Shown: positions 1 to 64,000 of the stretch, in pieces
Numbering within the stretch: the stretch's first letter is position 1
Layout of the letters: the number at the start of each line of letters is the position of its first letter
Source of the DNA: Lachnospiraceae bacterium
Lineage (GTDB): Bacteria; Bacillota; Clostridia; Lachnospirales; Lachnospiraceae
NCBI GenBank assembly: GCA_017542245.1
Contig: JAFXXN010000016.1
Location: forward strand, 25,711 to 89,710
Direction of reading: 5' to 3'
Length of the DNA: 64,000 nucleotides
Program-made: the position numbers and the translations under genes
Notes under the pieces: generated by a model
Seen by the model: only the letters and a program-made list of their open reading frames with translations
Databases searched by the model: none
What the model was told of the DNA's origin: nothing

Positions 1-600
1 GTAGTAACTACCGCTATTATGCTGGTTGTTATAACTCTTGCGGCATTTGCATTTGCAAGACTGGATTTCAAAGGGAAAAATATTGTGTTTACGGTATTTC
101 TATCACTTATGATGATCCCAAATGAGCTTATTATAATAACCAATTTTGTAACTATCACAGATATGGGTTTAAGGAATACTTTTACAGGACTTATCCTTCC
201 ATCCGTTACTTCAGTATTCTATATATATTTGTTAAAGGAAAATTTCGAACAGATCCCGGAGAACCTGTATAAGGCTGCTAAGGTGGACGGTACATCGGAT
301 TTTAAATATCTGATAAGGGTAATGATACCTATCTGCAAACCTACCATGATTACTATTACAATCCTTAAGATTATAGAGTGCTGGAACAGCTTTGTATGGC
401 CAAGACTGATTACGGACAACGAAAAGTATTATCTTGTATCCAACGGGATTCAGGAAATCAGGGAGAACGGTTTCGGACGTGAGAATATTCCTGCCATGAT
501 GGCAGCGGTAGTTGTGATATCAGTTCCTTTGATCATTCTGTTCTTTGTATTCAGAAAACAGATAATGGCAGGAGTGCAGAAGAGCGGTACGAAGGGGTAA
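1..600 (+). CDS. carbohydrate ABC transporter permease, C-terminal part (5' end outside the window)
   Basis: The frame is open from base 1. The profile is multi-TM hydrophobic, with an EAA-loop-like KAAKVDGTSDFKYLIRVMIPICKP typical of MalG/UgpE-type permeases. A binding-protein gene follows 4 nt later. Confidence 0.8.
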   Translation, partial: VVTTAIMLVVITLAAFAFARLDFKGKNIVFTVFLSLMMIPNELIIITNFVTITDMGLRNTFTGLILPSVTSVFYIYLLKENFEQIPENLYKAAKVDGTSDFKYLIRVMIPICKPTMITITILKIIECWNSFVWPRLITDNEKYYLVSNGIQEIRENGFGRENIPAMMAAVVVISVPLIILFFVFRKQIMAGVQKSGTKG

Positions 601-604
601 AAAT

Positions 605-2194
605 ATGAAAAAAATACTGTGTCTGTCAATGATCGCACTCTGCATGGTTCTTTCCGGATGCCATGGCAGCAGGGGAAGCGGTACATTTGAAATACCTTCC
701 GAGTTCGATCAGGACAAAAAAATAGAGATTACCTTTTGGGCTAAGAATGATACCAATGTCACCCAATCCAAGATATATGAGAAAGCCGCGTCTGATTTTA
801 ACAAACTGTATCCGAATGTACAGGTGAATATCAGGCTGTATACCGACTACGGAAAAATATACAATGATGTTATAACAAATATTTCTACCAATACCACACC
901 TAATGTATGTATAACCTATCCGGATCATATAGCCACATATCTTACCGGAAATGAGACGGTGGTAAAACTTGATGATCTGATGAAGAATGAAAAATACGGT
1001 CTCGCAGGAAGTGAACTTAAGTTTGACGGACCTTCTCAAAGCCAGATAGTCCCTTCATTCTTAAATGAATGCCGTATAGGTGAAAACTTCTATGCACTCC
1101 CGTTTATGCGTTCAACTGAAGCCTGCTATATAAATAAGACCTATGTGGAAGCTATGGGTTATGAGATACCGGATATCCTTACATGGGATTTTATATGGGA
1201 GGTATCGGAGGCTGCAACAAAGAAGGACGCTGACGGCAACTACCTGGTAAACGGTCAGAAGACCATGATTCCTTTCATATACAAATCCACCGACAATATG
1301 ATGATATCCATGCTTAAGCAGAAAAATGCAGGATATTCGGATGAAAACGGAAACATACTTATCTTTAACGATACCACGAGGGAGATACTCCGTACTGTAG
1401 CTGAGCATGCGGGAAGTTACGCTTTTTCTACCTTTAAGATATCAAGCTATCCCGGTAATTTCTTAAATGCGGGGCAGTGCCTGTTTGCCATAGATTCGAC
1501 GGCAGGAGCATCGTGGATGGGTTCTGATGCGCCGCTATCCGACATAAGTGAGGACAAGATAGTTGATTTTGAAACTGTGGTACGCCCGATACCGCAGTTT
1601 GATACCTCGAATCCGAAGATGATATCACAGGGTCCCTCGGTATGTATATTTAATAAACAGGATCCGCAGGAAGTTTTGGCATCATGGCTGTTTGCCCAGT
1701 TCCTTCTTACAAATGAAACCCAGATAGCTTATGCTCAGACGGAAGGCTATATACCGGTTACCACCAAAGCAGGAGATTCTAAAGAATACCGGGATTATCT
1801 GGCAGGGTGCGGTAAAGATAATAACCTGTATTACGATGTTAAGATAAAGGCTGCCGAAATGCTTATGGCGAATACGGAAAACACATTTGTTACGCCTGTA
1901 TTTAACGGGTCGACGTCACTCAGAGATGCCGCAGGGCAGATGATAGAAAACACTGCAAAAGCTGTCAGACGTAAGCAGACGGCAGATGATAAGTTTTTTG
2001 ATTCAATGTTTGACGATATGGTCTCTCTGTATCATCTGGACCAAATAAGCATGGTAAAAGGAGGAAGTGATTTAGGACCTCTGCCCGGACCGGCTGTTGC
2101 TCTGATAGTGGCACTCATTACCGCTTGGGTAATCATAATAGGTATAAATGTTAAAGATATAGTAAAGAAGCGTAGGGCAGAAAATAATACATAA
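605..2194 (+). CDS. ABC transporter extracellular solute-binding lipoprotein (sugar-type) with an additional C-terminal TM helix
   Basis: It has a signal peptide plus lipobox (LSGC) and the size and composition of family-1 SBPs. It is adjacent to the permease. The C-terminus PGPAVALIVALITAWVIIIGI followed by KKRR looks like a membrane anchor. Confidence 0.75.
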   Translation: MKKILCLSMIALCMVLSGCHGSRGSGTFEIPSEFDQDKKIEITFWAKNDTNVTQSKIYEKAASDFNKLYPNVQVNIRLYTDYGKIYNDVITNISTNTTPNVCITYPDHIATYLTGNETVVKLDDLMKNEKYGLAGSELKFDGPSQSQIVPSFLNECRIGENFYALPFMRSTEACYINKTYVEAMGYEIPDILTWDFIWEVSEAATKKDADGNYLVNGQKTMIPFIYKSTDNMMISMLKQKNAGYSDENGNILIFNDTTREILRTVAEHAGSYAFSTFKISSYPGNFLNAGQCLFAIDSTAGASWMGSDAPLSDISEDKIVDFETVVRPIPQFDTSNPKMISQGPSVCIFNKQDPQEVLASWLFAQFLLTNETQIAYAQTEGYIPVTTKAGDSKEYRDYLAGCGKDNNLYYDVKIKAAEMLMANTENTFVTPVFNGSTSLRDAAGQMIENTAKAVRRKQTADDKFFDSMFDDMVSLYHLDQISMVKGGSDLGPLPGPAVALIVALITAWVIIIGINVKDIVKKRRAENNT

Positions 2195-2334
2195 AAATGT
2201 ATAAAAAATCCCGATTTTGCAAAGATTTTTTATGTAAAATATGGATTTTATTTATTGGGTATTGTATTTTTCAAAAATGTGGATATAATGTTGATTGTTT
2301 AAAGCTTATATCTATCACAGAGAGGATGAACAAC

Positions 2335-3075
2335 ATGAAGAAATTTTTAGTTTTACTTTTAGCACTTGCTATGGTTGTGTCTCTTGCAGCATGCAGCAAG
2401 AAAGAAGAAAAGGACATTTTTGCTAAGTCAGAGGGTGTTATGACATATGCTCAGTATGATGCAGCAAATGTAGATGATCCTGTTACCGTAGAGACCTTCG
2501 TACAGGACAAGCAGTCATGGTGGGATAACAAAGCTACCATCTACACACAGGACAAGGATGGTGCTTACTTCATTTATGAGATGCAGTGCTCAGAGGCAGA
2601 TTACGCTAAGCTTGTTAAGGGCCAGAAGATCAGAGTAAAAGGATTTAAGGCTGATTTCCAGGGTGAAAAGGAAATAGCAGATGCAACATTTGAAATCCTT
2701 GACGGAAATTACGTAGCTCCGGCTACCGATGTCACAAGCTTACTCGGGAAAGACGAACTTGTTAAATATCAGAACAGATTCGCTGAGTTCAAGGGTATGA
2801 CAGTTGCAGCAAGCAAGGATGCCGATGGTAATGATGCAGCTTTCCTTTACAAGTGGAACGGCAGCGGTCAGGAAGGCGATGACCTCTATTTCAATGTAGA
2901 GCTTAACGGAAACGTATACACATTCACAGTTGAGTCTTATCTTTGCGGTAAGGATACTGAAGTATACAAAGCAGTAAAAGAACTTAAGATTGGTGAAAAG
3001 ATTGATCTTACAGGATACCTTTACTGGTATGATACTGTAAATCCCCATATCATTTCTGTAACAGCAGCTAAATAA
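2335..3075 (+). CDS. lipoprotein of unknown function
   Basis: I chose the internal ATG at 2335, which is preceded by AGAGGA. The N-terminus MKKFLVLLLALAMVVSLAAC is a classic lipoprotein signal. The longer ORF from 2197 has no SD and a non-signal N-terminus. Confidence 0.6.
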   Translation: MKKFLVLLLALAMVVSLAACSKKEEKDIFAKSEGVMTYAQYDAANVDDPVTVETFVQDKQSWWDNKATIYTQDKDGAYFIYEMQCSEADYAKLVKGQKIRVKGFKADFQGEKEIADATFEILDGNYVAPATDVTSLLGKDELVKYQNRFAEFKGMTVAASKDADGNDAAFLYKWNGSGQEGDDLYFNVELNGNVYTFTVESYLCGKDTEVYKAVKELKIGEKIDLTGYLYWYDTVNPHIISVTAAK

Positions 3076-3091
3076 TTGATACAAATATTAA

Positions 3092-3118
3092 TGCCCGGTG
3101 AAAACCGGGCATTTTACT
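3092..3118. terminator. Rho-independent terminator between convergent genes
   Basis: Hairpin ATGCCCGGT-GAAA-ACCGGGCAT followed by TTTT. An A-rich 5' flank allows bidirectional use. Confidence 0.7.
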
Positions 3119-3146
3119 TTACATTAGGGAATTAAGTTTTTATATA

Positions 3147-3746
3147 TCATTTGGAACTGCGAGTGCTGTTCTTTGGAACTGATTTATAAAGTTCTCTGGT
3201 ATTTGTATCGAGTTCCGATATAGTTTTTACTATGAAATCCTTCGGCTCCGTAAAATCTTCCGATACCCATTGCATAATGACAGCAATGACACCCTGGGAA
3301 CGATATCTGGTCAGGTAACGGAGTCTGGTGTCATCCAAACTGATACCGAGCTTTTCTGATTCAACCTGTCTGAGTAGACCGTCTATGCATTTACTGAATT
3401 TGGCAAAAAGGGTTGCTTTGCTGTTGGGACTGAATATCATTTTAAAAACAGTGCGGTTTTCATCTATGAAATCTATAAGACCCGAGAAAACCTTGTCAAC
3501 CGGAAGCTCTTCAAGCTGCAGGACCAGTTCGCCAATTTCTACCAGTATATCCTGTTCGGTTTTATCGTAAAGATCATAAACATCGAGATAATGCTTATAA
3601 AATGTGACTCTGTTTATATCAGCAATATCTGTTATATCTTTTACTGTTACCTTGGTAAGATCCTTGTCTTTTAAAAGTATGGCCAACGCATCTCTTATGG
3701 CTTTCTTTGTTTTTAAAGTTCTGCGGTCTGCGATTTTTTCACTCAT
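3147..3746 (-). CDS. TetR/AcrR family transcriptional regulator
   Basis: N-terminal HTH signature KKAIRDALAILLKDKDLTKVTVKDITDIADINRVTFYKHY. The size is 199 aa. It is divergent from the peptide ABC operon. Confidence 0.85.
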   Translation of the reverse strand: MSEKIADRRTLKTKKAIRDALAILLKDKDLTKVTVKDITDIADINRVTFYKHYLDVYDLYDKTEQDILVEIGELVLQLEELPVDKVFSGLIDFIDENRTVFKMIFSPNSKATLFAKFSKCIDGLLRQVESEKLGISLDDTRLRYLTRYRSQGVIAVIMQWVSEDFTEPKDFIVKTISELDTNTRELYKSVPKNSTRSSK

Positions 3747-4013
3747 ATGTCATTCACCCTAAATATTTTTTACTACTCATTATTGAATATAATATATTTT
3801 TTATATGTATAAAACCCAGTGTTGTAATTTAACATATAGATTGTAACACTTTTAGGATATAAGGTCAATTGCTAAGATGATTATTTTCTTTGACTGCTTT
3901 ACAAAAGAGCATGAAAATGGTATCATATCTTAAATAAAATAATGTACATATATGCAAATATGTGAAAGTTTTATATCTTATGTCCGTGTTTTTACGATAA
4001 GGAGTATTCTGTA

Positions 4014-5645
4014 ATGAAGAAACCTATAATGAAAAAAACAAGTATATTTTTTTTATGTTTTTTATTTGTTGCTTTATTAATGGGATGTACCCAAAAAGAT
4101 ACAGAAACACGTGAACTGAATATGGCTCTGTCAAGTTCTCCCATAACAATAGATGCACAACTGGTATATGATGTAAATTCAAGTATTGTCTGCAGGTTTT
4201 TTAATTCGACACTTTATGAATATAACATCGACAAAGAATTGGTTCCGGGTTTGGCAGAGAGTTATGAAATATCGGATGACGGTCTCAGATACACATTTAA
4301 ATTAAAGAAAGATCTTAAATGGAGTGATGGGAGAGCGCTTACATCCGAAGATTTTGTATTTGGTTTCAAGAGGTTTTCTGATCCGGCTGTAGGCAGTAAT
4401 GCAGTATACCTGATCACGGATTGCTGTAAGCTGAAAAATGCATCGGCTATTCTCGCAGGGGAAAAACCGTTAAGTGAGCTTGGGGTATATGCACCTGATA
4501 AATCCACATTTGTTGTAGAGTTGGAAGAGCCATGTACTTATTTTTTAGATCTTATTACCAATTGTGATTTTGCTCCATGTAATGAAGACTTTTTCCATTC
4601 GGCCGGAAAAAACTATTCTACAAGCCAGGATACAGTAATTAGTTGCGGTTCGTTTATTGTAGACAGATACGAGCCTCTTGCTACACAGATACATTTCAAG
4701 AAAAATCCATATTATTATAATTCCGATATCGTAAAATTAAGCGGTGTAAATATACAGATAATAGCAAACTCGCAGCAGGCACTTATGTGTTACGAGGCCG
4801 GAACAATCGATGTTACAGAAGTTAGCGGCGAAATACTGGAACTTGCGGAAGCAGACCCTGAACTTGAAGTATTTACCAGTGCATCGCTGTTTTATGTAAA
4901 TATTAATCAGCTGACGGGAAATTCTGTGTTAAAGAATAAAAATATCCGTATGGCACTGTCTAAGAGTATTGACAGGAAAGATATTTGTGAGAATCTTCTT
5001 AAAGCAGGAAATGTTCCGATGACAAGGATTATCCCGCCGGGATTTTATACTGAAACAGACGGAACCGATTTTTCCATAGACACTGGCAGATGTAATGAAT
5101 ATGCGGGATATGATCCGGATAAAGCCTTGGAATACTGGAAAAAAGGACTTAGTGAACTTGGAGTTTCTTCTGTAAATTTAGGTTTTCTTTTTGCTTCTGA
5201 CTATATAGCGGTTGCGGAAGCAATAGCCAATCAAATGGAAAAAAGACTCCCGGGACTTAAACTAGAGCTCAAAGGTGTTCCATTTAAGGACAGAATAGAT
5301 AAGGAAAATAGTGGTGAATATGATCTGGTGCTTACCGGATGGAATGCAGACTATTCGGATCCAACTTCTTTCCTTGCATTATTCTATACATCAGACAGCA
5401 ATCATTCATATACAAATGAGGAATATGACAGTGCCTATGCATTGGCCGGAAGCATGGAGATGTCAAAAAATCCGGACGAGAGAAATAAGGTGCTGCATAA
5501 AGTTGAGGATATTATCATGGAAGATGCCGGAGTAATACCGGTATATACAAAAGGCAAGACATATCTTATTCGTGAGTTTGTATCCGGATTCCAGACGCCG
5601 CCTACCGGTGTCGGAGTGATCGTAGCCGGAATTAAGGTCGACTAA
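4014..5645 (+). CDS. oppA: peptide ABC transporter substrate-binding lipoprotein (family 5, OppA/DppA-like), copy 1
   Basis: SD AAGGAG lies 9 nt upstream. Lipobox LMGC. The length (543 aa) and motifs (WSDG, YNADYSDP-like GWNADYSDP) fit family-5 SBPs. Confidence 0.85.
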   Translation: MKKPIMKKTSIFFLCFLFVALLMGCTQKDTETRELNMALSSSPITIDAQLVYDVNSSIVCRFFNSTLYEYNIDKELVPGLAESYEISDDGLRYTFKLKKDLKWSDGRALTSEDFVFGFKRFSDPAVGSNAVYLITDCCKLKNASAILAGEKPLSELGVYAPDKSTFVVELEEPCTYFLDLITNCDFAPCNEDFFHSAGKNYSTSQDTVISCGSFIVDRYEPLATQIHFKKNPYYYNSDIVKLSGVNIQIIANSQQALMCYEAGTIDVTEVSGEILELAEADPELEVFTSASLFYVNINQLTGNSVLKNKNIRMALSKSIDRKDICENLLKAGNVPMTRIIPPGFYTETDGTDFSIDTGRCNEYAGYDPDKALEYWKKGLSELGVSSVNLGFLFASDYIAVAEAIANQMEKRLPGLKLELKGVPFKDRIDKENSGEYDLVLTGWNADYSDPTSFLALFYTSDSNHSYTNEEYDSAYALAGSMEMSKNPDERNKVLHKVEDIIMEDAGVIPVYTKGKTYLIREFVSGFQTPPTGVGVIVAGIKVD

Positions 5646-5724
5646 GGCGTTTTTGAGGTGACATTGACGAAGATTATAAGAAATTTATAAAAGCATAAAT
5701 GCAATTATAGGAGGGAATGATTTC

Positions 5725-6807
5725 ATGAGTGATAAAGCCCGGGTAGTTATTGAAGCGAAGAATCTGGATATTTCTTTTAAAATGCCTACCGGAAATGTGC
5801 ATGCACTAAGAGGAGTAAATTTTACACTGAGAGAAAATGAAGTTCTTGCGCTGGTAGGAGAATCCGGTTGCGGAAAAAGTATTACCGCAAAAACGATTAT
5901 GGGTATTCTTCCTGAGAATGGAATTATTAATTCCGGAGAAGTTATCTTTAATGACGGAAAAGAATCTATTGACCTATTGACTAAAAAAACATCATGGAGA
6001 CGGAAAAACATTAACGGATCGAAGATATCCATGATATTTCAGGATCCCATGACTTCACTTAATCCGACCATGACCATTGGGTCACAGTTGATCACTTCCA
6101 TAAGAAATCATGAAGAGGTTTCAAAAAAAGAGGCTTACTCAAGGTCTCTTGAATTATTATATGAAGTTGGAATAACAGATCCTGCAAGGACAATGGAGCA
6201 ATACCCTCATCAGCTCTCAGGAGGTATGAGACAGAGGATAGTAATTGCTATAGCTTTATCCTGCAATCCAAAGGTTATTATTTGTGATGAGCCTACGACA
6301 GCGCTCGATGTAACCATTCAGAACAGAATACTGGAACTTATCCAGAAAATTCAGAGGACCAGAGGTATATCGGTAATATTTATTACTCATAATCTGGGCG
6401 TAGTAGCCAAGATTGCAGATTATGTCGGCGTTATGTATGCCGGAAAGATTATTGAATACGGAAATATTTTTGATATATTCTTCGATCCAAAACATCCGTA
6501 TACATGGGGACTTCTTTCCGCAGTCCCTGATGTTTCCGATGAAAAGGGAGATTTGTATTCCATACCCGGAACCCCTCCAAATCTTGCTCAGGAAATAGTG
6601 GGGGATGCATTTGCTCCGAGAAATCCTTATGCGCTTGAAATTGATTTTAAGGCAGAGCCGCCGATGTTCAAAGTATCGAATACACATTATGTAGCATCAT
6701 GGCTTATGGATGAACGTGCACCGAAGGCTGAGATGCCTGAAACTCTGAAAGAGAGAATAGCGCAGATGAAGAAGGAGGGATTATTCTATGTCGAAAGCGA
6801 AGAATAA
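5725..6807 (+). CDS. oppD: oligopeptide ABC transporter ATP-binding protein
   Basis: Walker A GESGCGKS, signature LSGGMRQR, Walker B ICDEPTTALD, and the Opp-type C-terminal extension. Confidence 0.9.
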   Translation: MSDKARVVIEAKNLDISFKMPTGNVHALRGVNFTLRENEVLALVGESGCGKSITAKTIMGILPENGIINSGEVIFNDGKESIDLLTKKTSWRRKNINGSKISMIFQDPMTSLNPTMTIGSQLITSIRNHEEVSKKEAYSRSLELLYEVGITDPARTMEQYPHQLSGGMRQRIVIAIALSCNPKVIICDEPTTALDVTIQNRILELIQKIQRTRGISVIFITHNLGVVAKIADYVGVMYAGKIIEYGNIFDIFFDPKHPYTWGLLSAVPDVSDEKGDLYSIPGTPPNLAQEIVGDAFAPRNPYALEIDFKAEPPMFKVSNTHYVASWLMDERAPKAEMPETLKERIAQMKKEGLFYVESEE

Positions 6808-7834
6808 TAAAAAACCGGATAACAGGCCTGAGAAAAAGCCTGAGAAGAGGGTTGAAAATAAGCCCGAGAATAAGCCGGAGAAAAAGCTAGAGAAAAAGCT
6901 AGAGAAAAAGCCCGAGGGTAAAGTTCTTCTTTCAGTGAATGATCTCTGCATGTATTTTGATGTAAAAGGAAAAAGAATACGGGCTTCCGAACATATAAGC
7001 TTCAAGATTCATGAAGGAGAAACATATGGACTTGTCGGTGAATCGGGAAGCGGAAAATCTACGATCGGAAAATGCATCATAGGTTTAAATAAGGCTACAA
7101 GCGGAAGCATAACATTTAACGGAGAAGAATTGACCGGGATAAAGAACCGGAAAGAATATAACAGGAAAAACAAAGGAATCCAGATGATCTTCCAGGATCC
7201 CATGTCTTCACTGAATCCGAAAAAACAGGTTGGAGAGATAGTAAGAGAAGCTTTGGTGATCAATAAGATCGGAAATTCCAAAGAAGAACAGGATAAGATT
7301 GTTGCTGAGATTTTTACAAAAGTTGGTATACCTACAGAATATATGAATCGCTATCCTAAGGATTTTTCTGGCGGACAGCGTCAGAGAATAGGTATAGCGC
7401 GGGCTTTGGTAGTAAATCCGAAACTGATCATCGCGGATGAATGTATAGCGGCATTGGATGCTTCTGTGCAGGCACAGATAGTAAACATGCTGCATCATAT
7501 AAAAAAGGAGACAGGTACTTCGTTTTTATTTATCTCCCACGATCTTAATATGGTAAGATTTCTGTCGGACCATATAGGAGTTCTTCATCTGGGATATCTT
7601 TTGGAAACGGGAACCTCGGATGAGATATTTAAAAATCCTATTCATCCCTATACCCAAAGCCTGCTTATGGCAATTCCGAGAATGAATCCGGTAGTACAGC
7701 CTGAAAACATAAAGGTTTATGATTACAGTTCATCCGGCATAGATTACGGGTTGGGAAAATGGCATGATATTCCCGGGTCTGATTCTCACAGAGTTTGGTG
7801 TACAGATCATGAATTTGAACAGTGGGGGAGATAA
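6788..7834 (+). CDS. oppF: oligopeptide ABC transporter ATP-binding protein with a Lys/Pro/Glu-repeat N-terminal extension
   Basis: Walker A GESGSGKS, signature FSGGQRQR, Walker B IADECIAALD. The only in-frame start upstream of the first beta-strand (KVLLSVNDL) is the ATG at 6788, which has SD GAAGGAGG. Confidence 0.85.
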   Translation: MSKAKNNKKPDNRPEKKPEKRVENKPENKPEKKLEKKLEKKPEGKVLLSVNDLCMYFDVKGKRIRASEHISFKIHEGETYGLVGESGSGKSTIGKCIIGLNKATSGSITFNGEELTGIKNRKEYNRKNKGIQMIFQDPMSSLNPKKQVGEIVREALVINKIGNSKEEQDKIVAEIFTKVGIPTEYMNRYPKDFSGGQRQRIGIARALVVNPKLIIADECIAALDASVQAQIVNMLHHIKKETGTSFLFISHDLNMVRFLSDHIGVLHLGYLLETGTSDEIFKNPIHPYTQSLLMAIPRMNPVVQPENIKVYDYSSSGIDYGLGKWHDIPGSDSHRVWCTDHEFEQWGR

Positions 7835-9459
7835 TGATGAGAAAAATCAGAGTTTTTTTCTTCTGCTTTTTACTTACAATGGTATTATTCGGTTGCAGTA
7901 AAAATAGTACGGTTTCAAATGAACTGAATATGGCGATAGACGGAGCGCCTCTTTCTGCCGATCCTCAGATGCTGTATGATATGAATACAGGTGTTATATG
8001 TAAGTTTTTCTGTGCGACATTGTATGAATATAATAATAAAAAGGAACTTGTTCCCGGACTTGCCGAAAGCTATGAAGTGTCGGATGATGGACTGACATAT
8101 ACTTTTCATTTAAAAGAAAATCTTAAGTGGAGTGACGGAAGACCGTTGACGGCAGAGGATTTTGTATTTGGATTCAAAAGATTTTCTGATCCGAATGTAG
8201 GAAGCAACGCAGTATATCTGATTACGGACTGCTGTAAGCTCAAAAATGCAACCGAGATTCTGGCAGGAGAAAAACCATTAAGTGAGCTTGGAGTTTATGC
8301 TCCCGATAACAGAACATTTATAGTGGAACTGGAGGAACCCTGCGTATACTTTACAGACCTCCTTACAAATTGCAATTTTACACCCTGTAATGAGGAGTTC
8401 TACCATTCAACCGGAGACAAATACGGAAGTAGCCATGATACGGTTTTAAGCTGTGGCCCATACGTTATGGACAGATATGAGCCGCTGGCGACACAGATCC
8501 ATTTTGTTAAAAATCCTTACTATTATGACAGCGATTCCATAAAGCTTTCAGGAGTTAATATCCAGGTGATAGCAAATCAGCAACAGGCACTTATGTGTTA
8601 TGAGGCAGGAACTATAGATATTATGCAGGTTAAAGGAGAATTGCTGGAGCTTACGGAAGCAGATCCTGAATTAAATATATACTCAGGCGCATCACTGTTT
8701 TTCTTCTTCCTGAATCAGAACGGATCGCGTCCGGAACTTTTAAATAAAAATATCCGTATGGCAATTTCGATGAGCCTTGACAGGAAAGATATTTGTGATA
8801 ATCTTCTTAAAGCAGGAAATGTTCCGATGACAAAAATCATACCTCCGGGTTTTTACTTTGAAGTTGACGGAAGTGATTATTCCTCAGATATGACTATGTA
8901 TGATGAATATGCCGCATATGATCCTGATGCAGCACTTAAATATTGGAAACAGGGGCTCAGTGAACTGGGAGTGTCTTCCATAACTTTTGAACTGGTATTT
9001 AATTCCGATAAAATAGCTGAATGTGAAGCTTATGCTGCTCAGATGGAAAGGGCTTTACCGGGACTTAAAATTGAACTTAAAGGTGTACCGTTTAAGGAAA
9101 GATCGGCTTTAAGAGCAAGAGGAGAGTATGAAATCATGCTTTCAAACTGGTACCCTGACTATTCCGACCCGACGTCGTTCATGGCATTGTATCTTTCTAA
9201 CGCTACGGCTAAGAGTTACCATAATCCTGAATATGACAGTGTTTATGATCAGACATGTTCAGTTGAGATGACTAAAAATCCGGCTGAAAGAAACAAACTG
9301 CTGCATAAATTAGAGGATATCATCATGGAGGATGCAGGAACTGTACCAATTTATACAACGGGAAATACATATCTTATACACAGCAATGTTTCCGGCTTTC
9401 AGACTCCGCCGACCGGTACCGGAGTTATCATAACCGGAATTGAAAAGGAGGTTGGATAA
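7834..9459 (+). CDS. oppA: peptide ABC transporter substrate-binding lipoprotein, copy 2 (paralog of 4014-5645)
   Basis: TAATG stop/start overlap with oppF. Lipobox LFGC. Long blocks are identical to copy 1, for example ELVPGLAESYE.SDDGL.YTF and FVFGFKRFSDP.VGSNAVYLITDCCKLKNA. Confidence 0.85.
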   Translation: MMRKIRVFFFCFLLTMVLFGCSKNSTVSNELNMAIDGAPLSADPQMLYDMNTGVICKFFCATLYEYNNKKELVPGLAESYEVSDDGLTYTFHLKENLKWSDGRPLTAEDFVFGFKRFSDPNVGSNAVYLITDCCKLKNATEILAGEKPLSELGVYAPDNRTFIVELEEPCVYFTDLLTNCNFTPCNEEFYHSTGDKYGSSHDTVLSCGPYVMDRYEPLATQIHFVKNPYYYDSDSIKLSGVNIQVIANQQQALMCYEAGTIDIMQVKGELLELTEADPELNIYSGASLFFFFLNQNGSRPELLNKNIRMAISMSLDRKDICDNLLKAGNVPMTKIIPPGFYFEVDGSDYSSDMTMYDEYAAYDPDAALKYWKQGLSELGVSSITFELVFNSDKIAECEAYAAQMERALPGLKIELKGVPFKERSALRARGEYEIMLSNWYPDYSDPTSFMALYLSNATAKSYHNPEYDSVYDQTCSVEMTKNPAERNKLLHKLEDIIMEDAGTVPIYTTGNTYLIHSNVSGFQTPPTGTGVIITGIEKEVG

Positions 9460-10394
9460 TGGCCAGATATATAGGAAAAAGAATATTGATAGCAATCGTT
9501 ACGATGCTTGTTATCCTGCTGATCCTGTTCCTCTTATTACAGCTCATGCCGGGATCACCGTTTAACGATGAAAAGCTTTCAGCTGAGCAGGTTGCTGTGC
9601 TAAAGGAAAAATACGGACTTGACAAACCCGTAATAGTACAGTTCTTCCAATATGTAAAGAATATGCTAAAAGGAGATCTTGGAGTAAGCTATGCATTATC
9701 TCCGGATACTCCGATAACGGATCTTATTGTTAACCGCTTTCCTGTTATGCTAAAGCTCGGTTTCTTTGGAATGCTGGTGGGAACACTTGCAGGAATGCTT
9801 CTGGGATTCCTTACGGCTTTCTTCAAGAATAAAGTACTGAATGTAATCTATAACATACTCACCCTTTTGGGAATTGCAGTTCCTTCGTATCTATTCGCTA
9901 TGTTCTTTTCATATTACTTGGGATACAAGGGAAAGCTTCTGCCGTTACTTTATGATTTCCGTTCACCGGTAAGTTCGTCAATCATGGCCGTAGTTGCCAT
10001 GAGTCTTGGAGTAATGGCTGTTATAGCAAGGTTCTCAAAGGCAGAGGCATCTGATGTTATGAAGTCGGATTATGTACTGTTTGCAAAGTGCCAGGGACTG
10101 TCAAACGGGACAACGATATTAAAATATGTACTTAAGAATTCAATGATGCCCGTCATCACTGTAATGGCCAGCCTCTTAGTAAGTCTTCTTACGGGATCGC
10201 TGGTTATAGAGCAGATGTTTTCAGTTCCCGGTGTCGGCGGTCTGCTGACCAATGCAATATCGGTTAATGACTACAGTGTCGTAATAGCATTAAGCTTTAT
10301 TTATTCGGTTTTGTATATTGTTGTAATGTTGATACTTGATATTATGTACTGCGTAATCGATCCGCGTGTACGTCTTGGCGGAAAGCCGGAGTAA
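9459..10394 (+). CDS. oppB: peptide ABC transporter permease
   Basis: Six-TM profile. The OppB/DppB-type N-terminus is MARYIGKRILIAIVTMLVILLILFLLLQLMPGSPF. Its start overlaps the upstream stop. Confidence 0.9.
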   Translation: MARYIGKRILIAIVTMLVILLILFLLLQLMPGSPFNDEKLSAEQVAVLKEKYGLDKPVIVQFFQYVKNMLKGDLGVSYALSPDTPITDLIVNRFPVMLKLGFFGMLVGTLAGMLLGFLTAFFKNKVLNVIYNILTLLGIAVPSYLFAMFFSYYLGYKGKLLPLLYDFRSPVSSSIMAVVAMSLGVMAVIARFSKAEASDVMKSDYVLFAKCQGLSNGTTILKYVLKNSMMPVITVMASLLVSLLTGSLVIEQMFSVPGVGGLLTNAISVNDYSVVIALSFIYSVLYIVVMLILDIMYCVIDPRVRLGGKPE

Positions 10395-10407
10395 GGAGGT
10401 GTAAAAA

Positions 10408-11427
10408 ATGGTAGCTAAAACTGATTACATACCTAAAAATGAAGACTTTGTATTCGCTCCGGCTAAGGTTAAAGAGAGTGCAGTAAAAGAAGCAGTAAGC
10501 GGAGTAAAACATGAAACATTAAAGCGCTTTATGGCACAAAAATCCGCTGTATGCGGAGCAGTGATACTTATCCTTTTGATTTTGCTGAGTCTTATCGGCC
10601 CATATATTACAGGTCACTCATATGATGAGCAGAACTTATCCTATGCCAATATGGCTCCTAAGGTACCTTTGCTTTCCGGACTTGGTATACTTGACGGTTC
10701 TGAATCTGTTCCAAAGACCAGCGGAACAGTTGTAGAAAATAAATACGAAACACTGGGCCTTGATGATACCTATTATTTGTTTGGCACCGACAGCCTGGGA
10801 AGAGACATGTTTGCAAGATGCTTTATGGGACTTAGGATTTCCCTTGTGATAGCTCTTGTAGCAACTTTGATAAACCTGATCATAGGTATGAACTACGGTA
10901 TTATTTCAGGTTATTTTGGAGGTACTGTAGACCTGATAATGCAGCGTGTTATTGATGTATTGAGCAGTATACCTACTCTGGTCGTAGTAACTCTGTTAAT
11001 GCTTGTGTTAAAACCGGGTATGGGATCTATTATTGTAGCATTAATGGTATCCGGATGGTTTGAAATGAGTCTGATTGCCAGAGCAGAAGTCTTAAAGGTT
11101 AAGGAACTCGAATATGTTCAGGCTGCCAAAACTATGGGAGCAGGGCATCTTCATATCATATTCAGGGATATCGTTCCAAATATTGTAGGAAAACTTGTAA
11201 CTCAGATAATGCTGAGTATACCCAGCGCAGTTTTCCTTGAAGCATTTTTGAGCTTTGTCGGACTCGGAATGCCGGCAGGAACATGCTCTTTGGGAACTCT
11301 TCTTTCCGATGGATTTAAAAATGCTATGCTTCATCCCTATAAACTTTTACCCGCAGCGATCATAATGATACTTTTGATGGTTGGCTGCCATCTTGTAGCT
11401 GAAGGAATTAAAAAATCTACAGAATAA
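10408..11427 (+). CDS. oppC: peptide ABC transporter permease
   Basis: OppC/DppC-like protein with a long N-terminal extracytoplasmic segment, the motif GTDSLGRDMFAR, and an EAA-like region. Confidence 0.9.
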   Translation: MVAKTDYIPKNEDFVFAPAKVKESAVKEAVSGVKHETLKRFMAQKSAVCGAVILILLILLSLIGPYITGHSYDEQNLSYANMAPKVPLLSGLGILDGSESVPKTSGTVVENKYETLGLDDTYYLFGTDSLGRDMFARCFMGLRISLVIALVATLINLIIGMNYGIISGYFGGTVDLIMQRVIDVLSSIPTLVVVTLLMLVLKPGMGSIIVALMVSGWFEMSLIARAEVLKVKELEYVQAAKTMGAGHLHIIFRDIVPNIVGKLVTQIMLSIPSAVFLEAFLSFVGLGMPAGTCSLGTLLSDGFKNAMLHPYKLLPAAIIMILLMVGCHLVAEGIKKSTE

Positions 11428-11500
11428 TGTTTACAGCGGAAGAAATAAAAAATCTACATAATAAAAGTTGATTTAGAATATTATCAGAATACTAAGTAAA

Positions 11501-11536
11501 ACAATCAGAGAGGTGACTTTCTGGTTGTTTTTTTGT
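11501..11536 (+). terminator. Rho-independent terminator of the peptide ABC operon
   Basis: Stem ACAATCAGA/TCTGGTTGT followed by TTTTTTTG. Confidence 0.65.
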
Positions 11537-11585
11537 TTATACTTATTAACATATAGCAGAGGTGTATTTATTTCATTAATCCATA

Positions 11586-11614
11586 TTGACATTCCTGATA
11601 CGTAAAGGTATCAT
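11586..11614 (+). promoter_or_regulatory. sigma-A-type promoter candidate for uvrC
   Basis: TTGACA-17 nt-TATCAT, 45 nt upstream of the uvrC ATG. Confidence 0.4.
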
Positions 11615-11659
11615 GATATTATGGGAAGTGTATGTAAAAGAATGCAATGGGAGAGATAA

Positions 11660-13483
11660 ATGTTTGATATAAAGGAAGAACTGAAAAAACTGCCGGACAG
11701 TCCCGGAGTTTATATAATGCATGACAAATCCGACAATATTATATATGTCGGAAAGGCTATTAATCTAAAAAGGCGTGTGAGTTCCTACTTTCAGTCAAAA
11801 CCACGCAGCCCCAAAATAGAAAAAATGATCTCACTGATAGACCATTTTGAGTACATAATGGTAAAAAGTGAGATGGAAGCGTTTGTATTAGAGTGCAATC
11901 TGATCAAAGAAAACCGTCCTAAGTACAATACCATGCTTATGGATGATAAAACCTATCCTTTCGTAAAGGTTACGATAAATGAAAAATACCCCTGTATATA
12001 TCTTACAAGACATCATACCAGGGATAAATCCAAATACTACGGACCATATACTAATGTTACGGCAGTCAGGGAAATACTTAAGATGTTTAGAAAATTATAC
12101 GGATACCGTACCTGCGTGAAAAAACTGGACGGGACAAAGATTGACCGGCCGTGTCTTTATTATCAGGTGGGAGAATGCATGGGGCCGTGTTCCGGAAAAG
12201 TCAGTGAAGAAGAATATAGAAAAGGAATAGATGAGATAATCAGATTCTTCGAAGGAGACAGTACCGAGGTAAAAAAGAACCTGAAAAGTAAGATGCTTGA
12301 ATGCTCTGAAAATCTTGAATTTGAAAAAGCTGCCGAATACCGTGATATGCTGAATAATGTAGAACAGCTCGGACAAACCCAGAGAGTTACGGCTTCGGAT
12401 GATATGAACAGAGATGTTATCGGAATTGCAATGAAAGAATACAAGGCAATCGTTCAGATTTTCTTTATACGTCAGGGAAGAATGGTAGGAAGGGAACACT
12501 ACCTGGTTGAAGCGGAGGACGATTCCAAGTCTTTGGTACTTTCAGAATTTGTGAAACAGTTTTATGGGGGAACGGCTGTTATACCAAAGGAAATATTGCT
12601 TTCTGAAGATATAGATGAAAAAGATCTGATATCCGGCTGGTTATCGGACAGAACCGGAGTAAAGATAAAGCTCATAACCCCAGTAAAAGGGAAAAAAGAA
12701 AAACTTGTTGAACTGGCAGTCGAGAATGCTTTAAATCTGCTTGAAAAAGATATGGATAAATTAAAGAGAGAGGCAGAGAGAACTACCGGAGCAGCAGAGG
12801 AACTTGGCAGGCTTTTGGGAATAGATACACCTGTAAGAATGGAATCCTATGATATATCAAATACTCAAGGGTTTGAATCCGTGGGATCTATGGTGGTCTA
12901 TGAAAACGGAAAACCGAAAAAAAGTGATTACCGGCGCTTCCGAATCAAAACTGTAGTCGGAGCGGATGATTATGCCTCAATGCGTGAGGTTTTAAGCAGA
13001 AGATTTGCAAATACGAATGCCGGGTTTGAGAAAATTCCGGACCTGATACTAATGGACGGAGGAAGAGGACAGGTAAATGCAGCACTTGAAATAGCTTCGC
13101 AGTGCGGGCTTGATGTAAATATCTGCGGTATGGTAAAGGATGATCATCACAGGACCAGAGGTATATACTTTGAAAACAAAGAAATCCCTGTCGATCCTTC
13201 AAGCGAATACTTTAAACTTGTAACACGCATTCAGGATGAGACCCACCGCTTTGCCATAGAATATCATAAAAAACTCCGTTCAAAGGCACAGGTTAAATCT
13301 GTTCTTGACGACATAGAGGGAATAGGAAGTACCCGCAGGATAAATTTAATTAAACACTTTGAGACCATAACAGCTATAAAAGAAGCAGCAGTGGAAGAAC
13401 TGACACAGGCACCCGGAATGAACAAAAAAGCCGCGGAAGCAGTATACGCATTCTTCCATAACAGTGAAAACCAAACATCATAA
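11660..13483 (+). CDS. uvrC: excinuclease ABC subunit C
   Basis: GIY-YIG N-terminus (PGVYIMHDKSDNIIYVGKAINLKRRV), a UVR domain and a C-terminal HhH. Length 607 aa. Confidence 0.95.
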   Translation: MFDIKEELKKLPDSPGVYIMHDKSDNIIYVGKAINLKRRVSSYFQSKPRSPKIEKMISLIDHFEYIMVKSEMEAFVLECNLIKENRPKYNTMLMDDKTYPFVKVTINEKYPCIYLTRHHTRDKSKYYGPYTNVTAVREILKMFRKLYGYRTCVKKLDGTKIDRPCLYYQVGECMGPCSGKVSEEEYRKGIDEIIRFFEGDSTEVKKNLKSKMLECSENLEFEKAAEYRDMLNNVEQLGQTQRVTASDDMNRDVIGIAMKEYKAIVQIFFIRQGRMVGREHYLVEAEDDSKSLVLSEFVKQFYGGTAVIPKEILLSEDIDEKDLISGWLSDRTGVKIKLITPVKGKKEKLVELAVENALNLLEKDMDKLKREAERTTGAAEELGRLLGIDTPVRMESYDISNTQGFESVGSMVVYENGKPKKSDYRRFRIKTVVGADDYASMREVLSRRFANTNAGFEKIPDLILMDGGRGQVNAALEIASQCGLDVNICGMVKDDHHRTRGIYFENKEIPVDPSSEYFKLVTRIQDETHRFAIEYHKKLRSKAQVKSVLDDIEGIGSTRRINLIKHFETITAIKEAAVEELTQAPGMNKKAAEAVYAFFHNSENQTS

Positions 13484-13497
13484 TATTGGAGAAAAAA

Positions 13498-16400
13498 ATG
13501 CCGTTATTTTATCATTTAGGTAGTTCCGGCGCGGGAAAGACCACCGGAATACAGAAGAAAATAGTTAAGGAGGCAGCTGCGGATATAAACCGTAACTATC
13601 TTTTTATAGTACCGGAACAGTTCACTCTTCAGACTCAGAGAGAGATACTGGAGAAAAGCGAAACATCCGGTATGTACAATATAGATGCTTTAAGTTTTAA
13701 CAGGCTTTGCTACCGTGTGTTTGAAGAACAGGGACTTGAACTGCCGATTGTTCTTGAGGATACGGGAAAGAGCATGATAGTAAAAAAAGTGGTCCTTGAA
13801 CATAAGGATGAACTTATCATTTACAGGGATAAGGTAAAAAAACAGGGTTTTATTGAAGAAATGAAATCCCTTATAGCTGAATTTTATCAGTATGGGATAG
13901 ATGAAAAACGCATAGATGAAATGCAGGAGTTAGCCGGAGACAGGCGGATACTTAAGTCAAAACTTCATGATATAAAGCTGATATACGAAGCATTCAAAAA
14001 GTTTATAGACGGACGTTTTGTCATGAATGAGGAAGTCATCGACAGAATGTGCGATATTGCTGCGGATTCTTCGCTTTTGAAGAATTCTGTTATTGTGCTG
14101 GATGGATTTACAGGTTTTACACCTTCACAGTATAACTGCATAAATACTATGATGAAATACTGCGCGGATATCCATGTGGTTCTTTCCATCGGGAAAGCTG
14201 AAGCGGAAAGAGTATCTAAAGGAGATTTAAGGTACGAGGGTTCTCTTTTTGAACTTTCGATAAAAACAATAAAAAAGCTTGAAGAACTTGCGTCAGCCAA
14301 CGGCATTATTTCTAAGACTGTTATTTATAATGATGAGAAAAACAGATATAAGAATAACCCATCCTTAGCTCATTTGGAAAATAATATTTTTAGATTCCCT
14401 TATTTAAGATCAAAGGATAAAAGTGCAATAACCCTTCTTTCAGCATCAAATATGGATGAAGAGGCTGACTTTGTTACTGCCAAGATACGGGAACTGATAT
14501 TTAATAATATATTAGATGAAAAAGAGAAAGAACCGGAAAAAGAAATAAGATATGAAAATATAGCGGTTCTTACCGGAAGCCTGGACTCATACGGAAGTAT
14601 ACTGGAAAGAAAATTCCGAAATGCCGGGATACCGATCTTTATCGATGAGAAACACAGTATATCAGGAATGAACATAGTGGATTTCATAGATTCGATAATA
14701 GATACGGAAATTTTCGACTACTCTTATGAAAGCGTATTCAGGTTTTTAAAAACAGGTCTTACAGACGTGGACAGGGACGAAACAGCCCGTATGGAAAACT
14801 ACGTGATAGCCCGCGGAAAAAAAGGATCCAGACAATGGAAACAGGAATGGAAGAAAGGTTCCGCAGATATTGAGGCTATTAACAAAACAAGGGAAAAGAC
14901 TGTAGAGATACTTGCTCCCTACAGGGATATTGAGAAAAAGAATCCCACTGTTACACAGAGACTTACAGCCATATATAATATACTAGATAACTGCCGGGTA
15001 GAAGAAAAAATATATAATCTTTCGGAATCCTTAAAGCAGAGCAGGGATATAAAGGAAAGAATAAAGGGTACCGAATTCGGCCAGGTTTTTAAAACTATAG
15101 TCACTGTGTTTGAAAGGATTAACGGACTGCTTGGTGAAGAGAGAATGGAACTGTCTGAGTTTAAGGACGTCCTTGATACCGGATTCAGTGAAGCAAAACT
15201 CCGCAGGATCCCAGGAGGAGCAGACAGTGTTGTTATAGGAGATATCGAAAGGACCCGTATAGATAATAAAAAAGTTATTTTTTTCGTAGGATGTAATGAC
15301 AGCGTAATTCCAAAGAATACTTCAAAGGAAGGTCTTTTAAACGAATTTGACCGTGAGCTTTTTGCAGAAAATGATATAGAACTCTCTCCAACAAAAAGAG
15401 ATTCTGCAACACTTAATGAATTTTATCTGTATCTGGCTCTTACAAAGCCTTCGGAAAAACTGTTTATTACTTTTGCACGTTCATCCGCAGATGACAAGGA
15501 GGCAAGGCCTGCTTATATATTCGGAAGGATAATGAAGCTATACGAAGATTTAAAGATACAGAGGCTTTCAAAATATGAACCGGAGAATATATATAGGCTG
15601 CTTGGAAGTGATAACGGACTAAGTACCGTGATCGCCGGGCTCAGAAACGGATATATTTCCGAAAGTGACGGAAAAAGTATATCAGAAAATCCTGCAGTAA
15701 TCGGTTTTCTAAAAGATATTCTAAAAGAGGAATCACCGAAACTGATGTCGTTTATAGAGGATGCAGTATCCGGAAAGCGAAAACGAACCAACCTTAAAAG
15801 AGAGGAAGCGGAAGAACTTTACGGAAGGATAATAATAGGAAGCATAACCAGGCTCCAGCTTTTTGCAGCATGTGCATTCTCGCATTTTGCCACATACGGG
15901 CTAAAATTAAAAGAACGGCAGGAATATAAGATAAGCGGACTTGAAATAGGAAATATTTATCATGCGGCTCTTCAGCATTATGCTTTGGGTTTAAAAAATG
16001 ATAAGAAAAAATGGACAGACTGCATTGATGACGAAAGAGATAAAAGAGAAGATGCCGCAATAGAAAAGGCATTGTCCGAGTATAACGATATAATTGACAG
16101 CACCAGAAGACTTGAATATTTCAGGACAAGCATAAAAAGGGTAATATCAAGAACAGTCGACACTGTTACAAAACAGATAGGCTGCGGAGAATTTGATGTC
16201 GGTTTTGTTGAAAAAGGTTTTACCCACGAGAGCACATTAATGAAGCTTACCGGTAAGATCGACAGAATCGACATGGTAAATAAGAACGGAAAAACATATA
16301 TCCGTGTTATCGATTATAAAACAGGAAAAACTTCCTTTGACATGGATCTTGTAAAGGCAGGATTGCAGCTGCAGCTTGCCATATATACGGCAGAGGCTGT

Positions 16401-16872
16401 GGCACTAATGAATGAAACAGAGCATGATACTGTTCCTGCCGGAATGTATTATTATAGGATAGATGACCCTATTCTGGACTATGAAAAGAGTTCTGAGAAA
16501 GACCGCATGAATAAACTTCGCCTCGACGGCCTTACGGTGGATGAGGATGATATCATAGGATTACATGATAAAAGCCTTATCGGTACTGACGGAAAAAGAC
16601 TTCCGGAAAAATCCGATATTATCAACTATGCATTTACAAAAGAAGGAAAACTGCATAGCGGATGTGAAAAATCCGTCATTTCCAAGGATGATTTTGAAAC
16701 AGTTTCAAATGTGGCATCAGCCAAGGCAAAAGAACTCGCACAGGAAATACTGGAAGGAAATGTTAATGTAGCTCCTTACGAAAACGACAGTTATAATCCT
16801 TGTACATACTGTTCGTTTTCGGGAGTTTGCGGATTTGACAAAAGACAGGGAGATTCATACAGAAAACTGTGA
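13498..16872 (+). CDS. addB: ATP-dependent helicase/deoxyribonuclease subunit B
   Basis: ATG at 13498 follows GGAGA. It has a degenerate Walker A GSSGAGKTT, a C-terminal RecB-nuclease motif (IDRIDMV..RVIDYKTG) and Fe-S cysteines CTYCSFSGVC. It lies directly upstream of addA. Confidence 0.9.
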   Translation: MPLFYHLGSSGAGKTTGIQKKIVKEAAADINRNYLFIVPEQFTLQTQREILEKSETSGMYNIDALSFNRLCYRVFEEQGLELPIVLEDTGKSMIVKKVVLEHKDELIIYRDKVKKQGFIEEMKSLIAEFYQYGIDEKRIDEMQELAGDRRILKSKLHDIKLIYEAFKKFIDGRFVMNEEVIDRMCDIAADSSLLKNSVIVLDGFTGFTPSQYNCINTMMKYCADIHVVLSIGKAEAERVSKGDLRYEGSLFELSIKTIKKLEELASANGIISKTVIYNDEKNRYKNNPSLAHLENNIFRFPYLRSKDKSAITLLSASNMDEEADFVTAKIRELIFNNILDEKEKEPEKEIRYENIAVLTGSLDSYGSILERKFRNAGIPIFIDEKHSISGMNIVDFIDSIIDTEIFDYSYESVFRFLKTGLTDVDRDETARMENYVIARGKKGSRQWKQEWKKGSADIEAINKTREKTVEILAPYRDIEKKNPTVTQRLTAIYNILDNCRVEEKIYNLSESLKQSRDIKERIKGTEFGQVFKTIVTVFERINGLLGEERMELSEFKDVLDTGFSEAKLRRIPGGADSVVIGDIERTRIDNKKVIFFVGCNDSVIPKNTSKEGLLNEFDRELFAENDIELSPTKRDSATLNEFYLYLALTKPSEKLFITFARSSADDKEARPAYIFGRIMKLYEDLKIQRLSKYEPENIYRLLGSDNGLSTVIAGLRNGYISESDGKSISENPAVIGFLKDILKEESPKLMSFIEDAVSGKRKRTNLKREEAEELYGRIIIGSITRLQLFAACAFSHFATYGLKLKERQEYKISGLEIGNIYHAALQHYALGLKNDKKKWTDCIDDERDKREDAAIEKALSEYNDIIDSTRRLEYFRTSIKRVISRTVDTVTKQIGCGEFDVGFVEKGFTHESTLMKLTGKIDRIDMVNKNGKTYIRVIDYKTGKTSFDMDLVKAGLQLQLAIYTAEAVALMNETEHDTVPAGMYYYRIDDPILDYEKSSEKDRMNKLRLDGLTVDEDDIIGLHDKSLIGTDGKRLPEKSDIINYAFTKEGKLHSGCEKSVISKDDFETVSNVASAKAKELAQEILEGNVNVAPYENDSYNPCTYCSFSGVCGFDKRQGDSYRKL

Positions 16873-16909
16873 TATTATTTAGTTCCTTTATGAGAAAAGG
16901 TGAGAATAT

Positions 16910-19900
16910 ATGAAAAGAGAATGGACCGAATTTCAAAAGCAGGTTATAGATAACAAAGACAAAAACCTGCTGGTTTCGGCTGCGGCAGGTTCCGGCAAGA
17001 CAGCTGTTCTTGTGGCCAGAATAATAAAGATGATAACAGATCCTGTTAGTCCTATAGACATAGACAAACTTGCGGTGATTACTTTTACACGGGCAGCAGC
17101 AGCACAGATGAAACAGAAAATATCCGATGAACTGGAAAAGCTTATAGAAAAGGAACCTGAAAATGTTCTTTACAGACGTCAGCAGAAGCTCGTATGTAAT
17201 GCAAATATCTGTACTATCGACAGCTTTTGCATAAATATTGTCAGATCATATTTTCAAAAGCTTGAGCTTGACCCTGCTTTTCGCATGGCTGACGATACAG
17301 AGCTTAAGCTGATAAAAAGTGACTGCATGGACGAGATCATGGAAAAATACCATGAAGAAGGAAGCGAAGAGTTTTATTATCTGATCGAAGCATATTGCAG
17401 TTATAAGTCGGATGAAAAACTTACGGAATATATATATAGTCTTGCAAGGCATGCCGAGTCGGCACCATGGCCTGTAAAATGGCTTGAATCAATCGAAAAA
17501 GATTTCAGTATAGAAAACGGAGAAAAACTTTCGGAATCCGGTCCGGCACAGAGTATTTTCAGGCATGTAAAGGAAAGGATCAGGGGTATACTGAATAGGA
17601 TTGACAGGATAAAGCTCATGTGTACCGAAGGAGACGGTGCACCGGATTATCTTGCAGCATTTGAATCTGACGAAAAAGTGCTGAATGGGATCCTTAATTC
17701 GGAAAACTATAAAGACATGGGAATAAAGCTTAACGCAATCACTTATGAAGCTTTTTCCAGAAAAAAAAGCGGAACAGCCGAAGCAAAGGAAAAGATTAAA
17801 AAATTACGGGATAAGTATAAAAACGAGATTGAAGGTTTAAAAAAGACCTTCTTCCCGGCGAATATCGATGAGGCAGCACAGATTATAAACAAATCGCTTC
17901 CGGCGGTAAAATGCCTTATAAACATGACAAAGGATTTTTTGAGCCTGTTTGCTGAGAAAAAGAGAGAACGTAATGTTATAGATTTTTCCGATGCAGAACA
18001 TTTTGCATTAAATATTTTATGGGGAGATACTCCTGAAGCACTGGAATTAAGAAAACAGTATCATGAAATAATAATCGATGAATATCAGGACAGTAATAAT
18101 GTTCAGGAGTTTATAGCAAATTCCATAGCAGGTACGCCCCAAAACCGTCCGTATATATTTACTGTAGGTGATGTAAAGCAGAGTATATATAAATTCAGAA
18201 ATGCATGTCCGGAACTTTTTATCGATAAGCAGGAAAGATATGACCGTAAAGAAGATAACGGTGAACTGATCATACTTGATAATAATTTCCGTTCAAGAGA
18301 AGAAGTTTTGGACAGCACAAACGCTGTTTTTAAACATGTTATGCGAAAGGAACTGGGCGGGATAGATTATAATGATAAATGTTCCTTAAAGCGCGGACTT
18401 GATTCTCAAAAATCTTTGGGAGATGATTCGCCTTACAAAACAGAAGTGATAATGCTTTCAGACGAAAATGCCGATATCACTACTGAGGCGAGGCTTGTGG
18501 CAAACAGGATAAAGAAGCTTATTTTTGAGGAAAAGCTCATGGTTCCCGATGAAGAAAAAGAGGGAGCCTTAAGACCTGTACGTTTTTCGGATATTGTAAT
18601 TCTACTAAGAACCATAAAGGGATGGGCTTCGGAGTATGCCGATGTTTTTGAAGAAGAAGGGGTACCGGTATTTACGGAAGATTCCGAAGGCTTCTTTAAA
18701 TCACAGGAAGTAAAACTTTTAATAGATTTCTTAAATATACTTGACAATCCTCAGCAGGATATCCCTTTTGCCGCAGTACTTCATTCCGTTATTGCGGGAC
18801 TTAATGAGGAAGAACTGGCCATTATCAGAATCTGTTCGGGTGAAAAGCAAAATTTCTATGAAGCTGCATTAAAGGTTTCTCAGGATGATATAAAAACAGG
18901 TACCGGACTGCCTGCTGATATGCAGGACATACTTTGCACTGCTTCGGAAAAATTAAAAGAATTTTTCTTATTATATAACGAACTTCAGGAATACCGAAAA
19001 ACATCTTCTGTTTCGGAACTTATAGAAAAGATTTACAGCAGTACCGGCATGTACTACTATTATTCAGCTATGTCCGATGGGGAAAGAAGGAAGGCAAATC
19101 TCGACATGCTTCCGTCCTATGCCGCCACTTATGAGACTACAAGTTATTCGGGACTTTTCAGTTTTATCAGATATTATGAAAAACTAAAGAGTAAAGAAAT
19201 CGATTACGGAGAATCGGGTTCCGCAGTAGTCGGTAATTGTGTGAGGATAATGAGCATACATAAAAGCAAGGGACTTGAATTCCCTGTTGTTTTTGTATCA
19301 GGACTCGGGAAACAGTTTAATTTCAAAGATTTAAGCGGAGATATTCTGATCAGTTCACAGCACGGTCTGGGAATAAAATATGTGGACATAGAAAAAAGAA
19401 TAAAATATCCATCTTTCTACCATGCAGTAATATCTATGCGCGGACATGAGGATATTATAGGAGAAGAGATAAGACTCCTTTATGTTGCCATGACCAGGGC
19501 AAAAGATAAGCTTATTCTTACGGGGCAGTTAAAGAATCAGAATGAAGGTACTGATTATGCATCATTATTTAAAGCTAAATGTTTTCTGGATTTTATTTTC
19601 CCGGTGCTTAATACCGAAAAAGATTTCTTTGATGCAAAGATAATCTCTAACGAAGAAATAGAAATAATCGATGCCGGTAAAGCGGATGATGTAATAGAAA
19701 AGGAAGAAACGGATGTTTCAGAGGATGAGATCAAACAAAAAATCCGTATGATCCATTCGGCTAAATATCCATACAGCAGCGAAGAAGAAATCCCTGTTAA
19801 AATGTCCGTATCCGAATTAAAACATATGCAGATAGAAGAAGAATTCGGAGAAAATATGTTTGAAGAAACACGTGAGTTTAGACCCGGAGACAGGACGCTG

Positions 19901-20464
19901 CCTGATTTTATAAGTGATAAAGGCGATGTAAAAGGCGGAACCGGTTACGGTACTCTTGTCCATAAATGCATGCAGTTTATGCCTATGGAGTACAGATCGG
20001 ATGAAGAAGTAGAAGTATTCCTAAATGAGATGGAGAAAAAGAAGAGGATAACCGGTGAGGAACATGAACGCCTGCATATAGCCGGATTTGTCAGATTCCT
20101 TAACGATACGATAGCTGAAAGAATAAGAAAGGCAGATAAACAGAACCGGTTCTACAGGGAAAAACAGTTTATGATAACTATCCCCGCAGAAAGGATCGAT
20201 CCGGAAAAATATAAAAACAGTAAAGTGCCCGTACCGGTTCAGGGAGTTATAGACGCCATGTTTGAAGAGGACGGAGAACTGGTGATCCTGGATTATAAAA
20301 CCGATAGTTTGAAAAACGGTGAGGAAGAGAAGCTCATAAAATTATACAGGAGGCAGCTTAATATATATGCAGAAGCTGCAGAAAGACTGATCGGAAAAAA
20401 GGTTAAGGAAAAACTGCTGTATTCATTTTCTTTAGGAAAGATTATTGAAGTTAGGGAAAGTTGA
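16910..20464 (+). CDS. addA: ATP-dependent helicase/nuclease subunit A
   Basis: UvrD-type helicase motifs (AAAGSGKTAVL, IIDEYQDSN, MSIHKSKGLEFPVVF) and a C-terminal nuclease motif (VILDYKTD). Confidence 0.95.
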   Translation: MKREWTEFQKQVIDNKDKNLLVSAAAGSGKTAVLVARIIKMITDPVSPIDIDKLAVITFTRAAAAQMKQKISDELEKLIEKEPENVLYRRQQKLVCNANICTIDSFCINIVRSYFQKLELDPAFRMADDTELKLIKSDCMDEIMEKYHEEGSEEFYYLIEAYCSYKSDEKLTEYIYSLARHAESAPWPVKWLESIEKDFSIENGEKLSESGPAQSIFRHVKERIRGILNRIDRIKLMCTEGDGAPDYLAAFESDEKVLNGILNSENYKDMGIKLNAITYEAFSRKKSGTAEAKEKIKKLRDKYKNEIEGLKKTFFPANIDEAAQIINKSLPAVKCLINMTKDFLSLFAEKKRERNVIDFSDAEHFALNILWGDTPEALELRKQYHEIIIDEYQDSNNVQEFIANSIAGTPQNRPYIFTVGDVKQSIYKFRNACPELFIDKQERYDRKEDNGELIILDNNFRSREEVLDSTNAVFKHVMRKELGGIDYNDKCSLKRGLDSQKSLGDDSPYKTEVIMLSDENADITTEARLVANRIKKLIFEEKLMVPDEEKEGALRPVRFSDIVILLRTIKGWASEYADVFEEEGVPVFTEDSEGFFKSQEVKLLIDFLNILDNPQQDIPFAAVLHSVIAGLNEEELAIIRICSGEKQNFYEAALKVSQDDIKTGTGLPADMQDILCTASEKLKEFFLLYNELQEYRKTSSVSELIEKIYSSTGMYYYYSAMSDGERRKANLDMLPSYAATYETTSYSGLFSFIRYYEKLKSKEIDYGESGSAVVGNCVRIMSIHKSKGLEFPVVFVSGLGKQFNFKDLSGDILISSQHGLGIKYVDIEKRIKYPSFYHAVISMRGHEDIIGEEIRLLYVAMTRAKDKLILTGQLKNQNEGTDYASLFKAKCFLDFIFPVLNTEKDFFDAKIISNEEIEIIDAGKADDVIEKEETDVSEDEIKQKIRMIHSAKYPYSSEEEIPVKMSVSELKHMQIEEEFGENMFEETREFRPGDRTLPDFISDKGDVKGGTGYGTLVHKCMQFMPMEYRSDEEVEVFLNEMEKKKRITGEEHERLHIAGFVRFLNDTIAERIRKADKQNRFYREKQFMITIPAERIDPEKYKNSKVPVPVQGVIDAMFEEDGELVILDYKTDSLKNGEEEKLIKLYRRQLNIYAEAAERLIGKKVKEKLLYSFSLGKIIEVRES

Positions 20465-20483
20465 TAACGGAGGAGCAATTTGT

Positions 20484-21302
20484 ATGGAACTGTTGAGCGG
20501 AACCCAGTATACAGATTTTGCATCAGTATATGACATGTTTATGGATAATGTGCCATATGACGAATGGGCAGAGTATCTTCACAGGCTCCTTAGGGAAAAC
20601 GGAGTAGAAAAAGGAATAATAGCCGAACTGGGATGCGGTACGGGAAGGATTACCAGAAAGCTTCGGGATTTCGGCTACGACATGATAGGAATCGACATTT
20701 CGAAAGAAATGCTGCAGATAGCCGCAGAAAAAGAACGCGAAGGGGTTGCGGGAGAAATCCTGTACCTGAACCAGGATATGCGTGAATTTGAATTGTTCGG
20801 TACGGTGGCAGCAGTTGTCAGTATCTGCGACAGTATGAATTATATCACTGAAAAAGAGGACCTTTTACAGATATTTAAACTTGTGGAGAACTATCTGGAT
20901 CCCGGAGGAGTATTTATCTTTGATATGAACACTCCATATTATTATAAGAAGGTACTGGGCGAGACAACCATATGTGACAACCGGGAGGAAGGAAGCCTTA
21001 TATGGGAGAATTATTATGATCCGGAATCGGGCATAAATGAATTCGATATAACCATATATATAGGAAGAAAAACAAAAAAGAAAAATACTTCCGGTACCGG
21101 GGATAAAGAAAAAGCAGAAGTTTATGAAAGATTTGAGGAGACTCATTATCAGCGTGCATATAAACCTAACATGATAAAAAAACTGCTTGAAAAAGCCGGA
21201 CTTGTGAATGTTAAGATGTATAAAGCATTTACCGGTGAAATCCCGGATTCAAAAACTGAAAGAATATATTTTATAGCATCAAAGAAACAACTAAGTATTT
21301 AA
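20484..21302 (+). CDS. class I SAM-dependent methyltransferase
   Basis: The start is at MELLSG, after GGAGGAG. Motif I is ELGCGTGRIT. Confidence 0.8.
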   Translation: MELLSGTQYTDFASVYDMFMDNVPYDEWAEYLHRLLRENGVEKGIIAELGCGTGRITRKLRDFGYDMIGIDISKEMLQIAAEKEREGVAGEILYLNQDMREFELFGTVAAVVSICDSMNYITEKEDLLQIFKLVENYLDPGGVFIFDMNTPYYYKKVLGETTICDNREEGSLIWENYYDPESGINEFDITIYIGRKTKKKNTSGTGDKEKAEVYERFEETHYQRAYKPNMIKKLLEKAGLVNVKMYKAFTGEIPDSKTERIYFIASKKQLSI

Positions 21303-21329
21303 GAGAATACAGAAAAGGAGATTTTATAT

Positions 21330-22256
21330 ATGTCTGATTATTTAGTGAGGGGGACTGCGGCAGATGACAGCATACGCCTTTTTGCGGCGGTAACAACGGA
21401 TCTTGTTCAGGCAGCTCATGATGCACATAACACTTCAAATGTGGCAACGGCTGCACTTGGCAGATTACTGACCGGCGGAGTCATCATGGGATCAATGATG
21501 AAAAATGAAACGGATGTTATGACTTTACAGATAGACTGTGCAGGACCTATCAAGGGTCTTACGGTAACTGTCGGTGCAGTGTGCAGTTCTAATGACGGAG
21601 AAAACACGGACGGTTCAATTTATGTAAAGGGATACTGTAAAAATCCTGCTGTCGAACTGCCTTTAAAGGAAAACGGGAAACTTGATGTGGGCGGAGCCCT
21701 AGGTGCCGGAATGCTTACGGTGATAAAGGATATGGGTCTTAAAGAACCTTTCTCGGGACAGACAGAACTGGTCTCCGGAGAAATCGCCGAAGATCTTACC
21801 TATTATTTTGCAACTTCAGAACAGACGCCGTCAGCCGTTGCTTTAGGAGTCCTTATGGCACCCGAAGGCGGAAAAGTACTTTGTGCGGGCGGGCTTATTG
21901 TCCAGCTGCTTCCTTTTGCTCCGGAAGAAGTTATTACAAAGCTTGAAGAAAAAATAAGTACTATGGAACCTGTTACAGAGATGCTTAAAAAAGGAAGTAC
22001 CCCAGAACAGATACTTGAACTCATGTTTTCAGACATGAATCTTAAGATAAATGACCGGGTAAATATCGGGTTTAAATGCGACTGTTCAAAAGAAAAAGTG
22101 GCAAAAGCCATCATGAGTATTGAAAACAAGGATATAGAAGAAATGATATCCGACGGAAAAAACATAGAAGTCAATTGTCAATTTTGTAATACCACCTATA
22201 ATTTTTCGCCTCAAGAACTGTTAATTTTGCTAGAAAATAAAAAAAGTTTAAATTAG
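21330..22256 (+). CDS. hslO: redox-regulated chaperone Hsp33
   Basis: Hsp33-type N-terminus (MSDYLVRGTAADDSIRLFAA) and the C-terminal zinc motif CDCS...CQFC. Confidence 0.9.
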   Translation: MSDYLVRGTAADDSIRLFAAVTTDLVQAAHDAHNTSNVATAALGRLLTGGVIMGSMMKNETDVMTLQIDCAGPIKGLTVTVGAVCSSNDGENTDGSIYVKGYCKNPAVELPLKENGKLDVGGALGAGMLTVIKDMGLKEPFSGQTELVSGEIAEDLTYYFATSEQTPSAVALGVLMAPEGGKVLCAGGLIVQLLPFAPEEVITKLEEKISTMEPVTEMLKKGSTPEQILELMFSDMNLKINDRVNIGFKCDCSKEKVAKAIMSIENKDIEEMISDGKNIEVNCQFCNTTYNFSPQELLILLENKKSLN

Positions 22257-22260
22257 GTGT

Positions 22261-22287
22261 TAAGTTTATCGTTTTACCTTCCGATAA
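22261..22287 (+). promoter_or_regulatory. sigma-28 (FliA/SigD)-type promoter upstream of flgM
   Basis: TAAG-15 nt-tCCGATAA, compared with the consensus TAAA-N15-GCCGATAA. Confidence 0.65.
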
Positions 22288-22362
22288 TGTAAGTGAAAGA
22301 TAAATTAAAATGAAACCGAATCGGATTATATAAAGGTTTTAAGTAATATGGAGGTGAGTATT

Positions 22363-22629
22363 ATGCGTATTGATTCTATGAACCAGGTCAGCCAGGTATA
22401 TCGTATGAATAAAACCAAAAAAGTAAATACAGCTTATCAGGCTCAGGTTGGCGACAGAGTTGAGATATCACAGCTTGGAAGAGATATTCAGATAGCAAAG
22501 AAGGCAGTAAGTGCTGCTCCCGATATCAGGGAGGATAAAGTTTCAGCCATGAAGGCAGCTTTTGCAGAAGGATATTCTGTAAGTGATAATGATATAGCAG
22601 ACAAGCTCTTAGAAAGCTTCGCTATCTGA
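22363..22629 (+). CDS. flgM: anti-sigma-28 factor FlgM
   Basis: Small protein with its start after GGAGGTG. It has a FlgM-like C-terminus (VSAMKAAFAEGYSVSDNDIADKLLESF) and sits at the head of flgN-flgK. Confidence 0.8.
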   Translation: MRIDSMNQVSQVYRMNKTKKVNTAYQAQVGDRVEISQLGRDIQIAKKAVSAAPDIREDKVSAMKAAFAEGYSVSDNDIADKLLESFAI

Positions 22630-22670
22630 CATATGTTTTCTGATTAAAAATCAGAGGCACGGAGGATTAT

Positions 22671-23186
22671 ATGGCCGGACTGATAGATGAATTGGTAAGT
22701 ACCATTCAACAGGAAAACGATATCTATAAGGAACTGATACCGATCGCGGAAGAAAAGACCCGTGTGATAATTAAGAATGACCTCGATGCGCTGCAGAAGA
22801 TAACTGATGAAGAGCAACTGACCATCGAAAAGATAAATGCTCTCGAGAAAAAGCGCGAAGAGGTCATTGTCAATATAGGGACTGTACTTAACCGCAAGCC
22901 TGAAGAACTTAAAATGAAAACTCTCATAAAGATCATGAGTAAGCAGCCCAAGGAACAGGAAAAGCTTAGCAGGATACATGATGAGCTGAATGGTACGTTA
23001 AAGAGACTGGTGACTATAAATGACAGAAATAAGGAACTTATAAAACAATCCCTGGAAATGATTGAGTTTAACATGAATCTTATTCAAAGCACAAGGATGG
23101 CGCCCGGGGTAAACAATTACACTCGCTCAGCCGGAGAAAGCAGTATCCGGCCGGCAGGGACAGGGATGTTCGATGCCAAGCAGTAG
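22671..23186 (+). CDS. flgN: flagellar export chaperone FlgN family protein
   Basis: Coiled-coil protein of about 170 aa with a FlgN-like N-terminus (LIDELVSTIQQENDIYKELIPIAEEKTRVIIKNDLDALQ). It lies between flgM and flgK. Confidence 0.7.
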   Translation: MAGLIDELVSTIQQENDIYKELIPIAEEKTRVIIKNDLDALQKITDEEQLTIEKINALEKKREEVIVNIGTVLNRKPEELKMKTLIKIMSKQPKEQEKLSRIHDELNGTLKRLVTINDRNKELIKQSLEMIEFNMNLIQSTRMAPGVNNYTRSAGESSIRPAGTGMFDAKQ

Positions 23187-23207
23187 AGGGAATGATGGGG
23201 TGAGCCT

Positions 23208-25082
23208 ATGTCTTTGTTTGGAGATCTTAATGTTGGAACATCCGGACTTAAAGTAAATCAGTACGGACTAAATGTAGTTGCGCACAATTTGGCAAATGTG
23301 GATACCGCCGGGTATGTGAGACAACAGGTAGTGCTTGATACCGCAGTTGTCACCAAAATCGGGGGGAACGGTTTATCTACCTTTCAGGTAGGACTGGGCG
23401 TGGATCCGCAGGTTGTCAGACAGGTGCGCGACTTTTTTTTGGATACGGCATACAGATCAGAGGTTGGCAGACACGGATATTATGATTCACAGGCAGCAGC
23501 CGTAAGGGAAATAGAAGGCCTTTTCGGAGAAATCAGCGGAGTTGCATTTCAGGATACATTGTCAGATCTGTGGGTATCAATGCAGGAGCTTTCAAAAGAG
23601 CCCGACAGCCGTGTTGCACAGGCAACATTTATTGAAAACGGCGTAACTTTCCTTGAGAGAGCAAACAAGATATATACTGAATTAAAAAACTATCAGAAAG
23701 ATTTAAATGTTCAGATAAGAGACCAGATAAAAAGAATAAATGAAATAGGCGAAAGCATCAACGAGCTTAATCAGCAGATAGCTAAATTTGAAGGTGACGG
23801 CAGAGAGCATGCAAATGACTTAAGAGATGCAAGAAACAATCTGCTGGATGAACTCGGGCAGATGGTAAAGATAGATTACCAGGAAATGAACAGCGGCAAA
23901 GTAGTAGTAAATGTGGAAGGTGTCCAGTTTGTAAGTGAAGATTTCTATTATGAGATGGGCACTATGACCATGGCAGACTATTATGATGCAAATCCGGACT
24001 ATGATTTACATCCTGAATATGACGATGAAGGTAAACGTAAATCAAAACAGTTGGATGAATGTGCAGACATCCTTATGGCGGTATGGCCACACCTCGGAGG
24101 CAGGGATGTATTTGATCTGGCAACAAGCGTTCCGTCTTCAACAGCAAACAGTGATATAGGAAGTTTGAAAGGAATCATTCAGGCAAGAGGAACAAAAGTC
24201 GGAAAGTATACCGACATCCCTATTGAACCTAAACGTGAAGACTTCCTTGATGAGGACGGGGAATTTGATGCCGAAGGATTTGAAGAAGCAGTAAAACAGT
24301 ATGAAAAGGATACTGATGAATATAATTTAAGAGTTGAATCTTCTATAGTAATGAGGACACAGGCACAGTTCGATCAGCTGATACACGGTATTATCACCAC
24401 GATAAACGATACGCTTTGTCCGAATACAACATATGAGCTTGAAGAAGATATCACATTACCGGACGGAAGAACTTATGAAGCCGGTTCAAAGATCAAGATA
24501 CTGGATATAGAAAATGCTCCTGTCGGAGTAGATAAGGACAAAACCTTAGCTACCGAATTCTTCTCAAGAAAAACTGTAGAAAGATATTCGGAAGTGACAT
24601 TAGCGGACGGAACAACTATATATGTTTATAATGAGGAAGACGCAAAAGATAATTACTCCATGTTTACATTAGGTGAAGTTGAAGTAAATCCCACATTGCT
24701 TGCCGACAAGTCAAAGCTCCCGATAATGTCCCCAGACAGAAGCGGAAATTATGACATAAAAGCAATACAAAGCCTTATGGAAAAGTGGCAGGAACCGTTT
24801 GCAACATTGTCACCCAATACATTAACATTTAACAATTTCATGGGTTACTACAATCAGTTTACCGGAAGCATAGCTACGAAGGGAGACGAGTTCAATATCC
24901 TTTCGGAAAATCAGAAAGCCATGGTAGATTCCATAGAAGATAAACGTACCGGAGTGACCGGAGTTTCTTCAGATGAAGAACTTACTTATCTGATAAAATA
25001 TCAGCAGGCTTACAATGCTTCTGCAAGATACATAAACGTAATAGATGAGATGCTTGAGCATGTTATAGAGAGACTCGGTTAA
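23208..25082 (+). CDS. flgK: flagellar hook-associated protein 1 (FlgK), copy 1
   Basis: N-terminal rod/hook motif (GTSGLKVNQYGLNVVAHNLANVDTAGYVRQ) and C-terminal motif (EELTYLIKYQQAYNASARYINVIDEML). Confidence 0.85.
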   Translation: MSLFGDLNVGTSGLKVNQYGLNVVAHNLANVDTAGYVRQQVVLDTAVVTKIGGNGLSTFQVGLGVDPQVVRQVRDFFLDTAYRSEVGRHGYYDSQAAAVREIEGLFGEISGVAFQDTLSDLWVSMQELSKEPDSRVAQATFIENGVTFLERANKIYTELKNYQKDLNVQIRDQIKRINEIGESINELNQQIAKFEGDGREHANDLRDARNNLLDELGQMVKIDYQEMNSGKVVVNVEGVQFVSEDFYYEMGTMTMADYYDANPDYDLHPEYDDEGKRKSKQLDECADILMAVWPHLGGRDVFDLATSVPSSTANSDIGSLKGIIQARGTKVGKYTDIPIEPKREDFLDEDGEFDAEGFEEAVKQYEKDTDEYNLRVESSIVMRTQAQFDQLIHGIITTINDTLCPNTTYELEEDITLPDGRTYEAGSKIKILDIENAPVGVDKDKTLATEFFSRKTVERYSEVTLADGTTIYVYNEEDAKDNYSMFTLGEVEVNPTLLADKSKLPIMSPDRSGNYDIKAIQSLMEKWQEPFATLSPNTLTFNNFMGYYNQFTGSIATKGDEFNILSENQKAMVDSIEDKRTGVTGVSSDEELTYLIKYQQAYNASARYINVIDEMLEHVIERLG

Positions 25083-25123
25083 AATTGCTTAAGCAGATAA
25101 AGGTAATAAACGGAGGTGGGTAT

Positions 25124-26959
25124 ATGGCTAATACATTTTTCGGACTTACAATAGGAACTACAGGATTGTATGGTGCGAACCTTGGTATTAATACAACCGC
25201 ACATAATATAACAAATGCCGAAACTGAAGGGTATTCCCGCCAGGTATTAAAGACACGTGCCGATACAGCGTTAAAAGCTAACAGCACTTACGGTATGATA
25301 GGAACCGGATTATCGGTTTACAGTATAAAGCAGATCAGGGATAATTATTATGATGAGAAATTCAGAAGCAATAAATCTCTTTCAGGTTTCTATGATGCCC
25401 AGGACTATTATATGAAGTCTATAGAAGGATACTTCAACGAAATACAGCTTGAAGGCTTTAACAGTAACTTTAACTATTTCTGTGACGCACTTCAGGAACT
25501 TTCGAAGGATCCGTCAAGCTTAGCAGTACGTACTCAGGCAAACAACTACGCACAGAACCTGTGTGATTATATAAACTCACTGAATACGAGCTTAGAGCAG
25601 CTACAGGACAGTACAAACTTTGAGATAAAAACCATGACCGATCAGATAAACTCATATGCAGCTCAGATAGCCGGATTAACAAAACAGATAAATACTCTGG
25701 AAGTAACCGGTTCGGTAGCAAATGACTTACGAGATCAGAGAAACCTGCTTATAGATGAATTATCGGGCATAGTTGATATAACAGTAAGCGAAAAAGTTCT
25801 CGGTATAGATGAAGTAGGAGCTACCGAATACATCGTAAGGATCGGAGATGCGGTACTTGTTGATACATATGACTGGAATTCCCTGCATGTAGTTCCGAGA
25901 GCCGAGAAGATAAATCAATCCGATGTTGACGGTCTATATGAGATAGAATGGATAAGCGGCCAGCGTTTTGACGGATTGCACAGCGGCGGAAGAATGCAGG
26001 CACTCTATGAAGTAAGAGACGGAAACAGCGGCCAGTATTTCTTCGGAAGTGCAACCGGAGCCGCGGGAACCAAGACCATAACAGTGACCGATTCAAGCAT
26101 CAACAGTGTGGATAAACTTCACATACCAGAAAGCGGAACCATCGTTATCGGTGACAAAGAGTACATATATACCGGTTTTAAAGTTACGGATGAAGATGGG
26201 GACGGATCTTATGAGTATGAGTTTTCTCTTGAGAAAGAGCTTGTTGCCGATTATGATAATTCAGAAGTCAGGATCGGACAACATATATCATATAAGGGAA
26301 TAGCCTACTATATGGCTCAGCTGGATGAATTTACCAGAACATTTTCAAGGGAATTCAATGATATACATACATCCGGAAAAGACATGGACGGAAATGACGG
26401 ACTTGATTATTTTAACTCCATGCAGAAAGCAACCGGGAAGAATTATGTATTCTATAATACAGAAGAAGCAGATGATTATGACGGCATAATAATATCCAGT
26501 AAGACCGGAGATTATGCAGTTGATGATGAAGAAGAAAACTACGGAAGTTATTACTTCATGACAGCTAAAGGATTCTCTGTAACAAAAGACGTATACAGCG
26601 ATCCCCATAAACTGGTAACAGCTACGGATATAACAGACGGAATAGAAAAAAGCGATTTAGTTGAAAAGTACGTGGAATTAAGAGACAAAAACATGTTCCT
26701 TCAGGGAACACCTCAGGGATTCCTTCAATCGCTTGTGGCAGAGCTCGGTGTAGACGCCCACAAGTCAGAAAACTTCAGCAAAAACCAGAGCGACATTGTA
26801 GATGCAATCGTAAATCAGCGTCTCTCAGTCTCGGGAGTAGACATGGACGAAGAAGCCATGAACCTCGTCCGCTACCAAAACTCCTACAACCTCGCCGCAA
26901 AAGTCATCAGCACCATGAACGAAATCTACGACAAACTCATCAACTACATGGGCGCATGA
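25124..26959 (+). CDS. flgK: flagellar hook-associated protein FlgK family, copy 2
   Basis: The start is at MANTFF, after GGAGGTGGG. It shows the motifs GTTGLYGANLGINTTAHNITNAETEGYSRQ and EEAMNLVRYQNSYNLAAKVISTMNEIYDKL. Confidence 0.8.
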   Translation: MANTFFGLTIGTTGLYGANLGINTTAHNITNAETEGYSRQVLKTRADTALKANSTYGMIGTGLSVYSIKQIRDNYYDEKFRSNKSLSGFYDAQDYYMKSIEGYFNEIQLEGFNSNFNYFCDALQELSKDPSSLAVRTQANNYAQNLCDYINSLNTSLEQLQDSTNFEIKTMTDQINSYAAQIAGLTKQINTLEVTGSVANDLRDQRNLLIDELSGIVDITVSEKVLGIDEVGATEYIVRIGDAVLVDTYDWNSLHVVPRAEKINQSDVDGLYEIEWISGQRFDGLHSGGRMQALYEVRDGNSGQYFFGSATGAAGTKTITVTDSSINSVDKLHIPESGTIVIGDKEYIYTGFKVTDEDGDGSYEYEFSLEKELVADYDNSEVRIGQHISYKGIAYYMAQLDEFTRTFSREFNDIHTSGKDMDGNDGLDYFNSMQKATGKNYVFYNTEEADDYDGIIISSKTGDYAVDDEEENYGSYYFMTAKGFSVTKDVYSDPHKLVTATDITDGIEKSDLVEKYVELRDKNMFLQGTPQGFLQSLVAELGVDAHKSENFSKNQSDIVDAIVNQRLSVSGVDMDEEAMNLVRYQNSYNLAAKVISTMNEIYDKLINYMGA

Positions 26960-27047
26960 GGGAGATGCTCGTGCAGGTGAGACAGATTTTTATCCGGGAC
27001 GTTATGTGCTTGCACATATAAGGACCGGTAATAAATCTGGCTCATAA

Positions 27048-27212
27048 GCGAAGCGTTGACCGAACGGACATCCTCAGACAAAAGTGGCTTTAGCCACGAC
27101 GGACGCGAAGCGGACGGTCTGAGGGATGGGCGGGCGGTCTGCACGAGCTATGGACGGTCTGAGGCTTGGGCGTGAGGCGGATCAGTTATGCTAGGGCGGA
27201 CGGTCTGACGGA
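27048..27212. repeat. GC-rich degenerate repeats (GGACGGTCTGA units with 20-bp phasing) in the flgK'-flgL spacer
   Basis: Units start at 27112, 27132 (variant), 27152 and 27198. CGAAG-loop mini-hairpins sit at about 27048 and 27104. Hairpin GTGGCTTTAGCCAC is at 27084-27097. CCTCAGAC (27072) is complementary to GTCTGAGG (27117). Confidence 0.7.
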
Positions 27213-27242
27213 TCAATAAAACACAATTTTAAGGAGGCCACT

Positions 27243-28802
27243 ATGAGAATCACCAATAAAATGATGACCAACAATATGCTCTCGAACATAAATATAAATA
27301 AAAACCATATGTCTACTTTGGAGAATAAATATGCTTCGGGCATGGAGATCCAGAAGCCTTCAGACGATCCTATAGTAGCTGTACGTGCCCTGAAACTTCG
27401 TACAAACCTTTCAGAGCTGACCCAATATTATAAGAAGAATATTCCTGATGCAAAATCATGGATGGAATCAACCGAGAGCGCATTAAGAAACACATCAGAG
27501 GTAATTACCCAAATACATACCTACTGCGTACAGGGTGCAAACGATACCCTTACGGAATCAGAGAGAAAGAGCATAGTAGAAAACCTTTTGGGGCTTAAGG
27601 CACAGGTATACCAGGAAGGAAATTCAAACTATGCCGGAAGATATCTCTTTACCGGTTATAAGACCGATACAAGTTTGGTTTTTGAGGAAGCGGAAACAAA
27701 AATTAATTACAAAATAACAGAAACATTTAAACCTTCCGATATCGAAATATCCGACAGGATAATAGATTCTTTCCTGATGGATGATGTTACGGCAGACACA
27801 CTTGGAGATATCGAGATAGAAGACAGACCGACCTCCACGACTATATATCGTATAAGACTTTCATATGATAAACTGAAGAGCATTGATGACGGAGGAAGCT
27901 TGTCATTAAAAATCCCGGCTACCGATGAAAACGGAGAAATAATCAAGGACGATGAAGGTAACGTAGTGTATGAAGAAGAACTCTCAGAAGATGATTTTGT
28001 TGTAATGACTTCTGATAATCCTAATGCATATAAGTTTGCCGAAGGAGAAGAAAACGAGATCCATTTCATAGAAGATACCGGAGAGATAATTATGGGTCCC
28101 GGATTATATAATGAATGGCGTGACAAAAATTTCGAGATAACATACGAGAAGGAATCCTTCGAGAAAAACGAATTAAGACCGGAGCACTACTTTACATGTA
28201 CAGCTACTGACTTAACGCTTGATGAGGATGAAAGGGAAGAAAAAGCTATACATTATACGGTAGAAGATCAGCAGATAGCTTATGAGATAAACTTTAACCA
28301 GCGTTTGGCTATAAATGTTCAGGCAAAAGATGCTTACAGGCATTCACTCGGAAGAGCGATAGACGATATCGTAAAAGCAATTTCGGACGTGGAAGCTGTA
28401 AAGGAAAAGCTGAATAAAGTAAACAAGATGCTTGAAGATACTTATCTTGATGATGAGCAGATATCAAAGCTTAAAGAAATAAAAGGAGTTCTTGAATCCG
28501 AACTGGACCTTAAGGACAGTCTTATGAGGGATTCATACGGAAGAGGACTTACTGCGATGCAGATGGAAGAAAATCTTGTAAATTCCGCAACCAGTGATAT
28601 AGGAACGCGTTACAGCCGTATAGAGCTGACCGAGGACCGCTTAAGCACACAGCAGGTTGAATTTACGGATCTTCTTTCACAAAACGAAGACGCAGATCTG
28701 GTTGATACTATTGTAAATTACAACGCTGCAAATACTGTATATAACGCTTCACTTCAGGCAGCAGGAAAAGTAGTCAAGAACACACTGCTTGATTTCCTGT
28801 AG
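27243..28802 (+). CDS. flgL: flagellar hook-associated protein 3 (FlgL), long form
   Basis: Flagellin-N-like N-terminus MRITNKMM..., the motif SGMEIQKPSDDPIVAVRALKLR, and a conserved C-terminal helix. A large central insertion brings it to 519 aa. Confidence 0.85.
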   Translation: MRITNKMMTNNMLSNININKNHMSTLENKYASGMEIQKPSDDPIVAVRALKLRTNLSELTQYYKKNIPDAKSWMESTESALRNTSEVITQIHTYCVQGANDTLTESERKSIVENLLGLKAQVYQEGNSNYAGRYLFTGYKTDTSLVFEEAETKINYKITETFKPSDIEISDRIIDSFLMDDVTADTLGDIEIEDRPTSTTIYRIRLSYDKLKSIDDGGSLSLKIPATDENGEIIKDDEGNVVYEEELSEDDFVVMTSDNPNAYKFAEGEENEIHFIEDTGEIIMGPGLYNEWRDKNFEITYEKESFEKNELRPEHYFTCTATDLTLDEDEREEKAIHYTVEDQQIAYEINFNQRLAINVQAKDAYRHSLGRAIDDIVKAISDVEAVKEKLNKVNKMLEDTYLDDEQISKLKEIKGVLESELDLKDSLMRDSYGRGLTAMQMEENLVNSATSDIGTRYSRIELTEDRLSTQQVEFTDLLSQNEDADLVDTIVNYNAANTVYNASLQAAGKVVKNTLLDFL

Positions 28803-28840
28803 GATTAAAAAGACTCTTTATAAATATTCAGAAAATTTAG

Positions 28841-28869
28841 TTGATTTTTTGAAAAAAATAGAGTATAAT
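28841..28869 (+). promoter_or_regulatory. sigma-A-type promoter candidate for fliW-csrA
   Basis: TTGATT-17 nt-TATAAT, about 90 nt upstream of fliW. Confidence 0.55.
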
Positions 28870-28958
28870 GACAGAAGACATATCACAAGCTAAATTGAGT
28901 GATTTTCAGATTGTGACAATGTAAAAATTTAAGGGGTTAAATATAAGGAGGATGTATT

Positions 28959-29429
28959 ATGAAAGTAAAAACAAGGCACTTTGGGGAAGTTGAGATCGAT
29001 GAGAGCAAGGTTATCACCATGGATAACGGTCTGTTTGGATTTGAGAACTATAAGAAATATATTCTTCTCTATGATTCAAGCACAGATGAGATCCCAAGTA
29101 TCCAGTGGCTTCAGAGCGTAGATGAGGAACTTCTGGCACTTCCTGTTATGATTCCTACCACTATTGTTCCGGAGTATAACCCTGTAGTTGATGATGAATA
29201 TCTGGAGAACCTTGGCGAGTGGACCGAAGATACACTGTCCATACTTGTTACGGTTACCGTACCGATAGATGTTAAGAATATGTCCATCAACCTTAAAGCG
29301 CCCATCGTTATCAACACTGCAACAATGAAAGGCGGCCAGGTAGTAGCTGAGAATTCTGATTACGAAGTAAAATATAAGATTCATGATCTGCTTGAAGCTG
29401 CCAGAAAGAAGAAGGAGGAGGAAGGCTGA
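28959..29429 (+). CDS. fliW: flagellar assembly factor FliW
   Basis: The FliW signature N-terminus is [29 protein letters not shown]. It is translationally coupled to csrA. Confidence 0.9.
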
Positions 29430-29653
29430 TGCTGGCATTATCAAGGAAGACGAATGAATCAATTATGCTCGGCAATGACATAGAAATAACTGTTCTTGAA
29501 ATAAAAGGAGATCAGGTTAAGATAGGTGTAAATGCACCAAAGAGTGTGGCTATATTCAGAAAAGAAATATATGTCCAGATTCAGGAAGAGAACAAGAAAG
29601 CGGCTGAGCAGCAGGTTGACAGGGATACTATCGAAAAATTATTTAAAATTTAA
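29429..29653 (+). CDS. csrA: carbon storage regulator CsrA
   Basis: [48 protein letters not shown] is a near-canonical CsrA sequence. Confidence 0.95.
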
Positions 29654-29664
29654 TATTTTGCTAT

Positions 29665-29691
29665 TAAGTTTTTTTACAAAGTATCCGATAA
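29665..29691 (+). promoter_or_regulatory. sigma-28-type promoter upstream of flaG-fliD
   Basis: TAAG-15 nt-tCCGATAA. Confidence 0.65.
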
Positions 29692-29901
29692 AAAGAATAG
29701 AATAGAATCCCATTAGTGTATCCACAACTAAAAGGATTTGGGCAGATAATCATGCGGGATGAATATTCTGTATGATTATTTGTGTTTTAACCGGGAAGTT
29801 TAGAGCATTCTTATCATTCCGGTTTGTGTCACAAGGAGGTGTGACGGTATTTTTACCGTCGGTACAAATGGTTTCGGAATACCGAACGAAAGGAGAACGA
29901 T

Positions 29902-30312
29902 ATGGGAATAGAAGTTGTTGGATCAAGTCAAAGCTATCAGCCAAGTACTTCCTATTCGTCGGCACCCGTTGAGAGCGTTTCTGTATCAAAGCAAGGAGTG
30001 GATACTGCGACTTCCGTAGCTGTAAAGCCGGTAGGCCAGGTAGCAGATGGACAGATAAAAGCAGATAACGGCAAGCAGCCGACCGATGAAGAAGTAAAGG
30101 CAGCTATCAATCAGGCAAATAAAAGATCAAAAGCTCTATTCGGTCACGCAAATGCAGAGTTCTCGTATCATGAAGCTACCAAGCGGATATCCGTAAAGAT
30201 AGTGGATCAGGATACGAACGAGGTTATCAGGGAGATACCTCCCGAGGAAACACTCGACATGATCAGTAAGATGTGGGAACTTGCAGGCATTATCGTGGAC
30301 GAAAAGCGTTGA
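29902..30312 (+). CDS. flaG: flagellar protein FlaG
   Basis: FlaG-like C-terminal half (FSYHEATKRISVKIVDQDTNEVIREIPPEETLDM). It lies before fliD. Confidence 0.8.
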   Translation: MGIEVVGSSQSYQPSTSYSSAPVESVSVSKQGVDTATSVAVKPVGQVADGQIKADNGKQPTDEEVKAAINQANKRSKALFGHANAEFSYHEATKRISVKIVDQDTNEVIREIPPEETLDMISKMWELAGIIVDEKR

Positions 30313-30352
30313 GGCACACGCAAGGATGCGTAAAGAACATGGAGGTTAACTT

Positions 30353-31864
30353 ATGGCTATAAGAATGAGCGGTATGGTATCCGGTCTTGATACGGATGCC
30401 ATCGTAAAAGAATTGATGTCCGCCCAGTCTATGAAGAAAACCAACCTAGAAGGACAGAAAGAAAAGCTCCAGTGGAAAAAAGACATGTGGGGCGAAATGA
30501 ACACCAAGCTTTATTCTTTATATACGGATAAAGTTTCATCCATGAGACTGCAGGGAAGCTATCTTACAAAGAAAGCTACTTCTTCTGATGAAACTAAGGT
30601 TAAGGCAACAGCTAACAACGCTATTGCCGGTTCATATTCTATCAGTGTTGAAAAACTTGCTTCATCTGAGTATGTAACGGGAGCTAGTATAAAAGAAAAT
30701 GGATATACCAAAAAGACACTGCTTTCTGAAACGGGTATGGCCAGTGGGCAGACCATAACTATTAAAACAGGAAAAGAACTTGATAATGTTACTGATATCA
30801 CTATAGATTCGGACACCACTATTCAGGATCTTATAAGCCGCTTTAAGGATGCAGGTCTGAATGCGAATTTTGATGAGGCAAGCGGACGTTTCTACATTGC
30901 GGCAAAAGGAACGGGAGAGGAAAACAGGTTCACTGTTGAATCGAATGCCGTTGCCGGAGAAGGCTTAGAGAAACTGGGTCTCGGAAATATTACCGAAGAT
31001 ATGGCAAAGAATGGTGTCTCTGCAAGCAGCAGTAACGAAATGGCCATAGTGGCTGCTTCGGATGCAAGCATTACTCTTAACGGAGCAAAGATTACTTCGA
31101 ATTCGAACACCATACAGGCCAACGGTCTTACTTTAGATCTTATTGGAACGACCAATTCTGACGGGATTAAGCTTACCGTAAGCAACAACAGTGAAGCGGT
31201 ATATGATAAGATAAAAGATTTCATAAAAGGATATAACGAACTAATGACCGAGATGTACGAAAAGTACAACGCTCCTTCAGCTAAAGGCTATTCCATGCTT
31301 ACTTCCGAACAGAAAGAGGCTATGACCGATGATCAGGTTAAACTCTGGGAAGACAAGATAAAGGATTCTCTTTTAAGAAGAGATGACACATTAAATTCGC
31401 TTATGTCTGCTTTCAGAAGCGCTATGCAGACTACTGTCGAAGTAGATGGTCAGAAATATTCGCTATCAAGTTTTGGTATTGTTACAGGAAACTATAAAGA
31501 AAACGGACTGCTTCATATAGAGGGCGATGCAGATGATGCAGATTTCCTTGATAAGAATAATACATTAAAGTCCGCTCTTGAAAGCGATCCCGATACAGTG
31601 GCTAAAGTTCTTTCAGGCGTTATGGACAAGTTGTATGACACTATGAGCAAAAAGATGTCAACTTCATCGCTTTCCAGTGCACTTACCTTCTATAATGACA
31701 AGCAGATGAAGACTCAGAGTGATTCTTACGAAAAACAGATAAAGAACTGGGAGACAAAGCTTAAGGATATCGAGGACAAGTATTATAAACAGTTCTCAGC
31801 TATGGAGAAAGCTATGGCGAATCTCCAGACACAGCAGAGCCAGCTCGCCGGTATGTTTGGCTGA
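30353..31864 (+). CDS. fliD: flagellar filament capping protein FliD
   Basis: N-terminus MAIRMSGMVSGLDTDAIVKELMSAQ plus C-terminal coiled-coil motifs. Length 503 aa. Confidence 0.9.
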   Translation: MAIRMSGMVSGLDTDAIVKELMSAQSMKKTNLEGQKEKLQWKKDMWGEMNTKLYSLYTDKVSSMRLQGSYLTKKATSSDETKVKATANNAIAGSYSISVEKLASSEYVTGASIKENGYTKKTLLSETGMASGQTITIKTGKELDNVTDITIDSDTTIQDLISRFKDAGLNANFDEASGRFYIAAKGTGEENRFTVESNAVAGEGLEKLGLGNITEDMAKNGVSASSSNEMAIVAASDASITLNGAKITSNSNTIQANGLTLDLIGTTNSDGIKLTVSNNSEAVYDKIKDFIKGYNELMTEMYEKYNAPSAKGYSMLTSEQKEAMTDDQVKLWEDKIKDSLLRRDDTLNSLMSAFRSAMQTTVEVDGQKYSLSSFGIVTGNYKENGLLHIEGDADDADFLDKNNTLKSALESDPDTVAKVLSGVMDKLYDTMSKKMSTSSLSSALTFYNDKQMKTQSDSYEKQIKNWETKLKDIEDKYYKQFSAMEKAMANLQTQQSQLAGMFG

Positions 31865-31870
31865 TAAGCT

Positions 31871-31960
31871 TTCCCCTTAAGGGGATTATCTCTACCACGA
31901 AGTGGTTGAGATGCCTCACTGGCGAAGTGAAGGTGGCTGCGAAGCAGCCGGATGAGGTGT
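31871..31960. repeat. structured intergenic repeat, copy A (GAA-triloop hairpin family)
   Basis: It contains the palindrome TCCCCTTAAGGGGA, an 11-bp stem ATCTCTACCAC-GAA-GTGGTTGAGAT, the hairpin GGCTGC-GAA-GCAGCC, and the tail GGATGAGGTG. It is near-identical to 49580-49666. Confidence 0.85.
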
Positions 31961-32084
31961 AAATTTCCTTAACCAGTATATTAAATTATGTACATACCCT
32001 CATATTTTATGGGGGTATTTTTATATCTCATTCTGCTATAGAAAAACTTCTGAAAAAAAAGAAGAAAAAAGTCTCAGAACGGTA

Positions 32085-32112
32085 TAAAGGTTTTTCAAAC
32101 ATTATCCGATAT
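32085..32112 (+). promoter_or_regulatory. sigma-28-type promoter candidate upstream of fliS
   Basis: (T)AAAG-15 nt-tCCGATAT. The -35 element is less canonical than at the other sites. Confidence 0.5.
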
Positions 32113-32168
32113 ATCAAATGTAGGACATAAAAGAGTATATCGCCGGAGGCGAGGAAAGAGGTATAAAT

Positions 32169-32600
32169 ATGACAGCAAGTATGACTAACGTATATAAGAG
32201 CAATTCCATTCAGACAGCATCACCTGCAGAGCTTACACTTATGCTCTATGACGGAGCCATTAAATTCTGTAACATAGCTCTTGGTGCTCTTGAAAAGAAC
32301 GATATTCAGAAAGCAAATACAAATATCATAAAGGCAGAGAAGATCATCACTGAATTCAGATGCACTCTTGATTTCAGATATCCCGTAGCTCAGGATTTTG
32401 AGAGAGTATATGATTATATATACAGAAGACTTGTTGAAGCAAATATTCATAAGGATGCGGAAGTATTAGAGGATGCTCTTAAATATATCCGTGAGATGAG
32501 AGATACATGGAAGGAAGTTATGAGACTTAACCGTACTTCTACCGGCGGATCCCAGATAAGATACGTGAGTGCTGAGACACCTAAGGCAGCTTCCATGTAA
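32169..32600 (+). CDS. fliS: flagellar export chaperone FliS
   Basis: FliS signature (ASPAELTLMLYDGAIKFCNIA ... VYDYIYRRLVEANI). Confidence 0.9.
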   Translation: MTASMTNVYKSNSIQTASPAELTLMLYDGAIKFCNIALGALEKNDIQKANTNIIKAEKIITEFRCTLDFRYPVAQDFERVYDYIYRRLVEANIHKDAEVLEDALKYIREMRDTWKEVMRLNRTSTGGSQIRYVSAETPKAASM

Positions 32601-32695
32601 TGATTACAGGCTAAAAACTTTTTTAAATGCAAAGCGGACACTTACTGTTTGATTAAACAAAAAGTATCCGCTTTGTAAATTGTATGGAGATAAAT

Positions 32696-33187
32696 ATGAG
32701 AGAAGAAGAAAAACTTACATATATAAATATTCTTATATCTACACTCAAGAAAAAGGAAGATTTGCTCAAGAAGTTAAAGGCTGAAACTGATAAACAGGCT
32801 GATCTTATCGCCGAGTCTGAATTTGATCCGGATGCTTTTGATGCTACGATATCTAAAAAACAGGAATATATTGATTCACTTTTACAGCTTGACGATGGAT
32901 TCATGGATATCTATTCAAAAGTAAAAGAAACCATGAAAAATAATTCTTCGGATTACAGACCTGAAATAGAAGAAGCAAAAAAGCTGATCAAGAGGCAGAC
33001 GGAGCTTTCAGTTGAACTGCAGAGCTTAGAATCAAAGAACCAGACCGGACTTGCTATACATTTATCACGCGGGAAACAGAAGGTCAGAGAATTTAAAACC
33101 AGTTCCAAAACGGCTGCAGCCTACTACAAAAGCATGACCAATCATCACCAGGACGGTGACTCCTATTTTTTAGACAGAAAAAAATAA
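32696..33187 (+). CDS. coiled-coil protein of the flagellar locus (FliT/FlgN-like position), function unknown
   Basis: ATG at 32696 follows GGAGA. The protein is predicted helical and rich in K/E/Q. It occupies the slot after fliS that B. subtilis fills with fliT. I recognise no motif. Confidence 0.5.
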   Translation: MREEEKLTYINILISTLKKKEDLLKKLKAETDKQADLIAESEFDPDAFDATISKKQEYIDSLLQLDDGFMDIYSKVKETMKNNSSDYRPEIEEAKKLIKRQTELSVELQSLESKNQTGLAIHLSRGKQKVREFKTSSKTAAAYYKSMTNHHQDGDSYFLDRKK

Positions 33188-33207
33188 AAAAAGTTTAAAA
33201 AGAGGGT

Positions 33208-33234
33208 TAAGTAAATCGGTTTTGCCTCCGATAT
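33208..33234 (+). promoter_or_regulatory. sigma-28-type promoter P1 of flagellin
   Basis: TAAG-15 nt-tCCGATAT. Confidence 0.6.
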
Positions 33235-33299
33235 AATAAATGTCAGGGTTAAAAAAGAAAAAATCCTGAAAAAAATTAAAAAAAATATTAGCAGGGGGT

Positions 33300-33326
33300 T
33301 AAGAAAACTTACAAACCTGCCGATAT
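33300..33326 (+). promoter_or_regulatory. sigma-28-type promoter P2 of flagellin
   Basis: TAAG-15 nt-GCCGATAT, with a perfect -10 element. Confidence 0.75.
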
Positions 33327-33441
33327 AAAAAGTGAGTAAAGCGAAAGCATTTTACTTCAAACTTACCGAAGGGTTACTTCGGTACCTTGACCGGAAGAGA
33401 GTACGGCTCGGAAAGTCAGCAACTATTAACTATTTAAAATT

Positions 33442-33475
33442 GTGGCAAGGAAGCCACTACACATTCAAGGAGGAA
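33442..33475 (+). promoter_or_regulatory. putative CsrA binding sites in the flagellin leader (hairpin GGA site plus SD site)
   Basis: GTGGC-AAGGAA-GCCAC hairpin at 33442-33457, then AAGGAGG at 33468-33474 just before the ATG at 33481. This matches the two-site architecture of the B. subtilis hag leader. Confidence 0.6.
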
Positions 33476-33480
33476 AAATT

Positions 33481-34299
33481 ATGATAGTACAACACAACAT
33501 GGCAGCCCTTAACACTAACAGACAGTTGGGCGTATCAAACACAAATTTAGCAAAGTCAACAGAGAAGTTATCAAGCGGTTACAAGATCAATCGTGCAGGC
33601 GATGATGCAGCAGGTCTTTCGATTTCAGAGAAGATGCGTGGTCAGATCCGTGGTCTTGAGCAGGGTTCAACCAATGCTCAGGATGGTATCTCCCTCATCC
33701 AGACAGCTGAAGGTGCTCTGAATGAAGTTCATTCAGTTCTTCAGAGAATGAGAGAACTTACTGTACAGGCAGCTAACGATACAAACGTTACTGCAGACCG
33801 TGACGCTATTGCATCTGAGCAGAAGGCACTTGTTGAAGAAATCGATCGTATCGGCGATCAGACAGAATTCAACACCATGAAGCTCTTAAATGGCGATTTT
33901 GAAGATAAGAAACTCCAGGTTGGAGCAAATACAGAGCAGTCAATAGCTATCTCTATCGGCGACATGACCTCCAGTGGTCTTGGCGTAGATGGTGCTGGTG
34001 ATGAGATGGGCGATTATGATGCAGCTACAGCTTTCATTGAGACAGTTGATGCAGCTATCACATCTGTTTCTACTCAGAGATCTGATCTTGGTGCTATCCA
34101 GAACAGACTTGAGCACACAATCGCTAACGCTGATAATACTGCAGAGAACTTACAGTCAGCTGAAAGCCGTATTCGTGATGTTGATATGGCTGAAGAGATG
34201 GTTAAGTACTCAAAGAGCAGCATTCTTCAGCAGGCTGGTCAGTCTATGCTGGCTCAGGCAAATCAGCAGACCCAGGGTGTTCTGTCACTCCTCAGATAA
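33481..34299 (+). CDS. fliC: flagellin (short, 272 aa)
   Basis: MIVQHNMAALNTNRQLG...LSSGYKINRAGDDAAGLSISEKMR at the N-terminus and ILQQAGQSMLAQANQQTQGVLSLLR at the C-terminus. The start was chosen after AAGGAGG. Confidence 0.95.
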   Translation: MIVQHNMAALNTNRQLGVSNTNLAKSTEKLSSGYKINRAGDDAAGLSISEKMRGQIRGLEQGSTNAQDGISLIQTAEGALNEVHSVLQRMRELTVQAANDTNVTADRDAIASEQKALVEEIDRIGDQTEFNTMKLLNGDFEDKKLQVGANTEQSIAISIGDMTSSGLGVDGAGDEMGDYDAATAFIETVDAAITSVSTQRSDLGAIQNRLEHTIANADNTAENLQSAESRIRDVDMAEEMVKYSKSSILQQAGQSMLAQANQQTQGVLSLLR

Positions 34300-34340
34300 T
34301 GCTAAATCTAAAAAATGTACTTACTATCGTAAGCGTGGAA

Positions 34341-34369
34341 ATATGCAGCCGAATGGCTGCATATTTTTA
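34341..34369 (+). terminator. Rho-independent terminator of flagellin
   Basis: ATATGCAGCC-GAAT-GGCTGCATAT followed by TTTTTATTTT. Confidence 0.85.
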
Positions 34370-34374
34370 TTTTG

Positions 34375-34403
34375 TTTACATAAAGCAATATCTATTGTAT
34401 AAT
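34375..34403 (+). promoter_or_regulatory. sigma-A-type promoter candidate for the LicD-fusion gene
   Basis: TTTACA-17 nt-TATAAT, about 27 nt upstream of the ATG at 34430. Confidence 0.5.
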
Positions 34404-34429
34404 AGGTATTAAGGAAAGGGGAGTACACA

Positions 34430-36670
34430 ATGAATCATAACATAGATTATTTCAGGGATGAAGTAAGAAACGGCTTCTATGTTCCAACAGTCGTAAAGCA
34501 GGCTTGGGCCATGTGCCTTGATATACTTTCGGAGATAGACAGAATATGTCAAAAATACGGTATTACCTACTATGCCGATTGGGGAACCTTTTTGGGTGCA
34601 GTACGCCATGGAGGCTTTGTCCCGTGGGATGACGACATGGATATCTGCATGAAAAGAGAAGATTACATAAAGTTTAGAGAAGTGTGTGATAAAGAACTTC
34701 CTGCACATTTTGATATCCATGATTATGAAAGAAAAGAAGATCACTGGCTATTTCTGTCAAGAGTCGTTAATAATAAAAAGATATGTTATGATGAAGAATA
34801 CCTGGAAGAACATTACAATTTCCCGTGGCTTGCAGCGGTAGACATCTTTGTAAAAGACTATTTATATATAGATCCGGAGAAAGAGAAAGCACGTGATAAA
34901 GACGTGTTGTTTCTAGTTACCATTGCAGATGGTATACGAGAAAAGAGTTTTAAGGAGAATGTTGCCAGGTTTAATCTAAAAGAAATTGAAAACAAATATC
35001 ATGTGAAACTGCCGGATATTTCAAAGGAACGGGAGCTTTGTATAGCGTTATATAAGTTAGCCGAAAAGCGAATGGCAGAGGTAAAGGAAAATGAATCAGA
35101 GGAAATAGGCCAGATTTATCCCTGGATACTACGAGGGGATAAAGGCCAGCCCAAGAACTATTATGAGGATGCGGTACGGCTTCCTTTTGAAGATATCACC
35201 ATTCCGGTTCCTGCCAGATATAACGAATTCCTTACACACCGATATGGAAATTTCTGTGAGATACATAAAATATGGTGGGCTCATACATATCCTTTCTTTG
35301 AGTCACAGAAGAAAGAGATGGAGAGAGTAAACGGAGCTCCAATCATAGACTTTGCTTTTGATAAAAGTATGTTGGATCGACCGGCAAAAGAAAATGGAGC
35401 ATCACTGAAGGTTATAACAAAAGAATGCTTGACAGAACTTAAAAGATTAGTTGGTGAATGTAAAGAATTACTAACGAAAGAAGATGAATATATAAACCTG
35501 CTTACTGAGATGCAGCAGCTTGCAGTAGACCTTGGAACTTTGATAGAACAGGTAAAAGGCGAAACAAAAGAGCCAGCTCAAAAGGCAGTCTCATCTTTAG
35601 AAAAACTGTGTGAGGCAATATTTTTAGGAAGCAGCTCTAAGGATGTAGCAGGAATAGAAGAAGCATTAAAAGAAGCAGAAGAAATAATAGAACACTATAT
35701 TATAGGAAGAAAAGAGATTTTATTCTTATCTATTGGTCCTGAAGAATGGAGAGGACTGGCACCTGTATATGAAGAATGTATAAAGGATGAAGACGTGGAT
35801 GTATATATAGTTCCGTTACCTATACTTCCTAAGGATCCTTTAGGACAGGTAAAGATGAGTACCGAGGATATAGAAAAAGCAGTTCATCTCGGAGATTATC
35901 CTGAAAATATAAACTATACTTCATGGAAAGAATATGATATAGCACAGCACTGCCCGGAAAAAATATATATACAGAATTCGTATGATGAGAGAAACGCATA
36001 TCTTACTGTTCCACCTCAGTATTATGCGAAAAATATAAGAAGATACACGGATGAGCTGATATTTATTCCCTTCTCGCCCACATCCGAATTTGAGGAAAAG
36101 GATGCTACGGATATGTACGCCTTAAAGCACTATGCGGTATCTCCCGGTGTCATTTATTCAGATAAGGCAATAGTCCAATCCGAAAATATTAAGAAACATT
36201 ATGTAAATAAGCTTACGGAATTTGCGGGAGAGGATACTAGAACAGTTTGGGAGCAGAAGATAACTACAGAAGGATTCCCTGCAGCTAAGAATACTTCAGA
36301 AAAGGGTACTATCCTTTGTATAGGAGTAAACGAGTTAGTGGAAAAAGGGGAAGAGCTTCTTGATACGATAAAGGATTATATTAAGAAAATAAAGACCGAA
36401 AATGAAGGTGAAAATATAACGTTTACTTTCTATCCTGATGACAGATCTCAGTGGGATATTTTGAACAAGGATCTGGCAGAACGTGTATTTAAACTTATAG
36501 AAGAAGAGGCTATAAAAGAAGGATACGGTAAGCTAACTCTTATTCCGAAGAAAGCAGATGCGGTAGCGTCAGAATACGCATCCTATTATGGAAGTGCCTC
36601 GCCTTTAGTTCCTGCCTTTACAATCAAAGGAAAGCAGGTAAGGCTGTTTACAGGAGTAACATTTAATTAA
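34430..36670 (+). CDS. LicD-family (phosphotransferase) domain fused to a roughly 450-aa C-terminal domain of unknown function; candidate flagellin-modification enzyme
   Basis: The N-terminal third carries the LicD signature YYADWGTFLGAVRHGGFVPWDDDMDICM. I do not recognise the remainder. It lies immediately downstream of flagellin. Confidence 0.7.
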   Translation: MNHNIDYFRDEVRNGFYVPTVVKQAWAMCLDILSEIDRICQKYGITYYADWGTFLGAVRHGGFVPWDDDMDICMKREDYIKFREVCDKELPAHFDIHDYERKEDHWLFLSRVVNNKKICYDEEYLEEHYNFPWLAAVDIFVKDYLYIDPEKEKARDKDVLFLVTIADGIREKSFKENVARFNLKEIENKYHVKLPDISKERELCIALYKLAEKRMAEVKENESEEIGQIYPWILRGDKGQPKNYYEDAVRLPFEDITIPVPARYNEFLTHRYGNFCEIHKIWWAHTYPFFESQKKEMERVNGAPIIDFAFDKSMLDRPAKENGASLKVITKECLTELKRLVGECKELLTKEDEYINLLTEMQQLAVDLGTLIEQVKGETKEPAQKAVSSLEKLCEAIFLGSSSKDVAGIEEALKEAEEIIEHYIIGRKEILFLSIGPEEWRGLAPVYEECIKDEDVDVYIVPLPILPKDPLGQVKMSTEDIEKAVHLGDYPENINYTSWKEYDIAQHCPEKIYIQNSYDERNAYLTVPPQYYAKNIRRYTDELIFIPFSPTSEFEEKDATDMYALKHYAVSPGVIYSDKAIVQSENIKKHYVNKLTEFAGEDTRTVWEQKITTEGFPAAKNTSEKGTILCIGVNELVEKGEELLDTIKDYIKKIKTENEGENITFTFYPDDRSQWDILNKDLAERVFKLIEEEAIKEGYGKLTLIPKKADAVASEYASYYGSASPLVPAFTIKGKQVRLFTGVTFN

Positions 36671-36848
36671 TTTTGGTTGACTGATTTTTGGTAGTTAAAA
36701 AGATAGTAGTAAAATGCAACTGTAAATTCAACATACATTTATTAATATAGCATTATTTGTATACACAATTAACACAATTAATGTGAAGAAATCCGAAAAA
36801 AAGCTTGACAATAGCGAAAAAATATTGTAAAATACTTACACTGAATTT

Positions 36849-36874
36849 GAAGTGCCTCTCACAGCACTTCTTTT
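36849..36874 (+). terminator. hairpin with T-run (possible terminator of the LicD gene or attenuator)
   Basis: GAAGTGC-CTCTCACA-GCACTTC followed by TTTT. Confidence 0.4.
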
Positions 36875-36963
36875 CATCTAATGTCGCAGCTGTTTCTGCT
36901 TCATATTTCTTGAATGTGCCGTACTCACAGGAAAAAAATATGAAAAAGTTATAGATGCGGTAT

Positions 36964-36990
36964 TAAGTTTTCTTTCAACAGAGCCGATAT
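36964..36990 (+). promoter_or_regulatory. sigma-28-type promoter upstream of the secreted-protein expression site
   Basis: TAAG-15 nt-GCCGATAT, the same architecture as flagellin P2. It lies 264 nt upstream of the ATG at 37254. Confidence 0.6.
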
Positions 36991-37244
36991 ATGTATTGTA
37001 ACGAGTATAATAAAAATACTCGGGACATTCATGGTGACTGTTGAATGTGAGACGCTTTACTCGCAAGAAAACGTAAATGAGATTGAGATACGTGCTTATT
37101 CTCACTCGAATGGATTCGCACACAGTCCGCTGTATGAATCTTAGTTGACTGGAACCGTACACCAGACAGATAAGAAGATTACAAATCTCAATGTCGTGTG
37201 TTCAAGGATGGACACAGGCAGGATAACCCACATACACAAGGAGG

Positions 37245-37309
37245 TAAAAATTTATGAAGCATTTTAAACTTATGAAGGGCGTGCTTGCATGCCTTTTATC
37301 ACTGGCACT
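37245..37309. repeat. IR-L: 65-bp arm of a perfect inverted repeat (pre-ATG spacer, ATG and 56 nt of signal-peptide coding)
   Basis: It is the exact reverse complement of 42487-42551, which I verified base by base. Identity drops sharply on both sides. Confidence 0.95.
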
Positions 37310-39248
37310 GGTGATTTCATGTTTTGGATATGCCGGAGTAAAGGCAGATGATCCTGAACCTACTACACCAGAAACCACAACAGAAGCTGAAAAGTTTGAT
37401 ATTACGGTAACTGCACCTGATTGCGTTAAACTTACAGGTACAGATGGTAAAGATTTAGGATTAACCGGTATTGCAAAAGATACCGATGTTTCATTTAAAG
37501 TAGTTATCAGTGAAGCTACAAAGCAGCTTAAAAGCGTAAAAGCTGGAGATACAGAATTAGAGGCTGCACAAGGCGTTTACACTGTAAAGGTTTCAGCTGC
37601 TGTTACTATTACAGTTGAAGTTGAAGACGTTCCTGTGACAGCAGAATATATTGCTGCTACAGATACTGTTAAGTTTACTTCTAGCGTTGCTGGAAAGGTT
37701 TTATATGCAACAGTAAAGAAAGCTGGAGCTAAAGTTACTAAAACTAGCGAAGTTGAACTTAAGGCAGATGAGAATGATGCTACTAAATTTGTTGCTGAAA
37801 TAGTTCTTAACAACAAAGATGGTGGAGTTAAAGTAGCAGAAGATAAAGATCTGTATCTTTGGTATGGATTTTCAGCTCCTGATAAGAAAGCTACCGTAAA
37901 ACCTCTCCTTACAGTTGATGGAACAAAAGTTAAGAAACTTAATGTGGTTCTTAATTATGCCGTTGCTGGTACTGATAAGTGTGCTATAGCAAGTGCAACT
38001 GCAAAGATAGGCAAGGCAGAATCAGTTGTTGATCTTGCAACACTTCAGTATCGTTATTTCGATGGAAATGCTTGGGGTGAATGGACAGATGTAGTTAAAG
38101 CTACGGCTACAACTACAGAGCCCACCACAACTACTGAGACTCCTGAAGAAGTTACCGGTAATGGAACTGACGATGGAGAAGCTACTACCGATGGTGAAGG
38201 TGAGACAACAGCAACTGTAGAGTATAATTTCACCGGTAAAGTACTTGAAACCGCAGTTAACGCAGCAGCAGAAGGAAAGCCCGCTTTTGAAATCAAAGTT
38301 AAAGCTTCCGCAGCTGTTGAAGCTGTAGAAGCTTCTGAAGGCGTAGAAGCTGTTGAAGGTAAGAACGCAGTTCGTGGTTCTAAGGCAGCAAAGATTACTG
38401 TTAAGAAAGCCGGAGAACTTAAGGCAGTTAAAGTCGACTACGTTAAGGGAACAATCGCTATTAAGAACGGTTTTGATTATGCAGTTATGACAGAGGCTGG
38501 TAAAACTCCCACAGCTGAGGATTGGAATACAGTTCTTCCTTTCAAGAAGGGTGGCACAGCTACTGCAGATATAAAGACTGTAGATTATGTTCCGGCTAAG
38601 AAGGTTAGTACTGATACTGCAGCTATGTTCGCTAAGGAGAAAGTTTCTAGCAAGAACATCAGCGACCTTTTAGGCGAGAATGATACAATTTATGTATATG
38701 TAAGGAAGTCTGCAACAACTAAGGCTCCTGCATCTAAAGCATGTGAAGTAATTACTATCAAGAAGCCTGCAGCAGCTCCTGCATTCACAACTCAGAGTAT
38801 CGAAGGAACTAAGGGTAAGAAGGGTTGGAGTTATGTTCTTACAGCTCCCGAAGCTCTTACAGGTGGAGATTATGAATATCTGATCGTTAAGGCAGATGCT
38901 GATCTTACCAAGATATCAGGCGCTAAGTGGTCTAAGCTTAATGCAAAAGGAATTAAGTTAGGTAGCAAGTCTAAGATTGATAAGTCTACTACTTATACAC
39001 TTGCAGCAGACGGAAATTACTGGATTCTTATCAGAAAAGCAGCTGTTAAGAAGGGCGATAACGCAGCTTTAGCTTCTGAGTATGTTAAGACTTTAGTTGG
39101 AAAACCTGTAGATGGCGGAACAACTGAGGCTCCTACTTCTACTATCTCTTGGAGTGTAGTTACAGAAGAGGCTCCTGCAGAAGAAACACCTACAGAAACA
39201 CCTACTGAAGGTACTGATCCTGCAACTGAAGGAACTGACAATCCTTAA
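37254..39248 (+). CDS. secreted protein A (664 aa), expressed-site copy of a paralogous pair
   Basis: Consensus SD AAGGAGG and signal peptide MKHFKLMKGVLACLLSLALVISCFGYAGVKA. It has Thr/Pro/Glu-rich linkers. The C-terminal module is shared with 39825-42542 and 57163-59793. Confidence 0.85.
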   Translation: MKHFKLMKGVLACLLSLALVISCFGYAGVKADDPEPTTPETTTEAEKFDITVTAPDCVKLTGTDGKDLGLTGIAKDTDVSFKVVISEATKQLKSVKAGDTELEAAQGVYTVKVSAAVTITVEVEDVPVTAEYIAATDTVKFTSSVAGKVLYATVKKAGAKVTKTSEVELKADENDATKFVAEIVLNNKDGGVKVAEDKDLYLWYGFSAPDKKATVKPLLTVDGTKVKKLNVVLNYAVAGTDKCAIASATAKIGKAESVVDLATLQYRYFDGNAWGEWTDVVKATATTTEPTTTTETPEEVTGNGTDDGEATTDGEGETTATVEYNFTGKVLETAVNAAAEGKPAFEIKVKASAAVEAVEASEGVEAVEGKNAVRGSKAAKITVKKAGELKAVKVDYVKGTIAIKNGFDYAVMTEAGKTPTAEDWNTVLPFKKGGTATADIKTVDYVPAKKVSTDTAAMFAKEKVSSKNISDLLGENDTIYVYVRKSATTKAPASKACEVITIKKPAAAPAFTTQSIEGTKGKKGWSYVLTAPEALTGGDYEYLIVKADADLTKISGAKWSKLNAKGIKLGSKSKIDKSTTYTLAADGNYWILIRKAAVKKGDNAALASEYVKTLVGKPVDGGTTEAPTSTISWSVVTEEAPAEETPTETPTEGTDPATEGTDNP

Positions 39249-39322
39249 TATAATTGATGTATAACCGATTATTAAAGAAGTCATAGCATTGTTTGTAATT
39301 ATAAGTTATAGACTTATTGTTT

Positions 39323-39433
39323 AGCCAGTGATATGAAATGATTCATGGCCCCTAGAGGAGAAATCCTTTAGGGGTTTCTTTTTGCTCTAATCTATGGAGC
39401 ATTTAATAAAAAAAGTTGCCTTTCCGGCAACCC
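39323..39433 (+). repeat. terminator module copy 1 (T1 hairpin 39349-39374 with T-run; T2 hairpin 39415-39431)
   Basis: T1 is CCCCTAGAGGA-GAAA-TCCTTTAGGGG followed by TTTCTTTTT. T2 is GTTGCC-TTTCC-GGCAAC flanked by A/T runs. The module is repeated at 43873-43980, and T1 alone is inverted at 39711-39770. Confidence 0.85.
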
Positions 39434-39454
39434 TGCGATATTTCCATATTCAAT

Positions 39455-39655
39455 TCAAATCTTGAATAATCTTTTAACCGAAACGCTCCCTTTCACTCCT
39501 GCTAAAAAAATTGGAAAAAGCAAGAGCAAGTCAGGAAAGCTAATAAAACCAATATATAAAATGAAATAATCTCTAAAAACATATTTATTTTCTAATATCG
39601 GCAGTTTAAAGCTATACTCTTTACCTTTGATGACATAATAATACAACACGGCAGA
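39455..39655 (-). pseudogene. remnant of a GH10 xylanase gene 3' end, interrupted
   Basis: On the minus strand, GGAGCGTTTCGGTTAAAAGATTATTCAAGATTTGA and GTCATCAAAGGTAAAGAGTAT resemble the last roughly 75 nt of the xylanase gene at 45764. The same T2 hairpin follows. Confidence 0.55.
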
Positions 39656-39710
39656 CAGTTTGTTAATGAGAAAATTATTAATAACCAGTCAATCAAAAAA
39701 GTTCCTGCAA

Positions 39711-39770
39711 TAGAAAAACCCCTAAAGGATTTCTCCTCTAGGGGTCATGAATCATTTCATATCACTGGCT
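39711..39770 (-). repeat. terminator module T1, inverted copy 2 (terminator of secreted protein B)
   Basis: It is the reverse complement of 39323-39380 with a 1-nt difference. The hairpin is at 39719-39744, with a T-run on the minus strand. Confidence 0.85.
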
Positions 39771-39824
39771 TTGTATTACTTAATTGCCTTTATGATTTTT
39801 AATTCATTATCCAATGTTACCAGA

Positions 39825-42542
39825 TTATGAATTAATTTCCCATGCATAACCGTCAACTTGCTCTTTATCAACAGTTATCTTAACAGCTGTAACCTTTGTT
39901 ACAAGTACTTCTGAAGGAAGAACGCCCTTCTTCTTGTCGCCTGCACGTCTGATAAGAATGAGGCAATCTGTTCCAAGAGTAGCGTCTTTACTTTCTGTTC
40001 CAACAACGTACTTTGACTTGGTCTTATCAACTGTAAGAGTCTTACCTGCTACAAGCTTGCCCCACTTAGAAGCTGCATAGTCAACCTTACCTAAGTCTTC
40101 TGCCTTGATGATAAGATATTCATAACTAGCAGTATTCTTATCGGTTGCATCATTGCTGATAGTAGGTATTGTGAATGCAGTTCCTTTGTCAGATTTAACT
40201 GCTTCTGCATACTTGCCTTCAGCATCCTTAAGGGATTTAAGTGCAGGAGCTGCAGTAGCCTTGTCAATCTTAACTGCAGTTGAAGCTGCTGATGCAGGCT
40301 TACCATCTGCTGCTGACTTTCTTACAAATACATAGATGCTATTAGGAACGTTTTCTGATGTTCCTTTAGCTGCAGTAAAGAGATCTGCAATGCTTATGGA
40401 TTTAATCTTCTTGCTTGTAAAGTAAGCTGCTGATGTCTCTGCAAACTTCTTTGTAGGAACAAAGTCAGAAGTTGCAATTGTATATGTTTCATTCTTGCTT
40501 TCCTTATTGAAAGGAAGGATTGTTATCCAGTCACTAGGTTCAGGAGTCGCACCTTCTTCAGTAAGAACTGCATAATCATATCCGTTCTTAATAGCGATGG
40601 TTCCCTTAACACCGTCTACCTTAACCTTGGGAGCCTTAGCTGCTTTCTTAACACTAGCCTTAGCTGCCTTTGTGTTACGATAAGCTACTTCTGTATCTGT
40701 AGCAGAAGCACCTGTAAGTCTGAACTGAATCTTAGGAGCTTTCTTTTCAAGTGTCCAGCCATAAAGCTTTTCACCAGTAAGTTTTCCGTTATCCTTTACT
40801 TCTGTAAGAGTTATTGTTCCAGCAGCAGTAATATTTTCACCGCTCTTAAGCTTAACCTCTGCACCAGAAACCAGATTGTACTTAACCTGTGTTTTAGTTA
40901 TGGTGATAGTTTTGCCTGCAGCCGCAGTACCTTTTGTTAAAGTGATTTCATCAGGCATAACAGTAGTTGTCATGTTATCACCATTCATTAAATACCAACC
41001 TGCATCACGATGTGCTGTTGTAACTTCACCAGTTGTTTCATCTTTTACTTCCGCTACTTCGTCAGAATACTTATATACTACATTCTCACTATCAGAAGAA
41101 TAATCAGCTGCGATTGTCACTTCACCATTATCAACCGTGGTTGCACCCGAATAAGTGTACTCTGCCGGGCTAGGTGTATAAGTCCACTTGTTATCAGCAA
41201 AGGTATATGCACCTGCTGCTAACTTACTGATATCTTTAATAGTAACTGACTCTACAACTTCAGCTGCAGTATCATCGAGTGCATAGTTATAACCAACTAA
41301 TACTTCCTGATCAGCGGAACCGTTAACCTTAAGCCATGTTTTACCATTGTCAACGCTATACTGAAGCGAACCAGTAATTGTAGCCCATTCTTCAGAATCA
41401 GTTGTATAAGTCTTAGCTTCTCCAGATGCAGGAGTAACAACAACGCTTGCTATAGCTAAAACGTTAACGCCTTTATCAGCCTTAGCATAATTGAAGTTAA
41501 CTGCTAATTTCTTATAAGAGGTAGCCTTAACAGTTACATTTGCATCAAAGGTCTGTCCTTTTTCAGGTTTAACAGCACCTACAAGAACACAAAGGTATGT
41601 ATCCTTGTTTTCTGCAACACTAACACCAGCCTTCTTATTATTAAGAGCGATAGTAGCCATCTTGTCATCACCGGTCTTAACATTAGCAAATTTGCTAACC
41701 TTATTACCTGAAGCTGCTTTAACCAATGCATAACTGATAGTTACATCTTTAACTGCTGTTTCGATTACAACTGAATCTTTTGAAGGATCATAAGTGATAC
41801 CTTCGATAGCAGCTGTAGCTACGTTATTTCCAATCGCAACATCTTCACTCTTATATTCAGCAGTATAATCCTGTTCAAACTTATATTCAGCAGAATTAAC
41901 ATCAACATTGTTAATCTTTGTAAGAACTACATTCTCAGCTGCAAGTGATTTTGCATTCTCGCCTTCGCCATTAACAGCTGCAGCGATGATTTCAGCTGCT
42001 GTAAATGAAACCTTCTTTGTAGTAACATTAAGATTATCTACAGGGAATTTAGCAGTATATTCTACTGTGGGATTTCCATAATTAATAGTAAATACATAAT
42101 TGATTTTCTTAGGAACAGCGGTAATAGCTATTGCAACATCTGCTATAGTTACACCATCATCTGTCTCTGCCTGTTTTTTGATTGTAAACTCATTGGTTGT
42201 AGTATTATAAGCAATAGCTGCATCATCTGCTCCAATAGCTGCAGAGCCCTTTTTTACGTCTGTAACTATTATTCCATCAGCATAATTATCATCTATTGAC
42301 TTATTAGCTGCTTTTGCGTTTTTTGTTATATCCGCTAAAGAAACCTTTACATCTGCTGTTGCATCTTGGTTTTTAGCAACTTCATAAGTATAAGCTACAG
42401 AATTAATAGTTACCGTAAAAGTTGTCTTTGCGGTTCCCTTATCAGTAGCAGCTTTTGCTCCGATATTACCAAAACACGTTACAACGAGTGCCAGTGATAA
42501 AAGGCATGCAAGCACGCCCTTCATAAGTTTAAAATGCTTCAT
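39825..42542 (-). CDS. secreted protein B (905 aa), promoter-less/SD-less paralog of protein A
   Basis: Its first 19 codons are identical to protein A. AGAAAGT stands in place of an SD. Blocks homologous to protein A include VKGTIAIKNGYDYAV, IYVFVRKSAADGKPAS and YEYLIIKA. Confidence 0.85.
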   Translation of the reverse strand: MKHFKLMKGVLACLLSLALVVTCFGNIGAKAATDKGTAKTTFTVTINSVAYTYEVAKNQDATADVKVSLADITKNAKAANKSIDDNYADGIIVTDVKKGSAAIGADDAAIAYNTTTNEFTIKKQAETDDGVTIADVAIAITAVPKKINYVFTINYGNPTVEYTAKFPVDNLNVTTKKVSFTAAEIIAAAVNGEGENAKSLAAENVVLTKINNVDVNSAEYKFEQDYTAEYKSEDVAIGNNVATAAIEGITYDPSKDSVVIETAVKDVTISYALVKAASGNKVSKFANVKTGDDKMATIALNNKKAGVSVAENKDTYLCVLVGAVKPEKGQTFDANVTVKATSYKKLAVNFNYAKADKGVNVLAIASVVVTPASGEAKTYTTDSEEWATITGSLQYSVDNGKTWLKVNGSADQEVLVGYNYALDDTAAEVVESVTIKDISKLAAGAYTFADNKWTYTPSPAEYTYSGATTVDNGEVTIAADYSSDSENVVYKYSDEVAEVKDETTGEVTTAHRDAGWYLMNGDNMTTTVMPDEITLTKGTAAAGKTITITKTQVKYNLVSGAEVKLKSGENITAAGTITLTEVKDNGKLTGEKLYGWTLEKKAPKIQFRLTGASATDTEVAYRNTKAAKASVKKAAKAPKVKVDGVKGTIAIKNGYDYAVLTEEGATPEPSDWITILPFNKESKNETYTIATSDFVPTKKFAETSAAYFTSKKIKSISIADLFTAAKGTSENVPNSIYVFVRKSAADGKPASAASTAVKIDKATAAPALKSLKDAEGKYAEAVKSDKGTAFTIPTISNDATDKNTASYEYLIIKAEDLGKVDYAASKWGKLVAGKTLTVDKTKSKYVVGTESKDATLGTDCLILIRRAGDKKKGVLPSEVLVTKVTAVKITVDKEQVDGYAWEINS

Positions 42543-42551
42543 AAATTTTTA
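42487..42551. repeat. IR-R: 65-bp arm of the perfect inverted repeat
   Basis: It is the exact reverse complement of 37245-37309. Confidence 0.95.
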
Positions 42552-42627
42552 ACTTTCTACAATCTGATATATAATTGTGGTATAAGTATATAAAAATTTT
42601 CAATACAAAAGAAAGGAATTGAGAAGC

Positions 42628-43620
42628 ATGAAAAAATCAGATGAAAGAGAAGTGAAAAGATTGAAGTTTAAGGATCAGGTGGATTTTTTTCTAGAGGACA
42701 AGAAATGCTTTTTGGCTGATGGTACGATTCTGAACTATCAACGTGACCTGAATAGAGCATGCGCGGTATTTGGAGATATATTTATAGATGATATTTCATA
42801 TCTGGAAATAAAAAAGTATTTTGTCGATCTTCAGAATAATGGAATTAACATGTACACAGGAAAAAGACTTAAATCGGGAACGATCATGCAGCACTATATC
42901 ACGCTTCATTCATTCTTTGAGAATGCTGTAGAAAATGGTATTCTTACTGAAAATCCAATGAGAAGGTTGAAAAGACCGAAAAGCAGGAAAGACGAAGAGT
43001 TAAAACCTGTCATTTCATATGATGAAAAACAGGTACATTATATTTTATCATGTTTGAATCTGGAGCCCTTAAAATGGAAAGCTTTGATAATGGTGGCTAT
43101 TGATAGTGGATGTAGATGTGGAGAACTGATGGGACTTAAATGGACAGATATTGATTTTGAGTCCGGAAGGATGAACATTGTAAGAAATATTCAATATACA
43201 CCTGAAAAAGGAATATTTGTATGTACGCCAAAGAATGGAAAAAGTAGGGAAATATATCTGAACGGACCGGTGATAGCGATTCTTAAAGAATGGAAGAAAA
43301 TCAGCAATATAGGTAAAACAGAAAAGTCTAACGAGTACTGTTTTACCGGGAGAAATAATCAGCCTATGATGCCTGGGTGCTTTAACGCTTTTCTTCGCCG
43401 TTTTGGAAAGAAGTATAATCTTAAAGGAATACATCCCCATGCCCTTAGGCATAGTATGGCTTCGATAAGCCTTGTTCATGGGGCAGATATTGTCAGCGTT
43501 TCGAAAAAGCTTGGGCACTCCAATGTTTCCATAACATTAAATGTTTACAGCCATACAAACTTTGAGGCACAGCTTAGGGCTAATGAAGTTTTTGCGGGGG
43601 CTGTATATAATAAAGAGTGA
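42628..43620 (+). CDS. tyrosine site-specific recombinase (XerC/D-integrase family), candidate invertase
   Basis: Catalytic signature GCRCGEL (Arg), HPHALRHS (HxxR) and LGHSNVSITLNVYSH (His..Tyr). An SAM-like N-domain is present. The ATG at 42628 follows GAAAGGA; an alternative TTG lies at 42619. Confidence 0.9.
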   Translation: MKKSDEREVKRLKFKDQVDFFLEDKKCFLADGTILNYQRDLNRACAVFGDIFIDDISYLEIKKYFVDLQNNGINMYTGKRLKSGTIMQHYITLHSFFENAVENGILTENPMRRLKRPKSRKDEELKPVISYDEKQVHYILSCLNLEPLKWKALIMVAIDSGCRCGELMGLKWTDIDFESGRMNIVRNIQYTPEKGIFVCTPKNGKSREIYLNGPVIAILKEWKKISNIGKTEKSNEYCFTGRNNQPMMPGCFNAFLRRFGKKYNLKGIHPHALRHSMASISLVHGADIVSVSKKLGHSNVSITLNVYSHTNFEAQLRANEVFAGAVYNKE

Positions 43621-43676
43621 CAATTACTGAACAATCACCGGTAAAATTCTGCAATTGAAAAAGGTTGTAATATCGT

Positions 43677-43723
43677 TATAATTTACTTAATCGTTGAAAA
43701 TTTTAAGGATTAAGTAGATTATA
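43677..43723. repeat. palindrome P1: TATAATTTACTTAATC-N15-GATTAAGTAgATTATA
   Basis: 16-bp arms with one mismatch and a 15-bp spacer. It is related to P2 and P3. Confidence 0.85.
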
Positions 43724-43872
43724 ATTGCTTCTTTATAAAAATTACTTAACATTAACCAATGAAGCTCATGATCAAACTTATGTCGCTTGGTAAGAATGAT
43801 GATGTAATCAAGGTTTCCAGTGATGTTGATTATAGGGAAAAAATGTATACGATGTACGGTATTAAATAAAAA

Positions 43873-43980
43873 CCAGTGCTATGAAATGATTCATGGCCCC
43901 TGGAGGAGAAATCCTTTAGGGGTTGCTTTTTGCTCTAATCTATGGAGCATTTAATAAAAAAAGGTTGCCTTCCGGCAACC
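43873..43980 (+). repeat. terminator module copy 3 (T1 43897-43922; T2 43963-43980)
   Basis: It is a direct repeat of 39323-39433 with a few substitutions. T2 read on the minus strand terminates the ATPase gene. Confidence 0.85.
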
Positions 43981-44038
43981 TTGAAAAATTATCATATTTC
44001 TCTGATAGTCAGAAACTAATGACTTCATTTCTCCATAG

Positions 44039-45460
44039 TTAGAATGCAAACAGATCATCCAGGATAACAACTGAGGGAAACCTATCTGAATAAGAATTTT
44101 TAATCAGACCATATGTAGTTATTAATGTCGGGAATATTGCATATCGGGCTCCGGCTTGAATCTTAACATCATTTATTTTTTTACAAATATCTTCATCATA
44201 TTTTTTGGTAACGGTAAATTGGGTTCCGGAGTATTTTATCTCGCAAAGATTTATAACCATATCTTTTCTGATTATAAGCAGGTCTATCTGAGAACCCAAA
44301 ATCCCCTTGTTCAAATCTTCTTTACAATACCATGAACAAATTTCTGAGTTTACGCCCATTATACTGAGTTTGCTTTTAATCTGTTCGATATGGTCAAAGC
44401 ATATGCGTTCAAAAGCCAGACCATGCCAAGTATTTGTTTTGGGCTCATTTATCTGATTTGTCCAGAAATGTTCATCTGTTGGGTTGTTTTTTAAAAAACG
44501 CAAATAGAACAATGTGAAACAATCTATAAGCTGGTAAACAGAGTTTTTCTTGGCATTTCCAAATGCTTTATATTTTCTAATAAATCCACAGTTTTCGAGT
44601 TCATTCAATTTTTTTGATAAATCACCGGAATTCACTATACCGGATGCCTCGATCAGTTCCTCTCGCGTCATGCCCACTTTCTTTGTGCCAAGAGTCTCTA
44701 TTATATTAAGATATACTTCAGGGTTTTTGAATATTGAAGCATAAAGATATTCATACTCATCTTTTAAAGGCGCTTCCTTTGCAAAAAGTATATTATCAAT
44801 ATTCTGTGCAAGACTGAAGCCTTTTTTGATAAAACTCCAATAGTATGGAATCCCGCCAAAAATCATGTAATACTGTAAAATCTGTTCACGGTTCATTGTT
44901 AATCCCATGGATTCTATATATGTCTCACATTCTTTCAAGGAGAAAGAAGACAAATGAATCTGATCTGTTAAACGATGGTAAAGACCGCCTTTATTATGGA
45001 TGACTTCTGAAATCATCCAAGAGGTTGCAGATGCACATATTATAAGAAGTACATCTTTTCTGGCAGAAGCAAATCCGTTCCAAAAATTTTCTATAGCTGA
45101 TATTAAATTACTCTTGGGGGTATCCATCCATGACAATTCATCTATGAAGATGACTTTTTTCTTTTCATTTGAATTCCTGATAACGTCTTTTAAACCTTCA
45201 AAAGCCTCAAGCCAGTTCTTAGGGGGCTTTTCGAATTTGTATCCGGAATCTTTCAGTGAAGATACAAATTCAAATATCTGGTCTTTCATAGTTCCGCGAC
45301 TTAACCCGGCATGCTGAAATGTAAAACGATATCCAAAAACTTCTCTTATAAGGAATGTTTTCCCTATTCTTCTTCGGCCATAGACTGCAACAAATCTCGA
45401 TTCTTTGGCATTAAGGGCGTTCTTTAGTATTTCGGTTTCTTTTTTTCTCTCTATAAGCAT
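44039..45460 (-). CDS. ATP-binding protein (archaeal-type AAA ATPase domain plus DUF234-like C-terminus)
   Basis: Walker A GRRRIGKT and Walker B VIFIDELSWMD. The length and layout fit the Arch_ATPase/DUF234 family. Confidence 0.8.
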   Translation of the reverse strand: MLIERKKETEILKNALNAKESRFVAVYGRRRIGKTFLIREVFGYRFTFQHAGLSRGTMKDQIFEFVSSLKDSGYKFEKPPKNWLEAFEGLKDVIRNSNEKKKVIFIDELSWMDTPKSNLISAIENFWNGFASARKDVLLIICASATSWMISEVIHNKGGLYHRLTDQIHLSSFSLKECETYIESMGLTMNREQILQYYMIFGGIPYYWSFIKKGFSLAQNIDNILFAKEAPLKDEYEYLYASIFKNPEVYLNIIETLGTKKVGMTREELIEASGIVNSGDLSKKLNELENCGFIRKYKAFGNAKKNSVYQLIDCFTLFYLRFLKNNPTDEHFWTNQINEPKTNTWHGLAFERICFDHIEQIKSKLSIMGVNSEICSWYCKEDLNKGILGSQIDLLIIRKDMVINLCEIKYSGTQFTVTKKYDEDICKKINDVKIQAGARYAIFPTLITTYGLIKNSYSDRFPSVVILDDLFAF

Positions 45461-45479
45461 AACTCAGTCTCCGTGTAAT

Positions 45480-45526
45480 TATAATTTACTTAATCGTAGA
45501 AAAATTTTAAGATTAAGTAAATTATA
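45480..45526. repeat. palindrome P2: TATAATTTACTTAATC-N15-GATTAAGTAAATTATA (perfect)
   Basis: Perfect 16-bp arms. The right arm supplies the minus-strand TATAAT of the ATPase promoter candidate. Confidence 0.9.
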
Positions 45527-45549
45527 CTAAACAAATATAATGTAGTCAA
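45521..45549 (-). promoter_or_regulatory. sigma-A-type promoter candidate of the ATPase gene
   Basis: On the minus strand, TTGACT (45549-45544)-17 nt-TATAAT (45526-45521). Confidence 0.5.
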
Positions 45550-45575
45550 GCATATTGTTATGTAAATTGAAAAAT

Positions 45576-45620
45576 ATAAGTTACTTAATCTATCAAAAAA
45601 TCATTGATTAAGTAACTTAT
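45576..45620. repeat. palindrome P3: ATAAGTTACTTAATC-N15-GATTAAGTAACTTAT (perfect)
   Basis: Perfect 15-bp arms with the same 10-bp core and 15-bp spacer as P1 and P2. Confidence 0.9.
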
Positions 45621-45714
45621 AATTGCTTCCTTATAAAATATGCTTGACATTAACTAATGAAGCTCGTGGTCAAACTTTTTGCCAATCAATGGAACGGGTT
45701 TTCGACTGAAAAAA

Positions 45715-45735
45715 GGGTTGCCTTTCCGGCAACCC
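45715..45735. terminator. T2 hairpin copy; terminator of the xylanase gene
   Basis: GGGTTGCC-TTTCC-GGCAACCC with a flanking A-run (T-run on the minus strand). Confidence 0.8.
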
Positions 45736-45763
45736 TGCAAAATTTTTATATCTTATTCAACTT

Positions 45764-47050
45764 TTATTCAAACCCTGCATAATCCTTTAACTGGAATACT
45801 CCGTAAAGTGCATATTTACCTTTAAGAACATCATTGTAAAGGAGAGGTTTATATTCTTTTCTCCATGACATATTGTCGCATATGCCCCAGAATGTGAGGG
45901 CGTCCATTTTAACCTTACCGGCATCAACCCTTTCAAATATTCCGTTTATAAGGTCATAGTAAAAACGTCCCTGTGCCCTGAAGTTTTCATCATTACCGGG
46001 AAGCGGATGCTGGTATTTGCCCAGACATACATCAAGTTCGGTAAGCTGAAGCTTAAGTCCCGTTTCACCCAACGTCTCGATGGTATTAAAATACTTGGTT
46101 AGGTCATCGCTTGTGTATAGATGTGCCTGCAGGCCGATACCATCTATAAGGTACCTACCGTTCTCATCAACGAGTGTATTCACGAAATTAACAAGAGCCT
46201 GGGTCTTAAACTGTTCATTGAAATCATTGTAATAGAGGTCGATACTTTCAGGTGCATACTTGTCAGCATAATAGAATGCATACCAGAGATAATCATCTCC
46301 GATGATATCGGTCCAGTGGTTCTTACGTATCTGACCGTTATCAAGCCATGCTTCATTTACAACATCGTAGGCATAGAACAGATCGGTGTATCCAAGTTCA
46401 TCAATGGTCTTAAATACATTCTTGATATAACCTTCCATACGCGCAAGCATTGTATCACGGTCTACATATGCTTTTGTAGTATCGAAATCCTCATGGAAGA
46501 TCCACTCGGGAGTCTGACTGTACCATACGAGAGTGTGTCCACGCAGGGAGAAATTATTTTCCTTTGCAAATTTCAGCATATTAAGAGCATCGTTTTTAAA
46601 TTCAACAACAATTTCTCCGGCTTCCTGACTCTTTGTACGGTTAAGGATGGAATCAGGTTTCATCTCATTTTCCATGGTTACGCTGTTGTAGTTTGCCAGA
46701 AGAATTCTTTTTACGCCGGCACGGTTTACCATTGACATATTTAAGCATGTACCGACTTTCATCCCATGCTCTGCAAAAAGATCCTTAAGGTATTTTCCCT
46801 CAAGCGGATCGACAGGCTCTGCTTCAGTAGGCTCTGCAATTACAGCCTCTGTGGGAGAAGGTTCCGTAGGTACGGCTTCGGTCGGTACAGCCTCTGTAGG
46901 TTCAGCAGTGGGAGCTGCTTCTGTCGGCTCTGCAGTCGGAACAGCTTCCGTAACTGTCGGAGTAGTTTTCTGGTCATTCCCGGAGGAACTGCAGCCTGCC
47001 AGGGAGAAAACCATTGCGATAACAAGCATCAGTGCTAAAAACTTTTTCAT
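45764..47050 (-). CDS. GH10 endo-1,4-beta-xylanase lipoprotein with a Pro/Thr/Glu/Ala repeat linker
   Basis: Lipobox LAGC and the repeats TEAVPTAEPTEAAPTAEPTEAVPTEAVPTEP. GH10 catalytic motifs YDVVNEAW and LQLTELDV are present. Confidence 0.9.
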   Translation of the reverse strand: MKKFLALMLVIAMVFSLAGCSSSGNDQKTTPTVTEAVPTAEPTEAAPTAEPTEAVPTEAVPTEPSPTEAVIAEPTEAEPVDPLEGKYLKDLFAEHGMKVGTCLNMSMVNRAGVKRILLANYNSVTMENEMKPDSILNRTKSQEAGEIVVEFKNDALNMLKFAKENNFSLRGHTLVWYSQTPEWIFHEDFDTTKAYVDRDTMLARMEGYIKNVFKTIDELGYTDLFYAYDVVNEAWLDNGQIRKNHWTDIIGDDYLWYAFYYADKYAPESIDLYYNDFNEQFKTQALVNFVNTLVDENGRYLIDGIGLQAHLYTSDDLTKYFNTIETLGETGLKLQLTELDVCLGKYQHPLPGNDENFRAQGRFYYDLINGIFERVDAGKVKMDALTFWGICDNMSWRKEYKPLLYNDVLKGKYALYGVFQLKDYAGFE

Positions 47051-47289
47051 TTTCTGTGTCCTTTCTGTAATACTACTTTGGTTGGGTCTGTAAAATGACC
47101 CGCAGTATGAATGATTATAACATTATTATTTTAATTTTACAATAAATTATATTTTACAATTGATAATAAGTGATATTTTTAAAAATGCTATTTGAAAAAA
47201 AACTTGAAAATGCTACTTATTTGTAGTATAATCCATTTCATATTTATTTTTATAGTTTTAGGCTTTTATGAAGTATGAAGGAGAAAGAA

Positions 47290-48144
47290 ATGTCTTACAA
47301 GATCATCAGAAAAGAAGATTTGAATCCTCAGGTTTTCCTGATGGAAATTGAGGCGCCTCTTGTAGCAAAGAAGGCTGAACCCGGACAGTTTGTCATCTTA
47401 AGAATTGACGAGTATGGCGAGAGAGTTCCGTTTACGGTATCTGATTTTGACCGCGAAAAAGGAACGGTTACCATTATCATCCAGGCAGTAGGAAAGACTA
47501 CCAAAGACCTGGCTGCCATGAGCGCCGGTCAGGAAATTCTTGATTTCGCAGGACCTTTGGGTATGCCCACACCTCTTGAGCATATTAAGAAAGCAGCTAT
47601 CATCGGAGGCGGACTTGGTACTGCTATCGCATATCCCCAGGCTAAGAAATTAAAGTCATTAGGTGCTGATGTTACCGTTATCACCGGTTTCAGAAATAAA
47701 GACCTTATCATCCTTGAGGATGAAATGAAGGCTGTTTCAAACAAGCTTATCATTACCACAGATGACGGATCAAACGGTCTTCAGGGCTTTGTAACAGATA
47801 GATTAAAAGAAGAGATTGAAGCAGGAGAAAAGTTTGACGAAGTTATCGCCATCGGACCTCTTGTTATGATGCGCGCAGTATGCCGCGTTACCGAGCAGTA
47901 TAATATTCCTACAACCGTTTCCATGAACCCTGTTATGATAGACGGAACAGGTATGTGCGGTGGCTGCAGAGTTATAGTTGGCGGAGAAACAAAGTTTGCA
48001 TGTGTTGACGGACCTGATTTTGACGGACATAAGATTGACTGGGATGCAGCATTAAAGCGTTCTCAGATGTTCAAACCCTACGAGAAGAGATCATGTGAAG
48101 AGGGAAGATGCCGTATCACAGGAAAGGAGCACTGCAATGGCTAA
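47290..48144 (+). CDS. sulfide/dihydroorotate dehydrogenase-like FAD/NAD-binding [2Fe-2S] protein (NfnA-type small subunit)
   Basis: The ATG follows GAAGGAG. The FNR-like fold motif is RVPFTVSD. The C-terminal cysteines are GMCGGCRV...FACVDGP. It is coupled to the GltD-like gene. Confidence 0.75.
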   Translation: MSYKIIRKEDLNPQVFLMEIEAPLVAKKAEPGQFVILRIDEYGERVPFTVSDFDREKGTVTIIIQAVGKTTKDLAAMSAGQEILDFAGPLGMPTPLEHIKKAAIIGGGLGTAIAYPQAKKLKSLGADVTVITGFRNKDLIILEDEMKAVSNKLIITTDDGSNGLQGFVTDRLKEEIEAGEKFDEVIAIGPLVMMRAVCRVTEQYNIPTTVSMNPVMIDGTGMCGGCRVIVGGETKFACVDGPDFDGHKIDWDAALKRSQMFKPYEKRSCEEGRCRITGKEHCNG

Positions 48145-49519
48145 TATGTCTTTAACTAAAAATCCCATGCCTGCTCAGGCACCGGATGTTAGAAATAAAA
48201 ACTTTTTAGAGGTTGCTACAGGTTATACAGAGGATATGGCAGTTGATGAGGCACAGCGTTGCCTTAACTGTAAAAACAGACCCTGTATGACAGGCTGTCC
48301 CGTAGCTGTTAAGATCCCCGAGTTCTTAGCACTTGTTGCAGAAAGAAAGTTCGAGGAAGCTTATGAGAAGATCACTGAGACAAATGCACTTCCCGCTGTC
48401 TGCGGAAGAGTATGTCCTCAAGAGAAGCAGTGCGAGTCAAAGTGCGTAAGAGGTATCAAGGGCGAGCCCGTAGGTATCGGCCGTGTTGAGAGATTCGTAG
48501 CAGATTATCATCTGCAGCATGGTAAGGACAAGGTTGTTGAAGTTAAGAAGAACGGTAAGAGTGTTGCTGTAGTAGGTTCCGGTCCTTCAGGACTTACAGC
48601 AGCAGGCGACCTTGTAAAGCTGGGCTATGATGTTACTATTTTCGAAGCATTCCATACAGCAGGCGGCGTACTTATGTATGGTATTCCGGAGTTCCGTCTG
48701 CCTAAAAATATAGTTCAGAAGGAAATCGATAAGTTAAAGAGCCTGGGTGTTAAGATCGAGACCAACACCATTATTGGAAAAACTTTAATGGTAGATGAAC
48801 TTTTAGAGCAGTTTGACGCTGTTTTCGTTGGAACCGGTGCAGGCCTTCCTTCTTTCTTAAAGATTGAAGGTGAGGCTCTTAACGGAGTTTATTCCGCAAA
48901 TGAATTCCTTACACGTATCAACCTCATGAAGGGATATAAGTTCCCTGAGTATGATACTCCTGTATACTGCGGAAAGAATGTTGCTGTATTCGGCGGCGGA
49001 AATGTAGCTATGGATGCTGCAAGATGCGCAAAGCGTCTTGGCGCTGAGAATGTTTACATTATATACAGACGTGGTAAAGAAGAGCTTCCCGCACGTAAGG
49101 AAGAAGTAGAACATGCAGAGGAAGAGGGCATTCAGTTTAAACTCTTAGAGAACCCTACCAAGTTTATCGGCGATGAAAATGGATGGCTCAAGGGTGTAGA
49201 ACTCCTCAGCATGGAGCTTGGCGAGCCTGACGCAAGCGGCAGAAGAAGACCTGTTGAGATCAAAGGTTCGGAGCACGTGCTTGATATTGATACTGCTGTC
49301 ATAGCTATCGGCCAGACACCCAATCCTCTTATCAAGAAGACGACAGAAGGTCTTGATACCAACGCTAAGGGCTGCATTATAGCTGATGAGAAGGGTGCTA
49401 CTTCAAAAGCATATGTATATGCCGGCGGTGACGCAGTAACCGGAGCAGCTACAGTTATCCTTGCCATGGGTGCAGGTAAGACTGCGGCAGCAGCTATTAA
49501 TGAGAAACTTTCAGAATAA
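48137..49519 (+). CDS. NADPH-dependent glutamate synthase small-chain homolog (GltD/NfnB-type)
   Basis: The start is at MANMSL, after AAGGAG, and overlaps the upstream stop. The Fe-S cysteines are CLNCKNRPC..CP and CGRVCP..C. Two GxGxxG dinucleotide folds are present (VVGSGPSG and VFGGGNVAMD). Confidence 0.85.
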   Translation: MANMSLTKNPMPAQAPDVRNKNFLEVATGYTEDMAVDEAQRCLNCKNRPCMTGCPVAVKIPEFLALVAERKFEEAYEKITETNALPAVCGRVCPQEKQCESKCVRGIKGEPVGIGRVERFVADYHLQHGKDKVVEVKKNGKSVAVVGSGPSGLTAAGDLVKLGYDVTIFEAFHTAGGVLMYGIPEFRLPKNIVQKEIDKLKSLGVKIETNTIIGKTLMVDELLEQFDAVFVGTGAGLPSFLKIEGEALNGVYSANEFLTRINLMKGYKFPEYDTPVYCGKNVAVFGGGNVAMDAARCAKRLGAENVYIIYRRGKEELPARKEEVEHAEEEGIQFKLLENPTKFIGDENGWLKGVELLSMELGEPDASGRRRPVEIKGSEHVLDIDTAVIAIGQTPNPLIKKTTEGLDTNAKGCIIADEKGATSKAYVYAGGDAVTGAATVILAMGAGKTAAAAINEKLSE

Positions 49520-49535
49520 TTATTTGTTGCAAAGG

Positions 49536-49571
49536 TGTGACAGGGGGGACGGTTCTTCCTGTCACATTTTT
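49536..49571 (+). terminator. Rho-independent terminator
   Basis: TGTGACAGG-loop-CCTGTCACA followed by TTTTT. Confidence 0.75.
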
Positions 49572-49579
49572 CTAAAGAC

Positions 49580-49666
49580 TTCCCCTTGAGGGGATTATCT
49601 CTAACACGAAGTGGTTGAGATGTCTCACTGGCGAAGTGAAGGCTTAAGAAGCAGCCGGATGAGGTA
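49580..49666. repeat. structured intergenic repeat, copy B
   Basis: It aligns with 31871-31960 over its whole length with few substitutions. Confidence 0.85.
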
Positions 49667-49686
49667 TAATACTTATTAACTTATAT

Positions 49687-49746
49687 TTTCCCCTTTACGC
49701 TTTCCATTAAAGGTGAAGATGGCTGCGAAGCAGTTGGATAAGGAGT
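49687..49746. repeat. structured intergenic repeat, degenerate copy B' (its tail forms the guaA SD)
   Basis: TTTCCCCTT ... GGTGAAGATGGCTGCGAAGCAGTTGGATAAGGAG compares with AGTGAAGGTGGCTGCGAAGCAGCCGGATGAGGTG in copy A. Confidence 0.65.
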
Positions 49747-49751
49747 AATAT

Positions 49752-51320
49752 ATGGAAAAGATAATTGTCATTGATTTTGGCGGTCAGTACAACCAGCTGG
49801 TGGCACGTCGTGTCAGGGAATGTAATGTATACTGCGAGATATACTCTTACAAAACCGATCTTGAAAAGATTAAAGCTATGAGACCTAAAGGAATCATCCT
49901 TACGGGTGGACCGTCCAGCTGCTATGAGGAGAATGCCGCAACATGTTCCAAGGAACTTTTTGAACTTGGTATTCCTGTTCTTGGACTTTGCTACGGTGCA
50001 CAACTTATGAGCCATGTTCTGGGCGGAAAAGTTGAACGTGCATCCCAAAGAGAATATGGAAAAACAGAGGTTGATTTAGATATCACTTCACCATTATTTA
50101 AAGGGGTTATGCAGCATACTGTATGCTGGATGAGCCATTTTGATTATATTTCAAAACTGGCACCCGGATTTAAATCGATAGCGACGACCGCTAATACTCC
50201 TGTTGCCGCTATGGAATATGAAGAGAAAAAACTTTATGGTATCCAGTTCCATCCTGAAGTCCTTCATACTCCCGAAGGATCCAAGATGCTCTACAATTTC
50301 GTACGAAATATCTGTGGATGTTCCGGCAGTTGGCGTATGGATTCATTTGTTGCGACAAGTATTGAGGAAATCAGGAATAAAGTCGGGGACGGCAAGGTTC
50401 TGCTTGCCCTTTCAGGCGGTGTTGATTCATCCGTTGCAGCAGGAATACTGTCAAGAGCTATAGGAAAACAGCTTACTTGCGTATTTGTAGATCATGGTCT
50501 TTTAAGAAAAAATGAGGGTGATGAAGTAGAGCAGATTTTTGGACCGAATGGCAAATTTGATCTTAATTTCATAAGAGTAAATGCTCAGGACAGATATTAT
50601 GAAAAGCTTAAAGGTGTTACTGAACCTGAAAGAAAGAGAAAGATCATAGGCGAAGAATTTATTAATATATTTGAAGAGGAAGCAAAGAAAATAGGTGCGG
50701 TTGACTTCCTTGCACAGGGTACTATTTATCCGGACGTTGTTGAAAGTGGTCTCGGTGGGGAATCTGCAGTAATAAAGTCACATCATAATGTAGGCGGCCT
50801 TCCCGATCATGTGGATTTTAAAGAGATAATAGAGCCTCTTCGTAACTTATTCAAGGATGAGGTCCGTAAGGCAGGACTTGAACTTGGTATTCCGGAGAAA
50901 CTTGTATTCCGTCAGCCTTTCCCCGGTCCCGGTCTCGGAGTTCGTATAGTGGGTGAGGTTACGGCAGATAAAGTAAGAATAGTTCAGGATGCCGATGCCA
51001 TCTATCGTGAAGAAGTGGACGCTGAAGCATGGAGCTATTACAAGAAGAACGGTGAGTGGCCAAACTGGAAACCCGATCAATATTTTGCAGCACTTTCAAA
51101 CATGCGTAGTGTCGGTGTTATGGGAGATGAAAGAACCTATGATTATGCGGTAGTTCTTCGTGCCGTAAAGACCATAGATTTCATGACCGCAGAAGCTGCA
51201 AACATCCCGTGGGAAGTACTTCAGACTGTAATGAGCAGGATAGTAAACGAGGTTCGCGGAGTAAACCGCGTACTCTTCGATATAAGCTCAAAACCTCCGG
51301 GAACGATAGAGCTGGAATAA
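49752..51320 (+). CDS. guaA: GMP synthase (glutamine-hydrolysing)
   Basis: GATase domain (GLCYGAQLM), the ATP-PPase motif [11 protein letters not shown], and the C-terminal end GTIELE. Confidence 0.95.
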
Positions 51321-51324
51321 TGAC

Positions 51325-51373
51325 AATAACTCTGAGAAGCCTTGAAAATAGGGCATTCTCAGAGTTATTTTTG
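51325..51373 (+). terminator. Rho-independent terminator of guaA
   Basis: AATAACTCTGAGAA-loop-TTCTCAGAGTTATT followed by TTTT. Confidence 0.8.
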
Positions 51374-51412
51374 TCTTCGTGAGATTAAAATGAGATTATG
51401 AGGAGAAATTTT

Positions 51413-52536
51413 TTAATCTTCGTCATCATCCGTGAGATTAAAACTGTCCGTTTTTTCATCGGGATCTATCCCGAGTTCGTTGAGGGTTTTAATCAGTTCA
51501 ACATCTTTTTCAGGATAAAGATGTGCATACCTGTCCCAGGTTACTTTTACGGATGAATGTCCTAAACGCTTCGACACCTGTTTTATGTTCACTCCGAGAT
51601 GGATGAGCATTGAAGCATGTGAATGCCGGAGATCGTGGATTCTTATCTTCTTGACACCGGATTCCTTTATGGCACGCTTGATCTCATGAGTGACAGCAGC
51701 TTTCGTGAAATAGAATATCCTGTCATTGCTCTGGTAATCGCAGAGAGACTGTATATAGGAAACGAACTCGTCATACAGGAAGTCCGGGATTGTCACTTTT
51801 CTGTTGCTGGCTTCGGATTTAGGCGTGAGAATCACTTCCTGACCGTCGATAACTGCAAAATTCTTTGTTATGCTTATAGCCTTTTCTGGTACGGTCAGTA
51901 TATCATCAGCTGTAAGGGCGAGGGCTTCTCCGTATCTTGCACCGGTATAGAGAGCGTATCAAAGAAAAGATGGAAAACAGGGCTTCTTACCGACTTGATG
52001 AACTGGTCAAATTCCTCTTTAGTCCAGAACTGCATTTCCTCAGCTTCTTTCTTACCGATGCTGCCTACGATGTGGCACGGGTTCTGAGAAAGCCTGTACT
52101 GCTTCATAGCAAAATTAAAGATGGCGGAAAGCTGGGCATTCACAGATTTGAGATATGTCGGAGCGTAGGCCTTGCCGTTCTTATCCCTGAGCTTCAGCAA
52201 CTCATTCTGCCAATTCGTAACGTGTACCGGAGTTATATCGCATAGTCTCAGTGATTCAAAGTACGGAAGGATCTTCTGCTCTATAAGAAACTTTTTGGTG
52301 CTCATGGTCGTAGGCTTAATCCTAGGGGTAAGATACTCCAGGTAATGAGCTACTAGAGCACCAAAAGGGATATTAGAAGAGGTTTGGAGCATGTCGAGGA
52401 AGTCTTTTTCATATTTCACCGCTTCGCCCTTAGTCCTGAATCCTCTTTTTACCGCATGTTTTCTTTCTCCGTTCCAAGATTTATAATAGAAAGCAACATA
52501 CCAGGTACCTCTTTTAGTGTCTTTATAGGGTGGCAT
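51413..52536 (-). pseudogene. phage/ICE-type tyrosine integrase, frameshifted
   Basis: The N-terminal part (arm-binding RGTWYVAFYYKSWNGERKH, SAM-like domain) and the C-terminal catalytic part (IHDLRHSHAS, LGHSSVKVTWDRYAHL) lie in different frames. The frames meet at about 51948-51953 in a CTCTCT run. Confidence 0.8.
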
Positions 52537-52703
52537 TTCAGATAGCCTTTCTTCAAAATTTGTGTTGACAATCATAATATTCGGATATATAATGTCCTTA
52601 GTAAGGCAGTTGGCAGGATAGCCCATACCTATCCAGTCCTGCTTTCGGTATTGATTATTTTATTTTGCAAAAATAGTCGTCTCCTAGGGCAAGGAACGGG
52701 CGA

Positions 52704-52805
52704 CTATTTTTTATTGTTGTCTTTATTCGAGACAACAAGCTTGATTACTTCGACTACCAATATTGCTATGGTGAGAACCACCATTAGGATTTCGTAAGCA
52801 CTCAT
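52704..52805 (-). CDS. 33-aa hydrophobic peptide resembling holin-like toxin (Hol-Tox) family
   Basis: MSAYEILMVVLTIAILVVEVIKLVVSNKDNNKK. A strong SD AAGGAGAGG lies 6 nt upstream. The protein has one TM segment and a basic tail. Confidence 0.6.
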   Translation of the reverse strand: MSAYEILMVVLTIAILVVEVIKLVVSNKDNNKK

Positions 52806-52887
52806 AAGCCTCTCCTTTCTCCGAATCGCAAGAAAGGATAAACATAGCCGTCCTCCAGCTGCCTTGCTAAAGGCATTCTTAATAGAT

Positions 52888-53232
52888 TTAATTCCCTGAT
52901 AATTTTTTGACATAAACGGATAGTCTTTTAATCATATTATTATCCGCATTCTTGCATAAGTTTATTATTTCAAATAATTCCGGTTCGTTCAATTTTGATA
53001 TTGTATATGAAACCGGCAGAGGATCATCGGAACGGGAGGTCAAATACTCAACGGAAGTGTTTAGGACATTCGCGATGACGGACAGTGTTTGAAGAGAAGG
53101 CACCCTGGTGCCCGCTTCGTATCTCAAATATGCCGGTTGTGAAAGATCCATTCTTTTAGCAGCTTCCATTTTACTGATTCCCAGTTTTTCTCTACATTCT
53201 TTTAATCTGACGATATTTAATGAAATGCTCAT
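52888..53232 (-). CDS. XRE-family HTH transcriptional regulator (repressor-like)
   Basis: HTH motif LKECREKLGISKMEAAKRMDLSQPAYLRYEAGTRVPSLQTLSVIANVLNTSVEYL. Confidence 0.85.
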   Translation of the reverse strand: MSISLNIVRLKECREKLGISKMEAAKRMDLSQPAYLRYEAGTRVPSLQTLSVIANVLNTSVEYLTSRSDDPLPVSYTISKLNEPELFEIINLCKNADNNMIKRLSVYVKKLSGN

Positions 53233-53304
53233 CTTGGTTTACTCCATTTAATAAGTTTTTATGAAAAAAAATTTTGATATATCCATGACCCTCAAAAATA
53301 CATA

Positions 53305-53353
53305 TTGATTATACCATTGGAATATGATAAAATCAATATACCAATGGTATATA
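53305..53353 (+). promoter_or_regulatory. sigma-A-type promoter with overlapping 11-bp inverted repeat (operator candidate)
   Basis: TTGATT (53305)-17 nt-TAAAAT (53328). The arms are TATACCATTGG (53310-53320) and CCAATGGTATA (53341-53351). Confidence 0.45.
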
Positions 53354-53393
53354 AATGGAGAGAAGGTTGTAGAATTGCTAGGGATTGTAAATT

Positions 53394-53618
53394 GTGATGG
53401 GGGAGAGATTTACTATTTTAATAATTGACAATATGGCATATAATATAACCAGAGTGGTATATTTCTTCTATTATGAGGGCAAGATAATACTGACAAATGG
53501 ATTTGTAAAGAATACACAAAAGACTCCGCCAGAAGAGATAAGGCTGGCAAAGGAACGAAGAGCAGATTATCATAGAAAGGAAGGGATGAACATGAAGACA
53601 TTAAACGAGATGCTTTAA
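53394..53618 (+). pseudogene. Gp49/HigB-like toxin, apparently N-terminally truncated
   Basis: Only the C-terminal family block is present: RVVYFFYYEGKIILTNGFVKNTQKTPPEEIRLAKERRADY. Confidence 0.5.
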
Positions 53619-53879
53619 GAGCAGTTGAAAAATGAAGATTTTCGTAAAGAATATGAAGTAATCCAGCCTGAGATGGATGTGATCAGAGCTGTTGTAGATG
53701 CACGGACCTCCCAGAATCTTACTCAGAAGGGGCTTGCTGAACGTACTGGTATAAATCGGGCAGATATTAGCAAATTGGAGAACGGTACAAGAAATCCTTC
53801 TGTTAATTTACTTAAGCGTTTAGCTGATGGTATGGGTATGACTCTTAAGATAGAGTTTATACCGAAGCAACAGATATAG
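53598..53879 (+). pseudogene. HigA-like XRE antitoxin with an in-frame TAA at codon 9 (or TTG restart at 53625)
   Basis: ATG AAG ACA TTA AAC GAG ATG CTT TAA GAG CAG TTG... The sequence continues in the same frame into the HTH LTQKGLAERTGINRADISKLENGTRNPSVNLLKRLA. Confidence 0.6.
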
Positions 53880-54349
53880 AAATTTAATGAAAAAATACTA
53901 AGGAGTTGATTGCTGTGACGAAAAAAGTGAATTTTTATAATGTTTATTTTTATGAATTTATTGATACAGACGCGGCACGAGATTTCAAAGAAATTAAGGA
54001 TTACATCATAGAAATAATAAATGAAAAATCAGTGAAACAAGATGGCTTTTGGGTATTGGATTTATCAGATGAGAATCAGCTACATCAAATTGCTGATGTT
54101 TCCAGATACAAATAGACGACCGTATAAATCTAACGGTGGTAAAATGTGTAGGAGCGAAAAAATAAATAGGGAGATACCGTGTAATTGGGAAGTATGCTCA
54201 TTAAGGGATTTGGTTATCAAACAAGTATCGTCCAATTACATCATTTATTCCATAATGAGGCAATTGGGTTTATAAATGAGTATAATGATAGTTAAAAAAT
54301 GTAAGCTATACTTTAATAAATTTACAATAGACGATTTGGAGATATAGTT

Positions 54350-54540
54350 ATGAACATTTCTGACAGGATAAAGGAATTACGAAAGAAAACAGAATTATCA
54401 CAAAGCAAATTTTCTGCTCAATTCGGTATTACCGTAAGAACTCTTCAACAGTGGGAACAGGGAATCAGCGCACCCTTCTGGAATATTTGATAAGAATGAT
54501 GGCGTACATTATGAAACTTGAGGAAAAGAATGAGAAATGA
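54350..54540 (+). pseudogene. small XRE-family HTH gene with a frameshift near its 3' end
   Basis: MNISDRIKELRKKTELSQSKFSAQFGITVRTLQQWEQGISAP stops at 54490. The expected tail EYLIRMMAYIMKLEEKNEK continues in another frame to 54540. Confidence 0.55.
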
Positions 54541-54555
54541 CAGGGGAAAAATAAA

Positions 54556-55419
54556 ATGCAGATAATTAATGATAAAGTTCAATTATTTGAAGATCAGCCA
54601 ATTAGAACAGCATGGGTAGAGGATGAAGAGGAATGGTATTTCTCGATTGTTGATGTGGTGCAAGTGTTGACTGAAAGCGCAGATGCAACGGCTTATTGGA
54701 GAAAAATGAAACAGCGCCTAAAAGAGGAAGGAAATGAAACCGTGACAAATTGTCACGGTTTGAAAATGACGGCGGCGGATGGAAAGAAACGTTTAACAGA
54801 TGTGGCTAACACAGAGCAATTGCTACGAATCATCCAGTCAATTCCGTCAAAAAAAGCTGAACCGTTTAAATTATGGCTGGCGCAGGTTGGTCGAGAACGC
54901 ATTGAAGAAGTCATAGACCCGGAATTGACAATAGAACGTGCGCTTGAAACATATGCTAAGAAGGGTTACTCAAGAGAATGGATCAATCAGCGTCTACAGG
55001 CTATTCAGGTACGTAAAGAACTTACGGATGAATGGGACAAACGAGGCGTGAAGAAAGGTGTAGAATATGCTATCCTTACGGATGAGATTTCGAAAGCCTG
55101 GTCTGGAATGACAACGCGAGAATATAAGAATCTTAAAGGGCTGAAAAAAGAAAACCTTAGGGATAATATGTCTACATTGGAACTTGTCCTTAATATGTTG
55201 GCTGAAGCTACTACTACAGAAATTTCAAAACAAAAGCAACCGGAAACTTTTGAGGAAAATCGTATGGTTGCAATTGAAGGCGGGGAGGCCGCGGGAGAAG
55301 CAAGGCTTGCCGTTGAAAAGCGTACCAGCAAACCGGTTATCACGAGCAGAAATGCTACTCAACTACAGAATATAGTTACCGGCTTACTAGAATCGGAAGT
55401 TAGTAATGACGAGGCATAA
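54556..55419 (+). CDS. Bro-N domain-containing protein (phage antirepressor-like)
   Basis: The N-terminus FEDQPIRTAWVEDEEEWYFSIVDVVQVLTES plus AEPFKLWLAQVGRERIEE is typical of the Bro-N family. Confidence 0.75.
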   Translation: MQIINDKVQLFEDQPIRTAWVEDEEEWYFSIVDVVQVLTESADATAYWRKMKQRLKEEGNETVTNCHGLKMTAADGKKRLTDVANTEQLLRIIQSIPSKKAEPFKLWLAQVGRERIEEVIDPELTIERALETYAKKGYSREWINQRLQAIQVRKELTDEWDKRGVKKGVEYAILTDEISKAWSGMTTREYKNLKGLKKENLRDNMSTLELVLNMLAEATTTEISKQKQPETFEENRMVAIEGGEAAGEARLAVEKRTSKPVITSRNATQLQNIVTGLLESEVSNDEA

Positions 55420-55868
55420 ATACAATGATGGGGTATGATATAGAGCTTCGCTATGTTAAGATGGAAGAATGATTTGTGTCAACGGTGTTGTCACAAAATG
55501 TGATTTAACGGAAAAAGGATTGATATGCAAGATTGGCATCTCAATCATAAAGGATATTGAGGTCACAATTTGTGACCTCAGAGCACAGGAGTTTTTAAGG
55601 TTCCAATCTGGAACTTCAAAAACGGAGGTCAGGGAGATAATCGTGAAGCAGCAATTTGCGACTTCACAGGAATTCTTATATTTCTTTTTATGTAAACGTC
55701 TATAAACAAATGATTCAATATCCTGAAATGGAGAGGGATATAGATATTATTTTTGCAACAGAGATTGATAAAAAAAGAATCGAAGGGCTAATAGAAGATT
55801 AAAGGATAACCGAAGCAACAGATATAGAAATGTAATAATATAAAAATTCTAAGGAGAGAAATAAGAAC

Positions 55869-57035
55869 GTGAGAAATAAGAACGTGAGAAATAAGTATCC
55901 TTTACTGTTTATACTTTGTACTTGTATTGTATTGGGAGTTACCGGCTGTATTGGGTCGCAATATACAAAAGAAGATGAAAAGTCAACCTTGGATCTTGGC
56001 AAAAAGATGATGCAGGAATGGCTGGACAAGAATTTGAAGGGTGAGAAAGTATCCGATAATGGATTAAGCGTTCTTAAAGACGGACTTTTGGGAGGGAACT
56101 ATTATCTTTCCAATCTTGTAGAAGGCACTTACTCAGATAATGGTGAGAACTTCACATTTATCATAAACACCACATCCGGAGCTGTATACAGTTCAAAATA
56201 TTACCGGGAGTTTAGGGAGAGTGCCTGGAATCTGTTTTTAAAGGAATTAAATTTTGACGAAAATGAAACAATCCCTGAAAATTCGGAGAACAAAATGGAT
56301 GGCAAAGACCATTTGTCTGTTTATTACTATGTGGATGCTTCATTAAAGGAAGGAAAATATAACAAGGAAGCCGCTAAACAAATGCCTTTCCCGAAGGAAG
56401 TACTGCCGATAGAAATCGAAGATGCAGCCGGTTATGTAGAAAATTTCAAGAGCAGAAATCCAATAGAGATATCGGGATCGATACATTTAAATAAAAATGC
56501 CGATCTAAGCGCCGTTAAATTAAATGTCCTCATGGATGAAAAAGATAAAGCAGGGATAAATATTTCCAACATGTATATATATGACGATGATGAACATATT
56601 GTTGATTATGGGACATCGTTGATTTACAAAAAATTCGACTATCTTGATATGGGTGATTACAAGCTTTATGCTGTAGTGGAACAGAGAAGTGATAAATATG
56701 AAAACGGAGAAATAAATCATACTGAAGCGAAACTTGATACAGCAAACTATCATCCGATTACGGCTTTGGATTCCGGATATGACATAAAACCTGGACCAGA
56801 TGATGAGATACATCAGGAATTCAATATCATTGCAGAAGCGGATTCTGAGATAATTAAGTATAACTATAATCTGGAAAATGTGAATAGTGAAGGAGTTTAT
56901 GTAAAGGCTGATGAATGTTACTGGAAAGACAGAGGCGATGGAACGTATGTTCTTGCTATTGTTGGAAAGGACATAGTCAATTTCGGTTTTAATTACAGGC
57001 TTACAGTAAGGGAAGAGTTCTCCATTAACAATTAG
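55869..57035 (+). CDS. lipoprotein of unknown function
   Basis: GTG start follows AAGGAGAG. Lipobox LGVTGC. No recognised domain. Confidence 0.65.
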   Translation: MRNKNVRNKYPLLFILCTCIVLGVTGCIGSQYTKEDEKSTLDLGKKMMQEWLDKNLKGEKVSDNGLSVLKDGLLGGNYYLSNLVEGTYSDNGENFTFIINTTSGAVYSSKYYREFRESAWNLFLKELNFDENETIPENSENKMDGKDHLSVYYYVDASLKEGKYNKEAAKQMPFPKEVLPIEIEDAAGYVENFKSRNPIEISGSIHLNKNADLSAVKLNVLMDEKDKAGINISNMYIYDDDEHIVDYGTSLIYKKFDYLDMGDYKLYAVVEQRSDKYENGEINHTEAKLDTANYHPITALDSGYDIKPGPDDEIHQEFNIIAEADSEIIKYNYNLENVNSEGVYVKADECYWKDRGDGTYVLAIVGKDIVNFGFNYRLTVREEFSINN

Positions 57036-57078
57036 GCACTATAACCCAAGATTTCCCAAAATGTTTTTTATGACTTGT

Positions 57079-57105
57079 TAAGATTATACCATAAAAGACC
57101 GATAT
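57079..57105 (+). promoter_or_regulatory. sigma-28-type promoter upstream of the 876-aa secreted protein
   Basis: TAAG-15 nt-aCCGATAT, 58 nt upstream of the ATG at 57163. Confidence 0.55.
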
Positions 57106-57162
57106 ATATACTATAATGATGATACTGACATTAGAGAAAATTAGTACCGGGAGGTTTAGTAT

Positions 57163-59793
57163 ATGAGGAAAAGAATAATTAGTATGGTATTAGCTGCTAC
57201 TATGATTTTTAGCATATTTTCTGTCAGCTTGCCTTCAGTTGTTTCTGAAGCCAAGAATACTGTTTATCAGGATAATGAGCTTTTGTACTGGAGAATAGAC
57301 AGTGGCGGAGAAGAGCAGTCAATCAAGATTAAAACATCAAATATTCCCATAAACTTTACATATACTAAAGCTTTGGAAGATACTATCCCTTATGATGGCG
57401 ATAAGAGTTACTATGTGGATGAGAATCCGGGAAGCAAGAAGAGCTATGGAGATACTTTATATAATGCCGGTGTTTTGGAAAAAACAGGAAGCGGAGAGAA
57501 TGAGGTATTATTCCATAGAAACGCGCTTGATCCTAACAACATGTTAAAATTTTCTAATTGGGCAAAAAGAAAGCTGCATTATTTTGGATCCTCTACTCCC
57601 CAGCAGTTTATTCCCGAGTCGGATTATTATGGCAAGCCGGTTTATGTTTATGATGCAGATGCGAAAAAAGGCATAGATGGACTGCCTAATATCTTAACAG
57701 AAACAGGAATGCTGGACTATAAAGTAAAGTATAACGGAAATGCGATTCTTATTCCCAAGCAGCCGATCACTTATTATACAGATGTTCAGGGTGATCTGGT
57801 AGAAGTTACTTCTGACAGTGACATTAAGCTTCAATATGCGGTAGAAAAGTCATCGGTGCGTGCATCGCAGATTAAGTGGATATTAGGAACTAATACCACT
57901 ACTGTCAGACTTGAAGCCGAATATACATATACCAGGCTTGTACCTATGACATCAGGTGAATACAAGGAGATAATATTTAAGGGTGAATATGTAGCAACTA
58001 ACGGAGAATCACAATACGGAACATATGGCCGTACAGTTTCCCAGGATAATGATACCAGTATCCCTGTTTATTCGGGCGGAGAGCTGGCTTCATATAAAAA
58101 CTTTGGATCATATAAAACAAATGCATATGATTTCATTTCCGGCAAGAATATTCAGATTATCTCAAACTGCCCTGTAGTTTCCGTTAAAGAAACCGTCAAG
58201 TATTATATGGATGTTGAATGCTATATCATTGATACAGATATGGTGAAGGACGACGGGAAGGATAAGAATGTATATATAAAAGACTTCCTGATGGACAACA
58301 TTTCAGTTGAAGAATATCGTTTTGTAAAAAATCAGAGTACATTTTCTGTTAAATATGATTATGCAACAGGATTTACGGTAAAAGGTGTCAGCAGGAATAC
58401 GGATCTTGTTTGGCTGAATGGTACTCACGTATCGGAAGCGGCTACGGGATTTTCCGGGGAGCTTATTGAGTGGTGGGCCGGACAGTCTTCAGATCATCAT
58501 TATTCAACCCCGGATAACCTGAATAAAGATATCCATATTGAAAGGTATCTTGATTATGGCGTAACGATGCATTTTATTGATGTTAACCGGCCCGTAAAGG
58601 TAGTTACCATAAAGATACCGGCGCGCAAAAAAGCTCCTGAATTAAAATTCAAAGATGTAGACGGTGTCACCACGATTTTTGGATTTAAGCCAAAAACAAC
58701 TGCAATCCGTATGTCAGATACAAATGGAAAATATATTACTTTCCCGGCAAAATTAACAAGCGGAGCCAGTGCTGTACTCGGAACTCCGTATCTGATGGCA
58801 GGAGATTCAGATAAGAGTAAATACGGAGATCAGAGCTTCTATGTATATAACGGAGGTGAAGGAGGAAAAGGAAAGTATATTAGCGTACTAGACCTTTTCG
58901 GATTGACAGATAACCAAAACTTTAATACAGTCAGAGGAGCATATATAGAGGCACAGAATATTGCAGTTAAGAAAATGGCACCTTCGAGAATATCTGCTCT
59001 GTATATCAATCCTCAGGAAGTATTTAATACCGGAAGATCAAATTCTCAGGAGTCTATAATTCTTGAATCGGGCTATATTACCATATCTGATGCAGATAAG
59101 AGTAATGCATATGAGTATGGCATTCCCGGGGACGGAGGAATTGTAAAGAGATGGTATGCTATAAAGTCTCCAAAGAGGACTAAAGTAAAGGGACTTAATG
59201 ACGGCACAACTATTTATATACGTAAAAAGGCCATCACAACTAATGACAAGTCACTTTTCCTTCCTTCAACATATATCGCTTTGACATATGATGGTAAGGG
59301 AGTCGGAGTTCCTAATGCATACTACATGGATGATTATTATGTAAAAGGCAATGTGACTGTTAGTTTGGTAAATGATACAAAGTCAGATATCAAAATAAGC
59401 GGCACTACAATGAAAAATGATGAAGTAATGCCTTTGCAGACTAATGATGTTGTTTACAGAAATTATATCTACAAGAACAGGCTGGCTCAGGGACTTAGTG
59501 GGAAATCCGTAATAACAGTGCAAGCCGGAAACAAAGAGATAAAATTAAACGGGATAGATGATTGCCGGATTTCTCTCAGTGCTCTTCTTTTAAGATTAAA
59601 ATCAGAGTATGGAAACGAGTGGACGACTGCATACGAGAAGTATGGAATTACTTCTATTTCTGTAAGCATTGTAGGATATGACAGTAGCTTGATCACAAAG
59701 GCTGATGACCAGGTATTCAAAAAAGTATATAAGGTTGGAGAAACAGAGTATGAATATCACCCGGTTCATTTGCTCAGATATATGATGCAGTAA
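57163..59793 (+). CDS. large secreted protein (876 aa) sharing the C-terminal module of secreted proteins A/B
   Basis: Signal peptide MRKRIISMVLAATMIFSIFSVSLPSVVSEA. An ordered motif set is shared with A/B: KAPELKFKDVDGVTTI, ISVLDLFG, AVKKMAPS, YEYGI, RW and IYIRKKA...LPS. Confidence 0.8.
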   Translation: MRKRIISMVLAATMIFSIFSVSLPSVVSEAKNTVYQDNELLYWRIDSGGEEQSIKIKTSNIPINFTYTKALEDTIPYDGDKSYYVDENPGSKKSYGDTLYNAGVLEKTGSGENEVLFHRNALDPNNMLKFSNWAKRKLHYFGSSTPQQFIPESDYYGKPVYVYDADAKKGIDGLPNILTETGMLDYKVKYNGNAILIPKQPITYYTDVQGDLVEVTSDSDIKLQYAVEKSSVRASQIKWILGTNTTTVRLEAEYTYTRLVPMTSGEYKEIIFKGEYVATNGESQYGTYGRTVSQDNDTSIPVYSGGELASYKNFGSYKTNAYDFISGKNIQIISNCPVVSVKETVKYYMDVECYIIDTDMVKDDGKDKNVYIKDFLMDNISVEEYRFVKNQSTFSVKYDYATGFTVKGVSRNTDLVWLNGTHVSEAATGFSGELIEWWAGQSSDHHYSTPDNLNKDIHIERYLDYGVTMHFIDVNRPVKVVTIKIPARKKAPELKFKDVDGVTTIFGFKPKTTAIRMSDTNGKYITFPAKLTSGASAVLGTPYLMAGDSDKSKYGDQSFYVYNGGEGGKGKYISVLDLFGLTDNQNFNTVRGAYIEAQNIAVKKMAPSRISALYINPQEVFNTGRSNSQESIILESGYITISDADKSNAYEYGIPGDGGIVKRWYAIKSPKRTKVKGLNDGTTIYIRKKAITTNDKSLFLPSTYIALTYDGKGVGVPNAYYMDDYYVKGNVTVSLVNDTKSDIKISGTTMKNDEVMPLQTNDVVYRNYIYKNRLAQGLSGKSVITVQAGNKEIKLNGIDDCRISLSALLLRLKSEYGNEWTTAYEKYGITSISVSIVGYDSSLITKADDQVFKKVYKVGETEYEYHPVHLLRYMMQ

Positions 59794-59892
59794 ACCTTTG
59801 ATATAACAAAATTGAAGATGCGAAGCATCGCTTTGTTACCGAAGAAACGCTGAAAACGTTTTCGAGGTGGCATTGAATTATGGATAAAACAT

Positions 59893-59955
59893 GGGGACGA
59901 TTCTAAATGTTGACTAATGAAATGTCGACTATAGAATCGTCTCCATATATTTTAT
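59893..59955 (+). terminator. long-stem Rho-independent terminator
   Basis: GGGGACGATTCTA...TAGAATCGTCTCC forms a 13-bp stem with one wobble, followed by ATATATTTT. Confidence 0.6.
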
Positions 59956-59983
59956 TAAAGTATTTCTTTTCCTTTCCTGTTGC

Positions 59984-60084
59984 CTTCCCCCTCGAGGGGA
60001 AGGTGACCAAACGAAGTGAGGCCGGATGAGGTGTTACAATCATATATACCTCATCTTTCAGCTCCTTCTCAAGGGGAAGCTTTG
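59984..60084. repeat. structured intergenic repeat, short copy C plus inverted partial copy
   Basis: CTTCCCCCTCGAGGGGAAGGTGACCAAACGAAGTGAGGCCGGATGAGGTG, then ACCTCATC...CCTTCTCAAGGGGAAG in the opposite orientation. Confidence 0.7.
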
Positions 60085-60286
60085 TCTAAAATTTTAATAT
60101 GGAAAAATACTCAGGAAAGTGGTAAAATACATATAAATTCTTTATAATTCCATAAAAGTATGTTGAGGGGGAAGTTTCTATTTGTGTGATGAGCAAATGC
60201 TTCCGGTGCAAGCTTGCTTGTACTGAGACGGAGTGAAGATCATCGAATAGCAATCAGCCTACTAGATTACGCTGCAGGAGGTTCTC

Positions 60287-62575
60287 ATGAGATTAAAAAT
60301 TTCCGGTTTTGTATTAGCACTTTTAGCTCTTATATTACTTTTACCTTGCTGGAATCTATATGCCGGGGACAGCCCAAGCTGGCATTCCGGAGGACCGGCC
60401 AGCGATTATTATGATTATTTTGAAGAAAACAGTGTATGGTATATTATTACACAAAAGCCCCAAGGAACAAAGCATGGCAAAGTATATGCTGCAGGAGCTC
60501 GGGACAAGGTGACAAAACTGGTAATACCGGGTTCATTAAAACATGATAAAAAAGATTATGATGTATTAGGCATTAACGACTGGGCTTTCTATGACCATCC
60601 CGGAATAAAGAGCTTGGAGATAAAGGAAGGCATGACTTATATAGGTGATAGTGCATTCTGTCAGTGTAATAATCTCACTACAGTAAAACTTGCTGATTCC
60701 ATAAACGAGATCGGAAATTTCGCCTTTTCAGATTGCCATAGCTTGAAGACTATAAATATACCGAACGGTTTGAAAAAAATACCTATGTTGATGCTTGCAA
60801 ACTGTACTTCGCTTAAGAAAATTGAACTTGGCAAAAAAGTGACATCCATAGGCGAGTCAGCTTTCGCCGGATGCGAAAATATGAAAAACGTAAAATTCGA
60901 TAAGGCGCTAAAGGAGATAGGAAATAGTGCGTTCAACTATTGTAAGAGCCTTTCTTCAGTTAAATTTACCTCAAATATTACAAAAATCGGAGAACGTGCC
61001 TTTTCATATTGCCAGTCGCTGAAAAAAGTGACATTGCCGAAGAAGCTAAAGGTAGTTAGTGCAGAGTGTTTTTCGTGGTGTGACAAGCTTAAGACAGTAA
61101 AACTTCCTAAAGGCATAAAAGAAATAGGTCAAGGAGCATTTGAATTCTGTTCTGCGCTTGAAACTGTAAATGGTACAAATTCAAAACTTGAATCAATAGG
61201 GGGCAATGCATTTGGACAATGTGAGAAGCTGAATTCAATAAATATTTCAAATGTGAAAGAAATCGGAGAAGGTGCTTTCTATCATACTTCTTTAGTCAAA
61301 ATAGATTTTGGTGAGAATCTGGAAATGATGGGAAGAAGTGCTTTTTCAGAAACAAAGCTTCAAAACGTTACTATCCCCGGTTCACTAAAAGAAATCCCCA
61401 CAGGAGCATTTTCAAGCAGTACAGAATTGAGCAGCGTAACCCTAAAGAAAGGAGTGGAGAGGATAAGTGATGCTGCTTTCTATAACTGCAAGAAATTGAT
61501 GGATTTTAACTATCCTGATACCGTACATTATGTATCGTATAACAGTTTGGAACATACTCCGTGGTATGAACTCGCATTGGGTAAGTTCTATGTGACAGAT
61601 ATGAGTGGCAACGGTTACTATTCTTACAGTCATAATGGGGCGGATGACTATTCTAAGTGCCCTGAATATTTATGTATTAACGATGTATGCATATGGATAG
61701 ATAAATATGAGAGATTTATAAACAGTTATGGCGTATGGGCAAGCAAGGTAAAGGAAGAGCTGGTATTCCCTGATGTTAAGGTTATAAGCTGTTCCGTCGG
61801 TTCGGAAAACGAGCTGAAAAAGATAGTGATACCCGAAGGAGTAGCAGAGCTTGACGGATCCATAAGTATGGATTCTACTGGTGCTACCGACCCGATAGAG
61901 ATAGTGCTACCTTCTACATTGAAAAAGCTTACTGCCATTATAAAAGGTCGTAGATTTAAATCCATAGTTTTACCTGAGAACCTTGAAGTATTGGGCGGAC
62001 AGAGATATGGCGGTCCCAGTGGATTTAGTGGCGCAGGGAGTCTGGAATCAGTAAAATTCACCGGAAATAAGGTTAAAAAAATAGGAATTGCATGTTTTGC
62101 CAATACGACCAGCCTAAAGGAAATATACCTTCCGGAAGGTATAGAGGAATTGGATACTAGAGCCTTTGCTGATTCAGGGCTTGAAAGTATTATACTTCCT
62201 TATACATTAAAGAAAATCGGAGTCAGTGCATTTGCTAACACTAAGCTTGAAAAAATTGAGCTTCCTGACGACCTTAATGAGATTGGGCAGTATGCATTTT
62301 CAAATACAAAGCTCTTTCTTGTAACGACTCCCGGGAACATAAAATATGGGGATGGCAGCTGTGTATTACCGAGAGATATAAAGTTTGTTGACTGGGGCGC
62401 ATTTGATAATACCGAACTCAATAAATTTATACTCCCGGATGATTTCGAGATAGAATGTAAAATTACAGATGACATGAATGCCATAATATATGTAAAGAAG
62501 AATTCAAAAGCCCATAAAGCATTAAAACAATTCTTAAACGGATACACAGATATGTGGAAGATTAAGTTTAAATAA
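60287..62575 (+). CDS. leucine-rich repeat (BspA-like) secreted protein
   Basis: It has a signal peptide and many 23-25-aa repeats of the type I..IG..AF..C..L..V.LP. Confidence 0.85.
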   Translation: MRLKISGFVLALLALILLLPCWNLYAGDSPSWHSGGPASDYYDYFEENSVWYIITQKPQGTKHGKVYAAGARDKVTKLVIPGSLKHDKKDYDVLGINDWAFYDHPGIKSLEIKEGMTYIGDSAFCQCNNLTTVKLADSINEIGNFAFSDCHSLKTINIPNGLKKIPMLMLANCTSLKKIELGKKVTSIGESAFAGCENMKNVKFDKALKEIGNSAFNYCKSLSSVKFTSNITKIGERAFSYCQSLKKVTLPKKLKVVSAECFSWCDKLKTVKLPKGIKEIGQGAFEFCSALETVNGTNSKLESIGGNAFGQCEKLNSINISNVKEIGEGAFYHTSLVKIDFGENLEMMGRSAFSETKLQNVTIPGSLKEIPTGAFSSSTELSSVTLKKGVERISDAAFYNCKKLMDFNYPDTVHYVSYNSLEHTPWYELALGKFYVTDMSGNGYYSYSHNGADDYSKCPEYLCINDVCIWIDKYERFINSYGVWASKVKEELVFPDVKVISCSVGSENELKKIVIPEGVAELDGSISMDSTGATDPIEIVLPSTLKKLTAIIKGRRFKSIVLPENLEVLGGQRYGGPSGFSGAGSLESVKFTGNKVKKIGIACFANTTSLKEIYLPEGIEELDTRAFADSGLESIILPYTLKKIGVSAFANTKLEKIELPDDLNEIGQYAFSNTKLFLVTTPGNIKYGDGSCVLPRDIKFVDWGAFDNTELNKFILPDDFEIECKITDDMNAIIYVKKNSKAHKALKQFLNGYTDMWKIKFK

Positions 62576-62766
62576 TATTTTATAGCTAATTTACATCTGA
62601 AAAACGCCGAGCAGATAGATAGTAAAGAATATACTTTACCTTTTGTTGCAGATACCAGAAAGCTATACAAAATAGGAGTCGCATTTGATTCGAAGAAACG
62701 AAAGTTGATAGGATGGGAAGTTGGAGAGTAAAAGTTTTAAAACCGTTTGTGCATAAAAAACGACCA

Positions 62767-62802
62767 AATAACCCGAGATGTTGCATTTCGGGTTATTTTT
62801 TT
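62767..62802 (+). terminator. Rho-independent terminator
   Basis: AATAACCCGA-loop-TCGGGTTATT followed by TTTTT. Confidence 0.75.
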
Positions 62803-62866
62803 GAGCAAAATGGTCGATATAAATCTTATAGTATACTGACCAATGACTGCATCAAGGAGGAAACAC

Positions 62867-64000
62867 TATGAGAAAAGCATTATCTGCAAAATTTTTCATA
62901 TGCGCGTTACTGCTTATTTTGTGTGCTCTTCTTTTGATACCGGGTAGAACTACACATGCTTTTACCGGAAATGATAACCCTGAATACGGATATGCATTTG
63001 CATATAGACTGAATTCCGAGATTACAACTCTTTCCTATGATGAGTTCATGGCTACAGTAAATTCAGAACCGCTAAATTTTGGTGGGACCATAACGACAGA
63101 AAAAATTGTTTTGGTTGAGAGCGGTATTTCGCGCATTACCACAAGAGATATCTATAATGTCCGTGAAGTGACATTTAAGATATATTTTCCTCATATTACT
63201 ATTACATCAGAGATTAAAGATGATGCCGATGTGACCGGATTTATCAGACTAAAGAATTCACCTATCACGGGTTACAAATTCCGTTATGAGGCAGAAAGAG
63301 ATGCAAATGACAATGTAGTGGTTTTAAGAACCGGAACCTATGATAACCTCACCATGCAGATATACCTCAGTAAGGAGCAATCCGTTTGCACGCCATCGAC
63401 AGCATCGGTAAAAATAGAGGTGTTTGACGGAACGGCATGGCATGACATTGTAATGCCAACGGGCACCAATTATAATATAACTTCGGTTGAAGACACATCA
63501 GCATCTCCGGATCCGGCACTTGCAAGCGGGCTTTCGGCAAGTATCGATGATTGCAGCATAAATGCCGTTATCAATCGCGCAAATAATGATAGAACAGGTG
63601 TGACCATACACCTTTCGGGTGCTAAATTTACTTTGAATTCCGGAAGAAAGTATCATGATGTAACAAACTGGTTTACAAATCTTCCCGAAGGTATGTATGC
63701 TATGGTTAGCACAAATGTTACTGATGAAGATCCTTCCACTGTTCACATTATTTTTGCAAGATGGATACGTGCCAGTGTCAGTATGAGCCGGCCAAGTACA
63801 GTAGAAACAGGACCGATTACTGTCACGGTTCCTTTTGATGATATTACCGCCCTTGACGGAAGCAGTCCGTGGTCAGGACTTAAGGGTGGAGTAGTTGTCA
63901 GTAAAAATACAAAAGCGGTTTACAATTTTCTTACTGCTGAAACGATGGCTGCCAAAGATACTCCTCTGATTGTTTCTACAACTCTTTCAGGAACACAACA
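62867..64000 (+). CDS. secreted protein of unknown function, 3' end outside the window
   Basis: ATG follows AAGGAGG. Signal peptide MRKALSAKFFICALLLILCALLLIPGRTTHA. I translated the frame by eye and it is open to base 64000. It is absent from the ORF track because no stop lies in the window. Confidence 0.7.

Follow-up and report, generated by a model that had tools for sequence, protein, structure and literature searches.

Here we argue that positions 26967-27148 of the window (the whole 64,000-nt stretch of Lachnospiraceae DNA that was analysed), in the spacer between the flagellar genes flgK2 and flgL, are probably occupied by a diverged, vertically inherited, structured non-coding element of ~175-185 nt, MITE-like in character, which has been either tolerated by the host or exapted as a cis-acting RNA module. 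The family to which this element belongs, dispersed in Lachnospiraceae of the rumen and the gut, is a new sub-family, sister of the Rfam Clostridiales-1 RNA motif (RF01699). On present evidence, the structured element is real and strongly supported, is ordinary in kind, and is not the CsrA decoy that had been considered in the original prediction.

The spacer and its setting

The spacer lies in a row of late flagellar genes (Table 1) and is 283 bp long, as had been stated, from the flgK2 stop codon at 26957-26959 to the flgL ATG. Its GC content is 0.57 at 27000-27199 compared with ~0.37-0.42 in flgL, so that the description of it as GC-rich holds relative to the downstream gene but has to be softened on the other side, where the last 250 nt of flgK2 also stand at ~0.50. 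Two neighbouring FlgK-type genes of 624 aa each fill the interval 23208-26959 of the window, and this gene pair is kept in relatives, with a second, weak FlgK match upstream in L037, L041, and L057. A promoter and terminator scan of 26700-27400 found neither a sigma-70-like promoter nor a terminator on the plus strand; the apparent terminator of the minus strand is merely hairpin P4a of the fold described below. Two small open reading frames in the spacer (39 aa on the plus strand and 66 aa on the minus strand) were rejected as coding, the conservation consisting of helix covariation and loop indels and not being codon-like.

Table 1. Genes and structural parts of the flgK2-flgL spacer and its surroundings (window coordinates)
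Feature	Position	Strand	Comment
flgK-like gene	23208-25082		Late flagellar gene row
flgK2	25085-26959	+	ORF with FlgK_D1 and Flg_bbr_C domains
flgK2 stop codon TGA	26957-26959	+	
SD-like word GGGAGAT	26960-26966	+	AGGGAG or AGGTAG in orthologs (spacer alignment)
P1 closing stem, 5' strand	26967-26976	+	Pairs with 27139-27148
P2 long hairpin	26978-27044	+	Module in common with Clostridiales-1 RNA
P2 helices	26979-26989/27033-27043 and 26994-27000/27022-27028		
P2 apex	27003-27018		
P3 short GAA-loop hairpin	27045-27057	+	Weak in G000; GCUGC-GAA-GCAGC in relatives
P4 rod domain	27060-27137	+	Invariant purine-rich internal loops
P4 5' strand, CCGAACGGACA...	27060-27079		
P4a hairpin GTGGC-TTTA-GCCAC	27084-27097	+	Compensatory swap relative to GTGCC...GGCAC in four relatives
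P4b	27100-27116	+	CGGACG/CGGACG helix, tandem G-A loop, CGC-GAA-GCG cap
P4 3' strand, GTCTGAGG...TGGGCG..GG	27117-27137		
P1 closing stem, 3' strand	27139-27148	+	
3' extension	27149-27213	+	Partial duplicates of the P4 3' strand
P4 3' strand, copy 2	27150-27177		Unit originally described as phased
P4 3' strand, copy 3	27196-27213		Unit originally described as phased
Linker, flgL Shine-Dalgarno (SD), spacer to ATG	27214-27242	+	A-rich, unstructured linker; AAGGAGG at 27231-27237
flgL	27243-28802		ATG at 27243
fliW	28959-29429		
csrA	29429-29653		
flaG and fliD			Same late flagellar gene row as csrA

Structure of the element

The first 182 nt of the spacer (26967-27148) form a closed multi-stem fold, for which the RNA of the source genome of the window (G000, a 4.7-Mb assembly) has a minimum free energy of -117.3 kcal/mol (z = -7.2). 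In the alignment of the six orthologous copies over their first ~182 nt (alignment A1), the consensus structure comprises 58 pairs, of which 28 have changed on both sides. The closing stem P1, a 10-nt perfect inverted repeat in G000 that begins 8 nt after the first base of the flgK2 stop codon, has a different sequence in every ortholog and always retains its pairing: all seven modelled pairs are kept in the six orthologs, five of them having changed on both sides. The long hairpin P2 has the apex CAAGCUUGCUUG in G007, G026, G001, and G006, altered to ..GUGCUUGCAC.. in G000 and the metagenome contig L062; its CAAG-CUUG-CUUG cap is found in relatives and in true RF01699 copies alike. The rod P4 is the most conserved part of the element, with 88% identity to G026 over 90 nt; its strands, CCGAACGGACA... 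and ...UGGGCG..GG, hardly vary, with two small hairpins lying between them, and the GGA that follows P4b is retained across the wider family.

Most of the pairings noticed originally turned out to be parts of this fold. Both the GTGGC-TTTA-GCCAC hairpin at 27084-27097 and the complementarity of CCTCAGAC (27072-27079) to GTCTGAGG (27117-27124) are present and belong to helices that covary in relatives. As to the two proposed mini-hairpins, CGC-GAA-GCG (27104-27112) caps a covarying helix, and AGC-GAA-GCG at ~27047 is a weak version of a hairpin that relatives form better. The word GGGAGAT, which precedes P1, could be left over or duplicated from the ribosome-binding site that flgL had originally, as the empty junctions of relatives, which read stop-AGGAGGTCACT-ATG, would suggest. 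The present flgL SD and the bases downstream of it are identical to those of relatives with an empty junction.

Repeated units had been described as well, in a 20-bp phase. The unit GGACGGTCTGA does occur exactly at 27112, 27152, and 27198 and as a variant at 27130-27147, and three exact matches compare with 0.47 expected for the whole window, but the spacings are 20, 20, and 46, and Tandem Repeats Finder reports no array. The words recur as a result of duplication of the element's own 3' strand: the 3' extension contains two further, partial copies of the P4 3' strand, and copies 1, 2, and 3 form duplexes with the P4 5' strand at -29.8, -22.5, and -15.4 kcal/mol, respectively. Comparable partial duplicates are found in G006, G007, L062, L113, and G177, so what looked like a designed 20-bp phasing is partial duplication, to which the family is prone.

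A dedicated regulatory RNA, either a riboswitch-like sensor or an independent small RNA, with the extra copies of the 3' strand switching flgL expression, could be seen in the complexity of this junction fold with its invariant internal-loop bases, in the capacity of copy 2 to pair with the P4 5' strand in place of the native partner, and in the recurrence of extra UGGGCG-bearing copies in G006, G007, L062, and G022. Such a role nevertheless appears improbable to us: orthologs differ in how many extra copies they have and in what form, the scan described above found no promoter or terminator, there is no match to an Rfam family, and relatives of the element stand beside unrelated genes, with up to ~9 copies per genome in the genus and 15 in a genome of another Lachnospiraceae genus (G177), where the near-identical and nested copies are what one expects of repeats, not of sensors.

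A dispersed repeat family

The covariance model built from alignment A1 (hereafter R1) finds five flgK-flgL copies at 175-191 bits and ~45 full-length copies elsewhere at 30-68 bits, in 20 of the 27 sister genomes. G000 itself yields no R1 match beyond the flgK-flgL copy. In agreement with this, the spacer is single-copy in G000 by BLAST (short words included), sharing at most chance words of 14-18 nt with the rest of the genome. Outside the genus, R1 matches occur in 15 of 150 other sampled genera of the family Lachnospiraceae, and in one of these, G177, there are at least 13 near-identical full copies (84-101 bits) with conserved inverted ends. Pattern scans of genome and metagenome collections returned the same rumen Lachnospiraceae loci and a new metagenome variant, L062; the other matches were dismissed as high-GC chance matches.

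Among 27 members of the family, 55 of the 58 pairs have changed on both sides and 92.5% of the cells are paired as compared to 35-40% with slid partners, values that no shuffle attains, with the reservation that this alignment was fitted to the model structure and therefore leans towards it. In the family alignment, G-U and U-G combinations number 57 and A-C and C-A combinations 16, an excess that favours an RNA of the plus strand.

At their ends, the dispersed copies carry conserved inverted repeats, GTTACTATTC(A/G)C.. with its complement (also written GTTACTATTCAC..), which constitute their P1. The terminal word occurs 60 times in G177 as compared to 6 times for a control; nested copies exist in this genome as well, as do deletion derivatives. 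The P1 of the G000 copy bears no resemblance to the terminal repeat of the family. Of 12 young G177 copies, one lies between direct repeats of 10 bp that are A-rich, and no clear target-site duplication is seen at the others. The flgK-flgL copies are flanked by an AGGGAG word on the left and AGGAGG on the right, which could represent a decayed target duplication. No transposase or insertion sequence with matching ends was found beside the G177 copies or among IS1182-like elements, in what are fragmented metagenome-assembled genomes (MAGs). The IS1182-like elements of G001 and G007 were considered as the autonomous partner and rejected, the ends not being in common: two end-resolved copies in G007 have different inverted repeats, and the word ACTATTC is paired around the transposase gene at none of the six IS1182-like loci examined. 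We call the family MITE-like on account of its inverted ends, its copy number, the nested and deleted copies, and its patchy distribution, from one copy in G000 to ~9 in relatives of the same genus; no consistent target-site duplication was found.

The copies of G177 neighbour housekeeping genes (rho, prfA, prmC, an ABC transporter, and similar), and other sites of the family include those after tsf, between yicC and rpoZ, between a dGTPase gene and dnaG, after a phosphofructokinase (PFK) gene, between fliE and fliF, and after fliS. Copies in flagellar operons are seen at L100 (G023), L102 (G011), and L096 (G015:C1), between fliE and fliF in two species and after fliS in a third; with 3-4 independent flagellar contexts among ~17, an excess is possible but statistically weak. 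One copy, seen in two species (L112:1421-1492 and L095; G006 and G003), starts 8 nt after a tRNA gene.

The alternative option in the original prediction, that the spacer contains a member of a dispersed, hairpin-rich repeat, was right in kind and wrong in class. The GAA-hairpin repeats with which it had been grouped (31869-31962, 49580-49666, and 59984-60030) belong to a different family of ~94 bp with ~25-30 BLAST copies in G000, several of them partial, and this family shows no BLAST similarity to the flgK-flgL spacer and no R1 match.

Relation to the Clostridiales-1 RNA

A search of the whole window against Rfam at the gathering cut-offs returned nothing relevant, and RF01699 does not match the window at 26000-28000 at E <= 10, nor, even at this E-value, any of the six orthologous flgK-flgL copies. 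However, six dispersed copies of the family give full-length RF01699 matches at 27-36 bits, below the gathering cut-off of 48 bits. When RF01699 is aligned to a family member, P1 and P2 fit well and the 3' half fits poorly; it is on account of its different 3' domain that the flgK-flgL copy obtains no score. Conversely, R1 does not match the true RF01699 copies of G000, of which there are five, at 50-112 bits, with the same P2 apex.

The features in common are a multi-stem fold of ~170 nt closed by the stem P1, a long P2 hairpin with a GCUUGC apex (CUUG tetraloop) as its cap, which the comparison of the apices bore out, GA-rich internal loops and GAA-type loops, dispersal in multiple copies in the same genomes with partial tandem duplicates, and a start that is often at or just past a co-oriented stop codon. 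The difference lies in the 3' domain, which in the flgK-flgL element is the single rod P4 with the apical hairpins P4a and P4b; the 3' hairpins of RF01699 itself (a UGAG...CGAA rod and an GGAUUGCGGGAG... hairpin) are absent.

A composite locus in G007 (L113:1497-1883, contig C57) joins the two: a full R1 copy is followed by the 3' hairpins of RF01699 at 56.6 bits, above the cut-off, and then by a partial R1 copy that ends in the same terminal repeat. This locus demonstrates an exchange of modules between the R1 family and RF01699. Of 28 genomes of the genus, 26 have RF01699 in multiple copies, with as many as 34 matches. Genome G013 has 34 matches and G016 has 22, including short tandem arrays (e.g., G016:C12:60483-60894); 11 copies with identical scores in G016 point to a recent amplification of the RF01699 repeat. 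Three of the five true RF01699 copies in G000 (C59:4769, C46:1786, and C179:57020) start between -3 and +2 nt from a co-oriented upstream stop codon, with the stop in or against the closing stem.

In the 2010 table entry, the only published statement on Clostridiales-1 that we found, the motif is listed as occurring in Clostridiales and in the human gut and as a probable RNA that was not judged to be cis-regulatory and is of unknown function (Weinberg et al. 2010, PMC2864571).

History of the flgK-flgL junction

In the relatives compared, which are MAGs of uncultured rumen Lachnospiraceae of the same genus, the flgK-flgL spacer ranges from 3 to 325 nt. The homologous insert is carried by five species and by L062. 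The junction also exists in an empty form, with flgK and flgL contiguous and only 3-28 nt between stop and ATG. In the FlgL tree, the six bearers fall within one clade of eight (support 100/99), and the empty junctions of G015 (stop, 11 nt, ATG) and G011 (3 nt) are nested in this clade; in about seven other species, stop and ATG are 3-28 nt apart. Most simply, this tree reads as a single ancient gain with two precise losses. In G022 and G025, more distant relatives of the element are found.

Between bearers, the identity at four-fold sites of flgL is 0.33-0.45 for 14 of the 15 pairs, which is essentially saturation, and 0.61 for the closest pair, G001 and G006. The identity of the element core between bearers, 0.56-0.80, is well above that of the silent sites, which argues for a fold under constraint; to say, as had been proposed, that the repeat was inserted by chance undersells a copy that has been inherited across species and conserved to this degree. 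Part of the similarity may, judging from the trees and identities, be due to exchange rather than to constraint in place: the elements of G000 and L062 are 0.80 identical with a FlgL amino-acid identity of 0.67, and the element tree is not fully congruent with that of FlgL.

The same junction holds unrelated inserts in other species: about a dozen AT-rich 22-bp tandem units at L023 (G013), AT-rich repeats of ~40 bp at L012 (G016), and a purine-rich stretch of 205 nt at L022 (G012). Given these inserts, the flgK-flgL junction is a permissive site.

The older copies of the family are in the sense orientation and lie 2-11 nt past a co-oriented stop codon. Between co-directional genes, ~10 older copies are sense and 1 is antisense, as compared to 2 sense and 3 antisense among the young copies of G177, counts that derive from crude open reading frame calls and include a few orthologous pairs. 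The bias in old copies and its absence in young ones can be read as orientation-blind insertion followed by orientation-dependent retention.

Could the element be a neutral relic, i.e., a dead selfish repeat without any effect on the host, the fold of which persists only because the sequence of the family is intrinsically self-complementary? The mobile, dispersed behaviour of the family, the species that do without the element, including the nested G015 and G011, and the permissive nature of the site all fit this possibility. Yet the core is more conserved than flgL four-fold sites in all pairs but the closest, P1, P2, and P4 have changed their sequences while keeping their pairing, as the double changes attest, and the older copies, unlike the young ones, are almost all sense. 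A relic of this kind is, in our estimation, rather unlikely. A copy that is older than the split of the species and has evolved far more slowly than silent sites has probably been tolerated or exapted as a cis-acting RNA module.

GGA triplets and CsrA

When a structured segment with several GGA triplets is found in the same operon as csrA, 2.2 kb upstream of that gene, a CsrA-binding RNA comes to mind, that is, a multi-GGA segment that would titrate CsrA or let CsrA control flgL or fliW-csrA. The resemblance is to CsrB and RsmZ, in which several GGA triplets are likewise found in a structured non-coding RNA, here one genetically close to csrA. Also on this side are the 12 GGA triplets in 283 nt and the GGA words retained in orthologs, namely, AAGGA in P2, ACGGACA in P4, and GCGGA after P4b; AAGGAC, moreover, resembles the BS1 site of Bacillus subtilis hag.

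The count itself, however, is unexceptional. Thirteen GGA triplets had been claimed upstream of the flgL SD; there are 11, and one more in the SD makes 12 in the spacer. The spacer can hardly be called GGA-dense, 8.0 +/- 2.3 triplets being expected from base composition (p ~0.06-0.07), and no significant GGA enrichment was detected in the spacer of any relative tested. Nor do the triplets sit in loops as CsrA sites would be hoped to: unlike in CsrB and RsmZ, only 1 of 12 lies in a hairpin loop, 3 are fully paired, and 6 belong to CGGAC-type 2x2 purine loops inside helices, with the first G paired and the G-A in the loop. CGGAC is the over-represented word of the spacer, and the repeated GGA words are by-products of the duplication of the P4 3' strand. 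Further differences from CsrB and RsmZ are that the element has no promoter or terminator of its own and that the family elsewhere is not linked to csrA, its members also occupying non-flagellar junctions. Close relatives that have csrA lack the element. On present evidence, the GGA triplets appear to be mostly structural purine-mismatch motifs and not CsrA sites. The sponge or flgL-control option thus has no specific support, and we regard a CsrA-binding RNA as very improbable.

A probably tolerated or exapted RNA module

Taken together, the fold, the family, and the history of the junction suggest the following scenario. In the ancestor of a single clade within the rumen genus, the element would have entered the few bases that separated the flgK2 stop codon from the flgL ribosome-binding site, and its 3' side would later have been extended by partial duplication of its own 3' strand. 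Since it is in the sense orientation and has no promoter or terminator of its own, the element is most likely transcribed within the flgK2-flgL(-fliW-csrA) mRNA, where it may be processed. Once transcribed, the element would fold into a compact, self-closed module, and selection could maintain this fold for either of two reasons. A self-contained structure may simply leave the flgL ribosome-binding site free. Alternatively, exaptation may have turned the element into a cis-acting RNA module much like REP, ERIC, Correia, and BOX repeats, in which case it would probably uncouple the translation of flgL from that of flgK2 and, as a processing site or barrier, would determine how stable the two halves of the transcript are relative to each other.

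Dispersed, structured repeats of this general type are well represented in other bacteria. The bcr1 element of the Bacillus cereus group is dispersed, non-autonomous, transcribed, and ~155 bp in length; compensatory changes of base pairs keep its fold at the RNA level, and its distribution varies between relatives (PMC3184786). The element described here is likewise a dispersed Firmicutes repeat with compensatory changes and a variable distribution, and its transcription is likely on the grounds given above; its sequence and fold are unrelated to those of bcr1, and the 5-bp direct repeats that flank bcr1 have no consistent counterpart in this family. The Correia element (CREE) of Neisseria, ERIC of enterobacteria, BOX of pneumococcus, and REP/BIME are described as small structured repeats, often located between cistrons and co-transcribed with their neighbours, that can alter mRNA processing or stability (PMC2649163, PMC3049150, PMC3184786). 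In particular, CREE is reported to bind RNase III and to be cleaved or protected by it (PMC2649163), and BIME clusters containing REP units can affect mRNA stability (PMC3184786). None of these repeats is related in sequence to the element considered here, which folds as a branched junction and not as a simple hairpin, and for which an effect on the mRNA is a prediction.

A stronger version of exaptation holds that the old sense copies between flgK and flgL, between fliE and fliF, after fliS, and elsewhere form an exapted module in which the CCGAACGGACA/UGGGCG loops bind a protein, possibly CsrA or a ribonuclease, and the 3' copies allow alternative folds. We consider this version doubtful; if it were true, late flagellar operons would have enlisted a mobile structured RNA for the tuning of their expression.

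Implications

The idea of a CsrA sponge in a Firmicute, unsupported as it is, can be removed and replaced by a sub-family related to the orphan Clostridiales-1 RNA, and the data further support the view that what Rfam lists as a 'small RNA' is the body, in folded form, of a dispersed repeat. Among the copies of the family, the old ones persist in the sense orientation, just past stop codons, inside operons, and under structural constraint. The family therefore offers a tractable case for seeing how bacteria live with structured mobile RNA between cistrons or put it to use, for which the filled and empty flgK-flgL junctions of sister species constitute a natural experiment.

Follow-up and report, generated by a model that had tools for sequence, protein, structure and literature searches.

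In single-expression-site inversion systems, such as vsa/HvsR of Mycoplasma pulmonis and sapA of Campylobacter fetus, one promoter and a constant 5′ region are joined by inversion to alternative silent bodies, which share a 5′ coding repeat and are devoid of expression signals. These expression sites use housekeeping promoters; the segment that inverts in C. fetus carries the promoter with it and requires RecA to invert. We know of no site of the vsa/HvsR or sapA type that is tied to a flagellar sigma factor or to CsrA. The flagellin gene hag of Bacillus subtilis combines a sigma-D promoter, a leader with two CsrA sites and the FliW-CsrA-Hag partner switch, and it is chiefly for flagellin that the FliW-CsrA checkpoint has been demonstrated to date.

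Non-flagellar targets of SigD are also known, including the autolysins LytC, LytD and LytF and the protease Epr in B. subtilis (PMC5200910); for Clostridioides difficile, the SigD study names tcdR and cbpA (PMC3865298), and for Campylobacter jejuni, a further source describes flagellar co-expressed determinants, which are non-flagellar members of the sigma-28 regulon (PMC5223770). In C. difficile, RecV, a tyrosine recombinase, inverts the DNA of the surface protein gene cwpV (CD0514) as well as the flgB flagellar switch (PMC3865298; PMC2784873). Expression of CD0514 is stated to have dropped in a sigD mutant, and the SigD-regulon list given as Table 3, to the extent covered by excerpts, does not place cwpV among the genes with a SigD consensus (PMC3865298). 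In Lachnospiraceae, namely, Butyrivibrio fibrisolvens, Roseburia and Eubacterium rectale, the flagellin promoters are sigma-28 motifs located 47–375 bp before the start codon, and in some flagellin genes a sigma-28 promoter stands in tandem with a housekeeping one (PMC3720852).

The locus described here lies in a 64-kb stretch of Lachnospiraceae DNA (the window). Positions 36963–37253 form a compact promoter-plus-leader cassette, which probably serves as the constant sigma-28/CsrA-type control module of a site from which members of a family of highly variable, Sec-secreted Ig/FN3-like surface proteins are expressed. The promoter (36963–36990, + strand) is of the sigma-28 (FliA/SigD) type and consists of a −35 element, TTAAG (36963–36967), a 15-nt spacer and a −10 element, GCCGATAT (36983–36990), with TAAG-N15-GCCGATAT spanning 36964–36990. 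It departs very little from the sigma-D consensus in the literature, TAAA-N15-GCCGATAT (PMC5200910), and its TAAG in place of TAAA is usual here, being found at six of the seven sites in the window. The −10 element is separated by 263 nt from the ATG (37254) of the expressed gene, which encodes a protein of 664 aa; transcription is predicted to start near 36997–36999, and the leader measures approximately 257 nt from the predicted start.

The pattern TAA[AG]-N14-16-NCCGATA[TA] occurs seven times in the window, always on the + strand and always in intergenic DNA, against 0.56 occurrences expected; in 1000 dinucleotide-preserving shuffles of the window (mean 0.56, maximum 6), none reached seven. 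Five of the sites precede flagellar genes, that is, flgM (22261–22287), flaG (29665–29691), fliS (32085–32112) and flagellin, with its promoters P1 (33208–33234) and P2 (33300–33326), and the other two precede the 664-aa gene and an unrelated signal-peptide ORF (57079–57105). The likeness to flagellin P2 and the recurrence of the motif before flgM, flaG and fliS, both of which the earlier note had pointed out, were thus recovered by the scan. The flgM gene (22348–22629, +; Pfam FlgM, 4e-16) encodes the anti-sigma-28 factor and is itself preceded by such a motif. Across the 272 kb scanned, the remaining sites precede flagellar genes, other signal-peptide ORFs or, in the case of three TCGATA-type sites, no recognisable gene. 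A fliA/sigD gene was not found within the 64-kb window, and in Lachnospiraceae fliA is located at the end of a separate flgB-fliA locus (PMC3720852).

Related loci (denoted L and a number) were gathered with an anchor in the 3′ part of the leader, so that the promoter lies outside the anchor. TTAAG-N15-G[CT]CGATAT is present at a fixed position in all 19 anchor-collected loci with at least 200 nt of upstream sequence and also in L030 and L031, which were reached via protein look-ups, bringing the total to 21 of the 21 loci with enough upstream DNA, among which 14 distinct versions of the promoter are seen. The −35 and −10 elements are invariant in three diverged leader clades, and the spacer between them is largely unconserved; the flagellin P2 promoter of L003 also uses the GTCGATAT variant. 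Furthermore, flagellin and flagellin-glycosylation genes directly precede the 664-aa-type gene in at least seven distinct loci (the window, L003, L005, L008, L011, L013 and L017). Invariance of the promoter elements around a variable spacer, together with this synteny, argues, within the reach of sequence comparison, for the proposal that the locus belongs to the late flagellar (FliA/SigD) regulon.

The 664-aa protein (37254–39248, +) begins with a Sec-type signal peptide and is built of beta-sandwich domains of the Ig/FN3-like type in tandem. A silent paralogue of 905 aa (39825–42542, −) has the same signal peptide and is devoid of a Shine-Dalgarno sequence, leader and sigma-28 motif; the silent inverted copies as a group likewise retain the signal peptide and carry none of these signals. 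Sequence-profile searches against Pfam, NCBIfam and PDB produced no match for either protein, and Foldseek comparison with PDB returned only generic Ig/FN3 strings; judged by these searches, the two represent a new protein family without known homologues. Another candidate, ORF876, was rejected, being related neither to this family nor to the gene downstream in L005.

The expressed and silent copies are linked by an inverted repeat (I2), the left arm of which (37242–37345, +) starts shortly before the ATG, spans the signal peptide and is the proposed crossover region, with the right arm (42451–42554, −) at the 5′ end of the silent paralogue. The arms are 104 nt long and 88% complementary; the repeat behind the ‘expression site’ of the earlier note is real. 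The promoter, leader and Shine-Dalgarno sequence of the 664-aa gene are outside the left arm, and comparison of expressed and silent copies sets the homology boundary at this arm. The candidate invertase is an adjacent Xer-like tyrosine recombinase (42619–43620, +; Pfam PF00589, 2e-33), which matched the NCBIfam Xer and invertase models only below their cut-offs. Silent copies in L007, L009 and L016 adjoin equivalent recombinases, and the L016/L017 contig displays the same inverted layout of expressed and silent copies. Among contigs originating from different samples, mature proteins that are only 33–56% identical stand behind leaders that are 98–100% identical, which lends indirect support to the proposed inversion. 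Counting against it, a single orientation was found in all contigs examined (the window, L001, L002 and L029), and the exact 905-aa protein was found in the silent arrangement only. The locus had been regarded as encoding a phase-variable exoprotein, but the switch would exchange two alleles, that is, produce antigenic variation, rather than turn one gene ON and OFF.

The 3′ end of the leader carries, in this order, a hairpin, GCAGGAUA and the Shine-Dalgarno sequence CAAGGAGG. Folding places the hairpin at 37197–37216 (+), with an 8-bp stem formed by UGUGUUCA (37197–37204) and UGGACACA (37209–37216) and the loop AGGA (37205–37208), the GGA of which (37206–37208) would be the first CsrA site. 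The second proposed site, GCAGGAUA (37218–37225, +; GGA at 37221–37223), is located at the 3′ foot of the hairpin, and the third (37238–37256, +) overlaps the ribosome-binding site, comprising the Shine-Dalgarno AAGGAGG (37238–37244; GGA at 37240–37242) and the ATG (37254–37256). The hairpin had previously been noted as a weak one with an AAGGA loop; it does exist, but 8 bp is not weak, and there are three GGA sites in the leader, not two. In its layout, the 37197–37256 segment is of the hag (flagellin) type, the sites themselves being predicted.

The internal reference for the proposed regulation is the flagellin gene of the same window, with its promoters P1 and P2 and leader (33208–33484, +) and its true start at the ATG at 33482. 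The flagellin leader contains the hairpin GUGGC[AAGGAA]GCCAC 10 nt before the Shine-Dalgarno CAAGGAGG, and flagellin, fliD and the 664-aa gene share a common hairpin-then-Shine-Dalgarno layout; the resemblance that had been noted between the two leader ends holds (…CACAUACACAAGGAGGUAAAAAUUUAUG versus …CUACACAUUCAAGGAGGAAAAAUUAUG in flagellin). The proposed trans-acting partner-switch pair, fliW (28959–29429, +; Pfam FliW, 4e-36) and csrA (29429–29653, +; Pfam CsrA, 5.5e-26), is encoded by adjacent genes in the window. The GGA-to-GGA spacings in the 664-aa leader are 15, 19 and 34 nt, all within the range tolerated by a CsrA dimer.

Conservation of these elements was assessed in alignment A3 and in alignment A4, made after the addition of L030, L031, L032 and L033, each comprising 14 sequences. 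Both GCAGGAUA and, in the Shine-Dalgarno/start region, CACAAGGAGGU are invariant in the two alignments, and the loop reads (A/C)GGA in all 14 distinct leaders while stem positions change. No hairpin pair changed on both sides in A3. In A4, 89% of the cells are paired, compared to 27–48% in slid controls, and three pairs are altered on both sides; the covariation score is 0.209 versus 0.169 in shuffles, with 2 of 500 shuffles reaching 0.209, and the signal consists of three single-sequence changes among closely related sequences. The three invariant GGA motifs and the compensatory changes in the hairpin are consistent with the suggested control by CsrA.

The most serious competing explanation, which we nevertheless consider unlikely, is that CsrA does not bind the conserved 3′ hairpin and GGA motifs, which instead serve mRNA stability, processing or the binding of another RNA-binding protein, in which case the likeness to the flagellin leader would reflect merely a shared strong ribosome-binding context. 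The stems of the leader hairpins, at 8–12 bp, are more stable than those of typical CsrA ligands, most SELEX hairpins having at most four contiguous pairs; GUUCAAGGAUGG, at the 37197–37216 hairpin, shares 10 of its 12 positions with the SELEX consensus RUACARGGAUGU, a resemblance that favours a CsrA site, and the SELEX-invariant ACA reads UCA (PMC7652899, a review). GGA-loop hairpins with stems of at least 5 bp are common in the window (233 on both strands), the Shine-Dalgarno AAGGAGG holds a GGA in any case, and the covariation is modest. Conversely, an invariant (A/C)GGA loop and unpaired GCAGGAUA beside changing stem positions speak against this explanation, as do the shared layout in flagellin and fliD of the same genome, the presence of both fliW and csrA in the window and spacings that suit a CsrA dimer. 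Among the 42 Shine-Dalgarno-led starts in the window, seven have a GGA-loop hairpin (at least 5 bp) no more than 45 nt before the Shine-Dalgarno sequence, and these include flagellin, fliD, flaG and the 664-aa gene.

Approximately 130 nt upstream of the sigma-28-type promoter lie a conserved sigma-70-like promoter and a terminator-like hairpin, which the earlier note had missed. The former, TTGACA-17-TAAAAT (36805–36833, +), matches 11 of 12 consensus positions. The latter, GAAGUGC…GCACUUC followed by UUUUC (36849–36870, +), is situated between the two promoters and is the sole terminator-like hairpin between licD and the 664-aa gene; it could stop LicD read-through and sigma-70 transcripts or serve as a 5′ stem-loop. 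That the sigma-70-like promoter could also drive the 664-aa gene counts against our model.

In the stronger form of this alternative, the sigma-70-like promoter would be the main driver and the sigma-28 motif auxiliary or unused, as one arrangement of tandem housekeeping and flagellar promoters. [quoted passage not shown] However, in the window, L005, L031 and L030, though not in L003, a terminator-like hairpin and U run follow within ~15–40 nt, before the sigma-28-type promoter is reached; L013 has unrelated repeats in place of the sigma-70-like promoter and retains the sigma-28 motif; and the sigma-28 elements are at least equally strictly conserved. We thus regard this alternative as improbable.

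Immediately upstream of the −35 element of the sigma-28-type promoter is a near-invariant block, GAATGTGCCGTACTCACAGGAAAAAAATATGAAAAAGTT (36912–36950, +; alignments including A1), the A-tracts of which possibly function as an UP element. In clade 3, the GC-containing half of the block, where the CCGTAC motif is found, is missing, and the A-tracts (AAAAAAAGA) are retained at an unchanged distance. A mini-ORF starting in this block has no two clades with equal length, and L027 reads ATT for its ATG; it is therefore not a conserved mini-ORF.

The 5′ part of the leader starts with a hairpin, CGAGUAU/AUACUCG (37002–37022, +), predicted by folding a few nucleotides past the predicted start, which may be an mRNA-stabilizing stem-loop. 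Three of its seven pairs are altered on both sides among the window, L003 and L018 (alignment A3); when compared to shuffles, the hairpin is significant in clade 1 only, its place being taken in clades 2 and 3 by another hairpin that is not significant against shuffles. The central part (37023–37196, +) contains the conserved blocks GACUG, AUGUGA, GCUUUAC, GAGA, CCGUACACC and UCUCA (alignment A3), and approximately 170 nt of conserved centre are left without a role by our model, which counts against it. A 37-aa ORF called in the leader of L001 (equivalent to 37031–37144) was discarded, given that its ATG is missing in L003 and the whole stretch in clade 3. Pairing with the flagellin leader was not significant against shuffles either for the upstream region (p = 0.21) or for the leader (p = 0.06).

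A leader of 257 nt with conserved blocks that the other models leave unexplained, and which in the window folds somewhat better than shuffles (z = −2.3), could in principle be an undescribed ligand-sensing riboswitch or attenuator, with the central blocks as the aptamer. A search for known riboswitches, as the earlier note had proposed, was negative: Rfam 15 yielded no matches over the whole window at gathering thresholds and, for 36650–37300 at E ≤ 10, only noise from eukaryotic snoRNA and miRNA models (E ≥ 0.65). RNAalifold revealed no covariation-supported structure and almost no conserved pairing in 37023–37196 (covariation term −1.2 kcal/mol), and on the full leader, with 14 sequences, gave support to nothing beyond the 3′ hairpin and some weak pairs. 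Clade 3 is devoid of ~40 nt of the centre, and neither a terminator nor a helix sequestering the Shine-Dalgarno sequence was found in the leader. A riboswitch is accordingly very unlikely. Finally, the suggestion that the sigma-28 motif is a chance match, kept only through recent sharing of the whole intergenic region, draws on the close relatedness of many loci (leaders are 92–100% identical within clades) and is scarcely credible, given that between clades the spacer and flanks diverge around fixed −35 and −10 elements, that no shuffle equals the enrichment in the window and that in L005 an independent TAAG-N15-GTCGATAT precedes a distant paralogue, the leader of which is short and unrelated.

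In the preferred model of a constant sigma-28/CsrA-type module, the sigma-28-type promoter, with its preceding A-tracts, would start transcription near 36997, and the 664-aa gene would join the late flagellar class that is released upon FlgM export. The leader would present the small 5′ hairpin first and the flagellin-like module of three GGA sites last, and a CsrA dimer spanning them would keep the ribosome off, as on B. subtilis hag, until FliW, freed by flagellin secretion, lifts the block; the surface protein would consequently be made only in cells actively assembling filaments. The crossover region would begin ~12 nt before the ATG, so that the neighbouring tyrosine recombinase, by inverting the segment, would replace the coding body while the promoter, leader and Shine-Dalgarno sequence stay in place, and any allele installed by the inversion would inherit flagellar control. 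The most specific part of this scheme, namely, that the FliW-CsrA flagellin-secretion checkpoint also gates the translation of a Sec-exported, allele-switching surface protein at the end of the flagellin-glycosylation island, is put forward tentatively, as a possibility that we would not yet bet on; in that case, a motile cell would show one of several antigenically distinct proteins only while exporting flagellin.

Taken together, the conserved elements suggest that variable surface proteins of uncultured rumen Lachnospiraceae may be made only during flagellum building; possibly, these proteins are adhesins or alter phage attachment. If the model is correct, a circuit of three layers (sigma-28, CsrA/FliW and DNA inversion) acts on a non-flagellar gene, the transcript of which would be a clear example from nature of an mRNA other than flagellin's that answers to the late flagellar sigma factor and, in addition, to the flagellin-type CsrA/FliW translational checkpoint. 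It would also imply that bacteria can fix a control module while swapping the protein under it, and would link motility to surface antigen variation, and possibly to adhesion or phage evasion, in abundant uncultured rumen fibre degraders.

The locus resembles hag in the type of its promoter (TAAA/TAAG-N15-GCCGATAT) and the A-rich DNA upstream of it, in the combination of an upstream loop GGA with a GGA overlapping the Shine-Dalgarno sequence and in the fliW and csrA genes encoded nearby. By contrast, the regulated gene encodes a multi-domain surface protein with a Sec signal peptide rather than flagellin, the leader is much longer (~257 nt), with three GGA sites and a longer stem, and CsrA binding is predicted only. 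As in the non-flagellar part of the sigma-28/SigD regulons, the late flagellar sigma factor would govern a protein that is secreted or surface-bound without belonging to the flagellum, but the target here is an allele-switching expression site with a flagellin-like CsrA module, and the protein family is without known homologues. With CwpV, the locus shares a clostridial surface protein and the proposed variation by site-specific inversion through a tyrosine recombinase; in cwpV, however, a short leader switch inverts to give ON and OFF states, whereas here whole coding bodies would be exchanged behind a fixed leader, and, compared with what the Table 3 list indicates for cwpV, the sigma-28 motif is direct and conserved. 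The gene order flgM…csrA…flaG…fliC and the two copies of flgK parallel the loci of other Lachnospiraceae, for which the promoter reports cover flagellin genes only (PMC3720852), whereas the gene described here is not a flagellin gene. In its overall architecture, with one promoter, a constant 5′ region and silent bodies that share a 5′ repeat and carry no expression signals, the locus is akin to vsa/HvsR and sapA.

The window, which going by the source name derives from a MAG of an uncultured Lachnospiraceae (G+C 39%), carries a late flagellar locus typical of Lachnospiraceae, with the gene order flgM, flgN, two copies of flgK, flgL, fliW, csrA, flaG, fliD, fliS, an FlgN-like gene, flagellin and a LicD-family gene, fliW adjoining csrA (gene identities from Pfam). 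A 583-nt intergenic region then leads to a 664-aa ORF (37254-39248, + strand; the expressed copy), a convergent 905-aa ORF (39825-42542, - strand; the silent copy) and a tyrosine recombinase gene (42619-43620). The 664-aa protein has a Sec-type signal peptide, and its AlphaFold model (mean pLDDT 79.9) is a string of beta-sandwich domains, for which Foldseek retrieved only generic Ig/FN3 ectodomains and adhesins with low TM-scores; Pfam, NCBIfam and a PDB sequence-profile search gave 0 matches. The family is without described homologues and rare (27 clusters found), and its genome matches in a profile-based scan came solely from rumen Lachnospiraceae or Clostridia MAGs.

The flagellin-promoter architecture claimed in the earlier note for the region preceding the 664-aa gene is indeed present: TAAG TTTTCTTTCAACAGA GCCGATAT, that is, TAAG-N15-GCCGATAT, occupies 36964-36990 and ends 263 nt upstream of the ATG (37254). 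For sigma-D, the published consensus reads TAAA(-35)-N15-GCCGATAT(-10) (PMC5200910); for Lachnospiraceae, TAAA-N16-17-MCGATAa has been in use, sigma-28 motifs being located 47-375 bp from the start codons of flagellin genes (PMC3720852). The pattern TAA[AG]-N14-16-NCCGATA[TA] matches seven times in the 64-kb window, always in intergenic regions and on the + strand, against a mean of 0.56 matches in 1000 dinucleotide-preserving shuffles, none of which reached seven. These sites precede flgM (22261), flaG (29665), fliS (32085), flagellin (33208 and 33300), the 664-aa gene (36964) and another signal-peptide ORF (57079). The latter site, TTAAG-N15-ACCGATAT at 57079-57105, lies 57 nt upstream of the start of an 876-aa ORF (57163-59793), a second non-flagellar gene with a sigma-28-type motif, whose product carries a signal peptide, is unrelated to the 664-aa/905-aa family and had 0 matches in Pfam and NCBIfam.

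Related loci were gathered through exact-protein look-ups, a profile-based genome scan and a metagenome scan anchored on CCGTACACC...GGATGGNCNCNNGCAGGATA in the 3' leader, the promoter being outside the anchor. TTAAG-N15-G[CT]CGATAT occupies a fixed place, 217-265 nt upstream of the ATG, in all 19 anchor-bearing loci with at least 200 nt upstream, and the only anchor-bearing loci without the motif are truncated by contig ends; two loci reached via their proteins and diverged from the anchor (L030 and L031) both carry it. The leaders form clade 1 (window, L003 and L018), clade 2 (L005, L008, L020-22, L027 and L031) and clade 3 (L011, L013, L017, L023, L024 and L030). Among 14 distinct versions of the promoter, neither the -35 element nor the CGATAT core varies, and most of the 15-nt spacer is not conserved; in L003 a flagellin P2 promoter also uses the clade 3 variant GTCGATAT as its -10 element. 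In every clade, A-tracts precede the -35 element, and these may be akin to the UP element known from B. subtilis hag. Over the 272 kb examined, the genes that follow a relaxed motif are flagellar genes, members of the family and two further signal-peptide ORFs; another three sites, of TCGATA type, have no gene after them. One of the two ORFs, immediately downstream of the family gene in L005, encodes a distant paralogue (5427-6347) with a different signal peptide; it has its own TAAG-N15-GTCGATAT at 5352-5378 and a short (48 nt), unrelated leader, an independent association of the family with the motif.

The leader-bearing gene lies directly downstream of flagellin or flagellin-glycosylation genes (LicD, NeuB, cytidylyltransferase, MptE-like) in the window, L003, L005, L008, L011, L013 and L017. 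In the window, the flagellin gene is provided with a strong terminator (34335-34370) and licD with a separate sigma-70-like promoter; the sole terminator-like hairpin downstream of licD (36849-36870) is upstream of the sigma-28 motif. The predicted promoter is very likely functional; transcription of the 664-aa gene would start just downstream of it and would depend on sigma-28.

Several further features lie upstream of this motif. At 36805-36870, a hairpin and U run come no more than ~15 nt after a strong sigma-70-like promoter, TTGACA-17-TAAAAT, and the same order, with different sequence, recurs in L005, L031 and L030; this arrangement could yield a tiny RNA or act as a conditional terminator or second regulatory input. 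The clade 3 genome of L013 has three tandem copies of a ~50-nt repeat, GGTAAAATATCATATATTGTGATATGAACCGAAGCGCGCTCT, in place of this region (2925-3075) and keeps the sigma-28 motif. Ahead of the -35 element, 39 nt (36912-36950) form a block that hardly varies in clades 1 and 2. Its 9-mer GCCGTACTC has only one other copy in the window, a reverse complement inside the flagellin leader (33399-33407) that is conserved there in L003 and L008; CCGTAC recurs at 37155 in the leader of the 664-aa gene. RNA-RNA pairing tests of the upstream region and leader against the flagellin leader were not significant, so the two copies are possibly a common protein-binding site.

An Rfam search, suggested by the earlier note as a check for a known riboswitch, returned no family match for the leader. 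For 14 distinct leaders, RNAalifold finds support for essentially a single helix, the hairpin at the 3' end (UGUGUUCA[AGGA]UGGACACA in the window, 37197-37216), which folding lengthens by 4-6 pairs in each clade. In leader alignment A4, which includes L030-L033, 89% of its cells are paired, against 27-48% with the 3' partners slid; both sides have changed in three of eight pairs (for example U-A to U-G to C-G in L003 and L033, and G-C to A-U in L030), and the covariation score is 0.209 versus 0.169 in shuffles, 2 of 500 reaching 0.209. Covariation support is modest because each compensatory change is in a single sequence. Three elements do not vary between leaders: the (A/C)GGA loop, the GCAGGAUA after it, and CACAAGGAGGU. 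GUUCAAGGAUGG shares 10 of 12 positions with RUACARGGAUGU, the CsrA SELEX consensus. In B. subtilis, repression of hag by CsrA uses one upstream site and one over the Shine-Dalgarno sequence (PMC7652899). The flagellin leader of the window has GUGGC[AAGGAA]GCCAC 10 nt upstream of CAAGGAGG, conserved in L003 and L008, and fliD has ACGCA[AGGA]UGCGU (30318-30331) 10 nt upstream of its Shine-Dalgarno sequence. CsrA would bind the leader and be relieved by FliW, and we lean, if narrowly, towards translation being under CsrA control. A GGA-loop hairpin also lies upstream of the flaG Shine-Dalgarno sequence (about 29826-29845); given the fliD and flaG hairpins, the CsrA regulon of this lineage may reach beyond flagellin. 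Only a few nt separate the predicted transcription start from a 5' hairpin (37002-37022), in which clade 1 has three compensatory pairs and which is not significant in clades 2 and 3; the central leader comprises ~170 nt with conserved blocks.

The two paralogues have almost identical signal peptides, and their 5' ends constitute an inverted repeat (37242-37345 and 42451-42554; 104 nt, 88% complementarity). Homology of the silent copy to the expressed one ends ~12 nt upstream of the ATG, and the upstream region examined has no Shine-Dalgarno sequence, leader or sigma-28 motif; leader-less copies in general retain the N-terminus and the bases AAAATTTATG, lack homology further upstream and adjoin tyrosine recombinases. 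Some leaders with 98-100% identity to each other front genes whose mature proteins share only 33-56% identity (for example, leader and protein respectively, 100% and 54% for L003 and L033, 99% and 37% for L003 and L019, 99% and 37% for L022 and L027, 100% and 46% for L023 and L024). The clade 3 contig of L016/L017 repeats the window layout: its expressed and silent copies converge, and a recombinase lies at the silent end. In the contigs examined, no direct evidence of inversion was found. Allele exchange probably takes place at this site, and the segment would be inverted.

A repeated 55-126 nt module with a strong terminator hairpin, GGCCCCTAGAGGAGAAATCCTTTAGGGGTT, is present in both orientations between the paralogues (39323-39450 and 39716-39772) and again after the recombinase gene (43869-43998), and may insulate the invertible segment. 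The conserved C-terminal domain of the two paralogues holds a second, internal inverted repeat (38427-38550 and 40502-40625; 124 nt, 76% complementarity), and recombination there could generate chimeric proteins. In the silent copy on metagenome contig L002 (5728-3053, - strand), a deletion removes 14 residues from within the signal peptide and the inverted repeat is only 57 nt long (98% identity); this may be an assembly artefact or a scar of recombination.

On the simplest reading, interchangeable surface-protein genes would occupy a slot behind a fixed regulatory cassette made up of a sigma-28-type promoter preceded by A-tracts, a leader bearing a 5' stem-loop, and a CsrA module of the hag type with three GGAs. 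Inversion-switched expression sites are well known. So are non-flagellar sigma-28 genes, including B. subtilis autolysins and Epr (PMC5200910), C. difficile tcdR and cbpA (PMC3865298), with CD0514 (cwpV) also reduced in a sigD mutant (PMC3865298, PMC2784873), and the C. jejuni flagellar co-expressed determinants (PMC5223770). The combination of a direct conserved sigma-28 promoter and a flagellin-type CsrA module, in a constant leader, with a variable Sec-exported family was not found described in a limited literature search. Whereas the separate ingredients are known, what appears to be new is their combination, in a family without described homologues.

Follow-up and report, generated by a model that had tools for sequence, protein, structure and literature searches.

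Since the 1990s, the S-layer genes of Lactobacillus and the lipoproteins of Mycoplasma have provided examples of switching by DNA inversion around a single expression site. Campylobacter fetus has alternative surface-layer (sap) genes with a conserved 5' region and a single promoter, of which one is expressed at a time via inversion; there the promoter-bearing segment inverts, the shared 5' region spans hundreds of base pairs, and the process is RecA-dependent. In Lactobacillus acidophilus, slpA and slpB are two opposed, paralogous genes for major secreted surface proteins, with a single active promoter outside the invertible segment, and inversion moves the silent gene to the expression site (Boot et al. 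1996, via the review PMC3666127). According to that review, only 0.3% of chromosomes in culture are in the silent orientation. A long leader precedes the expressed gene.

In the vsa locus of Mycoplasma pulmonis, which encodes its own tyrosine recombinase, HvsR, a fixed promoter, ribosome-binding site, and 5' coding part (714 nt) are joined to one of many silent bodies by crossover within the coding sequence; the products are tandem-repeat lipoproteins, and HvsR acts on a second (hsd) locus too (PMC2268961). The vpma genes of M. agalactiae (recombinase Xer1) and the vsp genes of M. bovis (Mbr) have one promoter and silent genes that share a 5' UTR and signal peptide, with switching by the adjacent tyrosine recombinase proven by knockout and complementation; their sites lie in the 5' UTR (-1 to -72), and whole ORFs are swapped (PMC2268961). 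Shufflon-type, "partial intergenic," or gene-altering inversions are exemplified by Bacteroides SusC/SusD and type I R-M hsdS genes (Milman et al. 2023, PMC9881135; PhaVa, 10.1101/2023.03.11.532203), and in most described cases it is C-terminal specificity domains or SusC N-termini that are swapped.

Here, we describe a locus in a 64-kb stretch of DNA from a rumen Lachnospiraceae bacterium (the window, meaning the whole stretch analysed) that is likely to be a two-cassette, single-expression-site switch for phase or antigenic variation. It resembles slpA/slpB in its Firmicute host, its two opposed paralogous genes for secreted and possibly major surface proteins, its strong promoter outside a predicted invertible segment, and the long leader of the gene at the expression site. 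The proteins belong to another family, with no sequence or Pfam relation found, and the two genes (A and B) code for no known cell-wall-binding domain. We know of no dedicated recombinase gene described beside slpB, whereas a tyrosine recombinase gene abuts the silent copy here. As in vsa, a fixed promoter, ribosome-binding site, and 5' coding part would be joined to a silent body within the coding sequence, but the fixed coding part is only 56 nt, there are two cassettes, the phylum is different, and the protein family is unrelated. One promoter, a shared signal peptide, and an adjacent tyrosine recombinase also recall vpma and vsp, although the Lachnospiraceae repeat runs from -9 to +56, taking in the ATG and most signal-peptide codons. 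Alternative surface-protein genes, a shared 5' region, a single promoter, and DNA inversion are likewise features of sap. With the gene-altering inversions the locus shares coding-overlapping inverted repeats, a recombinase nearby, alternative segments for one expressed position, and kilobase length; in contrast to them, nearly the whole mature protein would be swapped, with only the first 19 codons fixed, and the family is not among the targets named in the portions of those two sources drawn on here.

A preliminary description of the locus had known of no system of this design for this protein family. The family is indeed uncharacterised, but the design has already been described in others (slpA/slpB, vsa, vpma, and vsp). 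In kind, the putative switch is not new.

Anatomy of the locus

The features are listed in Table 1. The two 65-bp arms are exact reverse complements in a base-by-base comparison, and they cover the 9-nt spacer, the ATG, and the 56 coding nucleotides that the preliminary description had assigned to them. A repeat search places them within a longer inverted repeat (104 nt, 88% identity; 37242-37345 / 42451-42554), and identity drops immediately outside the arms at both ends, also as first described. The window contains only six inverted-repeat pairs that are 30 nt or longer, four of which fall within the putative switch locus, and a perfect 65-mer pair is far beyond chance.

Table 1. Features of the putative switch locus (window coordinates)
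Feature	Position	Strand	Remarks
Strong sigma-70-type promoter, TTGACA-17-TAAAAT	36805..36833	+	11/12 positions matched; best site of the region
Long 5' leader (~410 nt)	36841..37244	+	Start deduced from promoter position as the probable transcription start; conserved core from ~36910; outside invertible segment
Left repeat arm	37245..37309	+	Gene A -9 to +56; signal-peptide codons 1-19; 65/65 match
Gene A, 664-aa secreted protein	37254..39248	+	ORF; occupies expression site in window
Predicted invertible segment, 5177 bp	37310..42486		Both gene bodies, 3' elements, and spacer; bounded by perfect repeat
Gene A 3' UTR element	39325..39450	+	Conserved; intrinsic terminator hairpin 39347-39376
Gene B 3' UTR element	39717..39768	-	Conserved; terminator hairpin 39746-39717 (terminator scan)
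Gene B, 905-aa paralogue	39825..42542	-	ORF; leaderless, no ribosome-binding site in window orientation; predicted silent cassette
Right repeat arm	42487..42551	-	Gene B -9 to +56; 65/65 reverse complement of left arm
Spacer, 76 nt, right arm to recombinase ATG	42552..42627	+	TATAAT-like box and AAAGGAA; presumed recombinase promoter and ribosome-binding site
Tyrosine recombinase, presumed invertase	42628..43620	+	Pfam Phage_integrase PF00589, 2e-33, residues 135-316
Third 3' element and terminator	43873..43998	+	Downstream of recombinase; direct repeat of 39325-39450, 126 nt, 90%

The products of genes A and B have a common N-terminus (MKHFKLMKGVLACLLSLAL), with 84% identity by BLASTP over residues 1 to 31, 40% in a 235-aa C-terminal block, and 38% in a 141-aa block; the ORF list and BLASTP bear out both reading frames, their distant paralogy, and the shared motifs quoted earlier. 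Neither product matches Pfam or NCBIfam, and no SLH, CWB2, or Lactobacillus-type anchoring module that would place them among S-layer proteins was found in these searches. An AlphaFold2 model of the gene A product (pLDDT 81) has an N-terminal helix, a disordered linker, and beta-sandwich domains with generic FN3/Ig-like matches only in PDB. The family is uncharacterised, and its folds are Ig/FN3-like. The mature A and B proteins have pIs of 5.0 and 5.5 and contain three and two cysteines, respectively. Family bodies are 30 to 50% identical between strains, and the many gene-sized contigs of the family are the sole hint at product abundance; the family is apparently hypervariable and highly expressed, and in rumen Lachnospiraceae its products may be a major surface protein or one that resembles S-layer proteins.

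The expression site is present only once. As the preliminary description had it, only the plus-strand copy has the AAGGAGG ribosome-binding site, the ~410-nt leader, and the strong promoter, and AGAAAGT stands at the equivalent site of the minus-strand copy; the hexamers 5' of gene B (TTGAAA-18-CACAAT) are weakly promoter-like. The promoter hexamers are conserved in locus L004, and the 3' end of the leader consists of GGA-rich sequence and the AAGGAGG. Mean column identity of the leader is 79% over seven loci whose coding bodies have only 30 to 50% amino acid identity. RNAalifold predicts 63 leader pairs, with compensatory changes in nine, and the leader has no match in Rfam. The block of leader and signal peptide is ~80 to 95% conserved between species, single-copy loci included. 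The earlier argument that perfect conservation of the repeat implies a selected recombination substrate is therefore weakened for the expressed copy, and it is the conservation of the leaderless copy alone that argues for such a substrate.

Either gene body would be properly equipped at its other end. Hairpins follow both genes, at 39347-39376 (+) and 39746-39717 (-), in agreement with the claim of the same terminator after each body, and the 52-nt element holding them is identical at 51/52 bases between the A and B copies. The motif CAGTGnnnTnAAATGATTCA is also present 3' of the family gene at L004, L018, L025, and L026. We also note a third copy of the 3' element, at 43873-43998, which the preliminary description had overlooked.

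In our model, the promoter, leader, and consensus ribosome-binding site would be the fixed parts. The two convergent paralogues begin with the same perfect 65-bp stretch in inverted orientation, made up of the first 19 signal-peptide codons and the 9 nt ahead of the ATG. Recombination between the arms would invert 37310-42486, such that the fixed promoter, leader, and start would serve either the A body (664 aa, the state in the window) or the B body (905 aa). The gene away from the site would have no leader or ribosome-binding site and would adjoin the recombinase gene, and the two proteins would be expressed in a mutually exclusive manner. Each body would bring along a 3' UTR and a terminator. 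The catalyst would most likely be the adjacent tyrosine recombinase, acting at a core site within the arms. What would be exchanged are large secreted multidomain beta-sandwich proteins, and switching might alter the exposed surface, for example in evasion of recognition by phage, host, or predator.

The recombinase and its distribution

The divergent gene beyond the minus-strand copy codes, as first proposed, for a tyrosine recombinase (76 nt between the repeat end at 42551 and its ATG at 42628; Pfam, 2e-33), and its translation has the motifs GCRCGE, HPHALRH, LGHS, and VYSH, corresponding to the R...HxxR...H/W...Y signature. It falls below the cut-offs for XerC/XerD (TIGR02224, 109.6 bits against 335; TIGR02225, 103.5 against 329.6) and for FimB/FimE-type invertases (NF007370, 33.6 bits against 221), and it is similar to integrases such as Tn1549 Int (PDB 6emy, E 2e-13). 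The 76-nt spacer has weak promoter-like matches on both strands and may contain the recombinase promoter and ribosome-binding site. A site-specific recombinase nearby (here 76 nt from the right arm) and inverted repeats that overlap coding sequence (here -9 to +56 in both genes) are characteristic of gene-altering programmed inversions, and the recombinase is the presumed invertase.

In a second species (L019/L021), an orthologous recombinase of 65% identity is likewise divergent and similarly spaced from its neighbour, a leaderless family gene whose homology to the expression site starts at GGTAAAAATTTATG, at nearly the same base as in the window. Recombinase and leaderless second copy are thus found together in two species. 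At three loci where the family gene is single-copy (L004, L018, and L026), the leader and signal peptide are the same, but there is neither a recombinase nor an inverted repeat.

These distributions bear on the possibility that inversion is real but is RecA-dependent homologous recombination, the recombinase being unrelated, perhaps a remnant integrase of a module bearing gene B. A tyrosine-recombinase core site needs ~30 bp, and the 65 bp of perfect identity exceeds this, has no clear internal dyad (the best is 12/16 bases), and could also reflect gene conversion or exchange of the RecA type. Repeated gene conversion yields such a perfect stretch with decay at its edges. The inversion of C. 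fetus sap is a RecA-dependent precedent, and the 126-nt, 90% direct repeats around the spacer, gene B, and recombinase suggest that this block arrived as a unit. However, RecA-mediated exchange is inefficient over 65 bp in many Firmicutes, the catalytic motifs of the recombinase are intact, its ortholog occupies the same divergent position in the second species, and where there is no second copy there is no recombinase. We consider RecA-driven inversion unlikely and favour catalysis by the adjacent enzyme.

The same direct repeats (39325-39450 and 43873-43998) could instead enclose a mobile "silent cassette" module of recombinase and gene B, for which integration or exchange at the 5' and 3' handles is primary and inversion a side reaction. 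The resemblance of the recombinase to Tn1549 Int agrees with this, as does the occurrence, in many strains, of the same 5' block (leader and signal peptide) and 3' motif around gene bodies that differ greatly. Site-specific integration, however, leaves direct and not inverted repeats at the site of the recombinase itself, neither circular forms nor empty sites nor a second integration were observed, and the module is in two species only. We judge it very improbable that mobility is the primary function, and a module of this type would in any case be compatible with the two-cassette switch.

Orientation in public assemblies

The flipped junction is present in a public assembly. The first 1215 bases of the 1321-nt contig L024 (ENA ERZ28653783, no N) match the predicted flipped product at 1215/1215 positions, running from window positions 36708-37309 into the reverse complement of 42486...41874, such that promoter, leader, and repeat are joined to the gene B body; ungapped against the window orientation, the full 1321 nt have 463 mismatches. 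This supports, from a single short contig, the earlier inference that inversion of 37310-42486 swaps the body at the expression site. One of the two junctions proposed as a check, 37309 joined to revcomp(42486...), is therefore in hand; the reciprocal one, joining the recombinase side to the gene A body, was not found. Five further contigs of this strain, which come from four additional samples (L001, L002/L017, L003, and L023), are in the window orientation, and all long contigs have this one orientation. Both orientations are thus recorded, the flipped state from L024. Scans of JGI metagenomes and GTDB genomes for the flipped junction gave nothing, which is a weak null in that gene B is recorded only in ENA and NCBI.

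The locus could also be static, with A and B ordinary paralogues maintained by family-wide 5' conservation and occasional gene conversion, B weakly expressed from a promoter of its own or unexpressed, and L024 a chimera formed through the repeat. The last 106 nt of L024 match nothing in the window or the fetched loci, no protein homologue, and no viral contig, leaving one end of the contig, at least, unexplained and at least one junction dubious. A de Bruijn assembler with k below 65 could in principle misjoin across the repeat, and the start of scaffold L023, from the same study as L024, at 37255, 55 nt ahead of the inner end of the left arm, suggests k = 55, shorter than the repeat. Breaks of assemblies at the repeat, on the other hand, count in favour of the switch: L023 starts there, Logan contigs end at 42522 or exactly at 42487, and the L019 contig ends 31 codons into the family gene. 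The cross-species conservation of the 5' block at single-copy loci, the weak promoter-like hexamers upstream of B, and the uniform long contigs accord with a static locus as well.

Yet a chimera would require both correct junction k-mers to be missing, and L024 is gapless and free of mismatches over the 1215 nt. The B copy retains only -9 to +56, with no leader or ribosome-binding site, and the second species has the same cut-off; conservation driven by expression does not explain this recurrence. Gene B is also an intact open 2.7-kb frame, which is unlikely to persist if never translated, and the recombinase accompanies the second copy. A B-like homologue, P0063, is fused to the conserved leader in another organism, showing that B-like bodies are able to occupy an expression site. 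Counting against the switch, the silent copy in L003 has an in-frame 42-nt deletion that removes the signal-peptide core, which would not be expected were B constantly selected. On balance we find a static locus unlikely, and the two-cassette switch remains the reading we prefer.

Implications

A broader and speculative idea, which we do not think probable, is that the 5' block (leader plus the first ~85 coding nt) and the 3' UTR motif are universal handles of a cross-species cassette system serving a dominant surface protein of rumen Lachnospiraceae. A mobile module of recombinase and promoterless cassette would insert beside a resident gene, flip the bodies, and perhaps capture new ones, and the new structured leader RNA might be CsrA/FliW-controlled with the flagellar regulon. 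If so, whole surface proteins would be handled much as in a hybrid of integron and shufflon.

The two-cassette switch itself reveals no new principle; if correct, it would be a clear and probably active case of whole-protein phase variation in rumen Lachnospiraceae, in which, to our knowledge, almost no phase variation has been studied by experiment. For annotation, gene B looks normal and yet is probably silent in the window orientation, and assemblies of such loci are prone to break at the repeat. Junction reads would make both orientations trackable in rumen metagenomes, and the selective agent acting on gut commensals, whether phage, protozoal grazing, or host antibody, could thereby be addressed.

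Architecture of the A/B locus

Open reading frames A and B are convergent, and the exact inverted repeat that the preliminary description placed at their 5' ends is present: the two arms are reverse complements at 65 of 65 positions, spanning 9 nt before the ATG and 56 coding nt of each gene. A mismatch lies one base beyond the outer end of the repeat, and further upstream the two sides are unrelated; at the inner end a weaker similarity extends to about +92, and a repeat-finding tool gives 104-nt arms with 88% identity. The 64-kb window contains six pairs of inverted repeats 30 nt or longer, four of which fall in the A/B locus, and a search of viral contigs with the 65-bp repeat gave no match. 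A and B are distant paralogs, as had been claimed, with 84% identity over residues 1 to 31, 40% over a 235-aa C-terminal block, and 38% over a 141-aa central block. The sequence AAGGAGG, a long leader, and the best regional promoter match precede A alone, again as described, with AGAAAGT ahead of B, which is an intact 2.7-kb open frame.

Features of the A/B locus and its surroundings (window coordinates unless a contig is named)
Feature	Position	Strand	Remarks
Promoter	36805-36833	+	TTGACA-17-TAAAAT, best match in region
Leader (conserved)	36910-37253		
Leader, L004 (related locus)	9650-10000		
Leader, L018 (related locus)	5930-6283		
Leader, L026 (related locus)	2560-2916		
Repeat, left arm	37245-37309		65 bp
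A	37254-39248	+	ORF, 664 aa
Predicted movable segment	37310-42486		
3' UTR element copies	39325-39450, 39717-39768, 43873-43998		motif CAGTGnnnTnAAATGATTCA, then GC hairpin
Spacer ORF	39455-39649	-	64 aa, hydrophobic
B	39825-42542	-	ORF, 905 aa
Repeat, right arm	42487-42551		65 bp
Tyrosine recombinase	42628-43620	+	330 aa, divergent from B
AT-rich palindromic element	43677-43726, 45477-45526, ~45575-45677		~48 nt, TTATAATTTACTTAATCGTTGAAAATTTTAAGGATTAAGTAGATTATAA
ATPase_2/DUF234 gene	44039-45460	-	

We consider it likely that inversion of the segment between the arms operates a switch at a single expression site and that this explains the locus as a whole, and our confidence that the segment inverts at all is somewhat higher. 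The fixed part would run from the promoter through a leader of ~410 nt and the ribosome-binding site to the ATG and at most 19 codons; the movable part would carry the bodies of both genes, and each would bring its own 3' UTR and terminator. A crossover within the repeat would thus place the body of either A or B behind the fixed part, leaving the other gene silent and adjoining the recombinase gene.

The claim that each gene has its own terminator holds, the same 52-nt element ending in a hairpin being found after A and after B, and its motif and hairpin also follow family genes in other species. A third, longer copy, which the preliminary description overlooked, lies downstream of the recombinase gene; it is 126 nt long, 90% identical to the copy after A, and in direct orientation relative to it. 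Because these direct repeats bracket the spacer, gene B, and the recombinase gene, there is a hint that this block arrived by insertion as a unit. A blastn comparison of the A-B spacer and the region past the recombinase with the other loci gave no match. The 338-nt spacer between the convergent 3' elements contains a small ORF without a family match, which would invert together with the segment. We also note that copies of an AT-rich palindrome flank the ATPase_2/DUF234 gene on both sides.

Orientation in public assemblies

Orientation was surveyed in all public contigs encoding exactly A, B, members of the B cluster, or the recombinase. The window orientation is shared by five contigs or scaffolds of the same strain, which come from four samples (L002/L017 from ERZ27256878, L001 from SAMN15830045, L003 from SAMN15830039, and L023 from SAMN15830042). 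The flipped orientation is found in one, L024 (ENA ERZ28653783, scaffold_237999 of SAMN15830029; 1321 nt with no N), whose bases 1 to 1215 match the predicted inverted sequence with 0 mismatches, passing from window 36708-37309 (promoter, leader, and repeat) into the reverse complement of 42486...41874, the body of B. When aligned without gaps to the window orientation, L024 diverges from position 603 on. Both flipped junctions had been proposed as a test of inversion; that joining leader, repeat, and B is thus present in L024, and the reciprocal junction was not found.

The distance of exactly 55 nt between the start of L023, a scaffold from the same study as L024, and the inner end of the left arm hints at an assembly k of 55, which is shorter than the repeat, and L024 might then represent a wrong assembly path through the repeat. 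This is unlikely, as it would need both true junctions to be absent from the graph while 1215 nt were assembled perfectly. The last 106 nt of L024 (1216-1321), which hold part of an opposite-strand ORF, match nothing in the window, the fetched loci, the proteins, or the viral contigs, and may mark an insertion within gene B in that population, or else a chimeric end of the contig. Assemblies break at the repeat in L023, L030 to L032, and L019, which fits the presence of the repeat and possibly a mixed population, and proves nothing alone.

In another organism the conserved leader runs into a B-like body, and such bodies can therefore occupy an expression site. A scan of JGI metagenomes and GTDB genomes for a leader-N65-B pattern gave 0 hits; this carries little weight, since ENA and NCBI are the only sources with a record of gene B, and the JGI and GTDB collections seem not to contain the strain. 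A search in a second species for one gene body in both positions gave no evidence of another case of flipping, the body in contig L021 being only 87% identical to its nearest leader-joined relative, protein P0009. In L003, the silent B copy has a 42-nt in-frame deletion (L003 position 5684; window 42457-42498), by which the signal peptide loses its hydrophobic core and cleavage region and the right arm its innermost 11 nt. The variant may be naturally "locked" or in decay, or it may come from an assembly error.

The adjoining recombinase

The gene 76 nt from the repeat end codes for a tyrosine recombinase, as had been proposed, with a Pfam Phage_integrase match (2e-33) and catalytic motifs visible in the translation; its scores are far below the NCBIfam cutoffs for XerC/XerD and FimB/E. 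In the second species (MAG Tb.RUG.194; contigs L019/L020 and L021), a divergent recombinase 65% identical to that in the window adjoins a family gene without a leader, whose homology to the expression site begins at GGTAAAAATTTATG, no more than 3 nt from the boundary seen in the window. RecA-type exchange between the 65-bp repeats is a possible alternative to the recombinase, given that a perfect 65 bp exceeds the need of a core site and that no convincing internal dyad was found in the repeat. The recombinase accompanies a leaderless second copy in two of two cases and is absent from all three single-copy loci, which lends comparative support, short of proof, to its being the invertase. That this recombinase catalyzes the inversion is a proposal we hold with somewhat less confidence than the switch as a whole. 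We rejected a simple integrated element, as integration leaves direct repeats and the repeats here are inverted.

A conserved 5' module

All homologs found with A or B as the query begin with MKHFKLMKGVLACLLSLALV or a near variant, and their bodies are only ~30 to 50% identical. The window and six other loci share a conserved stretch made up of approximately 330 nt of leader and the first ~85 coding nt (79% mean column identity, with long invariant runs); the six include the single-copy, recombinase-less loci L004, L018, and L026. The earlier argument that perfect conservation of the repeat reflects a recombination substrate is consequently weakened for the expression-site copy, which is conserved for reasons other than inversion and could be constrained by the structure of the leader RNA, by translation initiation, or by the signal peptide. 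It still applies to the copy on the B side, which keeps only -9 to +56, without leader and ribosome-binding site, and is thus not explained by expression constraints.

An Rfam scan of the whole window gave no match, and the leader therefore falls in no known RNA family. RNAalifold predicts 63 pairs in it, nine with compensatory changes, the clearest forming a hairpin near 37000-37030, and the leader may be a new cis-regulatory or mRNA-stabilizing element. Its 3' end (37205-37246) has repeated GGA motifs (CAAGGATGGACACAGGCAGGATAACCC...ACAAGGAGG) near the ribosome-binding site that resemble CsrA sites. Just upstream of the locus are a flagellar cluster (FliW, CsrA, FlaG, FliD, FliS, FlgN, and flagellin) and a LicD-family gene, with fliW and csrA a few kb from the leader; the family genes of L004, L018, and L026 are likewise directly downstream of flagellin or flagellin-glycosylation genes.

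The wider family (proteins P0020 to P0162) has several signal-peptide types, each nearly invariant over very different bodies, such as MKHFKLMKGVLACLLSLALV and MKKFN[LF]SKGL[IV][VI]GLLT[FL]AL. Some gene calls reach back into the leader and read MDTGRITHIHKEV... or MDMGRIHNHKEV..., and the leader 3' end is therefore conserved in the second signal-peptide type too. The idea that proteins called from Met7 are silent copies was ruled out by P0063, which starts at Met7 yet is leader joined. Many independent JGI and Logan contigs (L006 to L015, the 13 contigs encoding P0012; L016; and L025) contain a single family gene each; they start 348 to 374 nt ahead of the ATG, near the predicted transcription start, and end shortly past the stop codon. 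These could be full-length metatranscriptome transcripts, in which case very high expression is implied, or assemblies interrupted at the conserved 5' and 3' modules.

The protein family and its distribution

Pfam and NCBIfam models gave no match to A or B, and among 1.84 billion representative proteins a profile search recovered only ~200 relatives at E-values up to 1e-3. The AlphaFold2 model of A (pLDDT 81, pTM 0.68) has a signal-peptide helix and a disordered Thr/Pro/Glu linker, followed by a string of beta-sandwich domains whose only PDB matches are generic FN3/Ig-like ectodomains and a bacterial adhesin. Mature A and B are weakly acidic (pI 5.0 and 5.5) with few Cys, and neither has a known wall-anchoring domain; the proteins could plausibly serve at the surface or in an S-layer-like capacity. 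A lipoprotein reading was judged less likely: VISC in A would fit a lipobox, but B has VVTC, and the invariant A-K-A at residues 29 to 31 appears to fit signal peptidase I better.

The locus is identical to ruminant gut metagenome contigs and to a MAG labeled "Lachnospiraceae bacterium" (IKP88_01665 and IKP88_01670). Among the GTDB genomes and metagenome collections searched, the system is rare, the family search of the former giving two loci only and the recombinase search of the latter only three, one of them distant. In L026, from another species, a same-strand tandem distant paralog (5427-6347) with a different signal peptide (MKHIRKIVCLLCIF...) follows the family gene, an alternative means of holding two versions without inversion.

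Relation to known switching systems

The preliminary description knew of no system of this exact design for this protein family; in other families the design is on record. The Mycoplasma vsa, vpma, and vsp systems have the same logic, with adjacent tyrosine recombinases linking silent genes to one promoter, and in vsa the crossover is inside the coding region (PMC2268961). Large inverton surveys now catalog "gene-altering" or "partial intergenic" examples by the hundreds to thousands (PMC9881135; 10.1101/2023.03.11.532203). The novelty here lies in the protein family, in the taxon and habitat, and in the position of the repeat. Because it lies across the start codon and signal peptide of both genes, inversion would exchange nearly the whole mature protein.
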